DNA from: Mobula hypostoma
Taxonomy: Eukaryota
DNA: 64,000 nucleotides
Assembly (NCBI RefSeq): GCF_963921235.1
Contig: NC_086108.1
Coordinates: 48,548,001 to 48,612,000 of the forward strand
Direction: 5' to 3'
Shown: positions 1-64,000 of the stretch, piece after piece
Layout of the letters: each line of letters begins with the position of its first letter
Numbering within the stretch: position 1 is the first letter of the stretch
The notes under the pieces: generated by a model
Told to the model about the DNA's origin: nothing
The model's database searches: none
Seen by the model: only the letters and a program-made list of their open reading frames with translations
Position numbers and translations under genes: made by a program

Positions 1-2251
1 GGCATTATTATTTAAAAATGCATGAGAAACCAGGGAACATGGACATAATTAACAGGAAGTTGCTGCTATCTGTTATAAAGGATGAGTTAACACTGAGCTT
101 ACTTAGAAAATCAAAATATGAGAGTCGACATGATGAAAGAGAAATCATAAATGATGAGATTAATTCATTGAGAATGCAACCAGAAGGTATTTAAGGGAGA
201 ATCAATGCATGTGCTATATCTGGATTTTGAAAAGACTGTTGATCTAACATAAGAAGTCGAAGTATGGAGATATTATTACCCTCTGAAGAGACTGGCACAT
301 TGGGAATCGCTATGATAAACAAATCCTTTTTATATTTGACAGGTGTTTAGGATCTTAGGGATCAGTATGGAGCCTTTTATCACCATCTATAGGGATTATG
401 GGACCATGGCCTAGAAATTCATATGGAATTCCATTATTACCCTCCATCTGAAAGTCTTTTTTTTCTTTTGCTGCACCAGAACATGCTCGAAATAAAGCTT
501 GGTCAAATTGTGATCTTTGGGAAATTTGACCAGGCTCTTCTGGTTCAAGCTTCTGTAAATGACATGAATTTAATAGCAGAACTACATAAAATGACATCAA
601 TCCTCATGTAATGCTCCTCCTGAAGCATTATTGGGGAAATATGCCCACATCGTGCCTGAACCAGTTGGACACTTCTAGGACAACCTCGTTTCTCAACACT
701 GCAATGGACAGGGATCTCATGATACCAAGTGCCATTACATTCTTCCTTTCTCTCAGTCACCAACCGCAACCAACAACATCATCAATATTTCCCCTGCCCA
801 AAGTATGCGTGACTCTTCTGCTGGTAATCAATTCTACTTCTGCCCCTTAGACTGTAATCCAACCCTCCATAGCCAGCCCATCCCCTACCTTACCTAACAG
901 GACAGAGCACAGGAGTGAGATTGTTGACAGTTCAATAGTGTTCAAGCTGCAACAATACCTGGACTGTGCTAGAATACCCAAAACTGCGGGTGGTACCGAA
1001 TTAGGTGAGAAAGTGAGCACTGAGGTCATGGATTGCATAAGAAAGCAAGACACAATGGAAAGTGAAAGGAAGGTGTGAGGAACAGAACTGGCTTTAAAAT
1101 GGTACAATAGCAAAAAAATAATGGTGCACAATTGTACCAAAGTAAGAAAGTCTTGCTAAATTGTGTTCATATTTTCTGAGGCTACACATGGATTCCTATG
1201 AGCAGTCGACAGGCTCTGGACAAAGAGGGAGATGTCTTGCTGAGAACCAGTGTAGCATGGATTCACTCAACTGATCCCTAGGCTGAGGGGTTGTATTATT
1301 AACAGAAAGACTCAGTGGAAATGATTGATCTTTATCTACAGTTTGTAAAAGTGGAAGGTGACCTCATTAAAGCTCAAGGTTCTAAAGGGGGTTGACGAGG
1401 TAGATGCCAGGAGACTCTTTCTTCTGGTTGGCGTGTCTGAAACTGGGTAGCGGAATGAGGAGAAAGCATCAGCTATTTGGGACTGAGATTCATACTTCTA
1501 TGCTTTAAGTCCTTGGAATTTTCTATCACTAGGGCCTATGGCTAATCAATCAGTGTATGCAAGACAAAAATTGGTAGATTGTTCATCAAAAATAGGAGTG
1601 GGGAGGAAAGTGGATGCAGTATAGAACTGTTCATGTATTTCACAAAGAGAATGACAGAATAGATTGAGGAACTGCAGGGCTCACAGCCTCTGTTTCATAC
1701 AATGACTATCCACTTTTCCACTGCTGGCTGCCTATTTTCAGGATAGTCACCTGTTGCCAATCTCTTCTGTCAGAGGGATTGCAAAATACAGTTATTGATT
1801 GATTGATAGATATCTGCTAGAATTTGAATTCTTTGTGGAGTTTCTCCAAATACTGAAGCAAAATATTGCAGATTTAGGAAATAGCATGTTAGGCAGCATC
1901 TTTAACCTGAAGTGTTAATCCTATTTTAGTTAAGATAGTCAGAGACAGAGGGCAATATGGCATGCATACACTCCCTTCAGCCCAGTAAGTCCACCCAACC
2001 AGTCCCAATCCCCCATATCCCTCTAAACCCTACCACTCCAGGTACCAATCTAAATGCTAAACTGAATGAAATGACAAACTGAATTTACTGGGTCAAATAG
2101 CGTGAAAAGCCTTTATGTTTTAACACAGTTCATAAAAAGAGTGTTCTGCATGAAGAAATGTTATCTGTGAAGCAAACATTGCACAAAAAATGAGTTTGAT
2201 ACAGTATGTTCTGCATTGATGCAGTTTTCATTGATACATTTTTCTCTATAG

Positions 2252-2380
2252 ATATCAATGAGTGTAAAGATGGCACCCATCAATGTCGTTACAACCAGAT
2301 TTGCGAAAATACTCGAGGAAGCTACCGTTGTGTTTGTCCACGAGGCTACAGGTCACAGGGAGTTGGAAGGCCCTGCATTG
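2252..2380 (+). CDS. HMCN1: Hemicentin-1 coding exon (cbEGF: DINECKDGTHQCRYNQICENTRGSYRCVCPRGYRSQGVGRPCI)
   Basis: Acceptor tttctctatag| and donor G|gtcagt, phase 1-1. Calcium-binding EGF consensus; peptide matches the HMCN1 C-terminal EGF array as recalled. Confidence 0.95.
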
Positions 2381-2709
2381 GTCAGTAAAATTTAGTAATT
2401 ATTGTTTTCCTTTTTCATATAACATTGGTATGTTAAACCAGATCGGATTGTTTTTTTAAGAAAATCAGGTAACCAGAGGAAGAAAAGTATAGAAATTTAC
2501 CATCATTGGGATAGATGGCTGGGTACAGCATTAAACCAGTCGAAATTGTTCGAGGAGGGGGAGGAGAAGGTGGAGTGGCCGTAGGCTATTGTTCATTTTC
2601 TTTTACTGATGCAAGACAAAGCTGGAGTTTTAGTTATATCAAAAACTTTACTTTTAATTGCTTCACACTTCTTTTAACCAGTAGTGCTCCAGAAGTTCTC
2701 AGACTATAG

Positions 2710-3965
2710 TACAAGAAACTAGGGGCAGATGGATGCCACCTGACGCCTCAGGACTGCCCCACCATTCACAGTAAACATGGCTGACTTGCCCTAAACTTCA
2801 GCTCTTCGGTACCAATTGCCCATCTTTCAAAAACGCTTCTACTTCCTCTTCCAATACTCCCAGTGTCTCACCTCCTCAACCCTCTGGGAAGAGAATTCCA
2901 GAGATTCTCCAATAATCTCCATGAAAGATTGTTCTTACACATGTGTGTTATTCCCTACTCTTGTAACTGTCCAGCATTTAAGGTTCTCCCAAGACTGGAA
3001 ACATTTCAACATCTAACCTCTCATACCCCCATGGATCTTGTGTGTTTCACTAAAAACACCCTTCATTAAGTTCAAAGAATATAGATCTTATTTCTTTAGT
3101 TGGTGATTAAGATAAGCCTTCCATTCAATGAATTAGCTTAATGAATTTCTTTGGAATTCAATGCCACCAATGCCAATATATCCTTTCTTAAATAAAATGA
3201 CCAACAATAATGCAGAGTATTTCAAGTATGTCCTCAGCAGTATTATGTAAAACTGTAACAATACTTTCTCATTTCCAAGTTTCAATCTGTTTACAATAAT
3301 GGCCAAAATGCTTCTGGATTGCTTGATGCTTCTGCCTGCTATGTTCTTTTTTTTGCCTATTGTGTGCAGGTACCTCCAGGTCAGTCAGTACTTCACTCAT
3401 CTGCATTCTCTCTCCATTTAGACACTTTATACGCTCTGGTTCATGGAATCTAACTTCACGCTTTCCCACATTCAACTATGTACCAAATTGCCTCTTACAC
3501 ATTCAATCACGTTCCCACCTATTTCCACATTGTCAGCCATCTTGAATCCCTTACACTCAACCTTCTTTCAGATCATCAATATAATTTGTATCTAATTGAG
3601 GACCAAGAACTGGTCCTTGGGACACACCAATAGTTGCATCCTTTCAGCCTGTGAAAGAAATAATGCAACTCTGTCTTTCATGTGATAATCAATCTTTATT
3701 CCACACACATTCCCCCTGATACAGTGTACTCTTGTTCACTAGCTTGTTGTGGCACCTTATCTAAAGCCTTCTTAAACTTATAATTTACTGCAATTGCAGG
3801 TTCCCCTCTATCATCTCTGCTCTTTACATCCTCAAAGATTCCCAGCAAATGTATCTTTCATAAACAATGTGGACTTAATTTGATTACACTAAGCTTCTCT
3901 ATATGACCAACTGTTCCTTCTTTGATTATAGACTCCCGAATCTTGCCAACAAGAGCTGATAAGCT
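2710..3965 (-). mobile_element. Highly degenerate CR1-like LINE fragment (3' UTR and RT region) in an HMCN1 intron
   Basis: Diverged similarity by eye to the young CR1 at 29832-31000; no intact ORF; boundaries approximate. Confidence 0.55.
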
Positions 3966-5074
3966 AATAGGTCTTAAATTACATCAAAGCAATATACACT
4001 ATGTTTCTAGATTTAGAAGTTTCAACCTTTTAGTTGGGTTGGAGAGCAGAGAAAACAACTTCACAGAGGTTTACAGTATAAACAGGGTCCATTCAGAACA
4101 TCTTGTCCGTACTAACCAAAGAAGTGCTATTTCAGACACATAAGGGTCCTGCGCAAATCCTAATTATAATTTTGGTTACAGATATTTTAATCTTAATATA
4201 CTTTGTGTAATGGTATTTTCTATTGCTGGCTGTTTTTCTAAGTGTTCCCACTGTTAGTTAATGTCCTAATTTTGCAAAGGTTTCTGTGATCCATTGTTTG
4301 AAAAGGACCAGCCAGCAAAATACGGCAAGCCACAAGCCTTCATTGTCTCTTCCCCAAAGACAAATGAGGTGGATTTTGCTGCAGAAATAATGTTGAGGTC
4401 AAAAGCGTTCACCAAAAGGAATTCTGTACAACTTGCACATTTGTGAATGTATGCACATGTACAGCTAAACATCGAATCAGAAAGTTGCTGTTCCAGTAGC
4501 CTCCAGTTCCAGTGCTATACAGGTGACTTGCTGAGAGACTGCATTGACATATAGGGAATGGTGGACTTAAATGTTATCCATCTACCAAACATGGGGAAGA
4601 ATAGGGCTTGTTTGTTCTATTGCATTAGCTTGATGATTACTAATAAGATCTCAGTGTATTTTTTTTTAACAATTGTAGATTCTAATTTCTTTATTTTCAA
4701 ATAAGTATTCTTTTTACTTCTCTTCACTTTCTTTTATCCTTCTCTTGATTTTGGTCTTTCTTTCCTTCATTTTATTTAACTTTATGTACGATTTGACATT
4801 GAATTCACAATTCTAATTTGCATTTCCTAATTTGGAATGTGCTGCTCATTAGCTGTTCCTCAACCTGTGGCTGAAGGCACACATTCACATTCTATGTTCA
4901 CGGATCCCACATTACCTGTAGGAGAATGCTGTGTGGTTTTGGTGCTTTTTAACCTACTAAGCGACACCGTGGCTTTGAGGCCTAGTCCACGTCCAACGCC
5001 CAACTCCCATTAGGCAAATCCATGGCTTTGAGGCCCAGTCCTTGTATATACAAACAAATATAGACTGTGCGTAT

Positions 5075-5245
5075 ATAGTCCAGTATGCCTTTGGATTGTG
5101 GGAGAAACCAGGGCGAAACCCATGCATTCCACAAGGAGGACGTACAGAAACTCCTTATAGAACAGTGGTGGAATTGAACTCTAAACTCCAGAACGCCCCG
5201 GCCTGTAATAGCATCGCCCTAACCGCTATGCTACCATGGTGCCCA
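5075..5245 (-). mobile_element. tRNA-derived SINE (V-SINE/HE1-like)
   Basis: ggagaaacca...aaacccatgc...gtacagaaactccttatagaacagtggtggaattgaac; same family as 45330-45635. Confidence 0.6.
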
Positions 5246-6129
5246 ATGTATACTTACAATATATGCCAATTAGTTATTTGAATATTCAACTATTTTTATT
5301 CTAGAATATTAAGTCCAAAGTAATTAGTAATGATTATTCATTCTTCTATTTTAATAAATTTAGCTGTTGTAACAGTTTAATATTGTACTTACAGTGCATC
5401 ATCAATTACTGTTTTACTATTGACATAGTTTTCACCATGCTAAATTATTAGTTTTCAAAGTTGTTATCAGATATTTCCAAAGTAATATTTGTCTGGGATC
5501 ATTAGATGATCATACAGCTTATTCCTATTTGTGGTTATTTTCTGTAGATCAGGATCAGAAATTTGATTTTATCAATGTTCTATTTTCTGCAGGGTCAGCA
5601 TACATAAAATTATTTTGTTATTAAATATTCATTTGATATCTCATGTTTAACAATGATACACAAGCTGCTAGGTTTTAACTAACATACACAATCCAATGAA
5701 CAACATCACTAGTGTTGCTTTAATCACAGCCTCATGTAACAAACCTGTGTTATCCACTTGATGAAGGAAAGATGTCAGATTTTTTTGAACTGCATTAAAC
5801 TGCCAAAACACTAAACTTACAGTTGCTTAAAATTACTCATAATTTGGTACTATTTAGCAACTTTTCATTTGTCATGCATGCGTTTTAAATAGAAATAAAA
5901 TTCCACACCAGTTCTCTTATACGATTCTTTAATAAGGTTATAAATGGAGGGACAATGTTACAAGTGATCATGGATGTCAGAAATGGAAAGAACTCCAAGA
6001 TTCACTTAAAATGAGCAGATAATTACATTAAAAAAATAAAATTACAAGATGATTAAGCCAAGATTCATCCTGCAGTTATTTAACCACATGCCATCTCTAA
6101 GTTCCAACTCAGGATGGTATAATTAGAAA

Positions 6130-8585
6130 CCATGCTCAGTGATCTTTGGCTCCTAAGGAAGAATGAGGACTTGATGGGTAGGAGCTAAAGGGCTGTAGTC
6201 ACTCCTAATTGCAGGAGGCAGATAGCTGGATGGCTGTCAGGAGAGGGGAAGTGAATAGGAGGCCAGTGCAGGGTGCCTATGTGGCCATTTTCCTCAATAA
6301 TAAGTACGTATACCACTTTCGGTACTGGGGGCGATGACTTATTGGGGGAAGGTGCAGAGATCAGGACTCTAACACTGAGTCTGGCGCTGTAGCTCAGAAG
6401 GGGCCAGGGGAGAAGAGAAGTGCTGCGGTGATGGGGGACTCCATAGTTAGAGGAACAGACAGGAGATTCTATGGATGAGAAAGAGACACCCGGATGGTAT
6501 GTTGCCTCCCGGGTGCCAGGGTCAAGGATATCTTAAACTGGGTTCACAGCATTCTATATGGGGAGAGTGAACAACCAGAAGTCACAGTACGTATTGGCTC
6601 CAATGACATAGGTAGGAAAAGGGCGGGGGGAGGTCTTGAAGAGAGAATATAGGGAGTTAGGTAGAAAGCTGAAAAGCAGGACATCCAGGATAGTAATTCT
6701 GGATGCTGCCCATGCCACGCACCAGTGAGCATAAGAATAGGATGATTTGGAGGAATTGGTGTGGGGCAGAGTTCCATATTTCTGGATTATTGGGTTCCCT
6801 CCCGGGGAAGGACCTGTATAAAAAGGACACGTTACACCTGAACCCAAGGGGGACTGATATCCTTGTGGACAGGTTTGCTAGAGCCGTTGGGGAAGGTTTA
6901 AACTATTTAGGCAGGGGATGTGAACCGAAGTAATAAGACTGAGGACGGGTCAGTAGGTATACAAGTAGATGCAGTGTGTTGTGAGACTGTGAAGAAGGAC
7001 AGGCAGATGATAGGACAAAATTGGGAAGAGCTGAAGAGTAACATGGGAGCAAAATAAAGAAGGGTGATTAATCCAGGACCAGGACTGAAGGTGTTATATT
7101 TGAATGCATGCTGTATATGGAATGATGTAGATGTATTGTGGCTGAAAGAAGATTGTATTTTGGAGCTTAACATCCAGGGATACATAATGTATCGAAAGTT
7201 CAGACAGTTAGGTAGAGAGGGTGGGATAGGTCTGTTGGTAAAAAAAATGCAATCAAATCCATAGAAATGGGTGACATCAGATCAGAAGATGTGGAATCCT
7301 TGTAGACAGAGTTAAGAAACTGCAAGAGTTAAAAAGCCCTGATGGGAGTTATATACAGGCTTCCAAACAGTAGCCAGGATGTGGGATACAAATTACAACA
7401 GGAGAGAGAAAAGGCATGTAAAAAGGGCAATGTTACAATAATCATAGGGATTTTAATATATAGGTCGATTGGGTGCTGGAAGCCAAGAGATGGAATTTAT
7501 AGAATACCCAGGAGATGGCATTTTAGAGCTGCCTGTGGTTGAGCCCACCAGCAGAAAGGTAATTCTGGAATGGGTATTGTGTAATGAACCAGATTTGTTT
7601 AGGGAGCTTAGGGTAAAGGAACCCTTAGGAGGAATTCTACAGTGATAGAATTCATCCTGTAGTTTGAAAGGGAAAAGCTAAAATCAGATGTATCAGTATT
7701 TCAGTGGAGTAAAGGAAATTACAGAGGTACGAAAGAGGAGCTGGTCAAAGTTGATTGGAAGGGGACACTAGAAGAGCAGGTAGTGTTGTGGAAGCAGGGA
7801 GCCTGCAGAAGGCCTTAGACCAACTGTGAGAATGGGCAAAGAAGTGAAAGATGTAATATAGTGTCGGGAAGGGTATGGTCATGCATTTTGGTAGAAGGAA
7901 TAAATAATATTTTCTAAATGGGGAGAAAATTCAAAAATCAAAGACGCAAAGGCACTTGGGAGTCCTTTGCGGGATTCCCTAAAGGGTAACTTGCAAGTGG
8001 AGTTAGTGGTAAGGACGATAAATGCAATATTAGCATTCATTTCAAGAGGACCAGAATATAAGAGCAAGGTGTAATACTGAGGCTTTATAAAGCATTGGTC
8101 AGACCACACTTGGAGTAATGCAAGTAGTTTTCGGCCCCTTATCTAAGAAAGATGTGCTGGCATTGGAAAGGGTCCAGAGGAGTTTAACAAGAATGATTCC
8201 TGGAATGAAAGGATTAATGCATGAGGAGCATTTGATGTCTCCTAGCCTGTACTCACAGCAGTTTAGAAGAATGAGGGAAGATCTCATTGTAAACTATCAA
8301 ATATTGAAAAGTCTAGTTAGAGTGGATGTGGAGAGGATGTTTCCTATAGTGGGTGAGTCTAGGACCAGAGGGCACAACCTCAGAATAGAGAGACGTCCAT
8401 TTCAAATGTGTATATTTAAAGCGAAGGTTGATAAGTTCTTGATTAGTAGGGTATCTAAGGTTACAGGGTGAAGGTAGGAGAATGAGGTTGAGAGTGATAA
8501 TAAATCAGTCATGATGGAATGGCAGAGCAGATTCGATGGGTCAAATGGCTTAATTCTGCTCCTTGGTCTTATGTTTTATGGTCAA
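6130..8585 (+). mobile_element. Old, internally deleted CR1 LINE (decayed SGNH-esterase ORF1, endonuclease, RT C-terminus, 3' UTR)
   Basis: Remnants VMGDSIVRGTDRRF, CCLPGARVKDI, KKDTLHLNPRG, LKVLYLNA, GVIYRLPNSS and LERVQRSLTRMIPG, colinear with the element at 49453-54143. Many stops; most of the RT is missing after about 7770. Confidence 0.9.
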
Positions 8586-8924
8586 AAAGGTCTAAGATTC
8601 ATAACCAGTCTGTAGCTCTCCTAGTAATATGTTCATTTAAACTCCCATAACACCTGGTTGCATCAGAAATATTATTGTTCAAAAAGTAAGGCAGGTTGGA
8701 AATGTGCCTCAGTCAGAGACATTCACATTATACATGTTCCTGTCAAACAGATAATACTGTGTTGAAAGTTTTTTTATTCTAAATCCTACCTGTAAAATCA
8801 GTAAAATCAGATTACTCTATGTATGATAGGCTTACTGTGTTATCCAAACTGATCCTCTTTTTCTGTGTTCTCTTTTCTTTCCATTTCATGGTATGTTATG
8901 CTGCGACCCATGTCATATGAGCAG

Positions 8925-9266
8925 ACATTGGCGAATGTGAACAGGTGCCTAAACCTTGTGCATACCAGTGCATCAACACACCTGGCAGCTTCAAGTGCGT
9001 GTGTCCACCTGGACAACATTTGTTAGGTGATGGGAAATCTTGCGCTGGATTAGAAAGATTGCCAAAGTATAGGGGAATTTATAATTTTGGCCATTTCCCC
9101 AGTGTGGGTTCCTTCATCCAGCAACAGCAACACTTTAATCAGACCTGGCAGTATAGATCCCACATGGGCTACGGAAGCCTTTACCATGCACCTTTCTCCA
9201 GGACTGGCAAGAGCATTAGAAAAACATGCCCTGAAGGCTATGAGGCAAAGCATGGCAATTGCATAG
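8925..9266 (+). CDS. HMCN1: Hemicentin-1 coding exon (EGF DIGECEQVPKPC...GKSC, linker, TCPEGYEAKHGNCI)
   Basis: gcag| acceptor, G|gtaaac donor, 342 nt, phase 1-1. Contains the HMCN1-typical CPPGQHLLGDGKSCAGLERLP. Confidence 0.93.
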
Positions 9267-10769
9267 GTAAACATCACCCTTTGTAAATGAAAAACTTCAT
9301 TTTTATGTAATATAAGCTGGAAAAATATTAATAAAATGTATTTAAGGCTGGAAAGCTGAAGTATCACTGCACAGGAAATTGCTTCTTGATTATGTTCACT
9401 AATCTAACTCATCTTTTGCCTTCAGGTTATGAGCAATGTAATTTTTTATTTTCCTTCTGTCATAATATACCTTCATCATTTGATTTTATAAAGCCATGGT
9501 ATTTTTCCCGAAGTCTGAATATGCATTAACCTCAACATCAGCATAGCCTCAGGGTCCAGTATGAACTGATCTAAGTGAATAAAAAACGTACAAATAGTTT
9601 TCATTCTGCTACTGAACCAGTGGGCTTGCTGTTTCAGTAAGTCATTAATATACCTAATTTTCGAGTGAAAAGGAATCTATGTATCAGTTAGATGCATTTC
9701 AACATCCTGAATGGCTTGATGTGTGGGATCTGAAATTTGATACTTAGAAAACAGATGTGCTTACAGAGTCCCATAACACACAATAAAAATAAATGGCTAG
9801 AAATTTTCATGCACTTAAACAATTGTTAAAACAGTTCTGTTCAGGAAACCAGCACTGCAAACTTGTCTTGTAGATGGGCATTGACAGCATTGTGTCTTCC
9901 AAAGACTTTGAAAGTATGCTGTGGTTACTGTGCAGACAAACAACAGAGATCTACGAGTGAGACTTTTAGATTTAAGGAGACTGTTCCCAATGGGATCTGC
10001 CCTTGAGCAATGGGCTGGTTTAGAGCAATGGCAAAGCAGAGATGGCAGTGGCCACTGAGCATAATTTAAGGATGATGGGACATTCTGCCATCCGAAATGT
10101 TTACATATAGAAGGCATCAAACGTATCAGACATCATTCCCACTTAAAAACAAGGATGTACCCACATCAGCAGTAAGATCAGAATGGGCACCCAAGGACAG
10201 GTCAGAGGAAGATAGCCAAATCCTATTTTGGACCCATGCTCTTTCTTCAACACAAACTCTTTATTATTGTCGTTTTTACTATTTAATCTGCATTACAGAG
10301 GCAGTGCATCACCGATATATGTTCAGCTGCTCCTTTGCACATACAAGACTACGACCACTTCACTACACAATAGATTTCTAGCTAACAATGTCTGTTCTCA
10401 CTTATGAAAAGCAAGCCCTTGAAACAGCTGGTAGAAGGCTGCTTGCAGCTTAACATTTGTGGGAAGAGGAAAAGGAAGAACTTGGAGGAAGTGGGAAAGT
10501 GACCAATTTTTTTTAATTCTCCTATTTCAGACAGGGCAAATTTTCCAAAGTAAATACAATCCTTTTTAAAATTCATTTCATTCTATTAAGTTTTATATTA
10601 ATTTTTAAACAATAATGCAGCAAAGTTCATGCCTGAATATCTATTAAATCATGAATTCTATCTAAACAATGGCAGAAATTCTGTCATTGAAGACCACCTT
10701 CACTTGTTAATCATTGATTGTGATTAATACCTAGTTGATCTTACTGAATGTCAGCTTTTCTATTCACAG

Positions 10770-10889
10770 ATATTGATGAATGTGAAAACAAGGAACCTTG
10801 TCAGCATGACTGCAAGAACACAGCAGGGAGCTACCAATGTCTCTGCCCCAGTGGATACAGGCTCATGTCCAATGGAAAAGCATGTCATG
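10770..10889 (+). CDS. HMCN1: Hemicentin-1 coding exon (cb[43 protein letters not shown])
   Basis: ttttctattcacag| acceptor, G|gtaggg donor, 120 nt, cbEGF consensus. Confidence 0.95.
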
Positions 10890-12360
10890 GTAGGGTGGAG
10901 TCTTACAAGTCCCTGGTCATAACTTGTGCAGTTATTACTTTCATCGTTGATACATTAATTAAGAAAATCACATCTGAAATAGGAGAAGGACACTTAGCTC
11001 CTTGTACATGCTGTGGTCTTCACTAAGATCATGGCTGATCATTTATCCTAATACTATTTTCCTGCGTTAACACTACATCCCTTGATAGCTACGTATATTA
11101 CCAGTCTATCTTAAATATGCACAGCAACTGAGCCTCAAAAACTCCCTTGGGAAGAGAAATAAGGTTTCACCAGCTTCTGGATGAAGACATTTTTTCTCAT
11201 CCCAATACTGAATGGTTAACCCCTTATTTTGATACTGTGACTGTTGAGCAAAGGTAAAAGCAACTTACATTCGGCATCAGTTCACCACATTGGCTTGTTT
11301 TCACTACACCACTTGTTCCAAGAACCCCAGTTAGTGAAATAACATTCTCGTACCCATCTAACAAGCTGAATAGAAATTTGGTGGGTATCAGTGAAACCTC
11401 TTTTAAGATGATACAGAACCAAATCACTTAATCTTTCTTCATCTGACAAATCAATTCGTATCAATTATTTTTGACCAGACCCAGAGATAGTATTTATGAT
11501 GTAGACTCACCAGCCAAATGCTTAAAATAGTTATTTTCGCAACACAATTTCACTGAAATTGCTACTTCCACTTGTCTAAAACCAAAAGCAAAGGTTACAA
11601 ATGTTAAAATTCACATTTGAACTAGGCGGAAAATGCAGAAGCACCTTACTAAGAGAGTATATTTCCTCACGATAAGTAATTGAAGTGAATACCATGGATG
11701 GATTTAAGAGGAAGCTGTTGTGTATTTAATATTTCAATAATATTTGAGTAATCTTGTATATATTGTTTGATTAAGCATTCTTGTTCTGTTAAATAATTAA
11801 TTACAGGTTATATATAAAATATATTAATTGCATAAGTCATCACGCTACCACATGACATGTACATGTCTCACTTAAAGTTACCTTGAACTACACCTGTATT
11901 TTTGGACTCTCTTGAAAACCTGAGAGAGAAAAGAATAATAAAAATGTGTTACTGGAATCGGATGAAGGGCAAAGGATTATACAGATTGGGAAAAAGAAAC
12001 AGTAATAAATGTTACATATGCATAGTCTTACATCCATCATATTTTGCTTTAGTTGTCAAACATTGCATTAAAATTTACAAAACCGATACTACTTTCAATC
12101 TTAAACAGCAGAACATCCATGTTTCCTATATAATGATATATATCTGTTATTTTAACAAAGCTCAACAACTCCAGTCCTATGGCTTTCATTAGTAGGCTCT
12201 TGAAGATCTTCATGCCCCTTAATTTTTCAGTGAAAAAATATAAAAATTTAATCTAATAGTGAAAAATTCATTTATTTTTGATATGTTCCAGTCATAAGCA
12301 CTCACATATTTTAAGCAATTTTAAACATTGCGGTAATATTTTCTTTTCTGGCATCTGCAG

Positions 12361-12487
12361 ATGTTGATGAATGTCTGGAACAAAACATCTATTGTGGAGC
12401 GAATCGTATGTGTTTTAATATGAGAGGCAGTTACCAGTGCATAGACACACCTTGTCCACCCAACTACCAGCGAGATCCAGTTACCGG
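12361..12487 (+). CDS. HMCN1: Hemicentin-1 penultimate coding exon (DVDECLEQNIYCGANRMCFNMRGSYQCIDTPCPPNYQRDPVTG)
   Basis: ctgcag| acceptor, GG|gtatga donor (phase 1-2); the frame joins the next exon. Confidence 0.95.
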
Positions 12488-13602
12488 GTATGATTCACAA
12501 ATGCAATTAGCTTTGTTCTACTGTTATCTTTTGTTACCCTGTTTTATATCATTTTTACATGTACAGAGGAAACTGATTATCAACTTCTCATCCAGTTAAC
12601 AAATTATTTCCCATTCATTCCTATTGTTCTCCTGATTCTTTTTAAGCAAATCAAGGTTTAGAAGTATATGTATCAGCACATTCTTTGAAGACTAAAATTT
12701 CTTACAGGAGGTTAGTTTAAATAATCCCCTATATTTATTTTCAATATTCGTGTCTAATTAGAAGAGACAAGATAGGAAGTTCTGTTTTGCTTTATAAACA
12801 AACGGTCTATGGAGGTGCTGATCAAATCCTAATTAACTGGATTTCCCAGTAGAATACTGCATGAGGATGATAATTATTAACATTTCCTTCTTATAGTTTG
12901 CCCAATGAAGCTGTCAACCAGAAAGCAATCATACAATCCTTAAGTCACACATGAAATGTTTGTGATTGTGTTGTTTTGAATTATGACTCACTTCAATAGC
13001 TTAAACAAGTTTATACACTTGCATGAAAAAATGTTCTGAAATTTTGTGACTAAAAGTTATAAAAGGACTGAAAGGATTATTGTTTTCTATATCCAATGTC
13101 ATTCTCCTTCCAGCTCCCATTAGCTTCTTAAAAAATATAATTGATAATATGCTAGACAGTTAAGAATGGGAGGACATACTATGCATTTCAAATTTTTTGT
13201 CTGCCTTGATATTTAGTGTCTAGGGTTTACTGCATTGTTCTTTTCTAATTCAAATATTTGCTCCAAAATGTAAAACAAAATTCCAGAGAAACTGGTGGTG
13301 TTAGGTTGAACACAGGAAGGTTGAATTCATGAGCCAGAGCCCAGTAGCTCAAATTTAAGAATATTTCAGTGAAAACCAAATTAAATCAGGTAAGTGGGTA
13401 CAGGTTCACACCAGTTCAATATAGATCTAATGGATCTAAAGCTGCTTTTTGGAGTGATTAACCTATGTCACAGACAGGGGCATCAATAGCAAAATGGAAT
13501 AAATTTGGAAACAGTGCTTCCTTTCATAATAATAATGATAGAGTGAATCAGTCTTTTCTCCTTCTTCGAGCTTGTGAATTGAAATACGTATTTGTTTTGT
13601 AG

Positions 13603-13969
13603 ATTTTGCCTGAAAAACTGTCCGCCCAATAATCTGGAGTGTGCTCTCAGTCCGTATGCCTTGGAATATAAACTTGTTGCCCTTCCATTTGGTATTGCCG
13701 CTAACCAGGATCTTATCCGTCTGGTGGCTTATACTCATGATGGAGTGATGCATCCCAGAACTGTCTTCTACGTGGTTGATGAGGACCCACTGCTACCTTT
13801 CGCAATTCGAGATGAAAACATGAAAGGAGTTGTATTCACAATTAAACCGCTACAGGAGCCTCAGACGTACAGGATGAAAGTACGAGCTTCATCATACAGT
13901 GCAAATGGAAACATTGAATATCAGACTACTTTTATAGTTTATATAGCAGTGTCAGCATACCCATACTAA
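13603..13969 (+). CDS. HMCN1: Hemicentin-1 terminal coding exon (fibulin-type C-terminal module ending IAVSAYPY*)
   Basis: tttgttttgtag| acceptor. FCLKNCPPNNLECALSPYALEYKLV...QTTFIVYIAVSAYPY is the HMCN1 C-terminus; TAA at 13967-13969. Confidence 0.97.
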
Positions 13970-14371
13970 AATAAACTACGACATATAGTTTTTATTCACC
14001 CAAATAAAAAGGAGTCAAATCAACCGGAAGCACAGATTTGAAATCTGCCATTGTCTAATACAGTTGTGAAAATGGTGCTACGTTTTGGCAGTATGCAAGC
14101 TGAAAGTTGCAAGCAGCAGGCTACGCTTTACTAAGCTGTTTGAACAAGGGAGACAAATGGTCATTCTCAGCAGTGGAATGATTAACAAAGTTCTGATCAA
14201 ATGACCACCTGCCATTTAAAGTCATTACACTGTATAAGAAAGCGACAAGTTCTGGGAGTCAAATATCAAGATGTATTCTATTTTTATGAAATGTATATAT
14301 GAACAATTCTGTGTATTTTATATGCATTTACCTATGGATCATTTATTTTTTACCCACAAAGGCTGAAGTGT

Positions 14372-14377
14372 AATAAA
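14372..14377 (+). promoter_or_regulatory. Candidate HMCN1 polyadenylation signal (AATAAA); others at 13970 and about 14003
   Basis: AATAAA in the AU-rich 3' UTR ~400 nt after the stop. Which signal is used cannot be determined from sequence. Confidence 0.35.
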
Positions 14378-14734
14378 TGATCACACCTTTCTAACTTCTT
14401 GTGAGCACTCCATTTATTTACCCTTATTAAATGTTGCAGTCAAAGATCACTAAACTATTGATTGGGTTATTATACTTTAACCATCCAAAACCTGACTGGG
14501 GATAAAAACATTATCCACGCATTGTACACAGTGGTGCTAGAAAGTCTGAAAACCCTGCAGAATTTCCTATTTTCTGCACAAATATGACCTAAACTGTGAT
14601 CAGATCTTCCTGCAAGTGCTAAATAATTGTCGTTGATGTTTGCGAAGAAAAAATTTCCAGATGTATATTGTATACATTTCTCTGACATTAAATGTACCTA
14701 TTGAAACCTATAGTTATGCCACCATCACCACCAC

Positions 14735-15125
14735 CAAATCAGTGGATGTTGTGTACTTGCATATTCAGAAGGCCTTTAATAAGGTGCCACACATGAGGTT
14801 GCTTAACAAGTTAACAGCCCCTGACATTTCAGGAAAGGTACTCACCTGGATTGGCAGGAGGCAAAGATTGGGAAAAAACGGGGAGTCTTTACTGGCTGGC
14901 TGCCAGTGACTAGTGGTGTTCCACTAGGGCCTGTACTGGGACCACTTGTTATTACTTTATGTGTAAATGAGTTGGATGACAGAACTGATGGCAAGTCTGC
15001 GGATGATACGAAGATAGGCGGAGAGGCAGGTAGTGTTGAGGATGCATAGAGGTTACAGAAGGACTTAAACAGATTAGGAGAATGGGCAAAGAAGTGGCAG
15101 ATGGAATACATTGTCAGGAAGTGTC
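14735..15125 (+). mobile_element. CR1 RT fragment
   Basis: SVDVVYLHIQKAFNKVPHMRLL, followed by decayed GVP.GPVLGP and ADDTKIG motifs. Confidence 0.85.
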
Positions 15126-16224
15126 CTCAGAACTCTCAATCTACCTATCTTTTAAAGAAAAATCTGTCTACCTCCACTTTAAATACTTCTAATGAGTTAG
15201 CCTTCATAAATCTCAAGATAATGAATTCCAAAGGTTCACTCTCTGCTAAAAAGAAATTCCTGTATCTCTCATTCTTAAATAATTGTCCACTACCTTAAGA
15301 CAGTCTCACTTGTGAAAACATCTTGCCATCTAATCTGTAATGCCCCTTGGGCTCTTGTTTTGTTTCAAAATGTTCATCTTTCATTCAGAAGAAAACAGAC
15401 TGAACCTGTTTAGCCACTCTTAATAGGACAACATGCAAGTACGTCACAGCTACTGACAGCTTATTAAAATCCTATTAATAACAAGGGAATTATGCCCAGT
15501 GTTGCAAGATTCAAACACACTCACCATTATCTGAGAAGAGGAGAGAGAAAGCAGGGAAATTTCTGGAATATATTATTAAGTCTCTAGAAAGGAAAATGAT
15601 AACAGGACTGGAAAGAGTCAATGTGGATATTTGAAAGGCAATCATGTTTGACAAACCTTTTGTTTTTTTTTGCAATTATACTTAGTAGAGTATACAAAGG
15701 GACACCAATTGATACTGTGTTTGAACATCAGGCCTTTAACAACTTGCTGTAAAAGGAATTAGTACATTAACTTATAGTGCATAGTATTGGGTTATATGTT
15801 GGTATGGATTGAGGATACATTAATTAATAGAAAATAAAAGTAGGAATAAATGGATCATTTTTCCAAAGTAACACACACAAAATGCTGGGTGAACTCAGCA
15901 GGGCAAACAGCTTCTATGGAAAGGAGTGAGCAGGAAACGTTTGGGCTGAGAACATTCATCAGAACATGCAGTGTCACTGATGCTGATCCCCAGCTGTTGA
16001 CAATCTATATCACTGATGTGAATGAGGGGATTCAGTTAATATAGCAGGTTTGCTGATGACACAAAAGAAGATAACAGTTCAGGCTGTCAGGAGAATGCAG
16101 AGATTTGGGGGCATATGGATTGATTTATTGAATGGGCAAAAATATAGAACAAATGATGTTATGTGAAAAATGTAAGTAAACATTTTAACTGCTTTGATGT
16201 CTCAGAAACTTCTGTCAATGTATA

Positions 16225-16855
16225 AATATCATGTCAACAAGACAAAGGAGATGATTGTCAGCGTCAGGAGAACTCACAGCACTCACACCCCGTTTACAAT
16301 GGCAGCATAGCTCCTGGGAGTGCACATCACACACAATCTCTCATGGTCCCAGAATACATGGAAAACAGTCAAGAAAGCTCCCCAGCATCTCTACCTTCTG
16401 AGGAGGATGAAGAGAGCTGGACTTTGCATATCCATACTTGCATCCTTCTATAGGTGCGCAACAGAGAGCATCCCAACAAGCTGTATCACTGCTTGGTACA
16501 AAAACTGCACGGTGGCAGACAGGAAGGCTCTATAGTGGGTAGATAAAACAGCCCAACACTTCGTCGGCTCCAGCCTGCCCACCATCAAGGACATGTACAC
16601 AGAAAGGCACTGGAAAAGGGACAGTATCATCCTGAGAGATCCCATACACACCGTTCATGAACTGTTTGTCCCACTCCCATCAGGGAGGAGGCTACCTAGC
16701 ATTCACACCAGAACCACCAGACTCAAAAACAGTTACTTTCCCCAGGTAGTACGACTTAACAACACCTCCACCACCACTTTATTATTTCCCATCAGTCACC
16801 TTACATAGAGCCTAGTGTCACTTTATGGGCGCACAATCAGTGCATATAAGCTATC
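16225..16855 (+). mobile_element. Rex1/Babar (L2/CR1-group) LINE 3' fragment
   Basis: KKAPQHLYLLRRM..ILASFYRCATESIPTSCITAWY and LFVPLPSGRR..TTRLKNSYFP. Confidence 0.8.
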
Positions 16856-16869
16856 TTAATCTACTTCCA

Positions 16870-17350
16870 CCGCAAAAGAGTCTGCAGATACTGAAAGTCT
16901 TGAGTAGCACAGACAAATGCTGGACAAACGCAGCAAGACAGGCAGCATCAACACGTGAATAAACAGTGGGTGTTTCGGGCCAAGCCCCCTCATCAGACCC
17001 GGAAAGAAAAGGGGCAGAAGCCACAATAAACAGGTAGAGAGAGGACGGGAATACACCTGGCAGGTGATATGTGAGACCAGGCGCGGGGAAGCTGGGTACA
17101 GCCTCATCGTGGCAGTAGAGGTGGTCATGGACTGTTATGTCAGAATGGGAATGGGAAGCTGAATTGAAATGGGACGATACTAGGAGATTGTGTCTTTTGC
17201 AGCGGCTGGAGTAATGGTGCTCAATGAAGCGGTCCCCCACCTACATCAGGACTCAGCAATGTAGAATGGGAGCACTAGTTACAATAGGTGACACTGAGAG
17301 ACAGGCAGGTAAAGTGTCGCCTATTTGAGGCCCTGAATGTGGTGAGGGAG
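16870..17350 (-). mobile_element. Penelope-like element fragment (GIY-YIG C-terminus plus terminal repeat with hammerhead-like core)
   Basis: GDRFIEH..VSSHFNSASHSHSDITVH; minus strand CTGATGAGGGGGCTTGGCCCGAAAC. Confidence 0.75.
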
Positions 17351-17354
17351 GAGG

Positions 17355-20300
17355 TGGAGATGGGATTTGTAGAATGCCTAAGACACTTTTAGAGCCGCTT
17401 GTGGTTGAGCCCACTGGGGGAAAAGCAATTCTGGATTGGGAACTATGTAATGAACCAGATTTGATTAGGGAGCTTAAGATTTAGGAGACCTTAGGAAGCA
17501 GTAGTCATAACATGAAGGACTTCTGGTTTAAGAAGATGCTACTGAACTTGGGCACAACTTACTGGTGCTTCTCACAGTAAGGAATTCGACTGAATACTCT
17601 GTTAATAACACTTTTATATATAAAATTGTGGTAAATTATCACTGCACACAATGAAGAGGGAAGCGAAGGCAAGGCTGATCCATGGGTCAAGGTGTGTAGG
17701 AGCGAGACAGGAGTGAGCTTGATGCACGTTCCAGGGGAAGATGGAGTTGGAGCAGGAAAAGGGAAAAGCTGAAGCAGAGCTGCTTTGGAGCCTGTTCACC
17801 CAAACCAGAAGTGAGGTTTGATCCATCTACGCACCGCGCCAATTTGGAAATTCCAGTATGAGCCGGAAGCAGCCCACAGTGTATTACTGCAGCAGAGTCC
17901 GGACCCGAGTTCTGGGGGCAACCCGGTCCTTGGACAATTTAAACACCGGGCCAGATGGACTGAAATAACAAGGTGACAGGAACAGAGGCAAGCATCAAGC
18001 CGGTTCTGCTCCACAATGTTTTACTTTGGTGCTGAGGCTGTGTTGTGCCCAGGTTGCTCAGGGCTTAGTGTCTGTAAGGCTTCATGGCAATTTGACTGAG
18101 ACCAAGACTATGGATCTACTCCAGCTTCGGATTTATGGACTCAATTTCGTTCTGAGTGTTGATGCTTGTTTTATTGTTCGCATGATTTAATTTGTTTTGT
18201 TTTTTTTCCTCTCTGCACATTGGGTGTTTGTCTTTTTAAGTTAGGTTCTTTTGGGCTTCTTGTTTTATGGCTGCCTGTAAGCAGATGAATCTCAAGGTTG
18301 TATAATTTATACATACTTTGCTATCAAAATGTACTTCGTACTTTGAATTCACCCTGCAGTTTGAGAGGGAGAAGGTAATGTCAGGTGTATCAGAATTGCA
18401 GTGGAGTAAAGGGAATTACAGAGGTATGAAAGAGAATCTGATCAAAGTTGATTGAAACGGGACAATAGCAGGGATGATGGCAAAAACTGCAATGTCTGGA
18501 ATTTCTGGGGGCAATTTGGAAAGCGTAGGATAGAAACATCCCAAAGAGGAAATGTTCTAAAGAGAGAATGTGGCGACCGTACCGAAGATAAGTCAAAGGC
18601 AACATAAAAGGAAACAAGAGGGTATATAATATAGCAAAAATTAGTGGGAAGGTAGAGTATTGGGAAACATTTAAAAACCAACAGAAGCATCTAAAAAAGC
18701 CATAAGGAACAAAAAGATGAAATACAAGGATAAGCTAGCCAATAATATAAAAGAGGATTCCAAATTTTTTTTTCAGATATATAAAATGTAAAAGAGGGGC
18801 AAAAGTCGGACAACTGGAAAATTATTCTGGAGTATTTTCCATCAGTCTTCTTGTGGAAGACACTAGTGGTATGCCAGAAATTTGAAAATGTCAGGGGCAA
18901 AAGTTGCCATTATTATGGAGAAGGTGTTTGGCAAGCTGAAAAGTCTGAAAGTAGGTAAGTCAGCTGGATCAGATGGTATACACCATAGGGTGCTGAAAGA
19001 GGAAGATGAAAAGATTGTGGATGCATTAGAAGTGATCTTTCAAGAATCACTCGATTCTGGGATGACTCTGGAGGACTGGAAAATTTTGAATGTCACCCCG
19101 CTCTTTACAAAGTGTGTGGGGCAGAAGAATGGAAATTATAGGCTAGTTAGCCTGACTTCAGTGGTTGGAGTCCATTATTAAGGATGAGGTTTCAGAGGAC
19201 TTGTAGGCACGTGATAAAATGTGCCAAAGTCAGCATGGTTTCCCTAAGGAAAAATCTTGCTTGACAAATCCGTTGGAATTTTTTTTCCACCATGCAAGAA
19301 TGGATAGGTGGGCAGCCCAGTAATACATTTTAACGTTCGGTAGGGCAAAATCACCCGCTTCCTTGGGCTTTGACAAGTGTTTTTTTTAGTAATTCTAATG
19401 GCTTTATAATTCCAAATGAAGGGTATAACAATTGAATCCAATTGCTTAATATATGACAGAGGAGTAAAACATGGAATTGACTGGAAAAGATGAAGAAATC
19501 GTGGCAGTACAATCACCTTGATTGTGTTAACCCTCCCCACCAAAGAACTTGGAAGGGTTTTCCAAAAGTCAATATTGTGTTTAACTTGCTCAGCTTTGTT
19601 TCGCCAATTCACTTGCAAAAGGTCATCTGGGTTTTATGTAATAGTCACACCAAGATAAGAAAAAATATCATAAGTTATTTTAAAGGGAATGAACTGTAAA
19701 TACGTTGTATTAACCACTGCAGTGACTGGCATTAGTTCACTCTTATTCCAATTAATAGAGAAACCTGAGAAACTACCAAAATTAGTAATTAGAGTCAGAA
19801 GGGTGGCTATTAATGTTTGTGGTCTGGAGATATATAAAAGGACATCGTCAGCATATAATGAAAAAAGACTCACCCTCTACCTCAGACTCGTGCCCATCAT
19901 GGTTACTCATAGAGCGAGTGCTTTGTAAGAAGACTTCCTTACCAGTTGTCCTTAATAGCCCCACTGCAGTTAATAAGTCACATTTTAGAAACAGCTTCAT
20001 GGTTGGCAGCACTATAAGAATTTGGAAGCAGAATTAACTACACATTAAGGGCCCAAAAACTTATATTGACACTCCGATTTGTGACAATCATTCCTTTTTG
20101 CCTGGCCTGAATGATATTGTTTTTTCTACCTGGAAACAGAGAGGCATCTGTAGTGTAGGTGACCTATATATTAATGGAAACTTTGCCTCATTTGCACAGT
20201 TACAAGCAGTTTGCAATATCCCCGCATCTAGTTTTTTTAGAAATTTACAAATTCGAGATTATGTTAGGAAATATATACCTAACTTCGAAGTTTTAGACAA

Positions 20301-21685
20301 ACATGAGACCCTGGAGGCAATAAATAAATTTGATCCTGTTACTCGTATTTTTATCAGACCCTACATAATGGAGCTCGGGTGAATACTGCAGGTTTTAAAC
20401 AGGCATGGGTGGATGAACTGGGTATAGAACTGACGGAGGAGGTCTGGGACGAGTGTTTAAAGAGTATACATGATTGTTCGGTCAACATCAGACACAGACT
20501 TATACAGTTTAAAACAATACGTAGACTCCATTATTTCAAAGAAAAGTTGCAGAGTTTCTACCCTGATGTTTCACCAGTTTGTCATAGATATAAATCTGTG
20601 AACAGTAACAATAATAGTAATTTGTCACATTCATTCTGGTCATGTTGTAAGCTTTATGCATACTGGAAAAATATTTTTCACTGTTTCTCTGAGGCTTTTG
20701 GGAAGCGGTGGGAACCAGACCCGCTCATAGCCATCCTTGGAGCAACAAGCTCCCCATCTTCAGCCAATATGTATGAAGAAATGGCTGTATTGTTTGGAAT
20801 GATGATTGCTAAGAAGTTAATCCTGCAAATGTGGAAAATGGACTCTGTGCCTATGTACGATCTGTGACTGAGAGAACTGGCAAATACTTTACATTTGGAG
20901 AGACTGAGACTATGTAATGAGGACAGAGGGGACATCTTTGAAAGGATATGGGGTCCTGTATTGGACTTTCTTACGGGGTGAGGACTGAGGTTTTTTGGTG
21001 CAGTGCCCTTCTGCTATGTATGTTTACTTTTAACTTTATATTTTTCTCCCTTTTGCTGCTCAATATTTAATTTGATCTTGTTAAGGTCGTGGTTTTTGTG
21101 GATGTGCTGTATTTTTTTGAGGAATTAATGGGCAGGATAGGCTGAGGAGAAAATGAGAAGCAGGTAATCTGCAGGATTTAGTCAGATTGGGAGAATAGGC
21201 AAAGTGGCAGATGGAATATAGAGTAGGGAAGTGTATGGTCATGCTTTTTGGTAGAAGGAAGAAAGGTGTAGACTTATTTTCTAAACAGGTAAAAAAAATC
21301 CAAAAATCAGAGGTGCAAAGGAACTTGTGAGTCCTTTGCAAGATTCCCTAAAGATTAACTTGCAGGTTGAGTCAGTGGTGAGGAAGGCAAATGAAATGTT
21401 AGCATTTATGTCAAGAGGACTAGTGTGTAAAAGCAAGGATGGAATGTTAAGGCTTTATGAGGCATTGGTCAGACCACACAGAGTATTGTAAGCAGTTTTG
21501 TGCCCCTAATATAAGAAAGAAAATATTGGCCTTGGAGAGGGTGCAAAGGAGTTTCATGAGATTGATTCCAGGAACGAAAGGGTTAACATACAAGGAGCAT
21601 GTGATTGCTTGGGACTCTACTTGCAGGAGTTTGGCAGAATCGGTGGGGCGGGATTCTTATTGAACCAATCAAATATTGAAAGGCC
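17355..21685 (+). mobile_element. Old CR1 LINE body, interrupted by an ~830-bp insert (about 17516-18342) and by an inverted L1 (about 19283-21110)
   Basis: The endonuclease motif SHNM|IEF is split at 17515/18343. KSAGSDGIHHRVLKE..NYRLVSLTSVV is present. LEFF|EE is split at about 19283/21112. LERVQRSFMRLIPG follows. Confidence 0.8.
19283..21110. mobile_element. 5'-inverted L1-clade LINE fragment (minus segment about 19283-19875, plus segment about 19885-21110)
   Basis: Minus: SLYADDVLLYIS..FSGFSINWNKSE..LVGRVNTIKVIVLPRFLHLFQSIP. Plus: IRIWKQ..RHRLIQFK..SPVCHRY..HSFWSC (zf-RVT region). Confidence 0.85.
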
Positions 21686-21689
21686 TTGT

Positions 21690-22103
21690 TCCACCTTAAT
21701 GGCATCTTTTCTATAACAGGGTAACCAAAACTGAGTAGAATATTCCAAATGAAATCTTACCAACACCTTGTACAAATGAAATGTAACATCCCAGCTTCTA
21801 TACTCATCGCCCTTACTAATAAAGGCCAGCACACCAAAGGCCTTCTTTATCACACAGTATACTTTCAGGGAACCATATACTGGTACTTCTAGATTCCTCT
21901 GCTACAACACTCCCCAGGGCCCTATCACACTCTGTGAAAGTCCCATCTTCATTTGTCTTCCCAAAATGGAACAACTCACATTTATCCATTTGCCATGCCT
22001 TGGCTCACTTATCCAGCAGATCAAGATCCCTCTATAAATCCTGATGACAATCTTCATTCTCAATGACTCGCCTATTTTGGTGCCATCTGTAAACTTATTA
22101 GCT
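21690..22103 (-). mobile_element. Old CR1 RT fragment, left part (continues at 35891-36290 beyond the Gypsy insertion)
   Basis: Minus: NKFTDGTKIG and LYKVLVRFHLEYSTQFW. The upstream IPQGSVL..NDL motif is found at 35895-35960. Confidence 0.8.
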
Positions 22104-22388
22104 TGTGGCGACCCACTTTCTGGCACCCACGAACCGGCTCACAACAACGCGTGCAGGCAGAGGGCCGGCAGCAAAAAGGGCGCCAGGCCATCTTCATCAG
22201 CAGGGGGAAAATCCCGCGCGCAGAAAGGGTCTGGGAATATGCATTCCCCACAGTAGTCCCGCCCAGGGAGGGCGGGAATGGGAAGGCTTTAAAGCGGGCC
22301 GCGAAGTTTGAATAAACCTCTTTCATCGCAACTCTAACTCACCGACTCCGTGTGGTTATTCTAGCGCTGTGTGTAGCACATCGCTACA
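22104..22388 (+). repeat. Gypsy 5' LTR (285 bp)
   Basis: TGTGGCGA...TCGCTACA; about 12-13 differences from the 3' LTR counted by eye; TTTAAA and AATAAA motifs. Confidence 0.97.
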
Positions 22389-22390
22389 AT

Positions 22391-22404
22391 TGGTGACCCC
22401 GACG
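22391..22404 (+). promoter_or_regulatory. Primer-binding site complementary to the tRNA-Trp 3' end
   Basis: TGGTGACCCCGACG lies 2 nt after the LTR and matches the first 14 nt of the tRNA-Trp PBS known from avian retroviruses. Confidence 0.9.
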
Positions 22405-22428
22405 GCCCAAACGATATTTGGACCAGAG

Positions 22429-25017
22429 ATGACCGACACTGCATCTGTTCATGCAGTTTTGTTAAAACTGCCAAGCTTCTGGACGCTGCGACCCCATTTA
22501 TGGTTCGAACAAGCAGAAGCACAATTCCACATTCGGCAGATAACCTCGGATTCCACTCATTACTACTACGTGGTGAGCTCCCTCGACCAGGAGACAGCTG
22601 CACAAGTTGAGGAGTTTATACAGTCGCCCCGGGAGGACGGCAAATACACAGCATTCAAAGCCGTGCTCATAAGGACTTTTGAACTTTCACGGCGCGAGCA
22701 AGCTGCCCGCTTACTGCACTTGGATGGTTTGGGAGACAAGCCGCCGTCAGCATTAATGAACGAAATGCTGGCCCTGGCTGAAGGACACAAACCCTGCCTT
22801 ATGTTTGAGCAGGCGTTCCTAGAGCAACTGCCCGAGGACATATGCCTGCTGCTGTCCGACGCAGATTTCAGCAACCCCCGGAAGGTGGTCGCCTGGGCAG
22901 ATGTGCTATGGAATGCCAAGAAGGAGTGGGGCACCCGTCGCACAGATCACCAAGCCGCATGCCCAACGACAGACCAGACCAGGCCCGGTAGCAGAGCCTA
23001 CATAACCCGGCAATGGGAGTGAGGAGCCCAACGAACAATGGTGTTTCTACCACCAGTGGTGGGGCATGGAGGCCTGCCGCTGCAGACCGCCCTGCAAATT
23101 CCCGGGAAACGCCAGGGCCAGCCGCCGCTGATGGCTACGGTGGGTGGCCATCAGGACAGCCTCCTGTATGTCTGGGACAAGCAGTTGGGACGCCGCATTT
23201 TGGTCGACACCGGAGCGGAGATCAGCGTTTTACCTCCAACAAGTTACGACACCCGGAACAGAGAACCGGGACCCACCCTGAGGGCCGCTAATGGCAGCAC
23301 AATACGAACCTACGGCACCCGCACTACGGCTACAGTTCAGCTCCAGCCGGTTCACGTGGGACTTCACACTGGCCGCCGTGGCCCAAACATTGCTGGGGGC
23401 AGATTTTCTACGAGCCCACAGCCTGCTGGTCGACTTGCAAGGGAAGCGATTAGTCCACGCCAAGACTTTTCAAACGTTCTCCCTGGGTGAAGCACAGTTG
23501 CCAGCCCCACACCTGGACTCCATCACGCTGTCCGACGATGAATTCACCAGGGTCCTGGCGGATTTCCCATCAGTACAGACACGGAGTACAGCACCACATC
23601 CCGACCCAGGGACCACCCCTCCACGCCCGTGCTCGAAGGCTACCCCCGGACAAGCTCCGACTGGAGAAGGAGGAGTTCAAGAAGATGGAGGAATTAGGGA
23701 TCATACGACGGTCCGACAGCCCATGGGCCTCCCCCCTTCACATGGTGCCCAAGGCAACGGGGGGGGCTGGAGACCATGCGGTGACTACCACAGACTGAAC
23801 AAGGCTACAACGCCAGACCGCTACCCTGTGCCGCACATTCAAGACTTCGCAGCAAACCTACACGGCGCAAGGATCTTTTCCAAGGTAGACCTCGTCCGGG
23901 GATACCATCAAATCCATGTACATCCGGACGACATCCCCAAAACAGCACTATCACCCCGTTCAGACTTTTCGAATTCCTCCGAATGCTGTTTGGTCTAAAG
24001 AACGCCGCACAGACTTTCCAGCGGCTAATGGACGCGGTGGGACGCGACCTGGACTTTGCATTCATCTATTTGGATGACATCCTCATAGCCAGCAGTAGTC
24101 GTCAGGAGCATCTGTCCCACCTCCGCCAGCTCTACTCCCGCCTGAGTGAATTCGGCCTTACAATCAATCCAGCCAAATGCCAGTTCGGACTCGACACCAT
24201 CGACTTCCTGGGCCACAGGATTACTAAAGACGGGGCAACCCCGCGGCCCGCCAAGGTAGACGCGGTCCGCCACTTCCCCCGACCCAACACAATCAAAGGC
24301 TTGCAGGAATTCGTGGGTATGGTGAACTTTTACCACCGTTTCCTCCCCTCAGCAGCCCAAACCATGCGCCCCCTGTTCACCCTGATGTCAGGTAAGGGCA
24401 AGGACATTACCTGGGACGAAGAGGCCGCAACCACTTTCGTTAAAACCAAAGAAGCCTTGGCAAACGCCGCGATGCTAGTGCACCCCAGAACGGACGTTCC
24501 TACTGCCCTCACGGTGGACGCATCCAACACAGCGGTCGGTGGAGTGCTGGAACAACTCATCGAGGGTCGCTGGCAACCCCTGGCGTTCTTCAGCAAACAC
24601 CTACGACCACCCGAACTCAAATACAGTGCTTTCCACCGGGAGCTATTGGCACTATACCTGGCAATCCGGCATTTCAGGTACTTCTTAGAAGGTAGGCCCT
24701 TCACCGCGTTCACAGACCACAAACCGCTTACCTTTGCGTTCACTAAGGTGTCCGACCCCTGGTCGTCCCGCCAGCAGCGACATCTGTCCTACATCTCCGA
24801 GTACACGACGGACATCCGGCATGTCTCTGGAAAGAACAACGTAGTGGCGGACGCACTTTCCAGACCTACCATACAGGCCCTGTCCCAGGGGGTGGACTAT
24901 GCAGCGCTGGCAGAGACACAGCAGGCAGACGCTGAGATCCCCAGTTACAGGACTGCAGTCTCCGGTTTACAGCTTCAAGACCTCCCCGTAGGCCCAGGTG
25001 AGAGAACCCTACTATGT
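22429..25017 (+). pseudogene. Gypsy gag-pol 5' part (gag, aspartic protease, RT, RNase H) with several frameshifts
   Basis: gag KLPSFW..WFEQAEAQF; protease LVDTGAEIS; RT SPWASPLHMVPK, FSKVDLVRGYHQI, FIYLDDIL; RNase H TVDASN, TDHKPL, NVVADALSR. Split across frames. Confidence 0.95.
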
Positions 25018-25235
25018 TTTTTTTTATATAATTTTTATTGAATTTTCAAAAAGAATACATGAAAAGATAAAATCTACCCACCCCCCCATATATGTAGTCT
25101 ACCTAAAAGAAAGAAGAGAAAAAAAAAGAGCCGCCTGGGTATTGGAAGGTTTCCACATGCTCCATGGGATTCAAAATAAATTTGGTATAATTATTCGTTA
25201 TTTTCCCCAAGTAACCAAATTCTTTGTCGGAGCAC

Positions 25236-28200
25236 TTAAATATGACATCCTATCTTTTGTAAATAAGGGCGCCAAATATTCAAGAATGTTAGATAATTAT
25301 CTCTTAAATTATAAGTAATTTTTTCAAGTGGAATAGAACTAGCCATTTCATTATTCCAACGATCCATACTTAAATACGAATCAGATTTCCAAGTAACTGC
25401 TATAGTCTTCTTAGCTACTGCCAATGCAATTTTTATAAATTCTTTCTGATATTTATTCAATTTAAGTTTCAGTTTTATCCCTTCAATATCACCTAATAGA
25501 AATAATACAGGGTTATGTGGAAGTTGAATTCCAGTAATTTGTTCCAATAAGACTCTTAAATTTATCCAAAAGGGTTGAATTTTAAAACAAGACCAAGTAG
25601 AATGTAAAAAAGTACCAATTTCTTGATTACACCGAAAACATTTATCAGATAGATTTGAATTTAATCTATTTATTTTTTGTGGTGTAATATATAATTGGTG
25701 TAAAAAATTATATTGTACTAATCTAAGTCGAACATTTATTGTATTTGTCATACTGTTCAGACAAAGTCTTGACCAATTTATTTCATCAATATTAATATTC
25801 AGATCTGTTTCCCATTTTTGCTTTGACTTATGGGTTCCTTGTTTAATTGTCTGTTCTTGAATCAAATTATACATACAAGAAATAAATTTTTTAATTTTCC
25901 CTTTTTGAATTAAAATTTCAATTTCATTAGCTTTTGGCAAAAACATTGTTTGACCCAGCTTACCTATTAAGTAAGCCCTTAACTGAAATTAGCAAAAGAA
26001 AGTATTATTAGATATTTTATATTTATCCCTTAATTGTTCAAATGACATCAATATACCTCGCTCAAAACAATCTCCTATAAATTTAATCCCTTTTTGGTAC
26101 CAATTATATAAAAGTTGATTGTCTATTGTAAAAGGAATAAGTCTGTTTTGAAACAAAGGTCTCCTTGCTAATAGAGATTTCTGTGTTTCCTTATCAACAT
26201 TTATATTATTCCATAGATCAATCAAGTGTGTTAATATAGGAGATTCTTTCTTTTCCCGTATCCATTTAGATTCCCATTTATATATAAAATCTTCAGGTTT
26301 ATTTTCTCCTATCTTGTCTAGTTCTATTTTAATCCATGCTGGTTTTTGATCATCGAAAAAAGATGCAATAAATCTAAGTTGATTTGCTTTATAGTAATTT
26401 TTAAAGTTTGGAAGTTGTAACCCTCCTAACCTAAATTTACATGTCAGTTTTTCCAATGATATTCTTGACATTTTACCTTTCCAAAGAAATTTTCTCACAG
26501 ATTTATTTAACTCTTGAAAAAATTTCTGTGGCAATTGTAGTGGTAATGTTTGAAACAAATACTCTAATCTCGGAAATATATTCATTTTTACAACATTGAC
26601 TCTACCTACTAATGTTATTGGTAGTATCATCCATTTGTCAAGATCTTCTTGAATTTTTTTCAATAGTGGTAAATAATTAAATTTATATAAATTCTTTACA
26701 TCACTATCAAGTCTTATACCTAAATACTTTATACCATTTACCGGCCATCTAAATTGGGTTACTAATCGACATTGACTATAGTCTCCTTTAGTAAGAGACA
26801 AAATTTCACTTTTATCCCAGTTTATTTTGTAACCTGATACCTTCCCATATTCATCCAATCTAGAAGATAATTTATGTAATGAATGTTGTGGGTTTGTTAA
26901 ATAGATCAAAACATCATCGGCAAAAAGATTAATTTTATATTCCTCTTGGTTAACTCTAAAACCCATAATATCTGGATCCAATCTAATTAGTTCTGCTAAT
27001 GGCTCTATCGCCAATACAAATAGAGCAGGTGATAGTGGACAACCTTGTCTAGTTGACCTTTTTAGCTGAAATGGTGTTGAAATTTGAGAGTTTGTCACTA
27101 CTTTAGCTTTAGGGTTAGAATTTAAAGTTTTTTAATCCAATTTATAAAAGATGTTCCTAACCCATATTTTTCTAATACTTTAAATAAAAAATCCCATTCT
27201 AATCTATCAAATGCTTTTTCTGCATCCAAAGCTACTACTATACTCTTCTCGTCCCTTTTTTGTGCCAAATGAATTATACTGAGTAGCCGAGTTACATTAT
27301 CTGCCAGTTGTCTATTTTTAATAAATCCTGTTTGATCCATATATATTAATTTTGGTAAATATTTAGATAATCTATTCGATAAAATTTTTGCTATTATTTT
27401 ATAATCCATATTCAATAAAGAAATAGGCCTGTATGATGTTGGTTTCATAGGATCTCTGTCCTTTTTTGGCAATACTATTACAATCGCTGTTGAAAAAGAA
27501 TCTGGAAGTTTATGTATTTTTTCTGCTTGACGTATTAATTCCATAAAAAGAGGAAATAATAAATCTTTAAATTTTTTATAAAACTCAGGTGGAAAACCAT
27601 CTTCTCCTGGAGATTTATTACTTTGAAGTGATCCTAAAGCTTCTTCAACTTCTTTTAATGTAAAAGGCATATCTAATCCCCTCTGTTCTTCCAAATTCAA
27701 TTTTGGAAGAGAAACTTGTGATAAAAACCTTTCTATCTCATTAACATCGTTTTGGGATTCTGATTGATATAATTCAGAATAAAAATTTTTAAAGGTTTCA
27801 TTTATTTCAAGAGGTTTATAAGATATTTTATCTGCCCTTGTTCTAATTGCATTTATTGTTTTGGAAGCTTGTTCTGTTTTCAACTGCCAGGCAAGAATTT
27901 TATGTGCTCTCTCACCTAATTCATAATACCTTTGTTTAGATCTTATAATTGCTTTTTCCGTTCTATATGTCTGAAGTGTATTATATTGTAACTTCTTATT
28001 GACAAGTTGTCTTCGTTTTTCTTCTGACATATATCTTTGTGATTCTTTTTCTATTCTTGTAATCTCTTTTTCCAATAGATCTAGTTCTGCCATATATTCT
28101 TTCTTAATTTTAGACGTATAACTTATTATCTGTCCCCTAAGATATGCTTTCATCGCATCCCATAATATAAATTTATCCTCCACTGAATGAAAATTTGTAT

Positions 28201-29015
28201 CCAAAAAAAAATTGAATCTGCTCTTTCATAAAATCACAAAAATCTTGATGTTTTAATAATATTGAATTAAATCTCCATCTATAAGCCACTTCTTCCTTAT
28301 CAGCCATTATTATTGTCATTAATAAAGGAGAATGATCTGATAATATTCTTGCTTTATATTCCATATTTTTCACTCTGTGTTGAATATGCATTGATAATAG
28401 AAAAAAATCTATCCTTGAATAAGTTTTATGTCTGTGGGAATAGAACGAATAGTCTCTTTCTTTAGGATTGATTCTTCTCCATATATCAATCAAATTTAAA
28501 TCTTTCATCAATGATAAAGTTAGATTTACTACCTTCGATTTTATAACAGCCTTGGTTGATCTATCTAAGACTGGGTCTAAGCAAAAATTGAAGTCGCCTC
28601 CAATTAATATTTTTTCATGTGCATCCGCCAAATTCAAAAAAGTTTCTTGTATGAATTTTGCATCATTTTCATTTGGTGCATAAATATTCATAAAAGTCCA
28701 TAGTTCGGAAAAAAGTTGACAATGTATAATCACATATCTCCCCGCAGAATCAGTTATTACATTTTGTATCCTAATTGGTAACGTTTTATTGATCAAAATT
28801 GCTACTCCCCTCGCTTTTGAATTAAATGAGGCCGCAACAACATTACCCACCCAATCTCTCTTTAGTTTCTGATGTTCTGTTTCTGTTAGGTGCGTTTCCT
28901 GTAAAAAAGCTAAATCTATCTTCATTTTTTTAATATATGTTAAGATTCTTTTTCTTTTCACTGGTCCATTAAGCCCATTAACATCAAAACTCAAAAAATT
29001 CAATAAATTAGTCAT
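25236..29015 (-). pseudogene. L1 ORF2 (APE endonuclease, RT, C-terminal Cys-rich domain); two frameshifts (about 28200, 27120) and one in-frame stop (25989-25991)
   Basis: FLQETHL, GGDFN, YSRIDFF, LSDHSP; KSPGEDGF, YRPISLLN, DAEKAFD, RQGCPLSP, LFADD; CFRC..HSTWSC. Confidence 0.95.
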
Positions 29016-29466
29016 TATTCTTAACAAAGTTACTCCAATCTAAAATATTACTTATCTTCTCAACTCTCATAGTTCCTTGGGGAATCACTTTAAACTTCAC
29101 CATGATGCTATGTGTTCCCCCCCTCCAACCTTCCAGGCAAAAAGAGAAAAAAAAGAAAAAACAAAATACCCCCCCACTAATGTTGTGAATGAAAAGATAC
29201 ACAACACTACCCCCCTCCATTTTACGGGTTGCGGCAAAAGCCACGCTTGCACACATGATTAACGTAGCAATCGATCAGTGCTTCTTCCAGCTCCCCCGCA
29301 ACAAAAAAAAAGTTATATATATATAAACAAAATTAGTATTATTATTCCCAGCTAATTTCCTCCAGTATTAACCTTTCTTACCCCCCTCATATAATTAATA
29401 CTATATTTATACATTCATCCAGCTTCAAAAATCCAACAAATCCATTCTTAAACCCAATCTTCATCT

Positions 29467-29831
29467 TCAATCTATCTCCCTCTCGTGAGTTTGTTCTTGT
29501 ATCTGGTGAATATTCAGAGAATCTTGCACAAACTGCTCTGCTTTCTGGTAGTCATCAAAAAATCTTTTTTCTCCACCAGACAAAAAAATCTTCAAAGTTG
29601 CAGGATAACGCAGTATAAATTGATAATCATGCTCCCATAGGGTTTTTTCCACTGGATTAAACTTCTTCCTTTTCTTCAAAAGTTCGTAACTTATATCAGG
29701 GTAGAAAAAAACTCTTTTCTCTTTAATTATCAATGGCCCTTTTCTATCTTTGGCAGCTTGAACAGCCACCTGTAGAATCCTTTCCTTGTCTTGAAATCTT
29801 AAGAATTTTATTAAAATCGATCGTGGATATT
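29467..29831 (-). pseudogene. L1 ORF1 3' part (RRM end and C-terminal domain)
   Basis: YPRSILIKFLRFQDKERIL..VFFYPDISYELLKKRKKF..LRYPATLKI. Confidence 0.9.
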
Positions 29832-29932
29832 AACATAGAAACATAGAAACATAGAAAATAGGTGCAGGAGTAGGCCATTCGGCCCTTCGAGCCTGCACCG
29901 CCATTTATTATGATCATGGCTGATCATCCAAC

Positions 29933-32434
29933 TCAGAACCCAGCCTTCCCTCCATACCCCCTGACCCCTGTAGCCACAAGGGCCATATCTAACTTCCTTT
30001 TAAACATAGCTAATGAACTGGCCTCAACAGTTTGCTGTGGCAGAGAATTCCACAGATTCACCACTCTCTGTGTGAAGAAGTTTTTCCTAACCTCGGTCCT
30101 AAAAGGCTTCCCCTCTATCCTCAAACTGTGACCCCTCGTTCTAGACCTCCCCAACATCGGGAACAATCTTCCTGCATCTAGCCTGTCCAATCCCTTTAGG
30201 ATCTTATACGTTTCAATCAGATCCCCCCTCAATCTTCTAAATTCCAACGAGTACAAGCCCAGTTCATCCAGTCTTTCTTCATATGAAAGACCTGCCATCC
30301 CAGGAATCAATCTGGTGAACCTTCTTTGTACTCCCTCTATGGCAAAGATGTCTTTCCTCAGATTAGGGGACCAAAACTGCACACAATACTCCAGGTGTGG
30401 TCTCACCAAGGCCTTGTACAACTGCAGTAGTACCTCCCTGCTCCTGTACTCGAATCCTCTCGCTATAAATGCCAGCATACCGTTCGCCTTTTTCACCGCC
30501 TGCTGTACCTGCATGCCCACTTTCAATGACTGGTGTATAATGACACCCAGGTCTCGTTGCACCTCCCCTTTTCCTAATCGGCCACCATTCAGATAATAAT
30601 CTGTTTTCCTATTTTTGCCACCAAAGTGGATAACTTCACATTTATCCACATTAAATTGCATCTGCCATGAGTTTGCCCACTCACCCAACCTATCCAAGTC
30701 ACCCTGCATCCTCTTAGCATCCTCCTTAACCGGCCTATAATTCCCCGGTTTCTCTCTCCCTCCTTTTTTAAAAAGTGGGGTTACATTAGCCACCCTCCAA
30801 TCCTCAGGAACTAGTCCAGAATCTAACGAGTTTTGAAAAATTATCACTAATGCATCCACTATTTCTTGGGCCACTTCCTTAAGCACTCTGGGATGCAGAC
30901 CATCTGGCCCTGGGGATTTATCTGCCTTCAATCCCTTCAATTTACCTAACACCACTTCCCTACTAACATGTATTTCGCTCAGTTCCTCCATCTCACTGGA
31001 CCCTCTGTCCCTTACTATTTCTGGAAGATTACTTATGTCCTCCTTAGTGAAGACAGAACCAAAGTAATTATTCAATTGGTCTGCCATGTCCTTGCTCCCC
31101 ATAATCAATTCACCTGTTTCTGTTTGCAGGGGACCTACATTTGTCTTTATCAGTCTTTTCCTTTTTACATATCTATAAAAGCTTTTACAGTCCGTTTTTA
31201 TGTTCTCTGCCAGTTTTCTCTCATAATCTTTTTTCCCCTTCCTAATTAAGCCCTTTGTCCTCCTCTGCTGAACTCTGAATTTCTCCCAGTCCTCAGGTGA
31301 GCCACTTTCTCTGGCTAATTTGTATGCTACTTCTTTGGAATTGATACTATCCCTAATTTCTCTTGTCAGCCACGGGTGCACTACCTTCCTTGATTTATTC
31401 TTTTGCCAAACTGGGATGAACAATTGTTGTAGTTCATCCATGCAACCTTTAAATGCCTGCCATTGCATATCCACCGTCAATCCTTGAAGTGTCATTTGCC
31501 AGTCTATCTTAGCTAATTCATGTCTCATACCTTCAAAGTTACCCCTCTTTAAGTTCAGAACCTTTGTTTCTGAATTAACTACGTCACTCTCCATGTTAAT
31601 GAAGAATTCCACCATATTATGGTCACTCTTACCCAAGGGGCCTCTCACGACAAGATCGCTAATTAACCCTTCCTCATTGCTCAAAACCCAGTCCAGAATA
31701 GCCTGCTCTCTAGTCGGTTCCTCGACATGTTGGTTCAAAAAACCATCCCGCATACATTCCAAGAAATCCTCTTCCTCAGCACCTTTACCAATTTGGTTCA
31801 CCCAGTCTACATGTAGATTGAAGTCACCCATTATAACTGCTGTTCCTTTATTGCACACATTTCTAATTTCCTGTTTAATACCATCTCCGACCTCACTACT
31901 ACTGTTAGGTGGCCTGTACACAACTCCCAGCAGCGTCTTCTGCCCCTTAGTGTTACGCAGCTCTACCCATATCGATTCCACATCTTCCCGGCTTATGTCC
32001 TTCCTTTCTATTGCGTTAATCTCTTTTTTAACCAGCAACGCCACCCCACCTCCCCTTCCTTCGTGTCTATCCCTCCTGAATATTGAATATCCCTGAACGT
32101 TGAGCTCCCATCCCTGGTCACCCTGGAGCCATGTCTCTGTGATCCCAACTATATCATAATCATTAATAACAATCTGCACTTTCAATTCATCCACCTTATT
32201 ACGAATGCTCCTTGCATTGACACATAAAGCCTTCAGGCACTCTTTTACAACTCTCTTAGCCCTTTTTAATGCTTGCCCTGGATTTGTCGGCCTGCCACTT
32301 TTACTTTTCCCCTTTGTACTTTTTGCTTCTACGCTCACTTTACACCCCTCTGTCTCTCTGCACTGGTTCCCATCCCTCTGTTGTGAACTAACCTCCTCAC
32401 ACCTAGCCGCTTTAATTTGATTCCCACCCCCCAA
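29933..32434 (-). CDS. CR1 ORF2, copy 1: intact APE endonuclease, RT core deleted (833 aa open frame, no AUG start)
   Basis: GITETWL, MGDFN, KSDHNM present. The junction NYRPV|KEDAKRMQ lacks the FADD region. Confidence 0.85.
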   Translation of the reverse strand: MGGGNQIKAARCEEVSSQQRDGNQCRETEGCKVSVEAKSTKGKSKSGRPTNPGQALKRAKRVVKECLKALCVNARSIRNKVDELKVQIVINDYDIVGITETWLQGDQGWELNVQGYSIFRRDRHEGRGGGVALLVKKEINAIERKDISREDVESIWVELRNTKGQKTLLGVVYRPPNSSSEVGDGIKQEIRNVCNKGTAVIMGDFNLHVDWVNQIGKGAEEEDFLECMRDGFLNQHVEEPTREQAILDWVLSNEEGLISDLVVRGPLGKSDHNMVEFFINMESDVVNSETKVLNLKRGNFEGMRHELAKIDWQMTLQGLTVDMQWQAFKGCMDELQQLFIPVWQKNKSRKVVHPWLTREIRDSINSKEVAYKLARESGSPEDWEKFRVQQRRTKGLIRKGKKDYERKLAENIKTDCKSFYRYVKRKRLIKTNVGPLQTETGELIMGSKDMADQLNNYFGSVFTKEDISNLPEIVRDRGSSEMEELSEIHVSREVVLGKLKGLKADKSPGPDGLHPRVLKEVAQEIVDALVIIFQNSLDSGLVPEDWRVANVTPLFKKGGREKPGNYRPVKEDAKRMQGDLDRLGEWANSWQMQFNVDKCEVIHFGGKNRKTDYYLNGGRLGKGEVQRDLGVIIHQSLKVGMQVQQAVKKANGMLAFIARGFEYRSREVLLQLYKALVRPHLEYCVQFWSPNLRKDIFAIEGVQRRFTRLIPGMAGLSYEERLDELGLYSLEFRRLRGDLIETYKILKGLDRLDAGRLFPMLGRSRTRGHSLRIEGKPFRTEVRKNFFTQRVVNLWNSLPQQTVEASSLAMFKRKLDMALVATGVRGYGGKAGF

Positions 32435-32439
32435 CCATT

Positions 32440-33375
32440 CTAGTTTAAAGTCACCTCAGTAGCCCCCGCTAATCTCCCTGCCAGGATATTGGTCCCCCGA
32501 GGATTTAAGTGTAACCCGTCCTTTTTGTACAGGTCACACCTGCGCCAAAAGAGGTCCCAATGATCCAAAAACTTGAATCCCTGCCCCCTGCTCCAATCCC
32601 TCAGCCACGCATTTATCCTCCACCTCATCGCATTCCTACTCTCACTGTCGCGTGGCACAGGCAGTAATCCCGAGATTACTACCTTTGCGGTCCTTTTTCT
32701 CAACTCCCTTCCTAGCTCCCTATATTCTTCTTTCAGGACCTCATCCCTTTTCCTACCTATGTCATTGGTACCTATATGTACCAGGACCTCTGGCTCTTCA
32801 CCCTCCCACTTCAGGATATCTTGGACACGATCAGAAATATCCCGGACCCTGGCACCAGGGAGGCAAACTACCATCCGAGTCTCTGGACTGCGTCCACAGA
32901 ATCGCCTATCTGACCCCCTTACTATCGAGTCCCCTATCACAACTGCCCTCCTCTTCCTTGCCCTACCCTTCTGAGCTACAGGGCCAGACTCTGTGCCGGA
33001 GGCAGGGCCACTGTCGCTTCCCCCGGGTAAGCTGTCCCCCCCAACAGTACTCAAACAGGAGTACCTGTTGTTAAGGGGCACAGCCGCCGGGGTACTCCCC
33101 ATCACCTTCCTTTTCCCCTTCCCCCTCCTAACCGTGACCCACTTGTCTGCCTCCCGTGGCCCCGGCGTGACCACCTGCCTTCCACTCCTCTCTATCACCT
33201 CCTCACTCTCCCTGACCAGACGAAGGTCATCGAGCTGCAGCTCCAGTTCCGTAACGCGGTCCCTTAGGAGCTGCATCTCGATGCACTTGGCGCAGATGTA
33301 GACGTCCGGGAGGCTTGGAGACTCCAGGGCCTCCCACATCCGACACCGAGAACAGCAAACTGCCCTCACAGTCAT
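32440..33375 (-). CDS. CR1 ORF1, copy 1: Cys zinc-finger, coiled coil and SGNH esterase
   Basis: CCSRC..CAKC, LRDRVTELELQL, GDSIV, GTND, DGLH. Confidence 0.92.
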   Translation of the reverse strand: MTVRAVCCSRCRMWEALESPSLPDVYICAKCIEMQLLRDRVTELELQLDDLRLVRESEEVIERSGRQVVTPGPREADKWVTVRRGKGKRKVMGSTPAAVPLNNRYSCLSTVGGDSLPGGSDSGPASGTESGPVAQKGRARKRRAVVIGDSIVRGSDRRFCGRSPETRMVVCLPGARVRDISDRVQDILKWEGEEPEVLVHIGTNDIGRKRDEVLKEEYRELGRELRKRTAKVVISGLLPVPRDSESRNAMRWRINAWLRDWSRGQGFKFLDHWDLFWRRCDLYKKDGLHLNPRGTNILAGRLAGATEVTLN

Positions 33376-33780
33376 AATGCCCCTCTCCTCAAATAGCAAC
33401 AGAAAATGAATGTCAAACCTTCCTCGCCTCACCCGCTTCCGCCTAAGCCCGGTGAGCCGAAGCCCTTAAGTCTTCACTCTGCTCCCGGCTCACTCCGCCG
33501 CCCGCAAACTACGCTGCCCGCTCTATGAGGCTCTGTTCCTTTTAAATCTGCCGCGCTGCACTGCCCTACGTCACACGCCTGCGCAGTCCCGCCTCTCAGA
33601 AAGCCGTTGGAGAAAAAAAAATAACGAAAATTTCAAAAATCTCTTTTTCGGCACTCCCACTCAGACTCTCAGACTCCTTCTTCAAATCAAATCCGAAGCA
33701 GGATGTCTGCCCTTTTAAATCTGCCGCGCTGCACTGCCCGACGTCACACGCCTGCGCAGTCCCGCCTCTCAGAAAGCCGT

Positions 33781-34403
33781 CATCTTTTGGTTTTGGTCTT
33801 AAAGCTCTATGTGCCCGCTCAATTTCAATTGATCGAGCCTCCTCTCCCATTTGCAAAACATCCGGGATCCATCTTTGAAAAAATTCTATTGGCTTATCTC
33901 CTTCCATACCTTCTGGAAGACCAACAATTTTTATATTATTACGTCTACTGAAATTTTCCAACATGTCCACTTTCTCCAAGTCGGTTTCTTTCCGAGTTCC
34001 AGACAAGCAAATCATTTTCTGTTTTTTCCACTCTATCATTCATAAGCCCCATTGCTCTTTCCATCTTCTGAAGTTTCTTTTCCATTTTGTCCTGTCTTTC
34101 CATAACTTTATTATAGCATCTCTTCGTATCTCTAAGCTCTTCTCTTACTTTCCTTAATTCAGCCATTGATCGCAATACAGCCTCTCTTATGTCTCTATCA
34201 TCTCCTTTACTTCCACTCGCTTCCAATTCTTCCTCCTCTTCTTCATCTGTGTTCTCTGCAGAATCCAGTTCTGACTCTGAGTCATTTTCAATTGAAGTGG
34301 GTGTCGGTTCTTGTAGTTTGCGTTGTGTCGATTTGCGCATGCGCTCCTCTTTGCGCATGCGCAATTCCGTTGTCTTCTTCGGAGCAACCTCTGCCACCAC
34401 CAT
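33781..34403 (-). pseudogene. L1 ORF1 5' part (acidic tract, coiled coil, RRM start); frameshift near 33985
   Basis: MVVAEVAPKK..EEEEEE..; LENFSRRNNIKIVGLPEG..IEIERAHRAL. Confidence 0.9.
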
Positions 34404-34449
34404 TGCTCCCTGTTCTACCGAAGGAGATCCAGAGAGGACCCTACTATGT

Positions 34450-35587
34450 GACGTAGCTACTGGCCAACCCCGCCCCGTCATCCCAGCAGCCTGGCGCCGG
34501 CGGGTTTTCGAGTCCATTCACAACTTAGCGCATCCCTCCATCAGGACAACCGTCCAGCTGGTCTCCAACAGGTTGGTGTGGCATGGACTTCGTAAGCAGG
34601 TCAGTGAATGGGCCAGAACGTGCATGCAGTGCCAAACGGCCAAGGTGCAGCGGCACACCAAGGCTCCGACGCAGCAGTTCGAACCCACCCGCCGGAGGTT
34701 CGACCACATTCATGTGGATATCGTGAGGCCCCTGCCAGTGTCACGAGGAGCGCGGTACCTCCTAACTATGATAGACCGGTTCACCAGATGGCCAGAGGCC
34801 ATCCCGCTCACCAACACCACCTCCGAATCCTGCGCCCGAGCACTGATCGCAACCTGGGTAGCACGCTTTGGGGTACCGGCCCACATTACCTCCGACAGGG
34901 GCACCCAGTTCACCTCCAGCCTGTGGTCGGCTATGGCCAGCCTTTTAGGAACACAGCTACACCACACAACTGCCTACCACCCACAGTCGAACGGACTAGT
35001 GGAGCGCTTCCACCGTCACCTGAAATCGGCTCTCATGGCCCGCCTGGAGGGGCCTAACTGGGTGGACGAACTTCCCTGGGTCCTGCTCGGAATCCGCACG
35101 GCGCCCAAGGAGGATCTACACACCTCGTCGGCCGAGTTGGTGTATGGCACGCCCCTGGTCGTCCCAGGAGAGTTCATACCAGCCCCAAGGGGGCAAGAGG
35201 AAGAACCCACAGCAGTCCTGGACAGACTACGAGAGAGGCTCGGTAACCTGGCCCCCATACCCACTTCACAGCACGGACAGAGTCCGACCTGCGTACCCAA
35301 AGACCTGCAGAACTGTAAGTTTCTTTTTGTACGACGGGGCGGACACCGGGCACCGCTACAGCGGCCCTACGAGGGACCGTTTAAGGTGATCGGGAACAAC
35401 GGGTCCACGTTTGTGCTGGACATTGGGGGGAGAGAGGAGGTTTTCACAGTGGACCGACTCAAACCGGCCCATGTGGACTTGGCGCAACCGGTCCAGGCTC
35501 AGGCACCGCGACGCAGGGGCAGACCTCCCAAACAGAGGCCGATCCAGACTGTGGACATTGGGGGAGGTATCGCCGGTTCTGGGTTCT
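34450..35587 (+). pseudogene. Gypsy integrase (HHCC, DDE core, GPY/F module); continuation of pol after the L1
   Basis: HNLAHP..CMQC, IHVDIV, ITSDRGTQF, SNGLVERFH, PYEGPFKV, VDRLKPAH. Confidence 0.95.
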
Positions 35588-35604
35588 GGGGGGGGGGGTG
35601 GTTA

Positions 35605-35890
35605 TGTGGCGACCCACTTTCTGGCACACACAAACCGGCTCACAACAGCGCGCGCAGGCAGGGGGGCCGGCAGCAAAAAGGGCACCAGGCCATCTTCACC
35701 AGCAGGGGGGAAATCCCGCGCGCAGAAAGGGTCTGGGAATATACATTCCCCACAGTAGTCCCGCCCAGGGAGGGCGGGAACAGGAAGGCTTTAAAGCGGG
35801 CCGCGAAGTTTGAATAAATCTCTTTCATCGCAACTCTAACTCACCGACTCCGTGTGGTTATTCTAGCGCTGTGTGTAGCACATCGCTACA
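35605..35890 (+). repeat. Gypsy 3' LTR (286 bp), preceded by a poly-G PPT (35588-35601)
   Basis: Direct repeat of 22104-22388, followed by the AGCT TSD. Confidence 0.97.
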
Positions 35891-36984
35891 AGCTGTCCAT
35901 TCTCAACCAAATCATTCATATCGATAAACAAACAGCACTGAACCCTGAGGAATATTACTAATCACAGGCCTGCTGTCCCAAAGAACAATCTTTCACCATC
36001 ACCTTCTACTTCATACCATCAGGCCAACTGTATATCGAGTTAGCTAGCTCTCCCTGGATCCAACACGATCTAGCTTTCCATAGCAGCCTACTATGTAGAA
36101 CCTTAAAGGTCTTACGGAAATCCATATAGGTTTTATCTACCGCTCTACCCTCATCGACTCCTTAGTTACTTCTTTCAAAAACTCAGTCAAATTTATGATA
36201 TACGTTCTCCCATGCACAAAGCCATGCTGACTTTCCCCAATCAACCCTTATCTTTCCACGTGCTTGTATATCTTATCTCTCAGAATCCCTTCTCAAAGAC
36301 GATAGGATCATCAGACATTGGAGTAGAATTAGATATTCAGCCCTTCAAGTCTGCTCTGTCATTCACCATGGCTGCTTAATTTTCCCTCACAACCCCATTC
36401 TCCTGCCTTCTCCCTGGAGCCTTTAATCAAGAATCTATCTCCCTCTGCTTTAAATATACCCAGTAACTTGGCCTCCACAGCTGTCTGTGGCAATGAATTT
36501 CAGAAATTCACGACTCTCTGGCTCAAGACCCTTTTCTATTCTGAGGCTGTGTCCTCTGGTCCTAGACTCTCCCTATCACAGCTGCTAGGTGTACTGGTCT
36601 TTCTTTGCAGCCCTTCTTAAAAAAGGGCACAAGCTTATCATCCCATCTTTTTTGTCAGCTCTACTCTTAAAGCCTCAGTAATTACTGAACAATCCCTCAG
36701 TCTACTACCACGATGTACTCCTTAATCAGAAATGCAATGTGTCCTCAAAACATTGATGAAACATGGACTGTTCATTTCCTTCCATAGATGCCACCTGACC
36801 TACTGAATTCCTCCAGTGTTTTCTGTGTGTTTCTCTCCTCTTTCCTCACCCCTATCCTCACTTCTATCCTTCTCATAGAAACTGTACCCTTAGCCATATT
36901 ACTGAAATGGCAATAATATTTCAGTCCAATATAGCTATCCAAACTTTGAGTTTGTGAGCCTTACCTGTCAGACTTCTTGCATTG

Positions 36985-37293
36985 AAATAATAGGCATCCG
37001 TTAGTCATATGAGACCATGGATTTGCACCTTGGAAGGTTTCCAGGGCGCAGGCCTGGGCAAAGTTGTATGGAAGACTGGCAGTTGCCCATGCTGCAAGTC
37101 TCCCCTCTCCACACCACCGATGTTGTCCAAGGGAAGGGCACGAGGGCTGATACAGCTTGGCACCGCTGTCGTCGCAGAGCAATGTGTGGTGAAGTGCCTT
37201 GCTCTAGGACACAACACGCTGCCTCAGCTGAGGCTCAAACTAGCAATCTTCAGATCACTAGACCGACGCCTTAACCACTTGGCCACGCGCCAA
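36985..37293 (-). mobile_element. tRNA-derived SINE
   Basis: The minus-strand head GGCGCGTGGCCAAGTGGTTAAGGCG...AGTTTGAGCC has Pol III A and B boxes and is followed by a ~240-nt non-tRNA body. Confidence 0.8.
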
Positions 37294-37884
37294 CATTTAT
37301 TTGAAAATAAATGCAAATTAATCCAACAGTCTTTTATCCTTACACCCAGCTGCCAGTCATGCCTACTATCATTAATCTCAATGAATCCTATCTCAACTTC
37401 CAGATCTACCTCACTTCTACTTTGGATTCCACCCCCTTGAAACCTCATTGCATACTATCTAGTCATAATATAATAAATTATACAATTAGCTGACATTATC
37501 TTTTAAGTTCAATCTTCTCAACTATCTAACATAACTTACTTAAAATTTCTAACAACCGTCTGACTATATAAAACAAAACAGACTGACAAAATGTTCAAAC
37601 TTCAAAGTAAATTTATTATCAAAGCACACACACACACCAGCATATACAGCCCTCACATTGCAGGAATTCTCAATAAATCCAAAGAATAATAACCATAATA
37701 GAATGACTGAAAGACCGCACCAACAGGGCATACAACCGGACAACAAACGTCACAAATACAAAAATAATAATAAATAAACAAATAAACAATAAGTAGTGAA
37801 ACGTAGGAGGAAGAATCCTTGAAGGTGAGTCCATAGGTCATGGGAACATTTCCATGATGGGGCAAGTGAAGTTGAGTGAAGTTA

Positions 37885-38715
37885 ACAACAGGAATTCTGC
37901 AGATGCTGGAAATTCAAGCAACATACATCAAAGTTGCTGGTGAACGCAGCAGGCCAAACAGCATCTGTAGGAAGAGGCGCAGTCGACGTTTCAGGCTGAG
38001 ACCCTTCGTCAGGAGTAACTGAAGGAAGAGTGAGTAAGGGATTTGAAAGTTGGAGGGGGAGGGGGAGATCCAAAATGACAGGAGAAGACAGGAGGGGGAG
38101 GGATAGAGCCGAGAGCTGGACAGGTGATAGGCAAAAGGGGATACGAGAGGATCATGGGACAGGAGGTCCGGGAAGAAAGACAAGGGGGGGAGTGACCCAG
38201 AGGATGGGCAAGAGGTATATTCAGAGGGACAGAGGGAGAAAAAGGAGAGTGAGAGAAAGAATGTGTGCATAAAAATGAGTAACAGATGGGGTACGAGGGG
38301 GAGGTGGGGCCTAGCGGAAGTTAGAGAGGTCGATGTTCATGCCATCAGGTTGGAGGCTACCCAGACGGAATATAAGGTGTTGTTCCTCCAACCTGAGTGT
38401 GGCTTCATCTTTACAGTAGAGGAGGCCGTGGATAGACATGTCAGAGTGGGAATGGGATGTGGAATTAAATGTTTGGTTCGAGAGAGGTTGAGGGTAGTAA
38501 CTGTCACTGAATCTGGCAGTATGACTCCTACCACTTTGCATTTCTTCCTCCTCTCCCCCCACCCCACTTCCATCTTGCTCTGACTTCTCATCTTTTTTAC
38601 CAGTCCTGATGGAGGGTCTCATCTTTTCCCTGGACGCTGCCTGGCCTGTGGAGTTACTCCTGCATTTTGCACGTGTTGCTTTGTATTTCCAGCATCTGCA
38701 GACTTTCTTGTGCTT
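37885..38715 (-). mobile_element. Penelope-like element 3' end (GIY-YIG C-terminus) with an inverted partial terminal repeat
   Basis: FNSTSHSHSDMSIHGLLYC..RLEEQHLIFRLGSLQPDGMN on minus. Terminal-repeat sequence at 37885-38030 (minus) recurs inverted at about 38590-38715 (plus). Confidence 0.85.
37979..38022 (-). ncRNA. Minimal type I hammerhead ribozyme motif (PLE-type)
   Basis: Minus: CTGACGA-AGGGTCTCAGCCT-GAAA-CGTC-GACTG. Core intact; stem I partly mismatched. Confidence 0.7.
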
Positions 38716-38956
38716 GTGCTTTGGAACAGAACTCTCAGATTTAACAGACTGAATGGACCCGATTCTGCCCTATGATCATTTTGTGATTCTGACTGTCAGA
38801 ACCCAAAATCCTGTCAACCAGAACCTTAATTACTTCAGCTTGTTTAAGCAATCCAAGCCTACGGCTGCATAACAATCTTACATCCTGACACCCACTGTAG
38901 TCCGAATTCCCAAGTTTAAATGGTCCAGTGTAGCTGCACAAAGCAGAAATCACATC

Positions 38957-39360
38957 CATAGAACCATAGAACCATAGAAAGTACAGCACAGAAACAGGCC
39001 TTTTGGCCCTTCTTGGCTGTGCCGAACCATTTTCTGCCTAGTCCCACTGACCTGCACACGGACCATATCCCTCCATACGCCTCCCATCCATGTATCTGTC
39101 CAATTTATTCTTAAATTGTTAAAAAAGAACCCGCATTTACCACCTCGTCTGGCAGCTCATTCCATACTCCCACCACTCTGTGTGAAGAAGCCCCCCCTAA
39201 TGTTCCCTTTAAACTTTTCCCACCTCACCCTTAACCCATGTCCTCTGGTTTTTTCTCCCCTTGCCTCAGTGGAAAAACTCTGCTTGCATTCACTCTATCT
39301 ATACCCATCATAATTTGATATACCTCTATCAAATCTCCCCTCATTCTTCTACACTCCAGG
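38957..39360 (-). mobile_element. 5'-truncated CR1 3' end, different subfamily
   Basis: (CATAGAAC)n tail, stem aggcc..ggcc, and RT C-terminal remnant on minus. Confidence 0.8.
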
Positions 39361-40494
39361 GATCCATTGCATTAGTGATGATGAACTGGGGACAGCCAGC
39401 ACTGGAGAGCAGGAACTGCACCCACTTGAGGGCTACTTTGGGTCAGCCCCACACTGACCACAGATACCATTTGTTAGGGTGACTGCAGTCATTAGCCCGT
39501 TCTCTTTCAGGCAGAAGGGATCAGGAAGCAATTTAAAGCCTGACTTTCAAGGCTATGAAGGGTTTTGTCATCGAATCAGTGGCCAGATGTGTTGATCACA
39601 GCCTGGATGTCTGTCTGATTCAAAGGGGTGTCTGTCTATTTCCAGTGGCGAAGTGCATGCACTAGAGTGGTCAGCTAAGGACCAGAGGCAGTATCAGTTA
39701 ATGTTGTTTTAAATTAAACACCTCGCCTCCTTGTTTGAAAAGAAGGGTAGGAACAGAGTCTACAATAATTTCCAGAAGTGCGATGTACGGAAGGGAGTCG
39801 GAATCCAGGGTGTGGGAAAAGAATTGTGGATGTACAACGGCGAACAAACGCACACAGGAACAACGAGCTCCTGTTGGGAACGATTACTCCCGGAGGAGCC
39901 GAAACTACCTGCTCCCAGGCAGCGTCATTCCAACAGACTCGTTCCAAGGAGAAAAAGCAGCTTTAAATAACAGGCGTAGTGTTCGAAAAACAGTCTGAAG
40001 GTATGTTTCGGGAAGGTGAAGCCATAGGCTATTCTCCGAAATGTGCAATCAAGTGTGAGTCAGGTGGATCCGCCCGAAATCGGTACAGTACAGCAGAAAA
40101 CCAGTTTCTGCGTTCTGTCAGGGAAACTGACTCGCCCGGCTTCGAGAGAAACATTAACCTCGGCAGGGTCCCTTCCCAAATGTTTATAGTTATTTCATTC
40201 ATCGCGGGCGATTAATTAATTGGTAAGAATTTACTTTAAAAAGTGAACATGTTTTGATCGGGATCAACCAATATTGTGCAATAACTCTGCCGATTGCGCA
40301 CACGCCAGTACCGGGTGGAGTATAACTTGTTTGCACTTGGATTTTTCGGGGATGATCAGACCAACAAAGAATTATTGATTCTTTCATAAAGGGAGCGGGC
40401 GGGTGGAAGTGCTGAGTACTGGTTTTTTTTAAACAGTTCTCCAGGATGGGGAATAACTTGTTTGCACTCAGGTTTTCTGGGTCGGCGAGTAAGT

Positions 40495-40961
40495 TGTGAC
40501 ATGATTCACTCATTCTGCCTTTTCCCGTCAGTACGTTCGGAGACGACCCAAGTGCGGAGAGAGAGAGAGACACTGAAGCGAGTCGATAGTTCACAGACTT
40601 TAATGCAAACAGGATTTCAAGGGAAAAGAAAACAATAAACGCTAGGCCAAACACGGTCTTTAATTAAGACTCTCAAACGGACAACTAGATACCAACACCG
40701 CGGCTGAAAGGTATATCGAAATATACAACGGAATACCGTTGGTCTTCAGCGTCAGTCGACTCGATAGCCCACTTCCCCAGGTAAGGCCGAATGCAAGCAG
40801 GCAGCGTAACGTCGCTGGGCTTTTCGCAAGTCTCGACGAGCACTACAACAAAAAAGAAGGGAGTTAAATACCGCCATAATGAAATAATAACTAGCTGACA
40901 CTTGCATATTCAGGAGCGCTATCGCCGAATCTGTTGCGCTGTCGACTCCTCGGCTGTGACA
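40495..40961 (-). mobile_element. Probable solo LTR (Gypsy/sushi-type), CpG-rich
   Basis: Minus strand TGTCACA...TGTCACA ends, TATTTAA, ATTAAA, and cacttgggtc near the end, as in the LTRs at 41550. No TSD found; left boundary uncertain. Confidence 0.45.
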
Positions 40962-41188
40962 CTTAAACACTGGGTTTCTACATGTTGGGTTCCCGATCGT
41001 TGGGTTTCCTAATGCCATCCCCAGCGCCCCTTTACCTACCTGAGCAGGTGTGAACCAGACGTGGTCAGGAGTCAGTGGGGACGTGGCTTACTGAATGGTC
41101 TCCATGGTCTTCAAAGGGGCTTTGAGCACGGTTGTGAATCTTTTCTTTTGTGTGGTTGTCTATTCCAATGACATAGCCTAGAATGGAG

Positions 41189-41296
41189 TCTTTTTTCAGT
41201 CAGTCCTGACGAAGGGTCTCAGCCCAAAACGTCGACTGTATCTCTTCCTATAGATGCTGCTTGGCCTGCTGCGTTCACCAGCATTTTTTGTGTGTG
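41189..41296 (+). mobile_element. 108-bp Penelope-derived insertion carrying a hammerhead motif, with a 15-bp TSD
   Basis: TAGCCTAGAATGGAG at 41174-41188 and 41297-41311; CAGTC-CTGACGA-AGGGTCTCAGCCC-AAAA-CGTC-GACTG inside. Confidence 0.85.
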
Positions 41297-41549
41297 TAGC
41301 CTAGAATGGAGAGTCTGCAATGTGGCCAAGAAAATGACTGAGGACATTGGCCCCAGGGTGGATACTCACGTTGTCTCCATGTCTGTCTGTTGAATTAGCA
41401 CATTTTGCGGAGGCCACTTTGGTGATAATACCTCCAGTCATTCAAGATCTCAGTAGTTGTCAGTAGTCCAGATCTCAGAAGCTTGGCCATAAGCTCTGTG
41501 CATATCTGAGGTCCTTAACTAAAATAAACTTTTCTTCAATCAACTAAAC

Positions 41550-44104
41550 TGTCATGGGGGGGGGGCGCTGGGAGCGGACCCAAATGCAAGACACAGACAC
41601 TGAAGTACTAGGAAGAGGACTAGGTGTGTCAAGAAAGCAAGGGAAGTGGGGAAGAAATGATACTGGACAAGACACAGGCCCTGGACAAGGCTAGGATACA
41701 GGGCCTGGGCTAGGACTAGACTAGGAAAGCAGGACCTGGACGAGGAACTAGGAACTTGGAACCCGGACAAGGACACCGAGCCAGAGACTGGACAGGGGCC
41801 CGGAACCTGGTGGGCTCAGACCCCGGATCTAGGTGAGGACAAGACGTGGCTACAGGATGAGGAGTGGCAACAGGACTAGACGTGAGACTTCTGGACAGGA
41901 CGAGGGAACCCCAGCACCGGGCTGGGTGAGGTACTCCTAGGCTGCGTGACACACACGGACAGGACAAGAACACGAAGCCTTGACTTGGTCGAGGGAGACA
42001 GGAACGCAGAGCCTCGGCCTTGAGGGGGACAGGAACGCAGAGCCTCAGTTTGGAGAGGACAGAAACACAGAGGCTTGGTCGAGGGGGACAGGAACTTGGA
42101 ACACAGAGCCGGGACCCCTCCTTGAAAGCAGGATGTAGGGCCAGGACTCATACACAGAATATTGAGAGACAGATCTCCACTCAAGGTAGTGGCCAATGGC
42201 CGGACCTGCCCAGCGGAGGCAAGGGCACAAAGAGACAGTTCACAACACAAGGTAGCGGCAAACAGCTGGACCTACCTAGCAAAGGCATTGACACAGAGAC
42301 AGTTCCCAACTCAAGGTAGCAGCAAATGGCCGGACCTACCTAGCAAAGGCGAGGACACAAAGAGACAATTCCAAACAATGAAAGACAGTTCCTTATCTAG
42401 ACACAGCAAGGCCCCGATCTTGCCCTGGCGGTTGAACCTGACAGCATTGCAGGCGAGGCTTCAGAAGGAAAGGGAAGGGGAGGGAACAGTCCAGCAACTG
42501 AAGCTGAACCCAGGAGTTGTTTATGTAGCCAGCCCAAAATTAGAATCACGTGCCTCAGTTGAGGTACACAACAGGACAAGGGAAAACCAGAAAACCTGGA
42601 ACAAGGATCGACAGACCGGACCGTGAACCAGAATGCAGACTTCACAGATCGGACCATGACAGTATCCGCCCCTCTTCTATGGGAGCCTCCTGGTGACAGA
42701 ACAGGCTCTCCAGGACAAAGGACAACACGGGTGGGTGGGGGGGGGCATTCAACAGGAGGGAACCTAGGATTGCAAGAGTAAAATGACAGTGTCGGTGTCA
42801 CTAGGTCCATATTTGACTGGACTGCTCTGTCATGGGGGGGGGCGCTGGGAGCGGACCCAAATACAAGACACGGACACTGAAGTACTAGGAACAGGACTAA
42901 GTGTGTCAAGAAAGCAAGGGAAGTGGGGAAGAAATGATGCTGGACAAGACACAGGCCCTGGACAAGACCAGGATACAGGGCCTAGGCTAGGACAAGATTA
43001 GGAAAGCGAGACCTGGACGAGGAACAAGGAACTTGGAACCTGGACAAGGACTCCGAGCCGGAGATTGGACAGGGACCCGGAACCGAGTCTTGACTCTGGC
43101 TCGGACCCCGTATCTAGGTTAGGACAAGACGTAGCTACAGGACGAGGAGTGGCAACAGGACTGGACATGAGACTCCTGAACAGGATTAGGGAACCCCAGC
43201 ACTGGGCTAGGTGAAGTACTCCTGGGCTGGGTGAGGCACATGGACAGGACAAGAACACGAAGCTTTGACTTGGTCGAGGGAGACAGGAACGCAGAGCCTT
43301 GGTCGAGGGGGACAGGAATGCAGAGCCTTGGTCATGAGAGAACAGGAACATGGAACACAGAGCCAGGACCCGTCGTTGGGAACAGGACTTGGGGCCAGGG
43401 CTCAACACAGAGTCATCACCCTTCCTAGGGAGCAGGATGTAGGGCTGGGACTCATACACAGAACACTGAGAGATAGATCTCCACTCAAGGTAGCGGCAAA
43501 TGGCCGGACCTACCCAGCAGAGGCGAGGGCACGAAGAGACGGTTCCCAACACAAGGTAGCGGCAAACGGCCAGACCTACCTAGCGAAGGCGTGGACACAG
43601 AGACAGTTCCCAACTCAAGGTAGCGGCAAACGGCTGGACCTACCTAGCGAAGGTGTGGATACAGAGACAGTTCCCAACTCAAGGCAGCGGCAAACAGCCC
43701 AATCTACCTCGCGAAGGCGAGGACACAAAGAGCCAGTTCCATACAATGGAAGACAGTTTCTTATCTAGACACAGCAAGGCCCTGATCTCACCCTGGCAGT
43801 TGAACCTGACGGCATTACAGGCAAGGACACAGGCGAAGGTAGCAGGCGAGGTTTCAGGCGAAGGTAGCAGGTGAGGCTTCAGGTGAAGTTAGCAGGCGAG
43901 GCTTCAGAAGGAAGGGGAAGGGAAAGGAACAGTCCAGCAACTGAAGCTGAACCCAGGAACTGTTTATGTAGCCAGCCCAAAATGAGAATCGTGTGGCTCA
44001 ATTAAGGCACACAACAGGACAAGGGAAAACCTGAAAACCTGGAATAAGGATCAATGGACCAGACTGTGAACTGGAATGCGAACTTCATGGACCGGACCAT
44101 GACA
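41550..44104 (-). mobile_element. Non-autonomous sushi/Tf1-type LTR retrotransposon: LTRs 42828-44104 (5') and 41550-42661 (3'), 166-bp internal region
   Basis: Both LTRs run TGTCATG...CATGACA; 5-bp TSD TAAAC (41545-41549, 44105-44109). Minus-strand PPT AGAAGAGGGGCGGATAC; gag-start vestige ATGGACCTAG. Confidence 0.93.
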
Positions 44105-45329
44105 TAAACGCTGTGGCGGCACTTGAAAGTTGTGAATACCATTGCCGATATCTCTCTTGGCTAAGATCTGATTCACATATTTTTCAGTATCTTGGTGAGA
44201 ATCTTTACAGGTGGACCCCAGTGTGATGTAGTGGAAGCAGAGTGGTGGAGAATCCTTGTCCTGTAGATGTTGAGTGTAATGTCTTGTATTGTTTCAATGA
44301 ACAAGTCCAAGATGATTAATGAGTATATGTGAATGTTAGTGTAGACTGCATATGCAGCTCTACCTCTGAGATTTGGGTGACTATAGTTGTGGAGTGAACT
44401 GTAAACTGAGCTGTTTCAATTAGTCTTGAAATTTAGCTCCAGCCATAAAGGAAGGTTTGTGTAAGTGAATTTCAATATTGCTGCATGAAAGTTTGAGAAA
44501 TGCAATTGGGCAACAGAGCAGCCTTACTCAACAGGGGACTTCACTAAGATTTGCTCCACTGTTAATCTGTTAGCAAGTTTCATGTTTGACATACTATCAA
44601 GCAAATATAAAATGGAAATGACTTTCAGTGAGCAGCTGTATGTGAGAAAACTGTTCCCTAGAGTTATGGAGCCAACAACTTCAGTGAGATCTAGAAAGGG
44701 CACATGCCACAGCTGAAGCTGCTCCCTGTATTTTTCATGGAGTTGTCACATAATTAAGATCACATTCACTGTGCCTCCAGATAGACAGAATCCACGTTGT
44801 GAGTTGCGGAAGCAGTTCTTTAGCAAGTTAGAAGGAACCCTGTGTAACGTTGAGTCAGGTTTGCAGGTCTGGCAAGTGAGACAGAAGATGCATGGACTGT
44901 GAATGAGTATATTAAATCATTTATTCACAAACAGTAAAAATTCAACCAAACATTCATGTTCCCCAAGTTATAGACACTAGAAAGCTGAATATTCAAGAAA
45001 CAAACTTAGTTAAAAATGTGCACAGAGCATACCTTCCAAATGGTCATGTGCAGCACTTGCCTTCAACAAAGGGAGGTAGGTAGAACCTCCTACATGTGCT
45101 TTCTACATACCCAGGATATTTGAAAATGGACACCAGGTAGCTAACCCATAGGAAATGCAGCTGTAGTTTCTAAACTAACCAATCACGACAGAAGCAACTT
45201 TTGATAATCAGAATAAGCCACACCACCCAGAGGACACGCTGGTGATGACTTTCTTGTGGCAGACAGCAGGGAAACCTTATGTGGTTGCACAGTCGAACTT
45301 GTCTACTTTTTTTTTAAAGATTTTATGAT

Positions 45330-45635
45330 TAGTTTTCTTTGTTACTTGTACATTGAAACACACAGAGAACTGCATCATTTTTGTCAATGACCAACAATCT
45401 TAAGTGTGTGTTGGGGCAGCTCGCAAGTGTTGCAATGTTTCTAGCGCCAACAAAACACACTCGCAACTTATTCACCCTAACCCATACACCTTTGAAATGT
45501 GGAATGAAACCTGAGCACCCAGAGGAAACCCACATGGTCATGGGAAAAGCATACAAACTCCTTACAGACAGCAGTGGAATTGAACCCCAGTCACTTGAGC
45601 TGTAATAGCTTCACGCTAACCACTAGCTACCCTGT
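45330..45635 (-). mobile_element. tRNA-derived SINE (V-SINE/HE1-like)
   Basis: aaacctgagcacccagaggaaacccacatgg..caaactccttacagacagcagtggaattgaacc (B box on minus). Confidence 0.75.
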
Positions 45636-46609
45636 CACTCCTAATTTTCTTGAATTTGGTCACAGATAAGGCAACTCTACCATGCCTGGAATTTGCTGCC
45701 TTCCCAGATGTGATTAAAATTTTGGATTTGTCACTCCCACTTTTCACCACACAGTTGATGAGGTCTTTGAGGTCAGCACAACATTGTGGGCCGAAGGGCC
45801 TGTTATGTGCTGTAAATTTCTATGTTCTATGTTTGATATGATCCTTTCAGCAAATTTAGCTGCTTCTCTGTCACTGATAACCTCGCCCACTGTTGGTTCT
45901 CATTGGGTCCCTGACTATCTGGGCCACTGATGGCTTTTACAGCACTGAAGATCCTGCATATGTAATGGTTGTGAGTTGCTCTTCCATCCATCATGTCTTT
46001 AGGTTAAGCGTTTTCTGCTGGACCCTACTCTTCAGGTACCAGTAGAAATTTTTCCTTTACCCTAAGGAACATGGAGCTTCCAATTCAGTTACACCTAAAG
46101 TTTGTGATTAACTAGTTCCTCCATCTTCTAGTCATCTTATCAAGCCATTTCTGGATATTTTTTGGTCGTTAATACCTTACCAGATGCTTCACAGTAAGTT
46201 GTAGTTCCCGAAGGTGGAGAGTTAACAGGACGTCTGTGAGGTGCTGATGGAGAAGAACTACCTCTTTCAGATCCCTGAGAGCTCTGGCATTGATCCTTGT
46301 GTTGACACTGCCATTCTAGGGCCAGGATGATGATGGAAATGGAGTCGATGAGGTAGTAATCAGTCACCACCTTAGCAGAGTACTGCAAACAACTTTGCAG
46401 TTCCCCACTCGGATGGCGATATAATTTATCAGGAGTGAGCCCTTGGACTGTGGCTTAACCTATGTGCCTGTCAGGACATTGGTTATGGCAAGGCTTGCTG
46501 GAAGTACCCTGGAGTTTGTCAAGTGTCAACATCAGCTGCTATAAATGTTTGGCAACATGGGATCCCTCTGGATAAGTGATTCAGGATCTGATTCAGAATC
46601 AGATGTATT

Positions 46610-46990
46610 TTCACTAACTTAGTTGTGAAATTTGTTGCTTTCTGGCAGAAATAGAGTGATATATCGATGATACATGAATGGATGGATGGATGGTGAGATA
46701 GTGTTCTCGGACCATTCAGAAATCTGATGGCAGAGGAGAAGCACTTCCTAAAAAATTGAATGTGGGTCTTCAGGCTCCTGTACCTCATACCTGATGGTAG
46801 TTCATAAGAAGAGGGCCTGTCCCAGACGGTGAGGATCCATAATGATAGATGCTACCTTCTTGAGGCACATTCTCTCAACGATGTCCTCAGTGTGGGGGTG
46901 CGGGGGGGAGGCTTGTGCCAATGATGGACCTAGCTGAGTTTACAATCCTCTGAAGCTTCTTTTGATCCTGTGCATTGGAGCCTCCATAGG
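46610..46990 (-). mobile_element. Rex1/Babar-like LINE 3' fragment
   Basis: Minus RYRSLKTHIQFFRKCFSSAIRFLN, similar to the termini at 16225-16855 and 55210. Confidence 0.65.
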
Positions 46991-46994
46991 AAGC

Positions 46995-47340
46995 CAAAGA
47001 TTCATTGAAGATGATTTATGTGTTTCCTCAAAACATAACACTTACCTTGAGCTACTTTCTTTTATAATCCATAACCATCTGTAGGCTGAGGCAGTGAAAA
47101 ACTTTCCTGTTCATAAGAAGATCTGTGCTCTGAAGAGAAGCAATTCTAGTGAAGCTATTGGTTGTCTAAACCCATGGGAAGCCACCTATGAGGCAAAGTG
47201 CTACATCCAAGATGTTGTTTGAAATTACTGCTTGCAAATACACTGCCCGGGTGGTAAGCAGCTCCTTAGAAGACAAGGCCGAGATCTGTTGCAGATGCTC
47301 GGAAAGATCCTGTAGTGAAAAATTTGACCTTCATGGAGAG
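46995..47340 (-). pseudogene. PIF/Harbinger (DDE_Tnp_4, HARBI1-like) transposase fossil
   Basis: Manual minus translation: KFFTTGSFRASATDL..LIGGFPWV*..MNRKVFHCLSLQMVMD, matching the FxTGSF / GFPxV / NRKGxHSxNxQxVxD motifs. Stops and a frameshift present. Confidence 0.8.
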
Positions 47341-48168
47341 AGCAGTCTAGGCATGAGAACATAGCCATAGATCTTCCTGCAACATGTAATGTACCTCAAA
47401 GCTCAACTTGAAATTCTCAACCTGAACCTGAAAAGTTTGCTCATAGATGTATTTGGGTAGAATGTGTCATAGGGTCTTCTCCATTGCTTATGCCTTTGCC
47501 TCCACTTACTGATCCACTTGTCAGTAATGAATTATTGTCAGTGATATCATAGCTGAAATAAATATTGCATGAGTATTGCAGTAGCTAAATTTGTATGTAA
47601 AAATACACTGACATTTTGCGCATTCTTTGGTGGCTGACATATTATATTAGAGCTGTCAGTCAGATCTCCCCATTCAACAGAATGTCACTTCTGCTGGCAG
47701 AATCAGGATAACATGTTCCAAGTTCTGTCGAGGCAATGCAGTTAGAAAGGAGCAGAAGGCTGCGATTCTCTGGTAAGGGTGAGAGTGGGTAGTTAGCGGT
47801 TAAGAATGTTATATGATGTATGTCTGATGCCAAGAAAATGTCAATGCTGCCAATATGGAGGTACCCAGTCCAGTTTCATGTCCGGCACAATGTGGCCCAG
47901 ACATGATTCCAGCACAATGAATAATAGTTAAGATCTAAACTGAACTACACACTATCCAAAGAACAGGCAACGTGTAATCCAATTTTCAGATTACATTGTA
48001 CTGTGATCCAGAAATGCACTACAAGGAACAGCTGGAGATCAGGGAGAGAGGCAAGGGGAGAGTGTATTGTCCTGCCCCCATTAGCAGCACTTCCTGCTGA
48101 ATAAAGTGGTAACTACTGCTGTGGAGATTCTGAATAGAGGGGCCCAGAACAATGGTATTTTAGGGTAA

Positions 48169-49452
48169 TGCAATAGGTGGAAATACATGCATAATTCGCA
48201 ATCATTGAGTTGGAGTTAAGAGGCTGGTCTGACGTGATGACATGAAGATTTTACTGCGCCTTATGTTCTATGTTTGGTTGACAATAAGAGTGAATTGTTA
48301 CAATTTCCCTTAAACGTAAAACACCTCCATCGTTTTACTTGCAAAAACTTACATTGGTGACCCCGATGCTCTAGGACGATTCCAGTGTTATTCAGTGTGT
48401 CGGCCAGTGCAGTCACTTTGAGACCGCTGGAGTTTTGGGAGCAAAATGCCGTCACTTGGCTTGTACAAAGCAAGGCCCAATTCATGCTGCAAGAAATCTC
48501 CACGGATAACACTAGATATTATTACATAGTAGTGTCACTGCGTGGTTCCATGGCCATAAGAGTGGTGAGTCTGATTGAACACCAGCCAGAAATCGAAAAA
48601 TATCGCATGCTGAAAACTCACCTCTCACAGTCTTTTGGACTCTCAGAGTCTGAACACACCACAAAGTTGCTCTGAGGGTTTTCCCTGATGGATGAGTGGT
48701 GGCATGATCATCTCCTATGAGTCCTGCTGGGGCTCAGAACGGCCCCAAAAGAGGACCAGCTGTAGGCCAGGGCTGAGTGAGTATATGGACAGCCATTAGG
48801 AGTGCCTTGTGATTTTATTCCTGACATCACAACGGCCTGGTTGTCCTCTCAACAGCATTCCATCCTCCTCAGTAAACTCATCCTTCTGCGTGTATTTCTA
48901 CCTCCCATCATGGCACTAGGCACTGTTGGGTTCATATTGACCTACACTCTGCCTTGTTCATTTTCATCCGCCATGATGCACATCCCCTTAGGCCCCCTTA
49001 TGATGGCCTGTTCCACATTTTGGAACAGAGAGAAAAGACTTTTATCATAGATAGGAGGGGTCATCCTGAATGGATTTCAGTAGATTGCCTTAAACCGGCC
49101 CACAAAAAGTTGGAAGACTTCACTACCATTCCCCTAGCATCGTAACATGACCTGAGCATGAGGACAAGCCAGAGGCACCTGCTGTTACTCCATCCATGGA
49201 ACACAGGACATAGGACCCAAGCCAGGCAGCTTATCTGAGCTCCAGACAGGGTAATGTAACGGCTGGAAACATATGCATAATTCACAACCACCAACATTGA
49301 GTTGGATTCACGTTAACAGGCCAGTCTGATGTGATGATGTAATGGTGTGGTTTTTTCTGCGCTTTACGTTCTGTGTTTGACAATAAAAGTGAGTAGTTAT
49401 GGTTGCTCTTGACGTTATGACAGCTCTCCCATTTTATTTGCGAAAACCTACA
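48169..49452 (+). mobile_element. Old, internally deleted Gypsy element (LTRs about 48169-48353 and 49255-49452; tRNA-Trp PBS; gag start fused to integrase end)
   Basis: Diverged direct repeats ending in TACA; TGGTGACCCCGA at 48355; EFWEQNAVTWLVQSKAQF; LLGLRTAPKED; PPYDGLF..VDCLKPAH. Confidence 0.85.
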
Positions 49453-49941
49453 GAAGAAGGAGTCTGAGAGTCTGAGTGGGAGTGCCGAGAAAGAGATTTT
49501 TGAAATTTTCGTTATTTTTTTTCTCCAACGGCTTTCTGAGAGGCGGGACTGCGCAGGCGTGTGACGTCGGGCAGTGCAGCACGGCAGATTTAAAAGGGCA
49601 GACATCCTGCTTCGGATTTGATTCGAAGAAGGAGTCTGAGAGTCTGAGTGGGAGTGCCGAGAAAGAGATTTTTGAAATTTTCGTTATTTTTTTTCTCCAA
49701 CGGCTTTCTGAGAGGCGGGACTGCGCAGGCGTGTGACATCGGGCAGTGCAGCGCGGCAGATTTAAAAGGGCAGACATCCTGCTTCGGATTTGATTCGAAG
49801 AAGGAGTCTGAGAGTCTGAGTGGGAGTGCCGAGAAAGAGATTTTTGAAATTTTCGTTATTTTTTTTCTCCAACGGCTTTCTGAGAGGCGGGACTGCGCAG
49901 GCGTGTGACGTCGGGCAGTGCAGCGCGGCAGATTTAAAAGG
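49453..49941 (+). repeat. 172-bp tandem monomer array (about 2.8 units) at the CR1 5' end
   Basis: Units start at 49453, 49625 and 49797 and are almost identical. Confidence 0.97.
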
Positions 49942-50103
49942 AACAGAGCCTCAGAGAGCGGGCAGCGTAGTTTGCGGGCAGCGGAGTGAGCCAGGAGCAG
50001 GGTGAAGACTTAAGGGCTTCGGCTCACCGGGCTTAGGCGGAAGCGGGCGAGGTGAGGAAGGTTTGACATTCATTTTCTGTTGCTATTTGAGGAGAGGGGC
50101 ATT

Positions 50104-51039
50104 ATGACTGTGAGGGCAGTTTGCTGTTCTCGGTGTCGGATGTGGGAGGCCCTGGAGTCTCCAAGCCTCCCGGACGTCTACATCTGCGCCAAGTGCATCG
50201 AGATGCAGCTCCTAAGGGACCGCGTTACGGAACTGGAGCTGCAGCTCGATGACCTTCGTCTGGTCAGGGAGAGCGAGGAGGTGATAGAGAGGAGTGGAAG
50301 GCAGGTGGTCACGCCGGGGCCACGGGAGGCAGACAAGTGGGTCACGGTTAGGAGGGGGAAGGGGAAAAGGCAGGTGATGGGGAGTACCCCGGCGGCTGTG
50401 CCCCTTAACAACAGGTACTCCTGTTTGAGTACTGTTGGGGGGGACAGCTTACCCGGGGGAAGCGACAGTGGCCCTGCCTCCGGCACAGAGTCTGGCCCTG
50501 TAGCTCAGAAGGGTAGGGCAAGGAAGAGGAGGGCAGTTGTGATAGGGGACTCGATAGTAAGGGGGTCAGATAGGCGATTCTGTGGACGCAGTCCAGAGAC
50601 TCGGATGGTAGTTTGCCTCCCTGGTGCCAGGGTCCGGGATATTTCTGATCGTGTCCAAGATATCCTGAAGTGGGAGGGTGAAGAGCCAGAGGTCCTGGTA
50701 CATATAGGTACCAATAACATAGGTAGGAAAAGGGATGAGGTCCTGAAAGAAGAATATAGGGAGCTAGGAAGGGAGTTGAGAAAAAGGACCGCAAAGGTAG
50801 TAATCTCGGGATTACTGCCTGTGCCACGCGACAGTGAGAGTAGGAATGTGATGAGGTGGAGGATAAATGCGTGGCTGAGGGATTGGAGCAGGGGGCAGGG
50901 ATTCAAGTTTTTGGATCATTGGGACCTCTTTTGGCGCAGGTGTGACCTGTACAAAAAGGACGGGTTACACTTAAATCCTAGGGGGACCAATATCCTGGCA
51001 GGGAGATTAGCGGGGGCTACTGAGGTGACTTTAAACTAG
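50104..51039 (+). CDS. CR1 ORF1: zinc-finger, coiled coil and SGNH esterase (311 aa from the ATG)
   Basis: CCSRC..CAKC, VVIGDSIVRG, HIGTNN, KDGLHLN. Confidence 0.93.
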   Translation: MTVRAVCCSRCRMWEALESPSLPDVYICAKCIEMQLLRDRVTELELQLDDLRLVRESEEVIERSGRQVVTPGPREADKWVTVRRGKGKRQVMGSTPAAVPLNNRYSCLSTVGGDSLPGGSDSGPASGTESGPVAQKGRARKRRAVVIGDSIVRGSDRRFCGRSPETRMVVCLPGARVRDISDRVQDILKWEGEEPEVLVHIGTNNIGRKRDEVLKEEYRELGRELRKRTAKVVISGLLPVPRDSESRNVMRWRINAWLRDWSRGQGFKFLDHWDLFWRRCDLYKKDGLHLNPRGTNILAGRLAGATEVTLN

Positions 51040-51044
51040 AATGG

Positions 51045-54044
51045 TTGGGGGGTGGGAATCAAATTAAAGAGGCTAGGTGTGAGGAGGTTAGTTCACAACA
51101 GAGGGATGGGAACCAGTGCAGAGAGACAGAGGGGTGTAAAGTGAGCGTAGAAGCAAAAAGTACAAAGGGGAAAAGTAAAAGTGGCAGGCCGACAAATCCA
51201 GGGCAAGCATTAAAAAGGGCTAAGAGAGTTGTAAAAGAGTGCCTGAAGGCTTTATGTGTCAATGCAAGGAGCATTCGTAATAAGGTGGATGAATTGAAAG
51301 TGCAGATTGTTATTAATGATTATGATATAGTTGGGATCACAGAGACATGGCTCCAGGGTGACCAGGGATGGGAGCTCAACGTTCAGGGATATTCAATATT
51401 CAGGAGGGATAGACATGAAGGAAGGGGAGGTGGGGTGGCGTTGCTGGTTAAAAAAGAGATTAACGCAATAGAAAGGAAGGACATAAGCCGGGAAGATGTG
51501 GAATCGATATGGGTAGAGCTGCGTAACACTAAGGGGCAGAAGACGCTGGTGGGAGTTGTGTACAGGCCACCTAACAGTAGTAGTGAGGTCGGAGATGGTA
51601 TTAAACAGGAAATTAGAAATGTGTGCAATAAAGGAACAGCAGTTATAATGGGTGACTTCAATCTACATGTAGACTGGGTGAACCAAATTGGTAAAGGTGC
51701 TGAGGAAGAGGATTTCTTGGAATGTATGCGGGATGGTTTTTTGAACCAACATGTCGAGGAACCGACTAGAGAGCAGGCTATTCTGGACTGGGTTTTGAGC
51801 AATGAGGAAGGGTTAATTAGCGATCTTGTCGTGAGAGGCCCCTTGGGTAAGAGTGACCATAATATGGTGGAATTCTTCATTAACATGGAGAGTGACGTAG
51901 TTAATTCAGAAACAAAGGTTCTGAACTTAAAGAGGGGTAACTTTGAAGGTATGAGTCGTGAATTAGCTAAGATAGACTGGCAAATGACACTTAAAGGATT
52001 GACGGTGGATATGCAATGGCAGGCATTTAAAGGTTGCATGGATGAACTACAACAATTGTTCATCCCAGTTTGGCAAAAGAATAAATCAAGGAAGGTAGGG
52101 CACCCGTGGCTGACAAGAGAAATTAGGGATAGTATCAATTCCAAAGAAGTAGCATACAAATTAGCCAGAGAAAGTGGCTCACCTGAGGACTGGGAGAAAT
52201 TCAGAGTTCAGCAGAGGAGGACAAAGGGCTTAATTAGGAAGGGGAAAAAAGATTATGAGAGAAAACTGGCAGAGAACATAAAAACGGACTGTAAAAGCTT
52301 TTATAGATATGTAAAAAGGAAAAGACTGATAAAGACAAATGTAGGTCCCCTGCAAACAGAAACAGGTGAATTGATTATGGGGAGCAAGGACATGGCAGAC
52401 CAATTGAATAATTACTTTGGTTCTGTCTTCACTAAGGAGGACATAAATAATCTTCCAGAAATAGTAAGGGACAGAGGGTCCAGTGAGATGGAGGAACTGA
52501 GCGAAATACATGTTAGTAGGGAAGTGGTGTTAGGTAAATTGAAGGGATTGAAGGCAGATAAATCCCCAGGGCCAGATGGTCTGCATCCCAGAGTGCTTAA
52601 GGAAGTAGCCCAAGAAATAGTGGATGCATTAGTGATAATTTTTCAAAACTCGTTAGATTCTGGACTAGTTCCTGAGGATTGGAGGGTGGCTAATGTAACC
52701 CCACTTTTTAAAAAAGGAGGGAGAGAGAAACCGGGGAATTATAGGCCGGTTAGCCTAACGTCGGTGGTGGGGAAACTGCTGGAGTCAGTTATCAAGGATG
52801 TGATAACAGCACATTTGGAAAGCGGTGAAATGATCGGACAAAGTCAGCATGGATTTGTGAAAGGAAAATCATGTCTGACGAATCTCATAGAATTTTTTGA
52901 GGATGTAACTAGTAGAGTGGATAGGGGAGAACCAGTGGATGTGGTATATTTGGATTTTCAAAAGGCTTTTGACAAGGTCCCACACAGGAGATTAGTGTGC
53001 AAACTTAAAGCGCACGGTATTGGGGGTAAGGTATTGGTGTGGGTGGAGAATTGGTTAGCAGACAGGAAGCAAAGAGTGGGAATAAACGGGACCTTTTCAG
53101 AATGGCAGGCGGTGACTAGTGGGGTACCGCAAGGCTCAGTGCTGGGACCCCAGTTGTTTACAATATATATTAATGACTTGGATGAGGGAATTAAATGCAG
53201 CATCTCCAAGTTTGCGGATGACACGAAGCTGGGTGGCAGTGTTAGCAGTGAGGAGGATGCTAAGAGGATGCAGGGTGACTTGGATAGGTTGGGTGAGTGG
53301 GCAAACTCATGGCAGATGCAATTTAATGTGGATAAATGTGAAGTTATCCACTTTGGTGGCAAAAATAGGAAAACAGATTATTATCTGAATGGTGGCCGAT
53401 TAGGAAAAGGGGAGGTGCAACGAGACCTGGGTGTCATTATACACCAGTCATTGAAAGTGGGCATGCAGGTACAGCAGGCGGTGAAAAAGGCGAACGGTAT
53501 GCTGGCATTTATAGCGAGAGGATTCGAGTACAGGAGCAGGGAGGTACTACTGCAGTTGTACAAGGCCTTGGTGGGACCACACCTGGAGTATTGTGTGCAG
53601 TTTTGGTCCCCTAATCTGAGGAAAGACATCTTTGCCATAGAGGGAGTACAAAGAAGGTTCACCAGATTGATTCCTGGGATGGAAGGTCTTTCATATGAAG
53701 AAAGACTGGATGAACTGGGCTTGTACTCGTTGGAATTTAGAAGATTGAGGGGGGATCTGATTGAAACATATAAGATCCTGAAGGGATTGGACAGGCTAGA
53801 TGCGGGAAGATTGTTCCCGATGTTGGGGAGGTCCAGAACGAGGGGTCACAGTTTGAGGATAGAGGGGAAGCCTTGTAGGACCGAGATTAGGAAAAACTTC
53901 TTCACACAGAGAGTGGTGAATCTGTGGAATTCTCTGCCACAGCAAACTGTTGAGGCCAGTTCATTAGCTATGTTTAAAAGGAAGTTAGATATGGCCCTTG
54001 TGGCTACAGGGGTCAGGGGGTATGGAGGGAAGGCTGGGTTCTGA
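51045..54044 (+). CDS. CR1 ORF2: APE endonuclease and reverse transcriptase (frame open from 51024; no AUG before the endonuclease)
   Basis: VNARS, ITETWL, GDFN, SDH; NYRPVSL, YLDFQKAFD, GVPQGSVLGP, KFADDTK, RDLGV. Confidence 0.95.
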   Translation: MGGGNQIKEARCEEVSSQQRDGNQCRETEGCKVSVEAKSTKGKSKSGRPTNPGQALKRAKRVVKECLKALCVNARSIRNKVDELKVQIVINDYDIVGITETWLQGDQGWELNVQGYSIFRRDRHEGRGGGVALLVKKEINAIERKDISREDVESIWVELRNTKGQKTLVGVVYRPPNSSSEVGDGIKQEIRNVCNKGTAVIMGDFNLHVDWVNQIGKGAEEEDFLECMRDGFLNQHVEEPTREQAILDWVLSNEEGLISDLVVRGPLGKSDHNMVEFFINMESDVVNSETKVLNLKRGNFEGMSRELAKIDWQMTLKGLTVDMQWQAFKGCMDELQQLFIPVWQKNKSRKVGHPWLTREIRDSINSKEVAYKLARESGSPEDWEKFRVQQRRTKGLIRKGKKDYERKLAENIKTDCKSFYRYVKRKRLIKTNVGPLQTETGELIMGSKDMADQLNNYFGSVFTKEDINNLPEIVRDRGSSEMEELSEIHVSREVVLGKLKGLKADKSPGPDGLHPRVLKEVAQEIVDALVIIFQNSLDSGLVPEDWRVANVTPLFKKGGREKPGNYRPVSLTSVVGKLLESVIKDVITAHLESGEMIGQSQHGFVKGKSCLTNLIEFFEDVTSRVDRGEPVDVVYLDFQKAFDKVPHRRLVCKLKAHGIGGKVLVWVENWLADRKQRVGINGTFSEWQAVTSGVPQGSVLGPQLFTIYINDLDEGIKCSISKFADDTKLGGSVSSEEDAKRMQGDLDRLGEWANSWQMQFNVDKCEVIHFGGKNRKTDYYLNGGRLGKGEVQRDLGVIIHQSLKVGMQVQQAVKKANGMLAFIARGFEYRSREVLLQLYKALVGPHLEYCVQFWSPNLRKDIFAIEGVQRRFTRLIPGMEGLSYEERLDELGLYSLEFRRLRGDLIETYKILKGLDRLDAGRLFPMLGRSRTRGHSLRIEGKPCRTEIRKNFFTQRVVNLWNSLPQQTVEASSLAMFKRKLDMALVATGVRGYGGKAGF

Positions 54045-55059
54045 GTTGGATGATCAGCCATGATCATAATAAATGGCGGTGCAGGCTCGAAGGGCCGAAT
54101 GGCCTACTCCTGCACCTATTTTCTATGTTTCTATGTTTCTATGTATATTTTCCAGTGCAAACTAAATTGTGGGTGTAAGTAGTACTTCTCACCCATTTTC
54201 TTCAGGAATCCCCTGGCCTTCCATCATATCTGAGTGCAGATCAGTGGGACTAGGTAAGAGAAAGCATTCGGTATGGTCTACAAGGGCCGAGATGGCCTGT
54301 TTCTGTGCTGTAATTGTTATATGGTTATATCTATTGGAACTTCTAAAAGTTAATCACAGTGTCATCTACATTGAAGGGACTAACAATCACAAATTCTCTG
54401 AAGTTGTACTTCCTTTCTCTTAGCAAAGCCATTGAATCTAAAAAATTATAATGCTTTCCCAGTTTGGGGAAGAGCTGCTACTAACACCAAAGGCACTGCA
54501 TTTTTTAAGCAGGAGTATGGATCAATAGGAATGTTGTTATGAATAAATAGGAATTAAACAGAAAATGTTGTTACGCCTAACTATGAGAAGGTTATTTTAT
54601 ATCGTGCTTACTTAAGTTGGAGTTGGACTGTGTTGCAGCAATTAAACGTTTAGACTAGAGGTTCCCAACTTGGGTTTCTCAGACCCCTTGCTTATTGGTA
54701 TTGATCCATGGTATAAAAAAGGGTTGGGAACCCCTGTTTTAGGCTCTCTCTCTCTCTGTCTGGCACTCTTTATGGGAACTCTGCAATATGAATGGGCTTT
54801 TATGGTAAATTATATGGAGGTTTTAATAGTAGGTTTTCACATTTCCCCATCAAGTCACTCTGTCCACTTGTATGTAAATTCACCTGTTCAAAATAATTGA
54901 ATAAATTATGTCTCTGCTCCATTGTTAAGGACATAAGAAATGGGAACTGCATCCACATAATCTTTCAAGCATATTCTATCATTCAAAAGATCTTGGCTGG
55001 TTCTTTGACCTCAACTCCACTTTCCCATCAATCCCCACATTAATTTTAATCAAATTGAC

Positions 55060-56545
55060 TATTTTTTACATCCTTCACATATGTGAGGAGTAAAAATCTT
55101 TACGTTACGTCTCCAGCTGAGTGTGCAAAGTGCAATTGATAGTAATTTGTGATAAATAGTATGTAGAATAAGATATACAACAGGACAGTCAATATAGGTT
55201 AGAAATACTATTGTGCCAGCATGAATTAATCAGTCTGGTGGAAGAAGCTGTCCCAGAGCCTGTTGGTCCTGTTTTTAACACTACAGTACCATCTCCCAGA
55301 TGGCAGCAGCTGGAACCATTTGTGGTTGGGGTGACTCAGTTCCCTAATGATCCTCCGGGCCCTTTTTATGCACCTGTCTCTGTAAATGCCCTGAATAGTG
55401 AGAAGTTCACATGTGCAGAAGAGCTGGGCTGTCCGCACCACTCTCTGTAGAGTCCTGTGATTGAGGGAAGTACAGTTCCTATACCAGGCAGTGATGCAGC
55501 CAGTCAGGATGCTCTCAATTGTGCCCCTGTAGAAAGTCCTTAGGATTTGGGGATCCATACCAAACTTCTTCAACCAGCTGAGGTGGAAGAGGCACTGTTG
55601 TGCTTTTTTCACCACACAGCCAGTGTGTACAGACCACGTGAGGTCCTCAGTGATGTGCATGCCAAGGAACTTAAAGCTGTTCACCCTCTGAACCTAGATC
55701 CATTGATGTCAATAGGGGTTAGACTGTCTTCATTCCTCCTGTAATCCACAACCAGCTCCTTTGTTTTTGCAACATTGAGGAAGAGGTTGTTTTGTTGACA
55801 CCACTGTGTCAGGGTGATGACCTTCTCTGTAGGCTGCCTTGTTATTATTTGAGATAAGCCCAATCAATGTACTGTCATCAGCAAATTTAATTAGCAGATT
55901 GGAGTTGTGGGTGGCAACATAGTCATGGATATACAGAGAGTAAAGGAGGGGGCTTAGGACACAGCCCTGAGGGGCTCCTGTATTGAGAGTCAGAGAGGCA
56001 GGGATGAAGGAGCCTACTCTCACCACCTGTTGGCGATCTGACAGGAAGTCCAGGATCCAGCTGCACAAGGCAGGGTGAAGGCCAAGGTCTCTGAGCTTCT
56101 TGTCAAGCCTAGAGGGAATTATGGTGTTGAATGCTTAATCGTAGTCCAAAAACAGCATTCTCACATAAGCATCCTTCTTCTCTAGAGGTATGTAGAGCTG
56201 TGACTATTGTGTCATCTATTAATCGGTTATGTCGGTAGGTGAATTGTAGGGGGTCCAGTGTGGGTGGGAGCATGCCGCAGATGTAGTCTTTGACCAGCCT
56301 CTCAAAGCATTTGCTTATTATTGAGGTGAGTGCGACAGGACGCCAGTCATTCAGACATGTTACCTGGGTCTTTTTAGGTACAGGAACAATGGTGGATGTT
56401 TTGAAGCAGGAGGGCACTCTGCACTGGGAGAGGGAGAGATTAAAAATGTCTGTAAACACACCTGCCAGCTGTGCCGCGCACATCCTGAGTACCCGCCCTG
56501 GGATGCCGTCTGGTCCCACAGAGTGCCCAGTCATTGGAAACACCT
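55060..56545 (-). mobile_element. Rex1/Babar-type LINE, 5'-truncated and decayed
   Basis: [69 protein letters not shown]. Confidence 0.92.
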
Positions 56546-56944
56546 GCGTACTTCAGCCTCAGAGATGACCAAGGTGCAGGTCGCTTCAGCGCTCAGCGTT
56601 GGTGACATCTTGTATATCACCATCCCTCTGAGGCGGAGAATTCCAAAGTCGTACAAAAGAGACCACTAATCCTGACTTCTTACTCTGCAGCTCCACACCC
56701 AGTTCTGATGAAGGCTCTCAATCCAAAACGTCAACTGTCCATTTCCCTCCATCGATGCTGCCCCACCCACCGAGTTCCTTCAGTTCCTTTGTGTGTTGCT
56801 CCAGATCTCTAACGTCTGCAGGCTCTTGTGACTTCATTACTAAGTGGCTCAGTATTACCTTGAATGGGGAACAGACATCTCAACTAATTTAACAGGGCCT
56901 CTCAAAATGTTATGTTCCAATAAGATTATTTCTTCTTCCTCCAT

Positions 56945-57575
56945 AAAGACATAGGAGCAGAATTAGGCCATGCAGCCTATTGAGTCTGCTCTGCCTTCCA
57001 TCATCCGATTTAATATCCCTCTCAACTCCATCCACCCCATAACCTTTGACACCCTTACAAACAAGAACTTATCAAGCTCCGCTTTAAATATATCGGATTT
57101 GGACTCCACAGCCATCTGTGGAAATGAATTTCACAGATTAACTACCCTCTGGCTAAAAAATTCCTCTTCATCTCCGTCCTAAAGGGATGTCCTTCTTTTC
57201 TGAGGCTGTGCCCTCCGATCCTAGACTCTCCCAACTATAAAAAACATCCTCTCTATGTCCACTCTATCTGGGCCTTTCAATATTCAATCATTTTTAATGA
57301 GATCCCCGCCCCCCCATAATTCTTCTAAACTCCAGTGAGTACAGGCCCAAAGTCATCAAATGGTCCTCATACATTAACCCTTTCATTCCCAGGATCATAC
57401 TTGGGAATCTCCTCTGGACACTCTCCAATGCTAGCACATCCTTTGTTAGATAAGGGGTCCAAAACTGCTCACAATACTTCAAGTGCGGTCTGACCATTAC
57501 CTTATAAATCCTCGGCATTCCATCCTTGCTTTTATATTACAGTCTTCTCGAAATGAATGATAATATTGCATTAAC
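56945..57575 (-). mobile_element. CR1 3' fragment
   Basis: VRPHLKYCEQFW..LESVQRRF..LGLYSLEFRR and CR1 3' UTR. Confidence 0.85.
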
Positions 57576-58244
57576 ACCCTAGATGTTACAGGCCTGACTA
57601 CACAATCTCTCTACATCACATGAAACAGACTAAATAACTTTCACTGCAATGTTTCTAAGTGTTGGGTAAAATCGCAAATCACAAGCTGCACACACACACG
57701 TCTGGATGTTGTTTCATTTAAGCTCTGTACAGTTTAAGCAGAATTTCCTTGGCAAGCCCTTGGAAAATAGATAAGCAAATCACTTGACTTTTTAAACACA
57801 AAAGATTCTGCAGATGTTGGAAATCCAGAGGAACACACGCAAGATGCTGGAGGAACTCAACAGATTGATCAGCATCTTTGGTGGGGAATAAACAGTCGAG
57901 GTTTTGAACTGAGGCCCTTGATCAGGACTGAAAAAGATGGGGTAAGATGGTGGGTGGAGAGGAGGTGGACCAGCTGATAGATGATAGGTAAAGCCACGTT
58001 AGGAGGAAATGTAAGTGCGTGGGTGAAAGGGTGAAACAGGTAAGGACTGGAGGAGGAGGAATCATATTTTTGACTTGCAGATTAAATCAGTATTTAATAG
58101 TTATTCAGCATTTAAAACATTGTTTTCCTTAATAAAACAATAATCTCATATCCCATATTATACTCCATCTACCACCTTCGGACTGTCCATGCTATAATAC
58201 TGTGGCCAATTGTCATTCTCTTTATCACTTACTTTCCCACCCAG

Positions 58245-58391
58245 ATTAGATATGTCAGCAAACTAACTTTTGAGATTTGGTTTCCCTACCCCACACAAGT
58301 ATCCTGGGCATTGTGACTGAGCAGAACCCCTACTGAATCTGCCACAAAATATTCTGGCAGTAAAAGCATGCCATAGATTAACTAACTCAAG
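58245..58391 (+). other. Candidate non-coding 5' UTR exon of the TLR gene
   Basis: Long pyrimidine tract then cccag| acceptor, and a perfect AAG|GTAAGT donor 760 nt upstream of the TLR acceptor. No transcript evidence. Confidence 0.45.
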
Positions 58392-58542
58392 GTAAGTGAT
58401 TTGCTACTTGGCATCTCAAAGCTGACAAAATATACCACAGTAATCTCTACAATCTACTCTGACAGCACCTCCTATAAATCAATTACCACCAAAATGGGAA
58501 CAGCACACTTCTTGGAGTTTCACTACCAAGTTCCCTTTTGTG

Positions 58543-59089
58543 TGTAACCCTCAGGTTCGGCCATCGGTGTTAGTCTAGGGAAGACGGTCTCTGGCCCCAC
58601 CAAACGTGTGAAATCTGAGGTGCAAAACCTCCTGTTTGGATGGATGCTGCGTGATGTGTTACCCTGTTACAAATCAGTACCACAAAATAATAGACAGTAT
58701 ACCATATGCAATTAAATGATTTAGCTTTATAATTCTTAATTTGACTAAAGGATTAGTAAAGTAAAATAAAAAGAAAAGGGCCCATTTTAATGAAACAGTC
58801 CAATGTGCACGTTGGAGCTCACAGTTTCCCTTCCGTTGGTCCTCCATCGATTTCTCCTGGCTTTGTCAACTCCTGGCCCCATTCCAACTCCACTCCTTTC
58901 TGGTGTCCACAACCTCTCCTTTCTGGCATCTTCTCTCTTCATCTTCCGCTGAACAAAAGACCCCGATCACCTCAGTCACAGGCACACAACAAGAAAAAGA
59001 CACTCCCTTCATTTGACGGTGCATATTCCAAAGCCACTATTATCTCTAGCCATAATCCAAACACTGCTGCTACAGAAAAATCTGTTACA
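58543..59089. mobile_element. Solo LTR (547 bp)
   Basis: Inverted termini TGTAAC...GTTACA and a 4-bp TSD TGTG (58539-58542, 59090-59093). Confidence 0.8.
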
Positions 59090-59225
59090 TGTGTAAATAT
59101 ACTGTTGTTGCATTAATGACATTTTTATAATTAAATTTGTTCCTTTGGTAGAACTTCTTGAAGATGGCTGTTGGTGGAAAATGGAAGTGTTGAAACTTGG
59201 AAGCAGGATTTTCTTTACATACATC

Positions 59226-61643
59226 ATGGTGAAGATGACTCTGTTGGTGGCAATTGTTGCATTAACTTATCTTTCCGCACCTGCTACTTGTGTAACATCA
59301 AAGAAGGTAGAAACATTTTTAGTGAATTGTTCGGGGATTAGATATCCACTTTCTCCTTGTACCCTGGGCTCAGACACAGTGAAGTTGGATCTCTCCCACA
59401 ACAACATCAAAACGATTCAACAGCAGAACTTCCAAAATCTTACCAAGCTGAAAGTTTTGTTTCTTCAGTTCAATTGGATCGCAACAATAGAACCTGGATC
59501 ATTTGCAAAAAATTCAGAACTACAGTATCTTGATCTTTCAAATAATCTTCTGCATGATATTTCAGTCTTGCCATTTACCAATCTCCAATCAATAAGACAC
59601 TTGGATATTACCAACAATAGGTTTGAAACAGCTCACTTTGGAGCAGAGATTAGCAGGTTGCAGAAGCTACACACTTTACGTTTTGGAAATTCTAGGCTAT
59701 ATTCTCTGAATTCGAGTTCCTTATTTGCCCTTCATGCAATCCAAATTAAGGAGATCTATTTGATCACTGGAGAGCTGCGGACATATGAACCTGGAACACT
59801 CAGTATGATACAAAGCATGGAAAAACTTTCTTTAGATTTACAGTTTGGGCAGCAACCACAATTATTGATTAATATTTTCAAGGATATTCCAATAACGACA
59901 ACCACATTAGAAATCCTAAATACCGATCTGGCCAAATATGGTAATAATGTAGATCTGTTCTTCCCTTTAAGCACATCAAATGTTTCCACATTAATTGTAA
60001 AGAATATTTCCATCACTGATTCTTTGGCTATTTATTTCTTTAATGGTGTCCTAAGCTCAAAAATAAGAGACTTATATTTGCACACTATTACAATGAATGG
60101 CATTGGCAATTGGAACATACAGGCTGTACCAGTAGAGAAGGTTAATTTGCGTAGAATTTCTATAACTGATGTTTCTAATCCAAATTTCTATAAATTTTAC
60201 TCACTTTCTTATTTAATTGATCTATTTTCACAACTTCGGGAGCTAACAATAACTGAGGGGAGTTTGTTCTATGTTCCATGTGCAGTAACAGAAATTTTGG
60301 CTTTTTTAACATATTTGGACGTATCTTCCAACTTACTTCAAGTATCCACCTTAATTCCTGAAACATGTTCAACTCCTTTACCCAGTCTTAAAACCCTCAT
60401 TCTAAACAGGAACAAATTTACAAATCTACAACAACTCAGCAGGATGACAACCAGGTTAAGGAGCTTGTCCAATATAAGTGTTACTCATAATGATGTATTC
60501 CTGCCAAATGGAGTGACTTGCGCATGGCTTCAAACAGTGAAACGTATAGATTTATCACACAATAGATTGGAAGAAAATGTGTTTGAATGTTTGCCAGAAT
60601 CACTGGAATCTTTAGACTTAAGTTATAACTCCATCGCCACTGTGCCAAACCTCAAGACACTGAAAGATCTCCAGGAAATATTTTTGACAGGAAATGTCAT
60701 TGCATCTTTACCTGAAATCACAGGTCATTCACTGAAAACTGTGCATATTGACTACAATAAAATAACCAATATAAATGTAGGCTTATTGCAGTCCTGGAAT
60801 CTAACAGAGGTGAAATTGAGCAATAACCCTTTTGAATGTTTCTGTTCAATTCAGTCTTTCTCCAATTATGTTCAACAAACAAATACCAAGGTTCTTAACT
60901 GGCCTGATCAGTATGAATGTTATGTTCCACTGAAATTCAGAAATGGAGTTATCAAATATCTGAAATTTTCTCCCATTGAATGCAACATCCCCTTATTTAT
61001 TGGGCTCCTCATGACATGTGTAGCACTTATAGTGGCTGTATGTGTTATTTTGTGTATGAAATATAAAGTCACCTGGTATATACGTACACTTTGGCTTTGG
61101 CTCAAGGCTAAAAGAAATCTAGATGTCAGCCAGATTCAAAACAATTATGAGTTCAATGCTTTTATTTCATACAGTGAACATGATGCCTTATGGGTGAAGA
61201 ACAAATTGCTGGTACAGCTAGAGAACAATGATCCACCATATCGTATCTGCATCCACGAAAGAGATTTCAAACCTGGAAAGCCAATCATTACTAATATCAT
61301 TGACTGCATATCAAAAAGCTACAAAACCATCTTTATCCTGTCAAAACACTTTGTGCAAAGTGAATGGTGCCACTATGAATTTTTCTTTGCCCACCAACAG
61401 GTATTTGATTATAGGAAGGATAGTCTTATCCTGCTCCTGTTGGAACCAATCCCAAAGAATTCTATTCCAGATCGATTCTGTAAACTGAGGAAGCTGATGA
61501 ATCGCAACACCTACCTGGAGTGGCCCCAGAATGAGTTTCAACAGGGGTTCTTCTGGAGAAGATTGAAAGCTGTCCTAAACTTGGATTTCCATTCAAATTG
61601 TTCTAGAAGAGAGCATAATAAGGCGGGCCAATTAGATCCATAA
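59226..61643 (+). CDS. Toll-like receptor, TLR1 family (TLR1/6/10/14/18/27 group; TLR27-like candidate), CDS in one exon; alternative in-frame ATGs at 59181 and 59235
   Basis: Signal peptide MVKMTLLVAIVALTYLSAPATC; LRRs (LDLSHNNI, LDLSNNLL, LDLSYNSI); LRRCT NPFECFC; TM segment; TIR NAFISYS, ICIHERDFKPGK, FVQSEWCHYE, TYLEWP..FW. Acceptor tttggtag| at 59151. Confidence 0.95.
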   Translation: MVKMTLLVAIVALTYLSAPATCVTSKKVETFLVNCSGIRYPLSPCTLGSDTVKLDLSHNNIKTIQQQNFQNLTKLKVLFLQFNWIATIEPGSFAKNSELQYLDLSNNLLHDISVLPFTNLQSIRHLDITNNRFETAHFGAEISRLQKLHTLRFGNSRLYSLNSSSLFALHAIQIKEIYLITGELRTYEPGTLSMIQSMEKLSLDLQFGQQPQLLINIFKDIPITTTTLEILNTDLAKYGNNVDLFFPLSTSNVSTLIVKNISITDSLAIYFFNGVLSSKIRDLYLHTITMNGIGNWNIQAVPVEKVNLRRISITDVSNPNFYKFYSLSYLIDLFSQLRELTITEGSLFYVPCAVTEILAFLTYLDVSSNLLQVSTLIPETCSTPLPSLKTLILNRNKFTNLQQLSRMTTRLRSLSNISVTHNDVFLPNGVTCAWLQTVKRIDLSHNRLEENVFECLPESLESLDLSYNSIATVPNLKTLKDLQEIFLTGNVIASLPEITGHSLKTVHIDYNKITNINVGLLQSWNLTEVKLSNNPFECFCSIQSFSNYVQQTNTKVLNWPDQYECYVPLKFRNGVIKYLKFSPIECNIPLFIGLLMTCVALIVAVCVILCMKYKVTWYIRTLWLWLKAKRNLDVSQIQNNYEFNAFISYSEHDALWVKNKLLVQLENNDPPYRICIHERDFKPGKPIITNIIDCISKSYKTIFILSKHFVQSEWCHYEFFFAHQQVFDYRKDSLILLLLEPIPKNSIPDRFCKLRKLMNRNTYLEWPQNEFQQGFFWRRLKAVLNLDFHSNCSRREHNKAGQLDP

Positions 61644-62339
61644 ATATCACAAAGATATACAGTATAGTCATGCAGTTGTGCAGCACAGAAAGTGGTGGAA
61701 ACTCATTTGCTCTGACTCCATCTTTCAACATTTACCCCATACCCTTCTATGCCGAAGTGGTCCAAATGCTCATTATTGAAGATTAATCCAGAGTTATGAA
61801 ATTATGTGTAAAGCAGGTATAAATTAAAATGCAAACTAGTCTTCAAGTTCACAGTTTAACTTCCACTGTTACTTTAAAGTCATCAAAACCAATCATTGGG
61901 CTCATGACATTCTGATTCAGTACATTGTAACTACACAGAAGAAGAAAATACTTGAAAGTTCATGATAATTGGCCATTATTGAAAACCTGGTGATGGGATC
62001 AGGGAAGGCATTAAGTAGTCATTTTCTATATTAACACATCAAAGATATATCCTTGCCATTTAATACACAGTTCAGGACATATCTGTTTTGTCACTTCAAT
62101 GGGAATTATGTTATTCTCTAAAAGTTATCTGTCAATACTCAAAGTATGAAAGTAGGCAATTATAGCAATTAAAACTGTGGTTAATCATTCACTGTTATCT
62201 ATGTGTTTGAAAAGTATGAAACAACATTGTACTGTTGAGTGTGGTGAGAGCAAAAATACATTCTCCACTAGCCCTTTCTGTGATGAATATTTTCTATCAA
62301 CCACCTACAGTGACTCAGTTCATAGTCACAATACTAGTC

Positions 62340-63355
62340 TGGACACTGAATGCTGTCAATGAATCTGCTTCCACCACTCTCTTAGTACATCCAGGTATTC
62401 GCCACTCTCTAGTGAAAAACAGTCCTCCTTATATCCTGTCTAAATCTCTTACACTAAATCTGTATCCTTTTGTTTCCTCTAGCCCTGATATGGAGAATGT
62501 TTTCTACAGTCTACCCTATCTACACCCTTCATAATTTTCTACATCTTAATCTCATCACCTCTTAACCTCTTCTGCTCCATGGAGAACAGACGTAGCTTCT
62601 CCATTTTTGCTCTTAACTGAAACTCTACATCCCAGGTAACATGCTATTGAATTTCCTCTGCACTCTCTGTAGCAATATCACATCCTTCCTATAATTCCAA
62701 CTGAGGCCCAGGTATAGTTTGATAAATTTGGAGCACTACCTCCCCGCTTATGTATTCTGACTTGTATTCTATTTGTCTTTCTAATTACCTTCTGGGTCTA
62801 TGGGCTTGTACTCCAAGATCTCTCTATTCAACAATGCTCCCTTTGACCCAACCATTTATTGGACATGTCCTAGCCTCATTTGTTCTCCCAAATGCATCAT
62901 CTTACATTTATCTGGATTAAACTGCATCTGCCAATTCTCAGCCCACTTCACCAACACATTAATATCACTCTGTAAATTGACTCCCCACCAGGCTATTCAT
63001 GACTCTATAATCTCTGTATCATCTGCTGACTTAGTTCCACTTCTCCTACAGCCACATCAATTACATATATTACAAACAGCAAAAGTTCCAGCACCAGTCC
63101 TTGAGTAACATGACTAGTACTAAGCACTTTTTCCATTGTCAAACCAAATTTGCATCCAGTTTGTCAAATTTTCCTTAATCTCATAGGCCCTAACCTTTTG
63201 GACAAATCTCCCATGTGAAAGGTTGTCAAAGGCCTTACTGAAGGCAATGTAAACCACATCTACTGTTCTTCCCGCATTCATAAATTTGGGTGCATCTTCA
63301 AAACATATCAGACTGATTGGTCAGACAGGATGTGCATTTGACAAAGCCATGTGGC
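62340..63355 (-). mobile_element. Degenerate CR1 RT fragment downstream of the TLR
   Basis: Reverse complement shows decayed DVVY..KAFD, QGLVL, ADD and WQMQFN motifs. Confidence 0.7.
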
Positions 63356-64000
63356 TTCAAAACATTCAAAATAAAGGGCAAAGATTACTTACATTGAAAC
63401 TGTTACTTTCCCTCTGAATATTTATACCAAGTACTTTCTGCTACAATGCTTATATATAGTACATTGTGCATTCATATGTGCAATAAATGACATAGCAATT
63501 AGAAGTTTGAAATAAAATACATCATGTATGTATACTTCACTTTGTAAGATTTTGTTTTGAATAATGGTGAAAATGTAATTGTAATTTATTGTTCACCAGG
63601 TGGAAATTCTAGTCATCTTTTTTTTTAAACAAGATTTCAGCTCTGGATAAGGCAGGAGTGTGCCCATAATATGTTTGTAGCAATCCACTCATAGTCTTAT
63701 TCAAACACGTAAATTAAATGAAGAAACAAGGTAAAAGAAAAGATACAGCCCATGGCTGTGTCAGTGTTAGTGTGGAGTTAATTCCTGTGACATTGGTATG
63801 TTACCACTACCAAAATTTGTACATGTTGTCTACAATAACTGAATATAATTGCAACCTTGTAATGTTTGCACCATGTGTCATCTGAGCTGTACAGGAACGT
63901 TAGGAGTTTTCTTTGTCTGAACTCAGAGGAGTTATGTCTAATGCTTCAATATGTGAATAACCAACTCAGGCAAAAGTTGAATGTGGACTACATCTAGTTG

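What the first reader, a model, noticed from the sequence alone, without database searches (positions are those of the whole stretch)
49453..49941. Mouse-L1-like tandem promoter monomers on a CR1 LINE
Seen: each 172-bp unit carries, in order, GAGGCGGGA (GC/E2F-like), TGCGCAGGCG (NRF1-like), TGACGT (CRE-like; TGACAT in unit 2) and TTTAAAAG (TATA-like). The element's 5' end corresponds to 36 nt downstream of the TATA-like box position in the unit. Copy 1 has the same array (33538-33780), truncated at another phase. Established: monomer arrays are known from rodent L1. Inference: an upstream-type Pol II promoter preserved by tandem redundancy, where each unit fires into the next and one unit is lost per cycle unless the array is regenerated.
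Basis: partly seen in the sequence, partly recalled or inferred. Interest (0 to 1): 0.7.

Follow-up and report, generated by a model that had tools for sequence, protein, structure and literature searches.

The report
Ray CR1 retrotransposon with promoter monomers
A young jumping gene of a devil-ray-like fish carries head-to-tail copies of a 172-base promoter-like unit at its front end, most likely so that each new copy still inherits a working promoter, a design known from mouse LINE-1 and here seen in a different and much older family of elements.

Summary
49453-49941 is a 2.84 x 172-bp, 99% identical, CpG-rich array heading an intact CR1 LINE (esterase ORF1, APE-RT ORF2) of a Mobula-like ray. 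A 99% identical copy has 1.41 units. The unit junction occurs in contigs of two species.

In published stingray CR1 consensus sequences (read by eye), the NRF1(+CRE)+TTTAAAAR block recurs. One family has its own tandem array, a true TATA in that slot, and starts 29-31 nt after it. Six more start at the homologous phase.

New here: the slot is also a textbook CDE/CHR. A galliform CR1 with a 215-bp unit shares GCGG-nAGA-TTTAAA, and an eagle consensus has TTTGAA there, which TBP should not bind. A DREAM/MYB-MuvB role is therefore open.

5' subunit arrays in the CR1 group are in print (2026), but only for ORF1-less elements and without a promoter reading. This scan earlier noted phased monomers on another CR1/L2-type LINE. 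No genome-wide 5'-end histogram or promoter assay was possible. New variant of a known kind; interest 0.5.

The parts
49453..49941 (+). 5' monomer array, 2.84 x 172 bp (units 49453-49624, 49625-49796 and 3'-terminal partial unit 49797-49941, which ends just after TTTAAAAGG)
   Evidence: junction seen in contigs of runs X1, X6, X8
49884..49892 (+). GC/E2F-like box GAGGCGGGA (also 49540, 49712); label recalled
   Evidence: kept in HypSab_CR1-5, -6a, -12
49894..49903 (+). NRF1-like site TGCGCAGGCG (also 49550, 49722)
   Evidence: GCAGGCG is an NRF1 search string in PMC3874167; 11 occurrences in the first 400 nt of CR1-group consensus sequences, 10 in stingray/sawfish CR1 and 1 in an alligator CR1
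49906..49913 (+). CRE-like site TGACGT(CG); 49913 G>A gives the full TGACGTCA in other copies
   Evidence: table 3 (X13, about half of depth); full CRE in HypSab_CR1-15, -9 and PriPec_CR1-5, -9
49924..49940 (+). CGCGG - 4 nt - TTTAAAAG: TATA variant and, equally, CDE/CHR match (also 49752-49768; the CDE half is CpG-decayed in unit 1)
   Evidence: TATA reading; CHR reading
49789..49797 (+). inferred start zone, 28-36 nt after the TTTAAAAG of unit 2; holds a TTCGAA hexamer; phase of copy 2's 5' end
   Evidence: two loose ends at 49793 in X8; consensus starts (inference, not a mapped start site)
49843..49848 (+). second CHR-like hexamer TTTGAA (unit phase 47)
49942..50103 (+). unique 5' UTR ('tether') between array and ORF1
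   Evidence: no RNA structure beyond shuffles (z -0.01)
50104..51039 (+). ORF1, 311 aa, N-terminal Cys cluster plus SGNH/GDSL esterase
   Evidence: PF13472, E 6e-15; 98% to a Mobula hypostoma protein
51045..54044 (+). ORF2, open frame of 999 codons, APE endonuclease plus reverse transcriptase
   Evidence: PF03372, PF00078
54045..54144 (+). 3' UTR with hairpin and 8-bp terminal repeat (TTTCTATG)n, no poly(A)
   Evidence: hairpin predicted; whole-region z only -1.3
29824..33780 (-). second copy of the family, 99.2% identical, with a 498-bp internal deletion in RT; array 33538-33780 (1.41 units, start phase 76); inserted in an L1/Tx1-type element
49255..49452 (+). flank: old LTR-like sequence that ends exactly at the array's first base (not part of the LINE)
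   Evidence: 69% to 48162-48353

Best explanation
Each 172-bp unit is a complete upstream-type RNA polymerase II promoter. It has a CpG-rich activator block (GC/E2F-like, NRF1, CRE) and, about 40 nt further on, TTTAAAAG acting as a weak TATA box that places the start 28-34 nt downstream, at the border of the next unit. An RNA started from unit n lacks that unit's promoter but carries units n+1 onward, so the daughter copy inherits a promoter. The last unit ends just after its box and can only start a promoter-less RNA in the tether. Lineages therefore persist only if units are re-duplicated, probably by template slippage during reverse transcription or by unequal recombination. SHOWN: array, motifs, intact young element, junction in two species, conservation of the block across rays. 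SUPPORTED BY COMPARISON: TATA role and phased 5' ends. INFERRED: promoter activity, germline expression, loss of one unit per cycle, the regeneration route. A second role of the box as a CHR is not excluded.
For: (1) HypSab_CR1-12 (stingray) has an independent 168-bp tandem unit with the same GGCGGGA+NRF1 block. It has TATATAAA/TATAAAAA 38 nt from the NRF1 start (39 nt here), its last unit also ends right after the box, and its consensus begins 29-31 nt after the TATA (counted by eye). Its linker differs in sequence, yet both linkers give about 30 nt. (2) Of 19 HypSab CR1 consensus sequences, 8 carry the block. Besides -12, six (-1, -5, -6a, -15, -17, -18) begin at the word that lies 28-34 nt after the box here; -9 is unclear. 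(3) The slot reads TTTAAAAR, a full 8-mer, in 8 of 11 stingray and sawfish consensus sequences with the block. TTTAAAAG gives 20-29% of consensus activity (PMC13566119) and is the VEGFA TATA at -28 (PMC5564728). (4) Copy 2 starts at +36; two X8 contigs with apparently unrelated flanks (agreement 0.67) join at about +33. (5) In run X13 the block 49882-49950 is laid while 30 contigs diverge upstream of it. Among the 40 of 92 variant rows shown, 5 of 172 monomer positions vary against 16 of 162 tether positions (Fisher p 0.012). (6) Precedent: mouse L1 monomers with phased truncation and matching CAGE peaks.
Against: No genome-wide histogram: no genome is held, and hid 638 loose ends. No monomer position is among the 6 best-supported loose ends listed for X1 or X6 (15 or more contigs), and table 6 lists no pile-up of ends. 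Copy 1 starts at phase 76 and another X8 end falls at phase 115, both off-phase. The two X8 ends were picked by the tool for having most support, so their odds are not valid p-values. Consensus starts depend on the authors' curation and the families are related, so they are not independent. The three sawfish consensus sequences with the block do not clearly start at the homologous word: two start elsewhere, one is unclear. The eagle homologue of the avian block has TTTGAA, which breaks the TBP rule. Two stingray consensus sequences read GTTAAA in the slot.
Confidence: 0.65

Rival explanations
1. The box works chiefly as a CDE/CHR element. LIN54/MuvB binds TTTAAA, DREAM silences the element in resting somatic cells, and B-MYB- or A-MYB-MuvB switches it on in G2/M or meiotic prophase, with NRF1 and CRE as activators, as in the PLK4 class of CCAAT-less promoters. 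The array still serves to preserve the promoter.
For: The unit holds the exact PLK4-paper strings (NRF1 GCAGGCG, CRE TGACGT, CHR TTTAAA) and no CCAAT. It holds all three commonest CHR hexamers (3 or more in 1.3% of shuffles), with CGCGG at the 4-nt spacing (0.26% of shuffles). I noted this idea before seeing L002, a galliform-type CR1 (ORF1 33-35%, ORF2 41% identical). Its 215-bp unit has GGCGG-GAGA-TTTAAA (0.195% of shuffles, about 2% given any CHR hexamer). That pattern occurs nowhere else in the 64-kb window or in 141,560 nt of 39 loci. Eagle AquChr_CR1-1a has the same block with CGCGG-GAGA-TTTGAA, and sawfish PriPec_CR1-4 has GGGAGA-TTTGAA in each tandem unit. AGATTTGAA occurs 4 times in the supplement, all in CR1 5' ends, against 0 and 0 for two same-composition control words. 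A-MYB-MuvB acts through CHR sites (abstract).
Against: HypSab_CR1-12, the stingray family with the highest share of intact ORF2 (208 of 839), has TATA and no CDE in that slot. A strict SGCGG at 4 nt stands in only 2 of 11 batoid relatives. GC-rich DNA just upstream is also what a TATA promoter has. The TTCGAA/TTTGAA difference between copies 1 and 2 is plain CpG decay. A Gypsy LTR in the same window also has TTTAAA and TTTGAA. No binding or expression data.
Confidence: 0.2
2. Internal (downstream) promoter, as in human L1: the element starts at phase about 170 and the block 90-140 nt downstream drives initiation upstream of itself. Extra units only add dosage, and the 30-nt spacing is incidental.
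For: Most stingray consensus sequences show a single unit. Relatives -5, -6a and -12 carry a YY1-like GCCATTTT (label recalled) 35-50 nt inside the 5' end, and YY1 positions L1 starts.
Against: This family has no CCAT/ATGG core in the unit. Two unrelated linkers both put the box about 30 nt before the next unit's start, and the slot can be a consensus TATA.
Confidence: 0.1
3. A neutral minisatellite-like duplication with no promoter role, or an assembly artefact.
For: Single motifs are individually common (2.9-7.1% of shuffles); no functional data.
Against: Junction in contigs of two species; two independent copies in the window; block conserved across stingray and sawfish families whose spacers have diverged.
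Confidence: 0.05

Closest known systems
Mouse and rat L1 5' UTR monomers plus tether (L1Md A, Tf, Gf)
   Same: Array of ~200-bp CpG-rich units before a unique tether and ORF1; variable unit number (mouse averages 1.5-3.7; here 2.84 and 1.41); phased 5' truncation; promoter preserved by redundancy.
   Different: Different LINE clade and host (no sequence comparison with mouse monomers was made); no YY1 core in this family's unit; a TATA-position box rather than YY1/AP-1 appears to set the start; promoter activity untested here.
Canonical vertebrate CR1 (esterase ORF1, APE-RT ORF2, 8-bp 3' repeat), chondrichthyan branch; nearest consensus seen HypSab_CR1-6a/-5
   Same: Domain content, length about 4.7 kb, 8-bp terminal repeat, shared 5' block and tether; ORF1 81% to a Hypanus sabinus protein.
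   Different: Published descriptions of chicken CR1 5' UTRs give E boxes and, for turtle and pufferfish, a 32-bp direct repeat, not 170-215-bp promoter units.
5' repeating subunits of CR1-group elements (PMC13343379, Fig. 4 legend)
   Same: 1-5 subunits of 100-500 bp near the 5' UTR.
   Different: Described for ORF1(-) elements only and with no functional reading (0 hits for promoter, monomer or tandem in the main text); this element is ORF1(+).
CDE/CHR promoters of the PLK4 type (NRF1 + CRE + CDE/CHR, no CCAAT)
   Same: All four motif strings and the 4-nt CDE-CHR spacing.
   Different: Those are single-copy, usually TATA-less host promoters with tested DREAM binding; here the CHR overlaps a TATA variant and a close relative has a true TATA instead.

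Membership tests
Canonical CR1 LINE | ORF2 with APE endonuclease and reverse transcriptase | tested here: met
   PF03372 and PF00078 above cut-off
Canonical CR1 LINE | Esterase-type ORF1 | tested here: met
   PF13472 E 6e-15; homologues in sharks, rays, coelacanth, turtles and birds
Canonical CR1 LINE | 3' end of 8-bp repeats (ATTCTRTG in chicken), no poly(A) | tested here: met
   (TTTCTATG)n at 54116-54144, one mismatch to the chicken unit
Canonical CR1 LINE | Placement in the CR1 clade by an RT tree | not tested
   no tree built; placement rests on domains and on similarity to curated CR1 consensus 5' ends
Mouse-L1-type monomer promoter | Tandem ~200-bp CpG-rich units before a unique tether and ORF1 | tested here: met
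Mouse-L1-type monomer promoter | Unit number varies between copies | tested here: met
   2.84 and 1.41 units in 2 of 2 copies
Mouse-L1-type monomer promoter | 5' ends clustered at one phase of the unit | tested here: inconclusive
   3 of 5 ends seen fall at phase 170-1, but selection biased; 7 of 8 stingray consensus starts agree; no histogram
Mouse-L1-type monomer promoter | YY1 site in the unit (Tf, Gf) | tested here: not met
   no CCAT or ATGG in the unit; present in stingray relatives
Mouse-L1-type monomer promoter | Units drive a reporter; CAGE peak in the unit | not testable with these tools
   only contigs were offered, no raw reads
TATA-type core promoter | TATAWAWR consensus | tested here: not met
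   TTTAAAAG is a TBP-compatible variant
TATA-type core promoter | Start about 30 nt after the box | tested here: inconclusive
   5' ends at +29 to +36 by proxy; no mapped start
CDE/CHR (DREAM/MMB) promoter | CHR hexamer with a GC-rich CDE 4 nt upstream | tested here: met
   CGCGG-CAGA-TTTAAA
CDE/CHR (DREAM/MMB) promoter | CHR conserved among relatives | tested here: inconclusive
   TTTAAA in 8 of 11 batoid relatives, TATA in 1, GTTAAA in 2; TTTAAA and TTTGAA in two bird elements
CDE/CHR (DREAM/MMB) promoter | DREAM/MuvB binding and G2/M-peaked expression | not testable with these tools
   needs pull-down and synchronised-cell reporter

The most novel reading that the evidence does not exclude
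Monomer-type 5' promoters are an old, recurrent feature of ORF1-bearing CR1 LINEs (rays, sawfish, sturgeon, dogfish, galliform birds), not a rodent L1 oddity. Their core slot is a CDE/CHR, in rays overlaid on a TATA variant, that ties LINE transcription to MuvB: silent under DREAM and p53-p21 in resting cells, switched on by B-MYB or A-MYB in dividing or meiotic germ cells. A retrotransposon would then time its own expression to nuclear-envelope breakdown or meiotic prophase by borrowing the host's cell-cycle switch.
Probability: 0.25. Interest if true: 0.75.

Novelty: new variant of a known kind. Interest (0 to 1): 0.5.

Why it matters
How mouse L1 keeps and regrows its monomer array is still described as unclear (abstract of PMC6454616). 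CR1 is the dominant repeat of sharks and rays (CR1-group elements cover 22-34% of their genomes), and its promoter is almost unstudied. A young, intact CR1 family with near-identical units and a sharply placed core box gives a second, independent system. In it, unit loss per cycle and regeneration can be counted from 5' ends alone. If the CHR reading also holds, it would link LINE expression to the DREAM/MYB-MuvB cell-cycle and meiotic programme. My searches found no paper saying so; they cover open-access full text only.

Tried and rejected
One search used 4 of the 23 runs listed, all contigs. Its tables were cut (52 variant rows, 638 loose ends and 17,210 pieces hidden); depth was not used as copy number or expression, and the RNA label of X8 is a guess. 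No 'goes back 172' joint was seen in X13, so an array in organism C is not shown. The monomer pattern and the ORF1 profile found nothing in viral contigs. Prokaryote genomes gave 7 weak matches (23-33%) that were not followed. Of 39 metagenome loci, only L002 showed a 5' tandem unit; most lack a 5' end. L020 and L030 also hold repeats but are weak matches and were set aside. Whole-unit homology between the ray and L002 units was rejected as unproven: local score 35, reached by 0.4% of 5,000 shuffles and by 2 of 994 control tiles. Only the core GCGG-n-AGATTTAAA-n-GGGC is clearly shared. An RNA-structure role was rejected: unit z 0.05, tether z -0.01. My first idea, that the box is a CHR and not a TATA, was weakened by HypSab_CR1-12 and partly revived by the eagle consensus. 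The TTCGAA/TTTGAA exchange between the two copies is not counted as constraint (CpG decay). The chicken CR1 paper's supplement does not show the L002 unit, but its alignments are pictures that gave no text. Other supplement words gave nothing useful. Sequence and relatives look-ups in earlier findings were empty.

Full report
1. THE OBSERVATION. The array is real and as described. TRF gives 49453-49941, period 172, 2.8 copies, 99% matches. The three units differ at two positions only, both CpG to CpA, the mark of methylated DNA (established knowledge). All four motifs stand at the stated places and in the stated order. The array is a CpG island in miniature (o/e 1.18; window 0.40). Its first base is 36 nt after the first T of TTTAAAAG in unit register. 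Copy 1 (29824-33780, minus strand) is 99.2% identical, lacks 498 bp of RT, and has 1.41 units starting at phase 76. One caution: copy 2 begins exactly where an old LTR-like sequence ends and no target-site duplication is visible, so its true start could be a few bases further in.

2. THE ELEMENT. After the array come a 162-bp unique tether, ORF1 (311 aa, SGNH esterase), ORF2 (999 open codons, APE and RT) and an 8-bp terminal repeat without poly(A). These are the features of canonical vertebrate CR1; no tree was built. ORF1 is 98% identical to a Mobula hypostoma protein, so the host is a Mobula-like ray. No whole genome was held.

3. OTHER COPIES. The family's 5' part is held by runs of five coded organisms, all as contigs. 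I laid 4 of the 23 runs on one unit plus tether and ORF1 start. The unit-to-unit joint appears in X1 (organism A), X6 (organism B) and X8 (organism A, RNA by guess), and not in X13 (organism C). In X13 the block 49882-49950 is laid while 30 contigs diverge just upstream of it, so the motif block outlasts the spacer. Among the 40 of 92 variant rows shown, 5 of 172 monomer positions vary, against 16 of 162 in the tether (p 0.012) and 18 of 266 in ORF1 (p 0.083). None of the five breaks a motif, and one completes the CRE palindrome. For 5' ends the tool showed little. Two X8 contigs with apparently unrelated flanks join at phase about 170 and one at phase 115. No monomer position is among the best-supported loose ends of X1 or X6, and no pile-up of ends was listed. 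With 638 loose ends hidden, this neither gives nor excludes a peak.

4. RELATIVES IN PRINT. The supplement of PMC13343379 lists consensus sequences, of which the tool shows the first 400 letters; I read them by eye. All 19 stingray (HypSab) CR1 rows were seen, and 8 carry the NRF1 block. HypSab_CR1-12 has its own 168-bp tandem unit with the same GGCGGGA and NRF1 words and a different linker. It has a consensus TATA (TATATAAA, then TATAAAAA) 38 nt from the NRF1 start, against 39 nt here. Its last unit ends right after the box, as here, and its consensus begins 29-31 nt after the TATA. Six others (-1, -5, -6a, -15, -17, -18) begin at the word that lies 28-34 nt after the box in our array; -9 is unclear. 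Three sawfish rows (of 11 PriPec CR1 rows seen) carry the block: two start elsewhere and one is unclear. Over these 11 relatives the slot reads TTTAAAAR in 8, TATA in 1 and GTTAAA in 2. TTTAAAAG is a TBP-compatible variant with 20-29% activity (PMC13566119 citing a structural study that I did not see) and serves at VEGFA. Its limits: consensus ends depend on curation, and the families are related.

5. THE SECOND READING OF THE BOX. CGCGG-CAGA-TTTAAA is also a CDE/CHR: TTTAAA is one of the three commonest CHRs, and the CDE lies 4 nt upstream. The unit holds all three common hexamers and the NRF1 and CRE strings of the PLK4 promoter class, without CCAAT. The CDE-4-CHR pattern arises in 0.26% of shuffles (post hoc). 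After I had noted this idea, a metagenome contig, L002, gave an out-of-sample case. It is a distant CR1 whose ORF1 cluster holds a turkey protein. It begins with a 215-bp unit, seen as an exact 55-bp repeat at spacing 215, which I take for a collapsed array in a short-read assembly (one contig). It carries GGCGG-GAGA-TTTAAA (0.195% of shuffles; about 2% given any CHR hexamer) after other activator words (TCTCGCGAGA, E box, X-box-like; labels recalled). The eagle consensus has the same block with CGCGG-GAGA-TTTGAA, a canonical CHR that breaks the TBP rule. Against this reading: HypSab_CR1-12 thrives with a TATA and no CDE in that slot, a strict CDE stands in only 2 of 11 batoid relatives, and whole-unit homology between ray and bird is unproven. 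So the slot toggles between TTTAAA, TATAAA and TTTGAA, and TTTAAA is the form that satisfies both readings.

6. MECHANISM. Most likely (0.65), each unit is an upstream-type promoter that starts RNA about 30 nt after its box, at the border of the next unit. Daughters inherit one unit fewer, random 5' truncation (copy 1) is buffered, and the near-identity of units implies recent re-duplication. Rivals: the box acts chiefly as CDE/CHR (0.2); an internal promoter with dosage units (0.1); no function (0.05). Promoter activity, tissue and the regeneration route are inferred, not shown.

7. WHAT IS KNOWN. It works like mouse L1 monomers. It is not a member of that family: it belongs to a different clade and has no YY1 core. 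5' subunit arrays of 100-500 bp are in print for CR1-group elements, but for ORF1(-) ones and without function. The same paper's consensus set shows 5' tandem units in HypSab_CR1-12, PriPec_CR1-4, SquAca_CR1-15b and AciRut_CR1-1. AciRut_CR1-1 is ORF1-bearing by its match to L001; ORF1 was not seen for the other three. Turtle and pufferfish CR1 have a 32-bp direct repeat. Searches found no promoter-monomer description for CR1, and searches found none for CHR in LINE promoters. The library holds open-access text only; Repbase and Dfam notes, older CR1 papers, that paper's supplementary figures and its Zenodo files were not seen and may already mention such units.

8. PAPERS, AS SEEN. Passages only: PMC5381506, PMC6454616, PMC3874167, PMC4176359, PMC5716687, PMC9022269, PMC13566119, PMC5564728, PMC7778262, bioRxiv 10.1101/788562 (nothing relevant). 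Abstract: PMC11229319. Passages, section 8 and two supplement searches: PMC2734521. Abstract, passages, sections 13 and 15 and seven supplement searches: PMC13343379. Not seen: Loeb 1986 and the TBP structural study.

9. VERDICT. A real feature and a new variant of a known kind: mouse-L1-like promoter monomers on an intact ORF1(+) CR1, with a promoter block conserved across rays and a core box that is both a TATA variant and a CDE/CHR. Interest 0.5; 0.75 if the MuvB link (probability about 0.25) holds.

Noticed in passing
window 22104-35890: Triple nesting: a Gypsy-type LTR element (LTRs 95.5% identical, 4-bp target duplication) holds an L1/Tx1-type LINE (about 25041-34420, minus strand), which holds CR1 copy 1 inside its ORF1.
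   Followed up: partly
window 22104-22389 and 35605-35890: These LTRs also carry GGCGGGA, GCGCGCA, TTTAAA and TTTGAA words close together, so the same motif vocabulary is used by an unrelated element in this genome.
   Followed up: no
window 34330-34365: Two perfect NRF1-type palindromes (TGCGCATGCGCA) at the 5' end of the L1/Tx1-type element.
   Followed up: no
window 41543-44104: Two head-to-tail copies (85% identical) of a 1.3-kb LTR-like sequence with internal 64-bp and 29-31-bp repeats.
   Followed up: no
window 48162-49452: Old, short LTR-type element (LTRs 69% identical, primer-site-like word after the first LTR); CR1 copy 2 starts exactly at the end of its second LTR.
   Followed up: partly
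window 59145-61643 and 8945-13969: An intronless Toll-like receptor gene (LRR plus TIR) and exons with calcium-binding EGF matches, fibulin-like by recall.
   Followed up: no
L002:1-270: Galliform-type CR1 with a 215-bp 5' unit; its last partial unit stops just before the TTTAAA box, unlike the ray element, and the tether has its own AT-rich word.
   Followed up: partly
proteins P0021, P0026, P0061, P0062: CR1 ORF1 sequence is filed under a bacterial species name (probable host contamination) and inside ray gene models named RPS24 and TMEM204.
   Followed up: no
window 49825-49850 (unit phase 30-52): Stingray relatives have a YY1-like GCCATTTT here, which this family has lost; the slot next to it reads TTTGAA here, TTCAAA in HypSab_CR1-12 and TTTGAT in -5/-6a, all listed CHR forms.
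   Followed up: partly
window 6212-8573: An old, broken CR1 relative (ORF1 about 54% identical) whose match begins inside ORF1; no array block was found elsewhere in the window.
   Followed up: partly

Follow-up and report, generated by a model that had tools for sequence, protein, structure and literature searches.

A candidate −1 ribosomal frameshift signal at the ORF1–ORF2 junction of esterase-type CR1 LINEs

How is the reverse transcriptase of a LINE translated when its reading frame overlaps the end of ORF1 and has no AUG for some 200 codons? This question is raised by a young CR1 element of the ray Mobula hypostoma (NC_086108.1), which lies in a 64-kb stretch of DNA that we refer to as the window and whose first letter is position 1 in all coordinates below. 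In the literature searched, which did not extend to the founding CR1 papers, we found neither a description of how CR1 reverse transcriptase is expressed nor a report of frameshifting in CR1. The original prediction, made from the letters of the window, was that −1 frameshifting fuses ORF1, endonuclease and reverse transcriptase into a protein of about 1,310 amino acids. This is supported by conservation of the junction, by an open −1 linker and by the lack of a conserved ORF2 start codon, none having been found across the 22 lineages that we compared. We thus consider it very likely (a probability of roughly 0.85) that esterase-type CR1 LINEs make ORF2 by programmed −1 ribosomal frameshifting, the predicted ORF1–endonuclease–reverse transcriptase fusion being 1,313 amino acids long in this element.

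Architecture of the element and its junction

The features on which the argument draws are as follows.

49453..49941, + strand: tandem monomers of the 5′ UTR, 172 bp in 2.8 copies (repeat analysis)
50104..51039, + strand: ORF1, 311 aa, with a C-terminal SGNH/GDSL esterase and the end ...TLN-stop (profile match to 4C1B, E 4.5e-42)
50539..50985, + strand: SGNH esterase domain, PF13472, aa 146–294 of ORF1 (Pfam)
51024..54044, + strand: ORF2, −1 frame, 1006 codons stop to stop, comprising a linker of ~70 codons, APE endonuclease and reverse transcriptase
51030..51036, + strand: slippery heptamer U_UUA_AAC in ORF1 phase (sequence, lineage alignment)
51037..51039, + strand: ORF1 stop UAG, adjoining the heptamer (sequence)
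51037..51046, + strand: 10-nt spacer from heptamer to G run, stop included (lineage alignment)
51041..51067, + strand: AUG mini-ORF in the +1 frame, 8 aa, present in this lineage only among those compared
51047..51052, + strand: G run, G6 in this element, a candidate linear 3′ stimulator (lineage alignment)
51300..51860, + strand: APE endonuclease domain, PF03372, ORF2 aa 93–279 (Pfam)
52719..53372, + strand: reverse transcriptase domain, PF00078, ORF2 aa 566–783 (Pfam)
54116..54144, + strand: 3′ terminal 8-bp tandem repeat, CTATGTTT, 3.8 copies (repeat analysis)
32440..32449, − strand: heptamer and stop of copy 1, same family, in an element at ~29830–33780 with an in-frame deletion in the reverse transcriptase region
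6897..6906, + strand: heptamer in a decayed member of an older CR1 family, its stop now TAT

The assignment to CR1 follows from three features: an ORF2 in which an APE endonuclease precedes the reverse transcriptase and RNase H is absent (PF03372, PF14529 and PF00078 are the only Pfam domains), an SGNH esterase in ORF1, and 8-bp repeats at the 3′ end. Short 8-bp tandem repeats in place of poly(A) are a CR1 trait, and the same period recurs at the 3′ end of copy 1 (29832–29861). The ORF1 frame runs from stop to stop over 50056–51039 with its first ATG at 50104, and its N-terminus reads as a CxxC...CxxC motif with a heptad-like segment; upstream, the 172-bp monomers probably serve as the internal promoter. 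Esterases are one of the ORF1 types of the CR1 clade, and the ORF1 of zebrafish ZfL2-1 (PDB 4C1B) carries a C-terminal SGNH esterase as the ray element does (PMC3905857); this likeness is one of the proteins, and the words 'frameshift' and 'translation' do not occur in that paper. ORF2 shares 34–45% identity with elements that have an ORF1 most similar to a hummingbird protein. The ray family itself is young, since all 40 scored matches (of 1,067 candidates) are 100% identical over 161 nt, and the −1 linker is open in 29 of 30 of its copies.

At the junction, the coordinates of the original prediction hold. ORF1 ends ACT TTA AAC TAG, with TTTAAAC at 51030–51036 in X_XXY_YYZ phase, and ORF2 overlaps it in the −1 frame, open from two codons before the heptamer. 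As was also claimed, the first methionine of ORF2 lies far inside, at residue 209 (nt 51648, in AVIMGDFN) after 206 codons without AUG, and the AUG at 51041 is out of frame. On mammalian ribosomes, few heptamers are as prone to shifting as U_UUA_AAC, and G_UU(A) is an accepted variant (PMC5009743). In the mechanism that we propose, which would operate on the one RNA of the element, most ribosomes would terminate at the UAR stop and release ORF1p with a Leu-Asn end, while a minority would slip back one base on U_UUA_AAC, tRNA-Leu re-pairing from UUA to UUU and tRNA-Asn from AAC to AAA. These ribosomes would then read CUA as Leu and continue through the linker into endonuclease and reverse transcriptase, and the frequency of the shift would set a low ORF2:ORF1 ratio in the style of gag-pol.

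The two further heptamers expected in the window, in copy 1 (32443–32449, minus strand) and in the older CR1 (6897–6903), are both present and occupy the place homologous to 51030–51036; in the older family the stop is TAA in 24 of 29 sister copies. The bare 7-mer TTTAAAC occurs 20 times in the window against 13.9 ± 4.5 expected, a number reached by 11 of 100 shuffles. This count is not above chance, and the evidence therefore lies in position, phase and conservation.

Conservation of the heptamer and its stop

We compared 22 lineages, 9 from this genome and 13 others including bird-type elements. They were defined by clustering on the linker, the upstream sequence dividing old families too finely, and since they share ancestry the figure of 22 overstates their independence, which is nearer to four deep groups (28–45% ORF2 identity among them) plus a Penelope-like element. 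The heptamer is U_UUA_AAC in 21 of the 22 and G_UUA_AAC in the remaining one, and a stop follows directly in all of them (TAG in 17, TAA in 5), which the −1 frame reads as a CUA/CUG-type Leu codon.

The synonymous positions of the heptamer, proposed earlier as a check, are fixed across very divergent lineages. The terminal Leu codon is TTA in 22/22 (background 0.17–0.23) and the terminal Asn codon AAC in 22/22 (background 0.37–0.41), and the codon before them ends in T in 21/22 while coding nine different residues (four-fold background 0.26–0.28). In the 13 other ORF1 columns that are conserved, the most frequent codon has a share of only 0.29–0.89. These figures bear on the idea that Leu-Asn is kept solely for the esterase C-terminus, codons and frame being inherited by chance. 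Leu-Asn does close the last predicted helix, forming the C-terminus in 85 of the 92 ORF1 homologues that reach this helix among the 120 matches listed, and those named come from rays, sharks, coelacanth, sturgeon, Xenopus, turtles, squamates and a hummingbird. The codons nevertheless never change, in contrast to those of other conserved Leu, Asn and Gly residues, which vary freely; the pattern has a chance of about 0.02 per independent lineage, and ORF2 would be left with no entry route; this idea is thus largely refuted, and we regard it as extremely improbable. At the protein level, 1 of 45 residues before Leu-Asn lacks a U-ending codon, while neighbouring positions have 3 to 17 such residues of 45, which is a weak test.

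The Penelope-like element found here, with a GIY-YIG endonuclease and a weak SGNH-like ORF1, has this heptamer too, in 27 of 30 copies, with TAG after it in 26, and its reverse transcriptase is in the −1 frame. A search of viral contigs gave no relative.

Entry into ORF2

The linker varies from ~31 to 103 codons across lineages and can barely be aligned. Summed over the 21 lineages with an endonuclease match, the −1 frame contains 6 stops against ~96 expected from the other two frames, and in 16 of the 21 the endonuclease is in the −1 frame with no linker stop. A clean −1 linker was not obtained in the other five, four of which are single decayed copies; in family A, which is among these five, 9 of 13 individual copies are in −1. 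In 15 of the 22 lineages, a stop closes the −1 frame 1–5 codons before the heptamer, thus bracketing entry there.

The main rival is termination-coupled reinitiation, in which ribosomes stop at UAR and restart in −1 within a few codons, using AUG if one is present and a non-AUG codon if not, giving a free ORF2p. It has precedents in L1, whose ORF2 is thought to use AUG-independent initiation (PMC5009743), and in SART1, which uses UAAUG (PMC2699510), and an open linker is compatible with any entry near the stop. In 4 of 22 lineages, all bird/reptile-type, a −1 frame AUG does lie at the stop, two nt after it in L121, L126 and L132 and as UAAUG in L149. The other 18, this element included, have none there; at codon 4 of the −1 frame, 3 lineages have AUG, 6 a near-cognate codon and 13 neither, and among the 16 lineages with an open linker the endonuclease is preceded by no AUG in at least 6, including the active ray family. 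Nor does restarting predict that U_UUA_AAC is fixed upstream of the stop, that the one tolerated change falls on its first position, or that the Penelope-like element shares it. We therefore judge it unlikely, although it is the most serious of the competing explanations.

Two further explanations place the event in the RNA and not on the ribosome. First, an ORF2 mRNA could arise by splicing, the motif being a 3′ splice acceptor or branch point; or the motif could be a weak polyadenylation signal (UUUAAA) that, together with a G-rich element downstream, would yield an ORF1-only mRNA. G-rich elements and UUUAAA are known in 3′-end processing, and AG stands at positions 17–18 in 16 of 22 lineages; on the other hand, the active ray family has TG there, the AG of the stop is absent in the five TAA lineages, and the lineage alignment shows no pyrimidine tract at the junction. 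Codon phase, the invariant C at position 7 and the G_UUA_AAC variant would all be unexplained, which makes RNA processing very improbable. Second, RNA polymerase II might insert an extra base at the T3 or the A3 run and so bring ORF2 into frame. Such slippage would give the same fusion and needs the same overlap, yet runs of three are too short for it and it does not require X_XXY_YYZ phase, so that we give it hardly any weight. A fused ORF1–ORF2 protein family was not seen among homologues, the six longer matches being gene models, chimeras or single shifted copies, and this is weak evidence.

The G run and comparison with known systems

A slippery heptamer with no stimulator is normally weak. 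The junction has the in-phase X_XXY_YYZ heptamer, the overlapping open −1 ORF and the synonymous-site conservation of a canonical cassette; a structured 3′ stimulator 5–9 nt downstream was not found, no stem or partner recurring with programs that do not model pseudoknots directly. The original prediction pointed to a G-rich tract as stimulator, starting ~6 nt downstream and perhaps folding as a pseudoknot or G-quadruplex. A conserved G run does exist, but it starts 10 nt after the heptamer (51047–51052 here), the GG at 6 nt being outside the conserved part, and it is a linear G5 at fixed spacing, with no conserved pseudoknot, hairpin or canonical G-quadruplex. Counted from the heptamer's first base, G5 occupies positions 18–22 in 20 of 22 lineages, which leaves a spacer of exactly 10 nt, and it is displaced by 3 nt in L128. 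Local folding downstream of the heptamer has z near 0 in this element, and across lineages the mean z is +0.04 and +0.20, none of 22 and none of 21 windows falling below −2. The three-tier G-quadruplex pattern occurs in 0 of 22 lineages; a two-tier pattern, in 9 of 22, was set aside as not conserved. Among 16 elements, no long-range partner of the G-rich segment recurred, the best duplexes being mostly within the shuffled range and in unrelated places; in this element, C5 runs are absent downstream and from the 1,100 nt upstream, and an Rfam search gave no match near gathering score.

We infer, more weakly, that the pause might come from slow termination at the abutting stop and not from an RNA fold, aided in CR1 by a factor or rRNA segment engaging G5 10 nt downstream; this is a tentative proposal. 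More speculative still is a wider scheme for the esterase-bearing retroelements of animals, in which an ancient fold-free module of U_UUA_AAC and abutting stop would be common to Penelope-like elements and to CR1 LINEs from rays to birds, and would be tuned in CR1 by a G5 at the mRNA entry channel that would bind a host G-run protein or ORF1p. The Penelope-like element has no G5. Such a scheme would amount to cellular, transposon-borne, protein-stimulated frameshifting and would tether a membrane-binding esterase to the endonuclease and reverse transcriptase.

Several of the parallels are viral. The ORF1a/1b junctions of coronaviruses and arteriviruses use the same heptamer (U_UUA_AAC in IBV) and the same position-1 variant (G_UU(A) in equine arteritis virus) with the polymerase in −1, but have a pseudoknot 5–9 nt downstream, whereas in the ray CR1 none was found, the heptamer runs straight into the stop and a linear G5 lies at 10 nt (PMC5009743). 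Pea enation mosaic virus RNA2 also has a stop near its shift site (PMC5009743), and the CR1 stop likewise varies, between TAG and TAA, yet is never lost among the 22 lineages; the viral stop is 3 nt away and accompanied by a structured stimulator, while that of CR1 adjoins the heptamer. The PRRSV nsp2 −2/−1 frameshift, stimulated by nsp1beta/PCBP, resembles CR1 in having a short linear motif ~10 nt past the shift site and no obvious downstream structure; its wild-type spacer is 10 nt (efficient range 9–11 nt), as is that of the CR1 G5, although the PRRSV motif is C-rich (CCCANCUCC) with known trans-factors and any factor acting on G5 is putative (PMC4937337). Among non-LTR elements, the APE-type TRE5-A and TRE3-A of Dictyostelium are said in a review to need a −1 frameshift for ORF2, which is the source of the likeness, and differ from CR1 in clade, host and ORF1 (PMC5911963). 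Human L1 and silkworm SART1 are, like CR1, two-ORF LINEs with low-level ORF2 from the same RNA, but they have no slippery overlap and make a free ORF2p by initiation or reinitiation.

The frameshift reading of CR1, drawn from sequence conservation, would be a route unlike that of the human LINE. If the fusion is true, LINEs have two or more unrelated ways of expressing ORF2 and CR1 ORF2p is annotated with the wrong N-terminus, which may explain a possible failure of ORF2-only constructs begun at an internal methionine. The CR1 signal is compact, at ~25 nt, and if stop and G5 substitute for an RNA fold, they would be a new kind of stimulator for the frameshifting field. CR1 makes up 11.8% of the chicken genome, more than any other repeat group (PMC11835228), and is also abundant in this ray.

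The CR1 junction in the window and among its homologues

We consider first the young CR1 LINE of the window, a full-length element with two ORFs, whose parts are as follows (all on the + strand).

Features of the window CR1 element
About 49450-54145: CR1 element, with 172-bp monomers at its 5' end and an 8-bp repeat at its 3' end
ORF1: 311 aa, C-terminal SGNH esterase
Open from 51024, 1006 codons: ORF2 in the −1 frame, APE endonuclease and RT
51030-51036: putative slippery heptamer, the ORF1 terminus reading ACT TTA AAC TAG
51037-51039: ORF1 stop, TAG

The original prediction, of a heptamer in phase and abutting the stop and of an open −1 frame whose first Met lies some 200 codons in, is confirmed as an observation, that Met being residue 209. 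As proposed, the out-of-frame AUG (51041) opens only a short reading frame, 8 aa in +1. A −1 slip would yield 1,313 aa, close to the fusion of ~1,310 aa envisaged. A Mobula hypostoma protein matches ORF1 at 98% identity, and the family is young, since 40 of 40 scored matches (1,067 candidates) are identical over 161 nt. The bare TTTAAAC 7-mer shows no excess in the window (20 occurrences vs 13.9 ± 4.5 expected). The tandem 172-bp monomers of the 5' UTR (49453-49941) are 99% alike and resemble the promoter monomers of rodent L1; copy 1, another member of the family in the window, has only about one. Copy 1 has also lost 166 codons in frame from its RT region (30729-30730, minus strand); a splice reading of this gap was rejected, its ends not being GT-AG.

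A homologue search with ORF1 returned 296 proteins, and analysis was carried out on the 120 matches listed, 92 of which end 22-34 residues past the last esterase motif. Among these listed matches, Leu-Asn is the C-terminus in 85/92 (the others being FR, twice, IN, NG, VN, SN and GN) and in 45 of 50 representatives at 80% redundancy. Named sources include rays, sharks, Latimeria, Xenopus, turtles, squamates and Calypte anna, with Acipenser present as a cluster member. The residue before Leu is incompatible with a U-ending codon in 1/45, vs 15 and 17 at the next two positions; several other positions give only 3 to 6 of 45, making this protein-level test a weak one. Two proteins (P0021, P0077) that the database assigns to Pseudomonas aeruginosa and Protopolystoma xenopodis are likewise esterase ORF1s of CR1 with an LN terminus, and host-DNA contamination is their probable source.

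Codon conservation and the −1 frame

At the DNA level, 180 loci were fetched from the Mobula hypostoma genome (seven queries) and 43 from a metagenome collection. Junctions were anchored on the esterase minus its last 12 residues, and the choice of loci was therefore not driven by the heptamer; 201/223 loci were anchored, 198 of them unique. The 173 own-genome copies form seven multi-copy families and two singletons and carry TTTAAAC in 143 cases, from 30/30 in the young family of the window element to 14/27 in an old family, as decay would predict. Among 25 anchored metagenome loci, 13 with a clean junction were kept, while five ended before it, one was apparently non-homologous there and five were decayed (TTTAAAC in four and TTTAAAT in one, the site being located by searching for it); one further locus, cut 5 nt past the stop, has the heptamer and TAG. 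The resulting 22 lineages comprise nine of ray, seven of bird/reptile type (ORF1 closest to Calypte or Zootoca), five of one further group, and the locus L128. Between groups, ORF2 identity is 28-45%; the lineages are related and count as about four independent groups, not 22.

Across this set the heptamer is TTTAAAC in 21/22 and GTTAAAC in one, always directly followed by the stop (TAG 17, TAA 5). The synonymous positions, for which the original prediction proposed conservation as a check, are fixed: TTA codes the terminal Leu (background 0.17-0.23) and AAC the terminal Asn (0.37-0.41) in 22/22, and T is the last base of the codon before them in 21/22, across nine amino acids, whereas at 13 other conserved ORF1 columns the modal codon reaches only 0.29-0.89. 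By codon choice alone the heptamer would arise with a chance of about 0.02 per independent lineage, and constraint on the protein only is a highly improbable account; transcriptional slippage we rate equally low. Passages of PMC5009743 rank U_UUA_AAC with the heptamers most prone to shifting, and name G_UU(A) as the variant of equine arteritis virus. Ray families O, A, B and F and locus L112 (e.g., window 6894-6903) have a second, overlapping slippery heptamer, G_GGU_UUA, one codon upstream, making tandem shift sites.

The −1 frame is closed 1-5 codons upstream of the heptamer in 15/22 lineages; it starts at the heptamer. The linker to the endonuclease, about 31-103 codons, is scarcely alignable between groups. 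Of the 21 lineages having an endonuclease match, 16 reach this domain in −1 with no intervening stop, over 827 linker codons in which 81 stops would be expected from the other frames. The remaining five are family A, in which 9/13 individual copies are −1, and four lineages of one copy each that show apparent indels; summed over all 21, there are six stops vs about 96 expected. In eight elements the frame entered at the heptamer runs on without interruption, over 953-1,039 codons in L122, L124, L128, L132, L228 and the window copy and to the contig end in L121 and L123.

The anatomy and conservation of this CR1 cassette are established, and they support the frameshift interpretation first proposed: a −1 slip at U_UUA_AAC is, on sequence grounds, the probable reading (about 85%). 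The majority of ribosomes would stop at the ORF1 end, releasing ORF1p, and some would slip, decode CUA as Leu and go on via the low-complexity linker into EN and RT. Production of ORF2p by reinitiation is unlikely. At least 6 of the 16 lineages with an open linker have no AUG ahead of the endonuclease. Speaking against the frameshift reading, a −1-frame AUG lies at the stop in 4/22, all of bird/reptile type and one as UAAUG. Because of these four, reinitiation may coexist there with frameshifting. RNA processing is less probable still. Lineage L149, which has the heptamer together with a UAAUG stop-start like that of SART1, in frame with ORF2, may be intermediate between the two mechanisms of frameshifting and reinitiation.

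The G5 run and a Penelope-like control

A G-rich stimulator was also predicted, with a pseudoknot or G-quadruplex to be sought; the G-rich element stands, as a linear one, and a structure is not supported. The window junction has no outstanding fold (z −0.4 to +0.3), mean z across lineages is +0.04 and +0.20 with none below −2, a three-tier G-quadruplex pattern is absent from all 22 (two-tier in 9/22), and no long-range partner recurs among 16 elements. Beyond the ORF1 stop, and counting the first heptamer base as 1, G occupies positions 18-22 in 22, 21, 21, 22 and 21 of the 22 lineages; 20/22 have the complete G5. Both 18 and 21 are third codon bases when read in −1 (backgrounds 0.53-0.63 and 0.31-0.37, in that order); the intervening Gly codon is less constant (20/22), which places the constraint on the RNA. 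CR1 has an unexplained linear element at the place where structure would be expected. Its spacer, 10 nt (3 nt closer in L128), equals the wild-type spacer of PRRSV, in which, according to passages of PMC4937337, 9-11 nt works and the motif is, in contrast, C-rich and protein-bound. For a role of a stop beside a shift site, pea enation mosaic virus offers a precedent (passages of PMC5009743). Stop and G5 might together form a pause signal, and G5 could conceivably bind protein or rRNA.

An outside control is provided by a second retroelement of the Mobula hypostoma genome.

L232:3355-6190 (G000:C50:463000-472000) and L233-L262: Penelope-like family

It has an RT frame, a GIY-YIG domain and a weak SGNH-like ORF (PF13472 E 7e-4, below cut-off; profile probability 12%). 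TTTAAAC stands at the ORF1 end in 27/30 copies, 26 of these having TAG, and the RT frame is −1. That two very distant retroelement types share heptamer and stop lends support to a function at the ribosome. G5 is CR1-specific and not universally required, since positions 18-22 read ACAAA in 29/30 of these copies. Many of the copies listed lie near contig ends, and the family may prefer telomere-near sites.

Earlier reports and neighbouring features

No paper proposing CR1 frameshifting was found in the part of the full-text literature covered, outside which lie the founding CR1 papers and Repbase/Dfam. Turtle CR1 has reportedly been described with overlapping ORFs, and a passing earlier mention is possible. 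In the passages covered, PMC5009743 has LINE ORF2 arise by unusual initiation and does not contain 'CR1', PMC3905857 and PMC2817409 do not contain 'frameshift', PMC4255032 has frameshifts of the decay type only, PMC11835228 gives CR1 two ORFs, PMC5408684 bears out the presence of esterases in elements of the CR1, L2, RTEX and Neptune-like kinds with no CR1 frameshift, and PMC8915115 has nothing on LINEs. PMC5911963 states −1 frameshifting for the Dictyostelium non-LTR elements TRE5-A and TRE3-A, and PMC5405496 gives +1 frameshifting or reinitiation for those of Paramecium. This kind of recoding is known elsewhere, and here it would concern a major vertebrate LINE clade.

The window also holds nested insertions (22312-35817): the outermost is an LTR element of Gypsy type (+), with DUF7041, RT, RNase H and integrase, and within it sits an L1-like element (−; about 25236-34517), in whose ORF1 CR1 copy 1 is inserted. 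A calcium-binding EGF-like coding stretch (8924-9067, +) is presumably an exon of a hemicentin/fibulin-type gene. Several tandem arrays of 25-130 bp, grouped in two similar blocks, occupy 41987-43907, and a Toll-like receptor (59097-61643, +; LRR and TIR) is encoded by a single long ORF of 848 codons, stop to stop.
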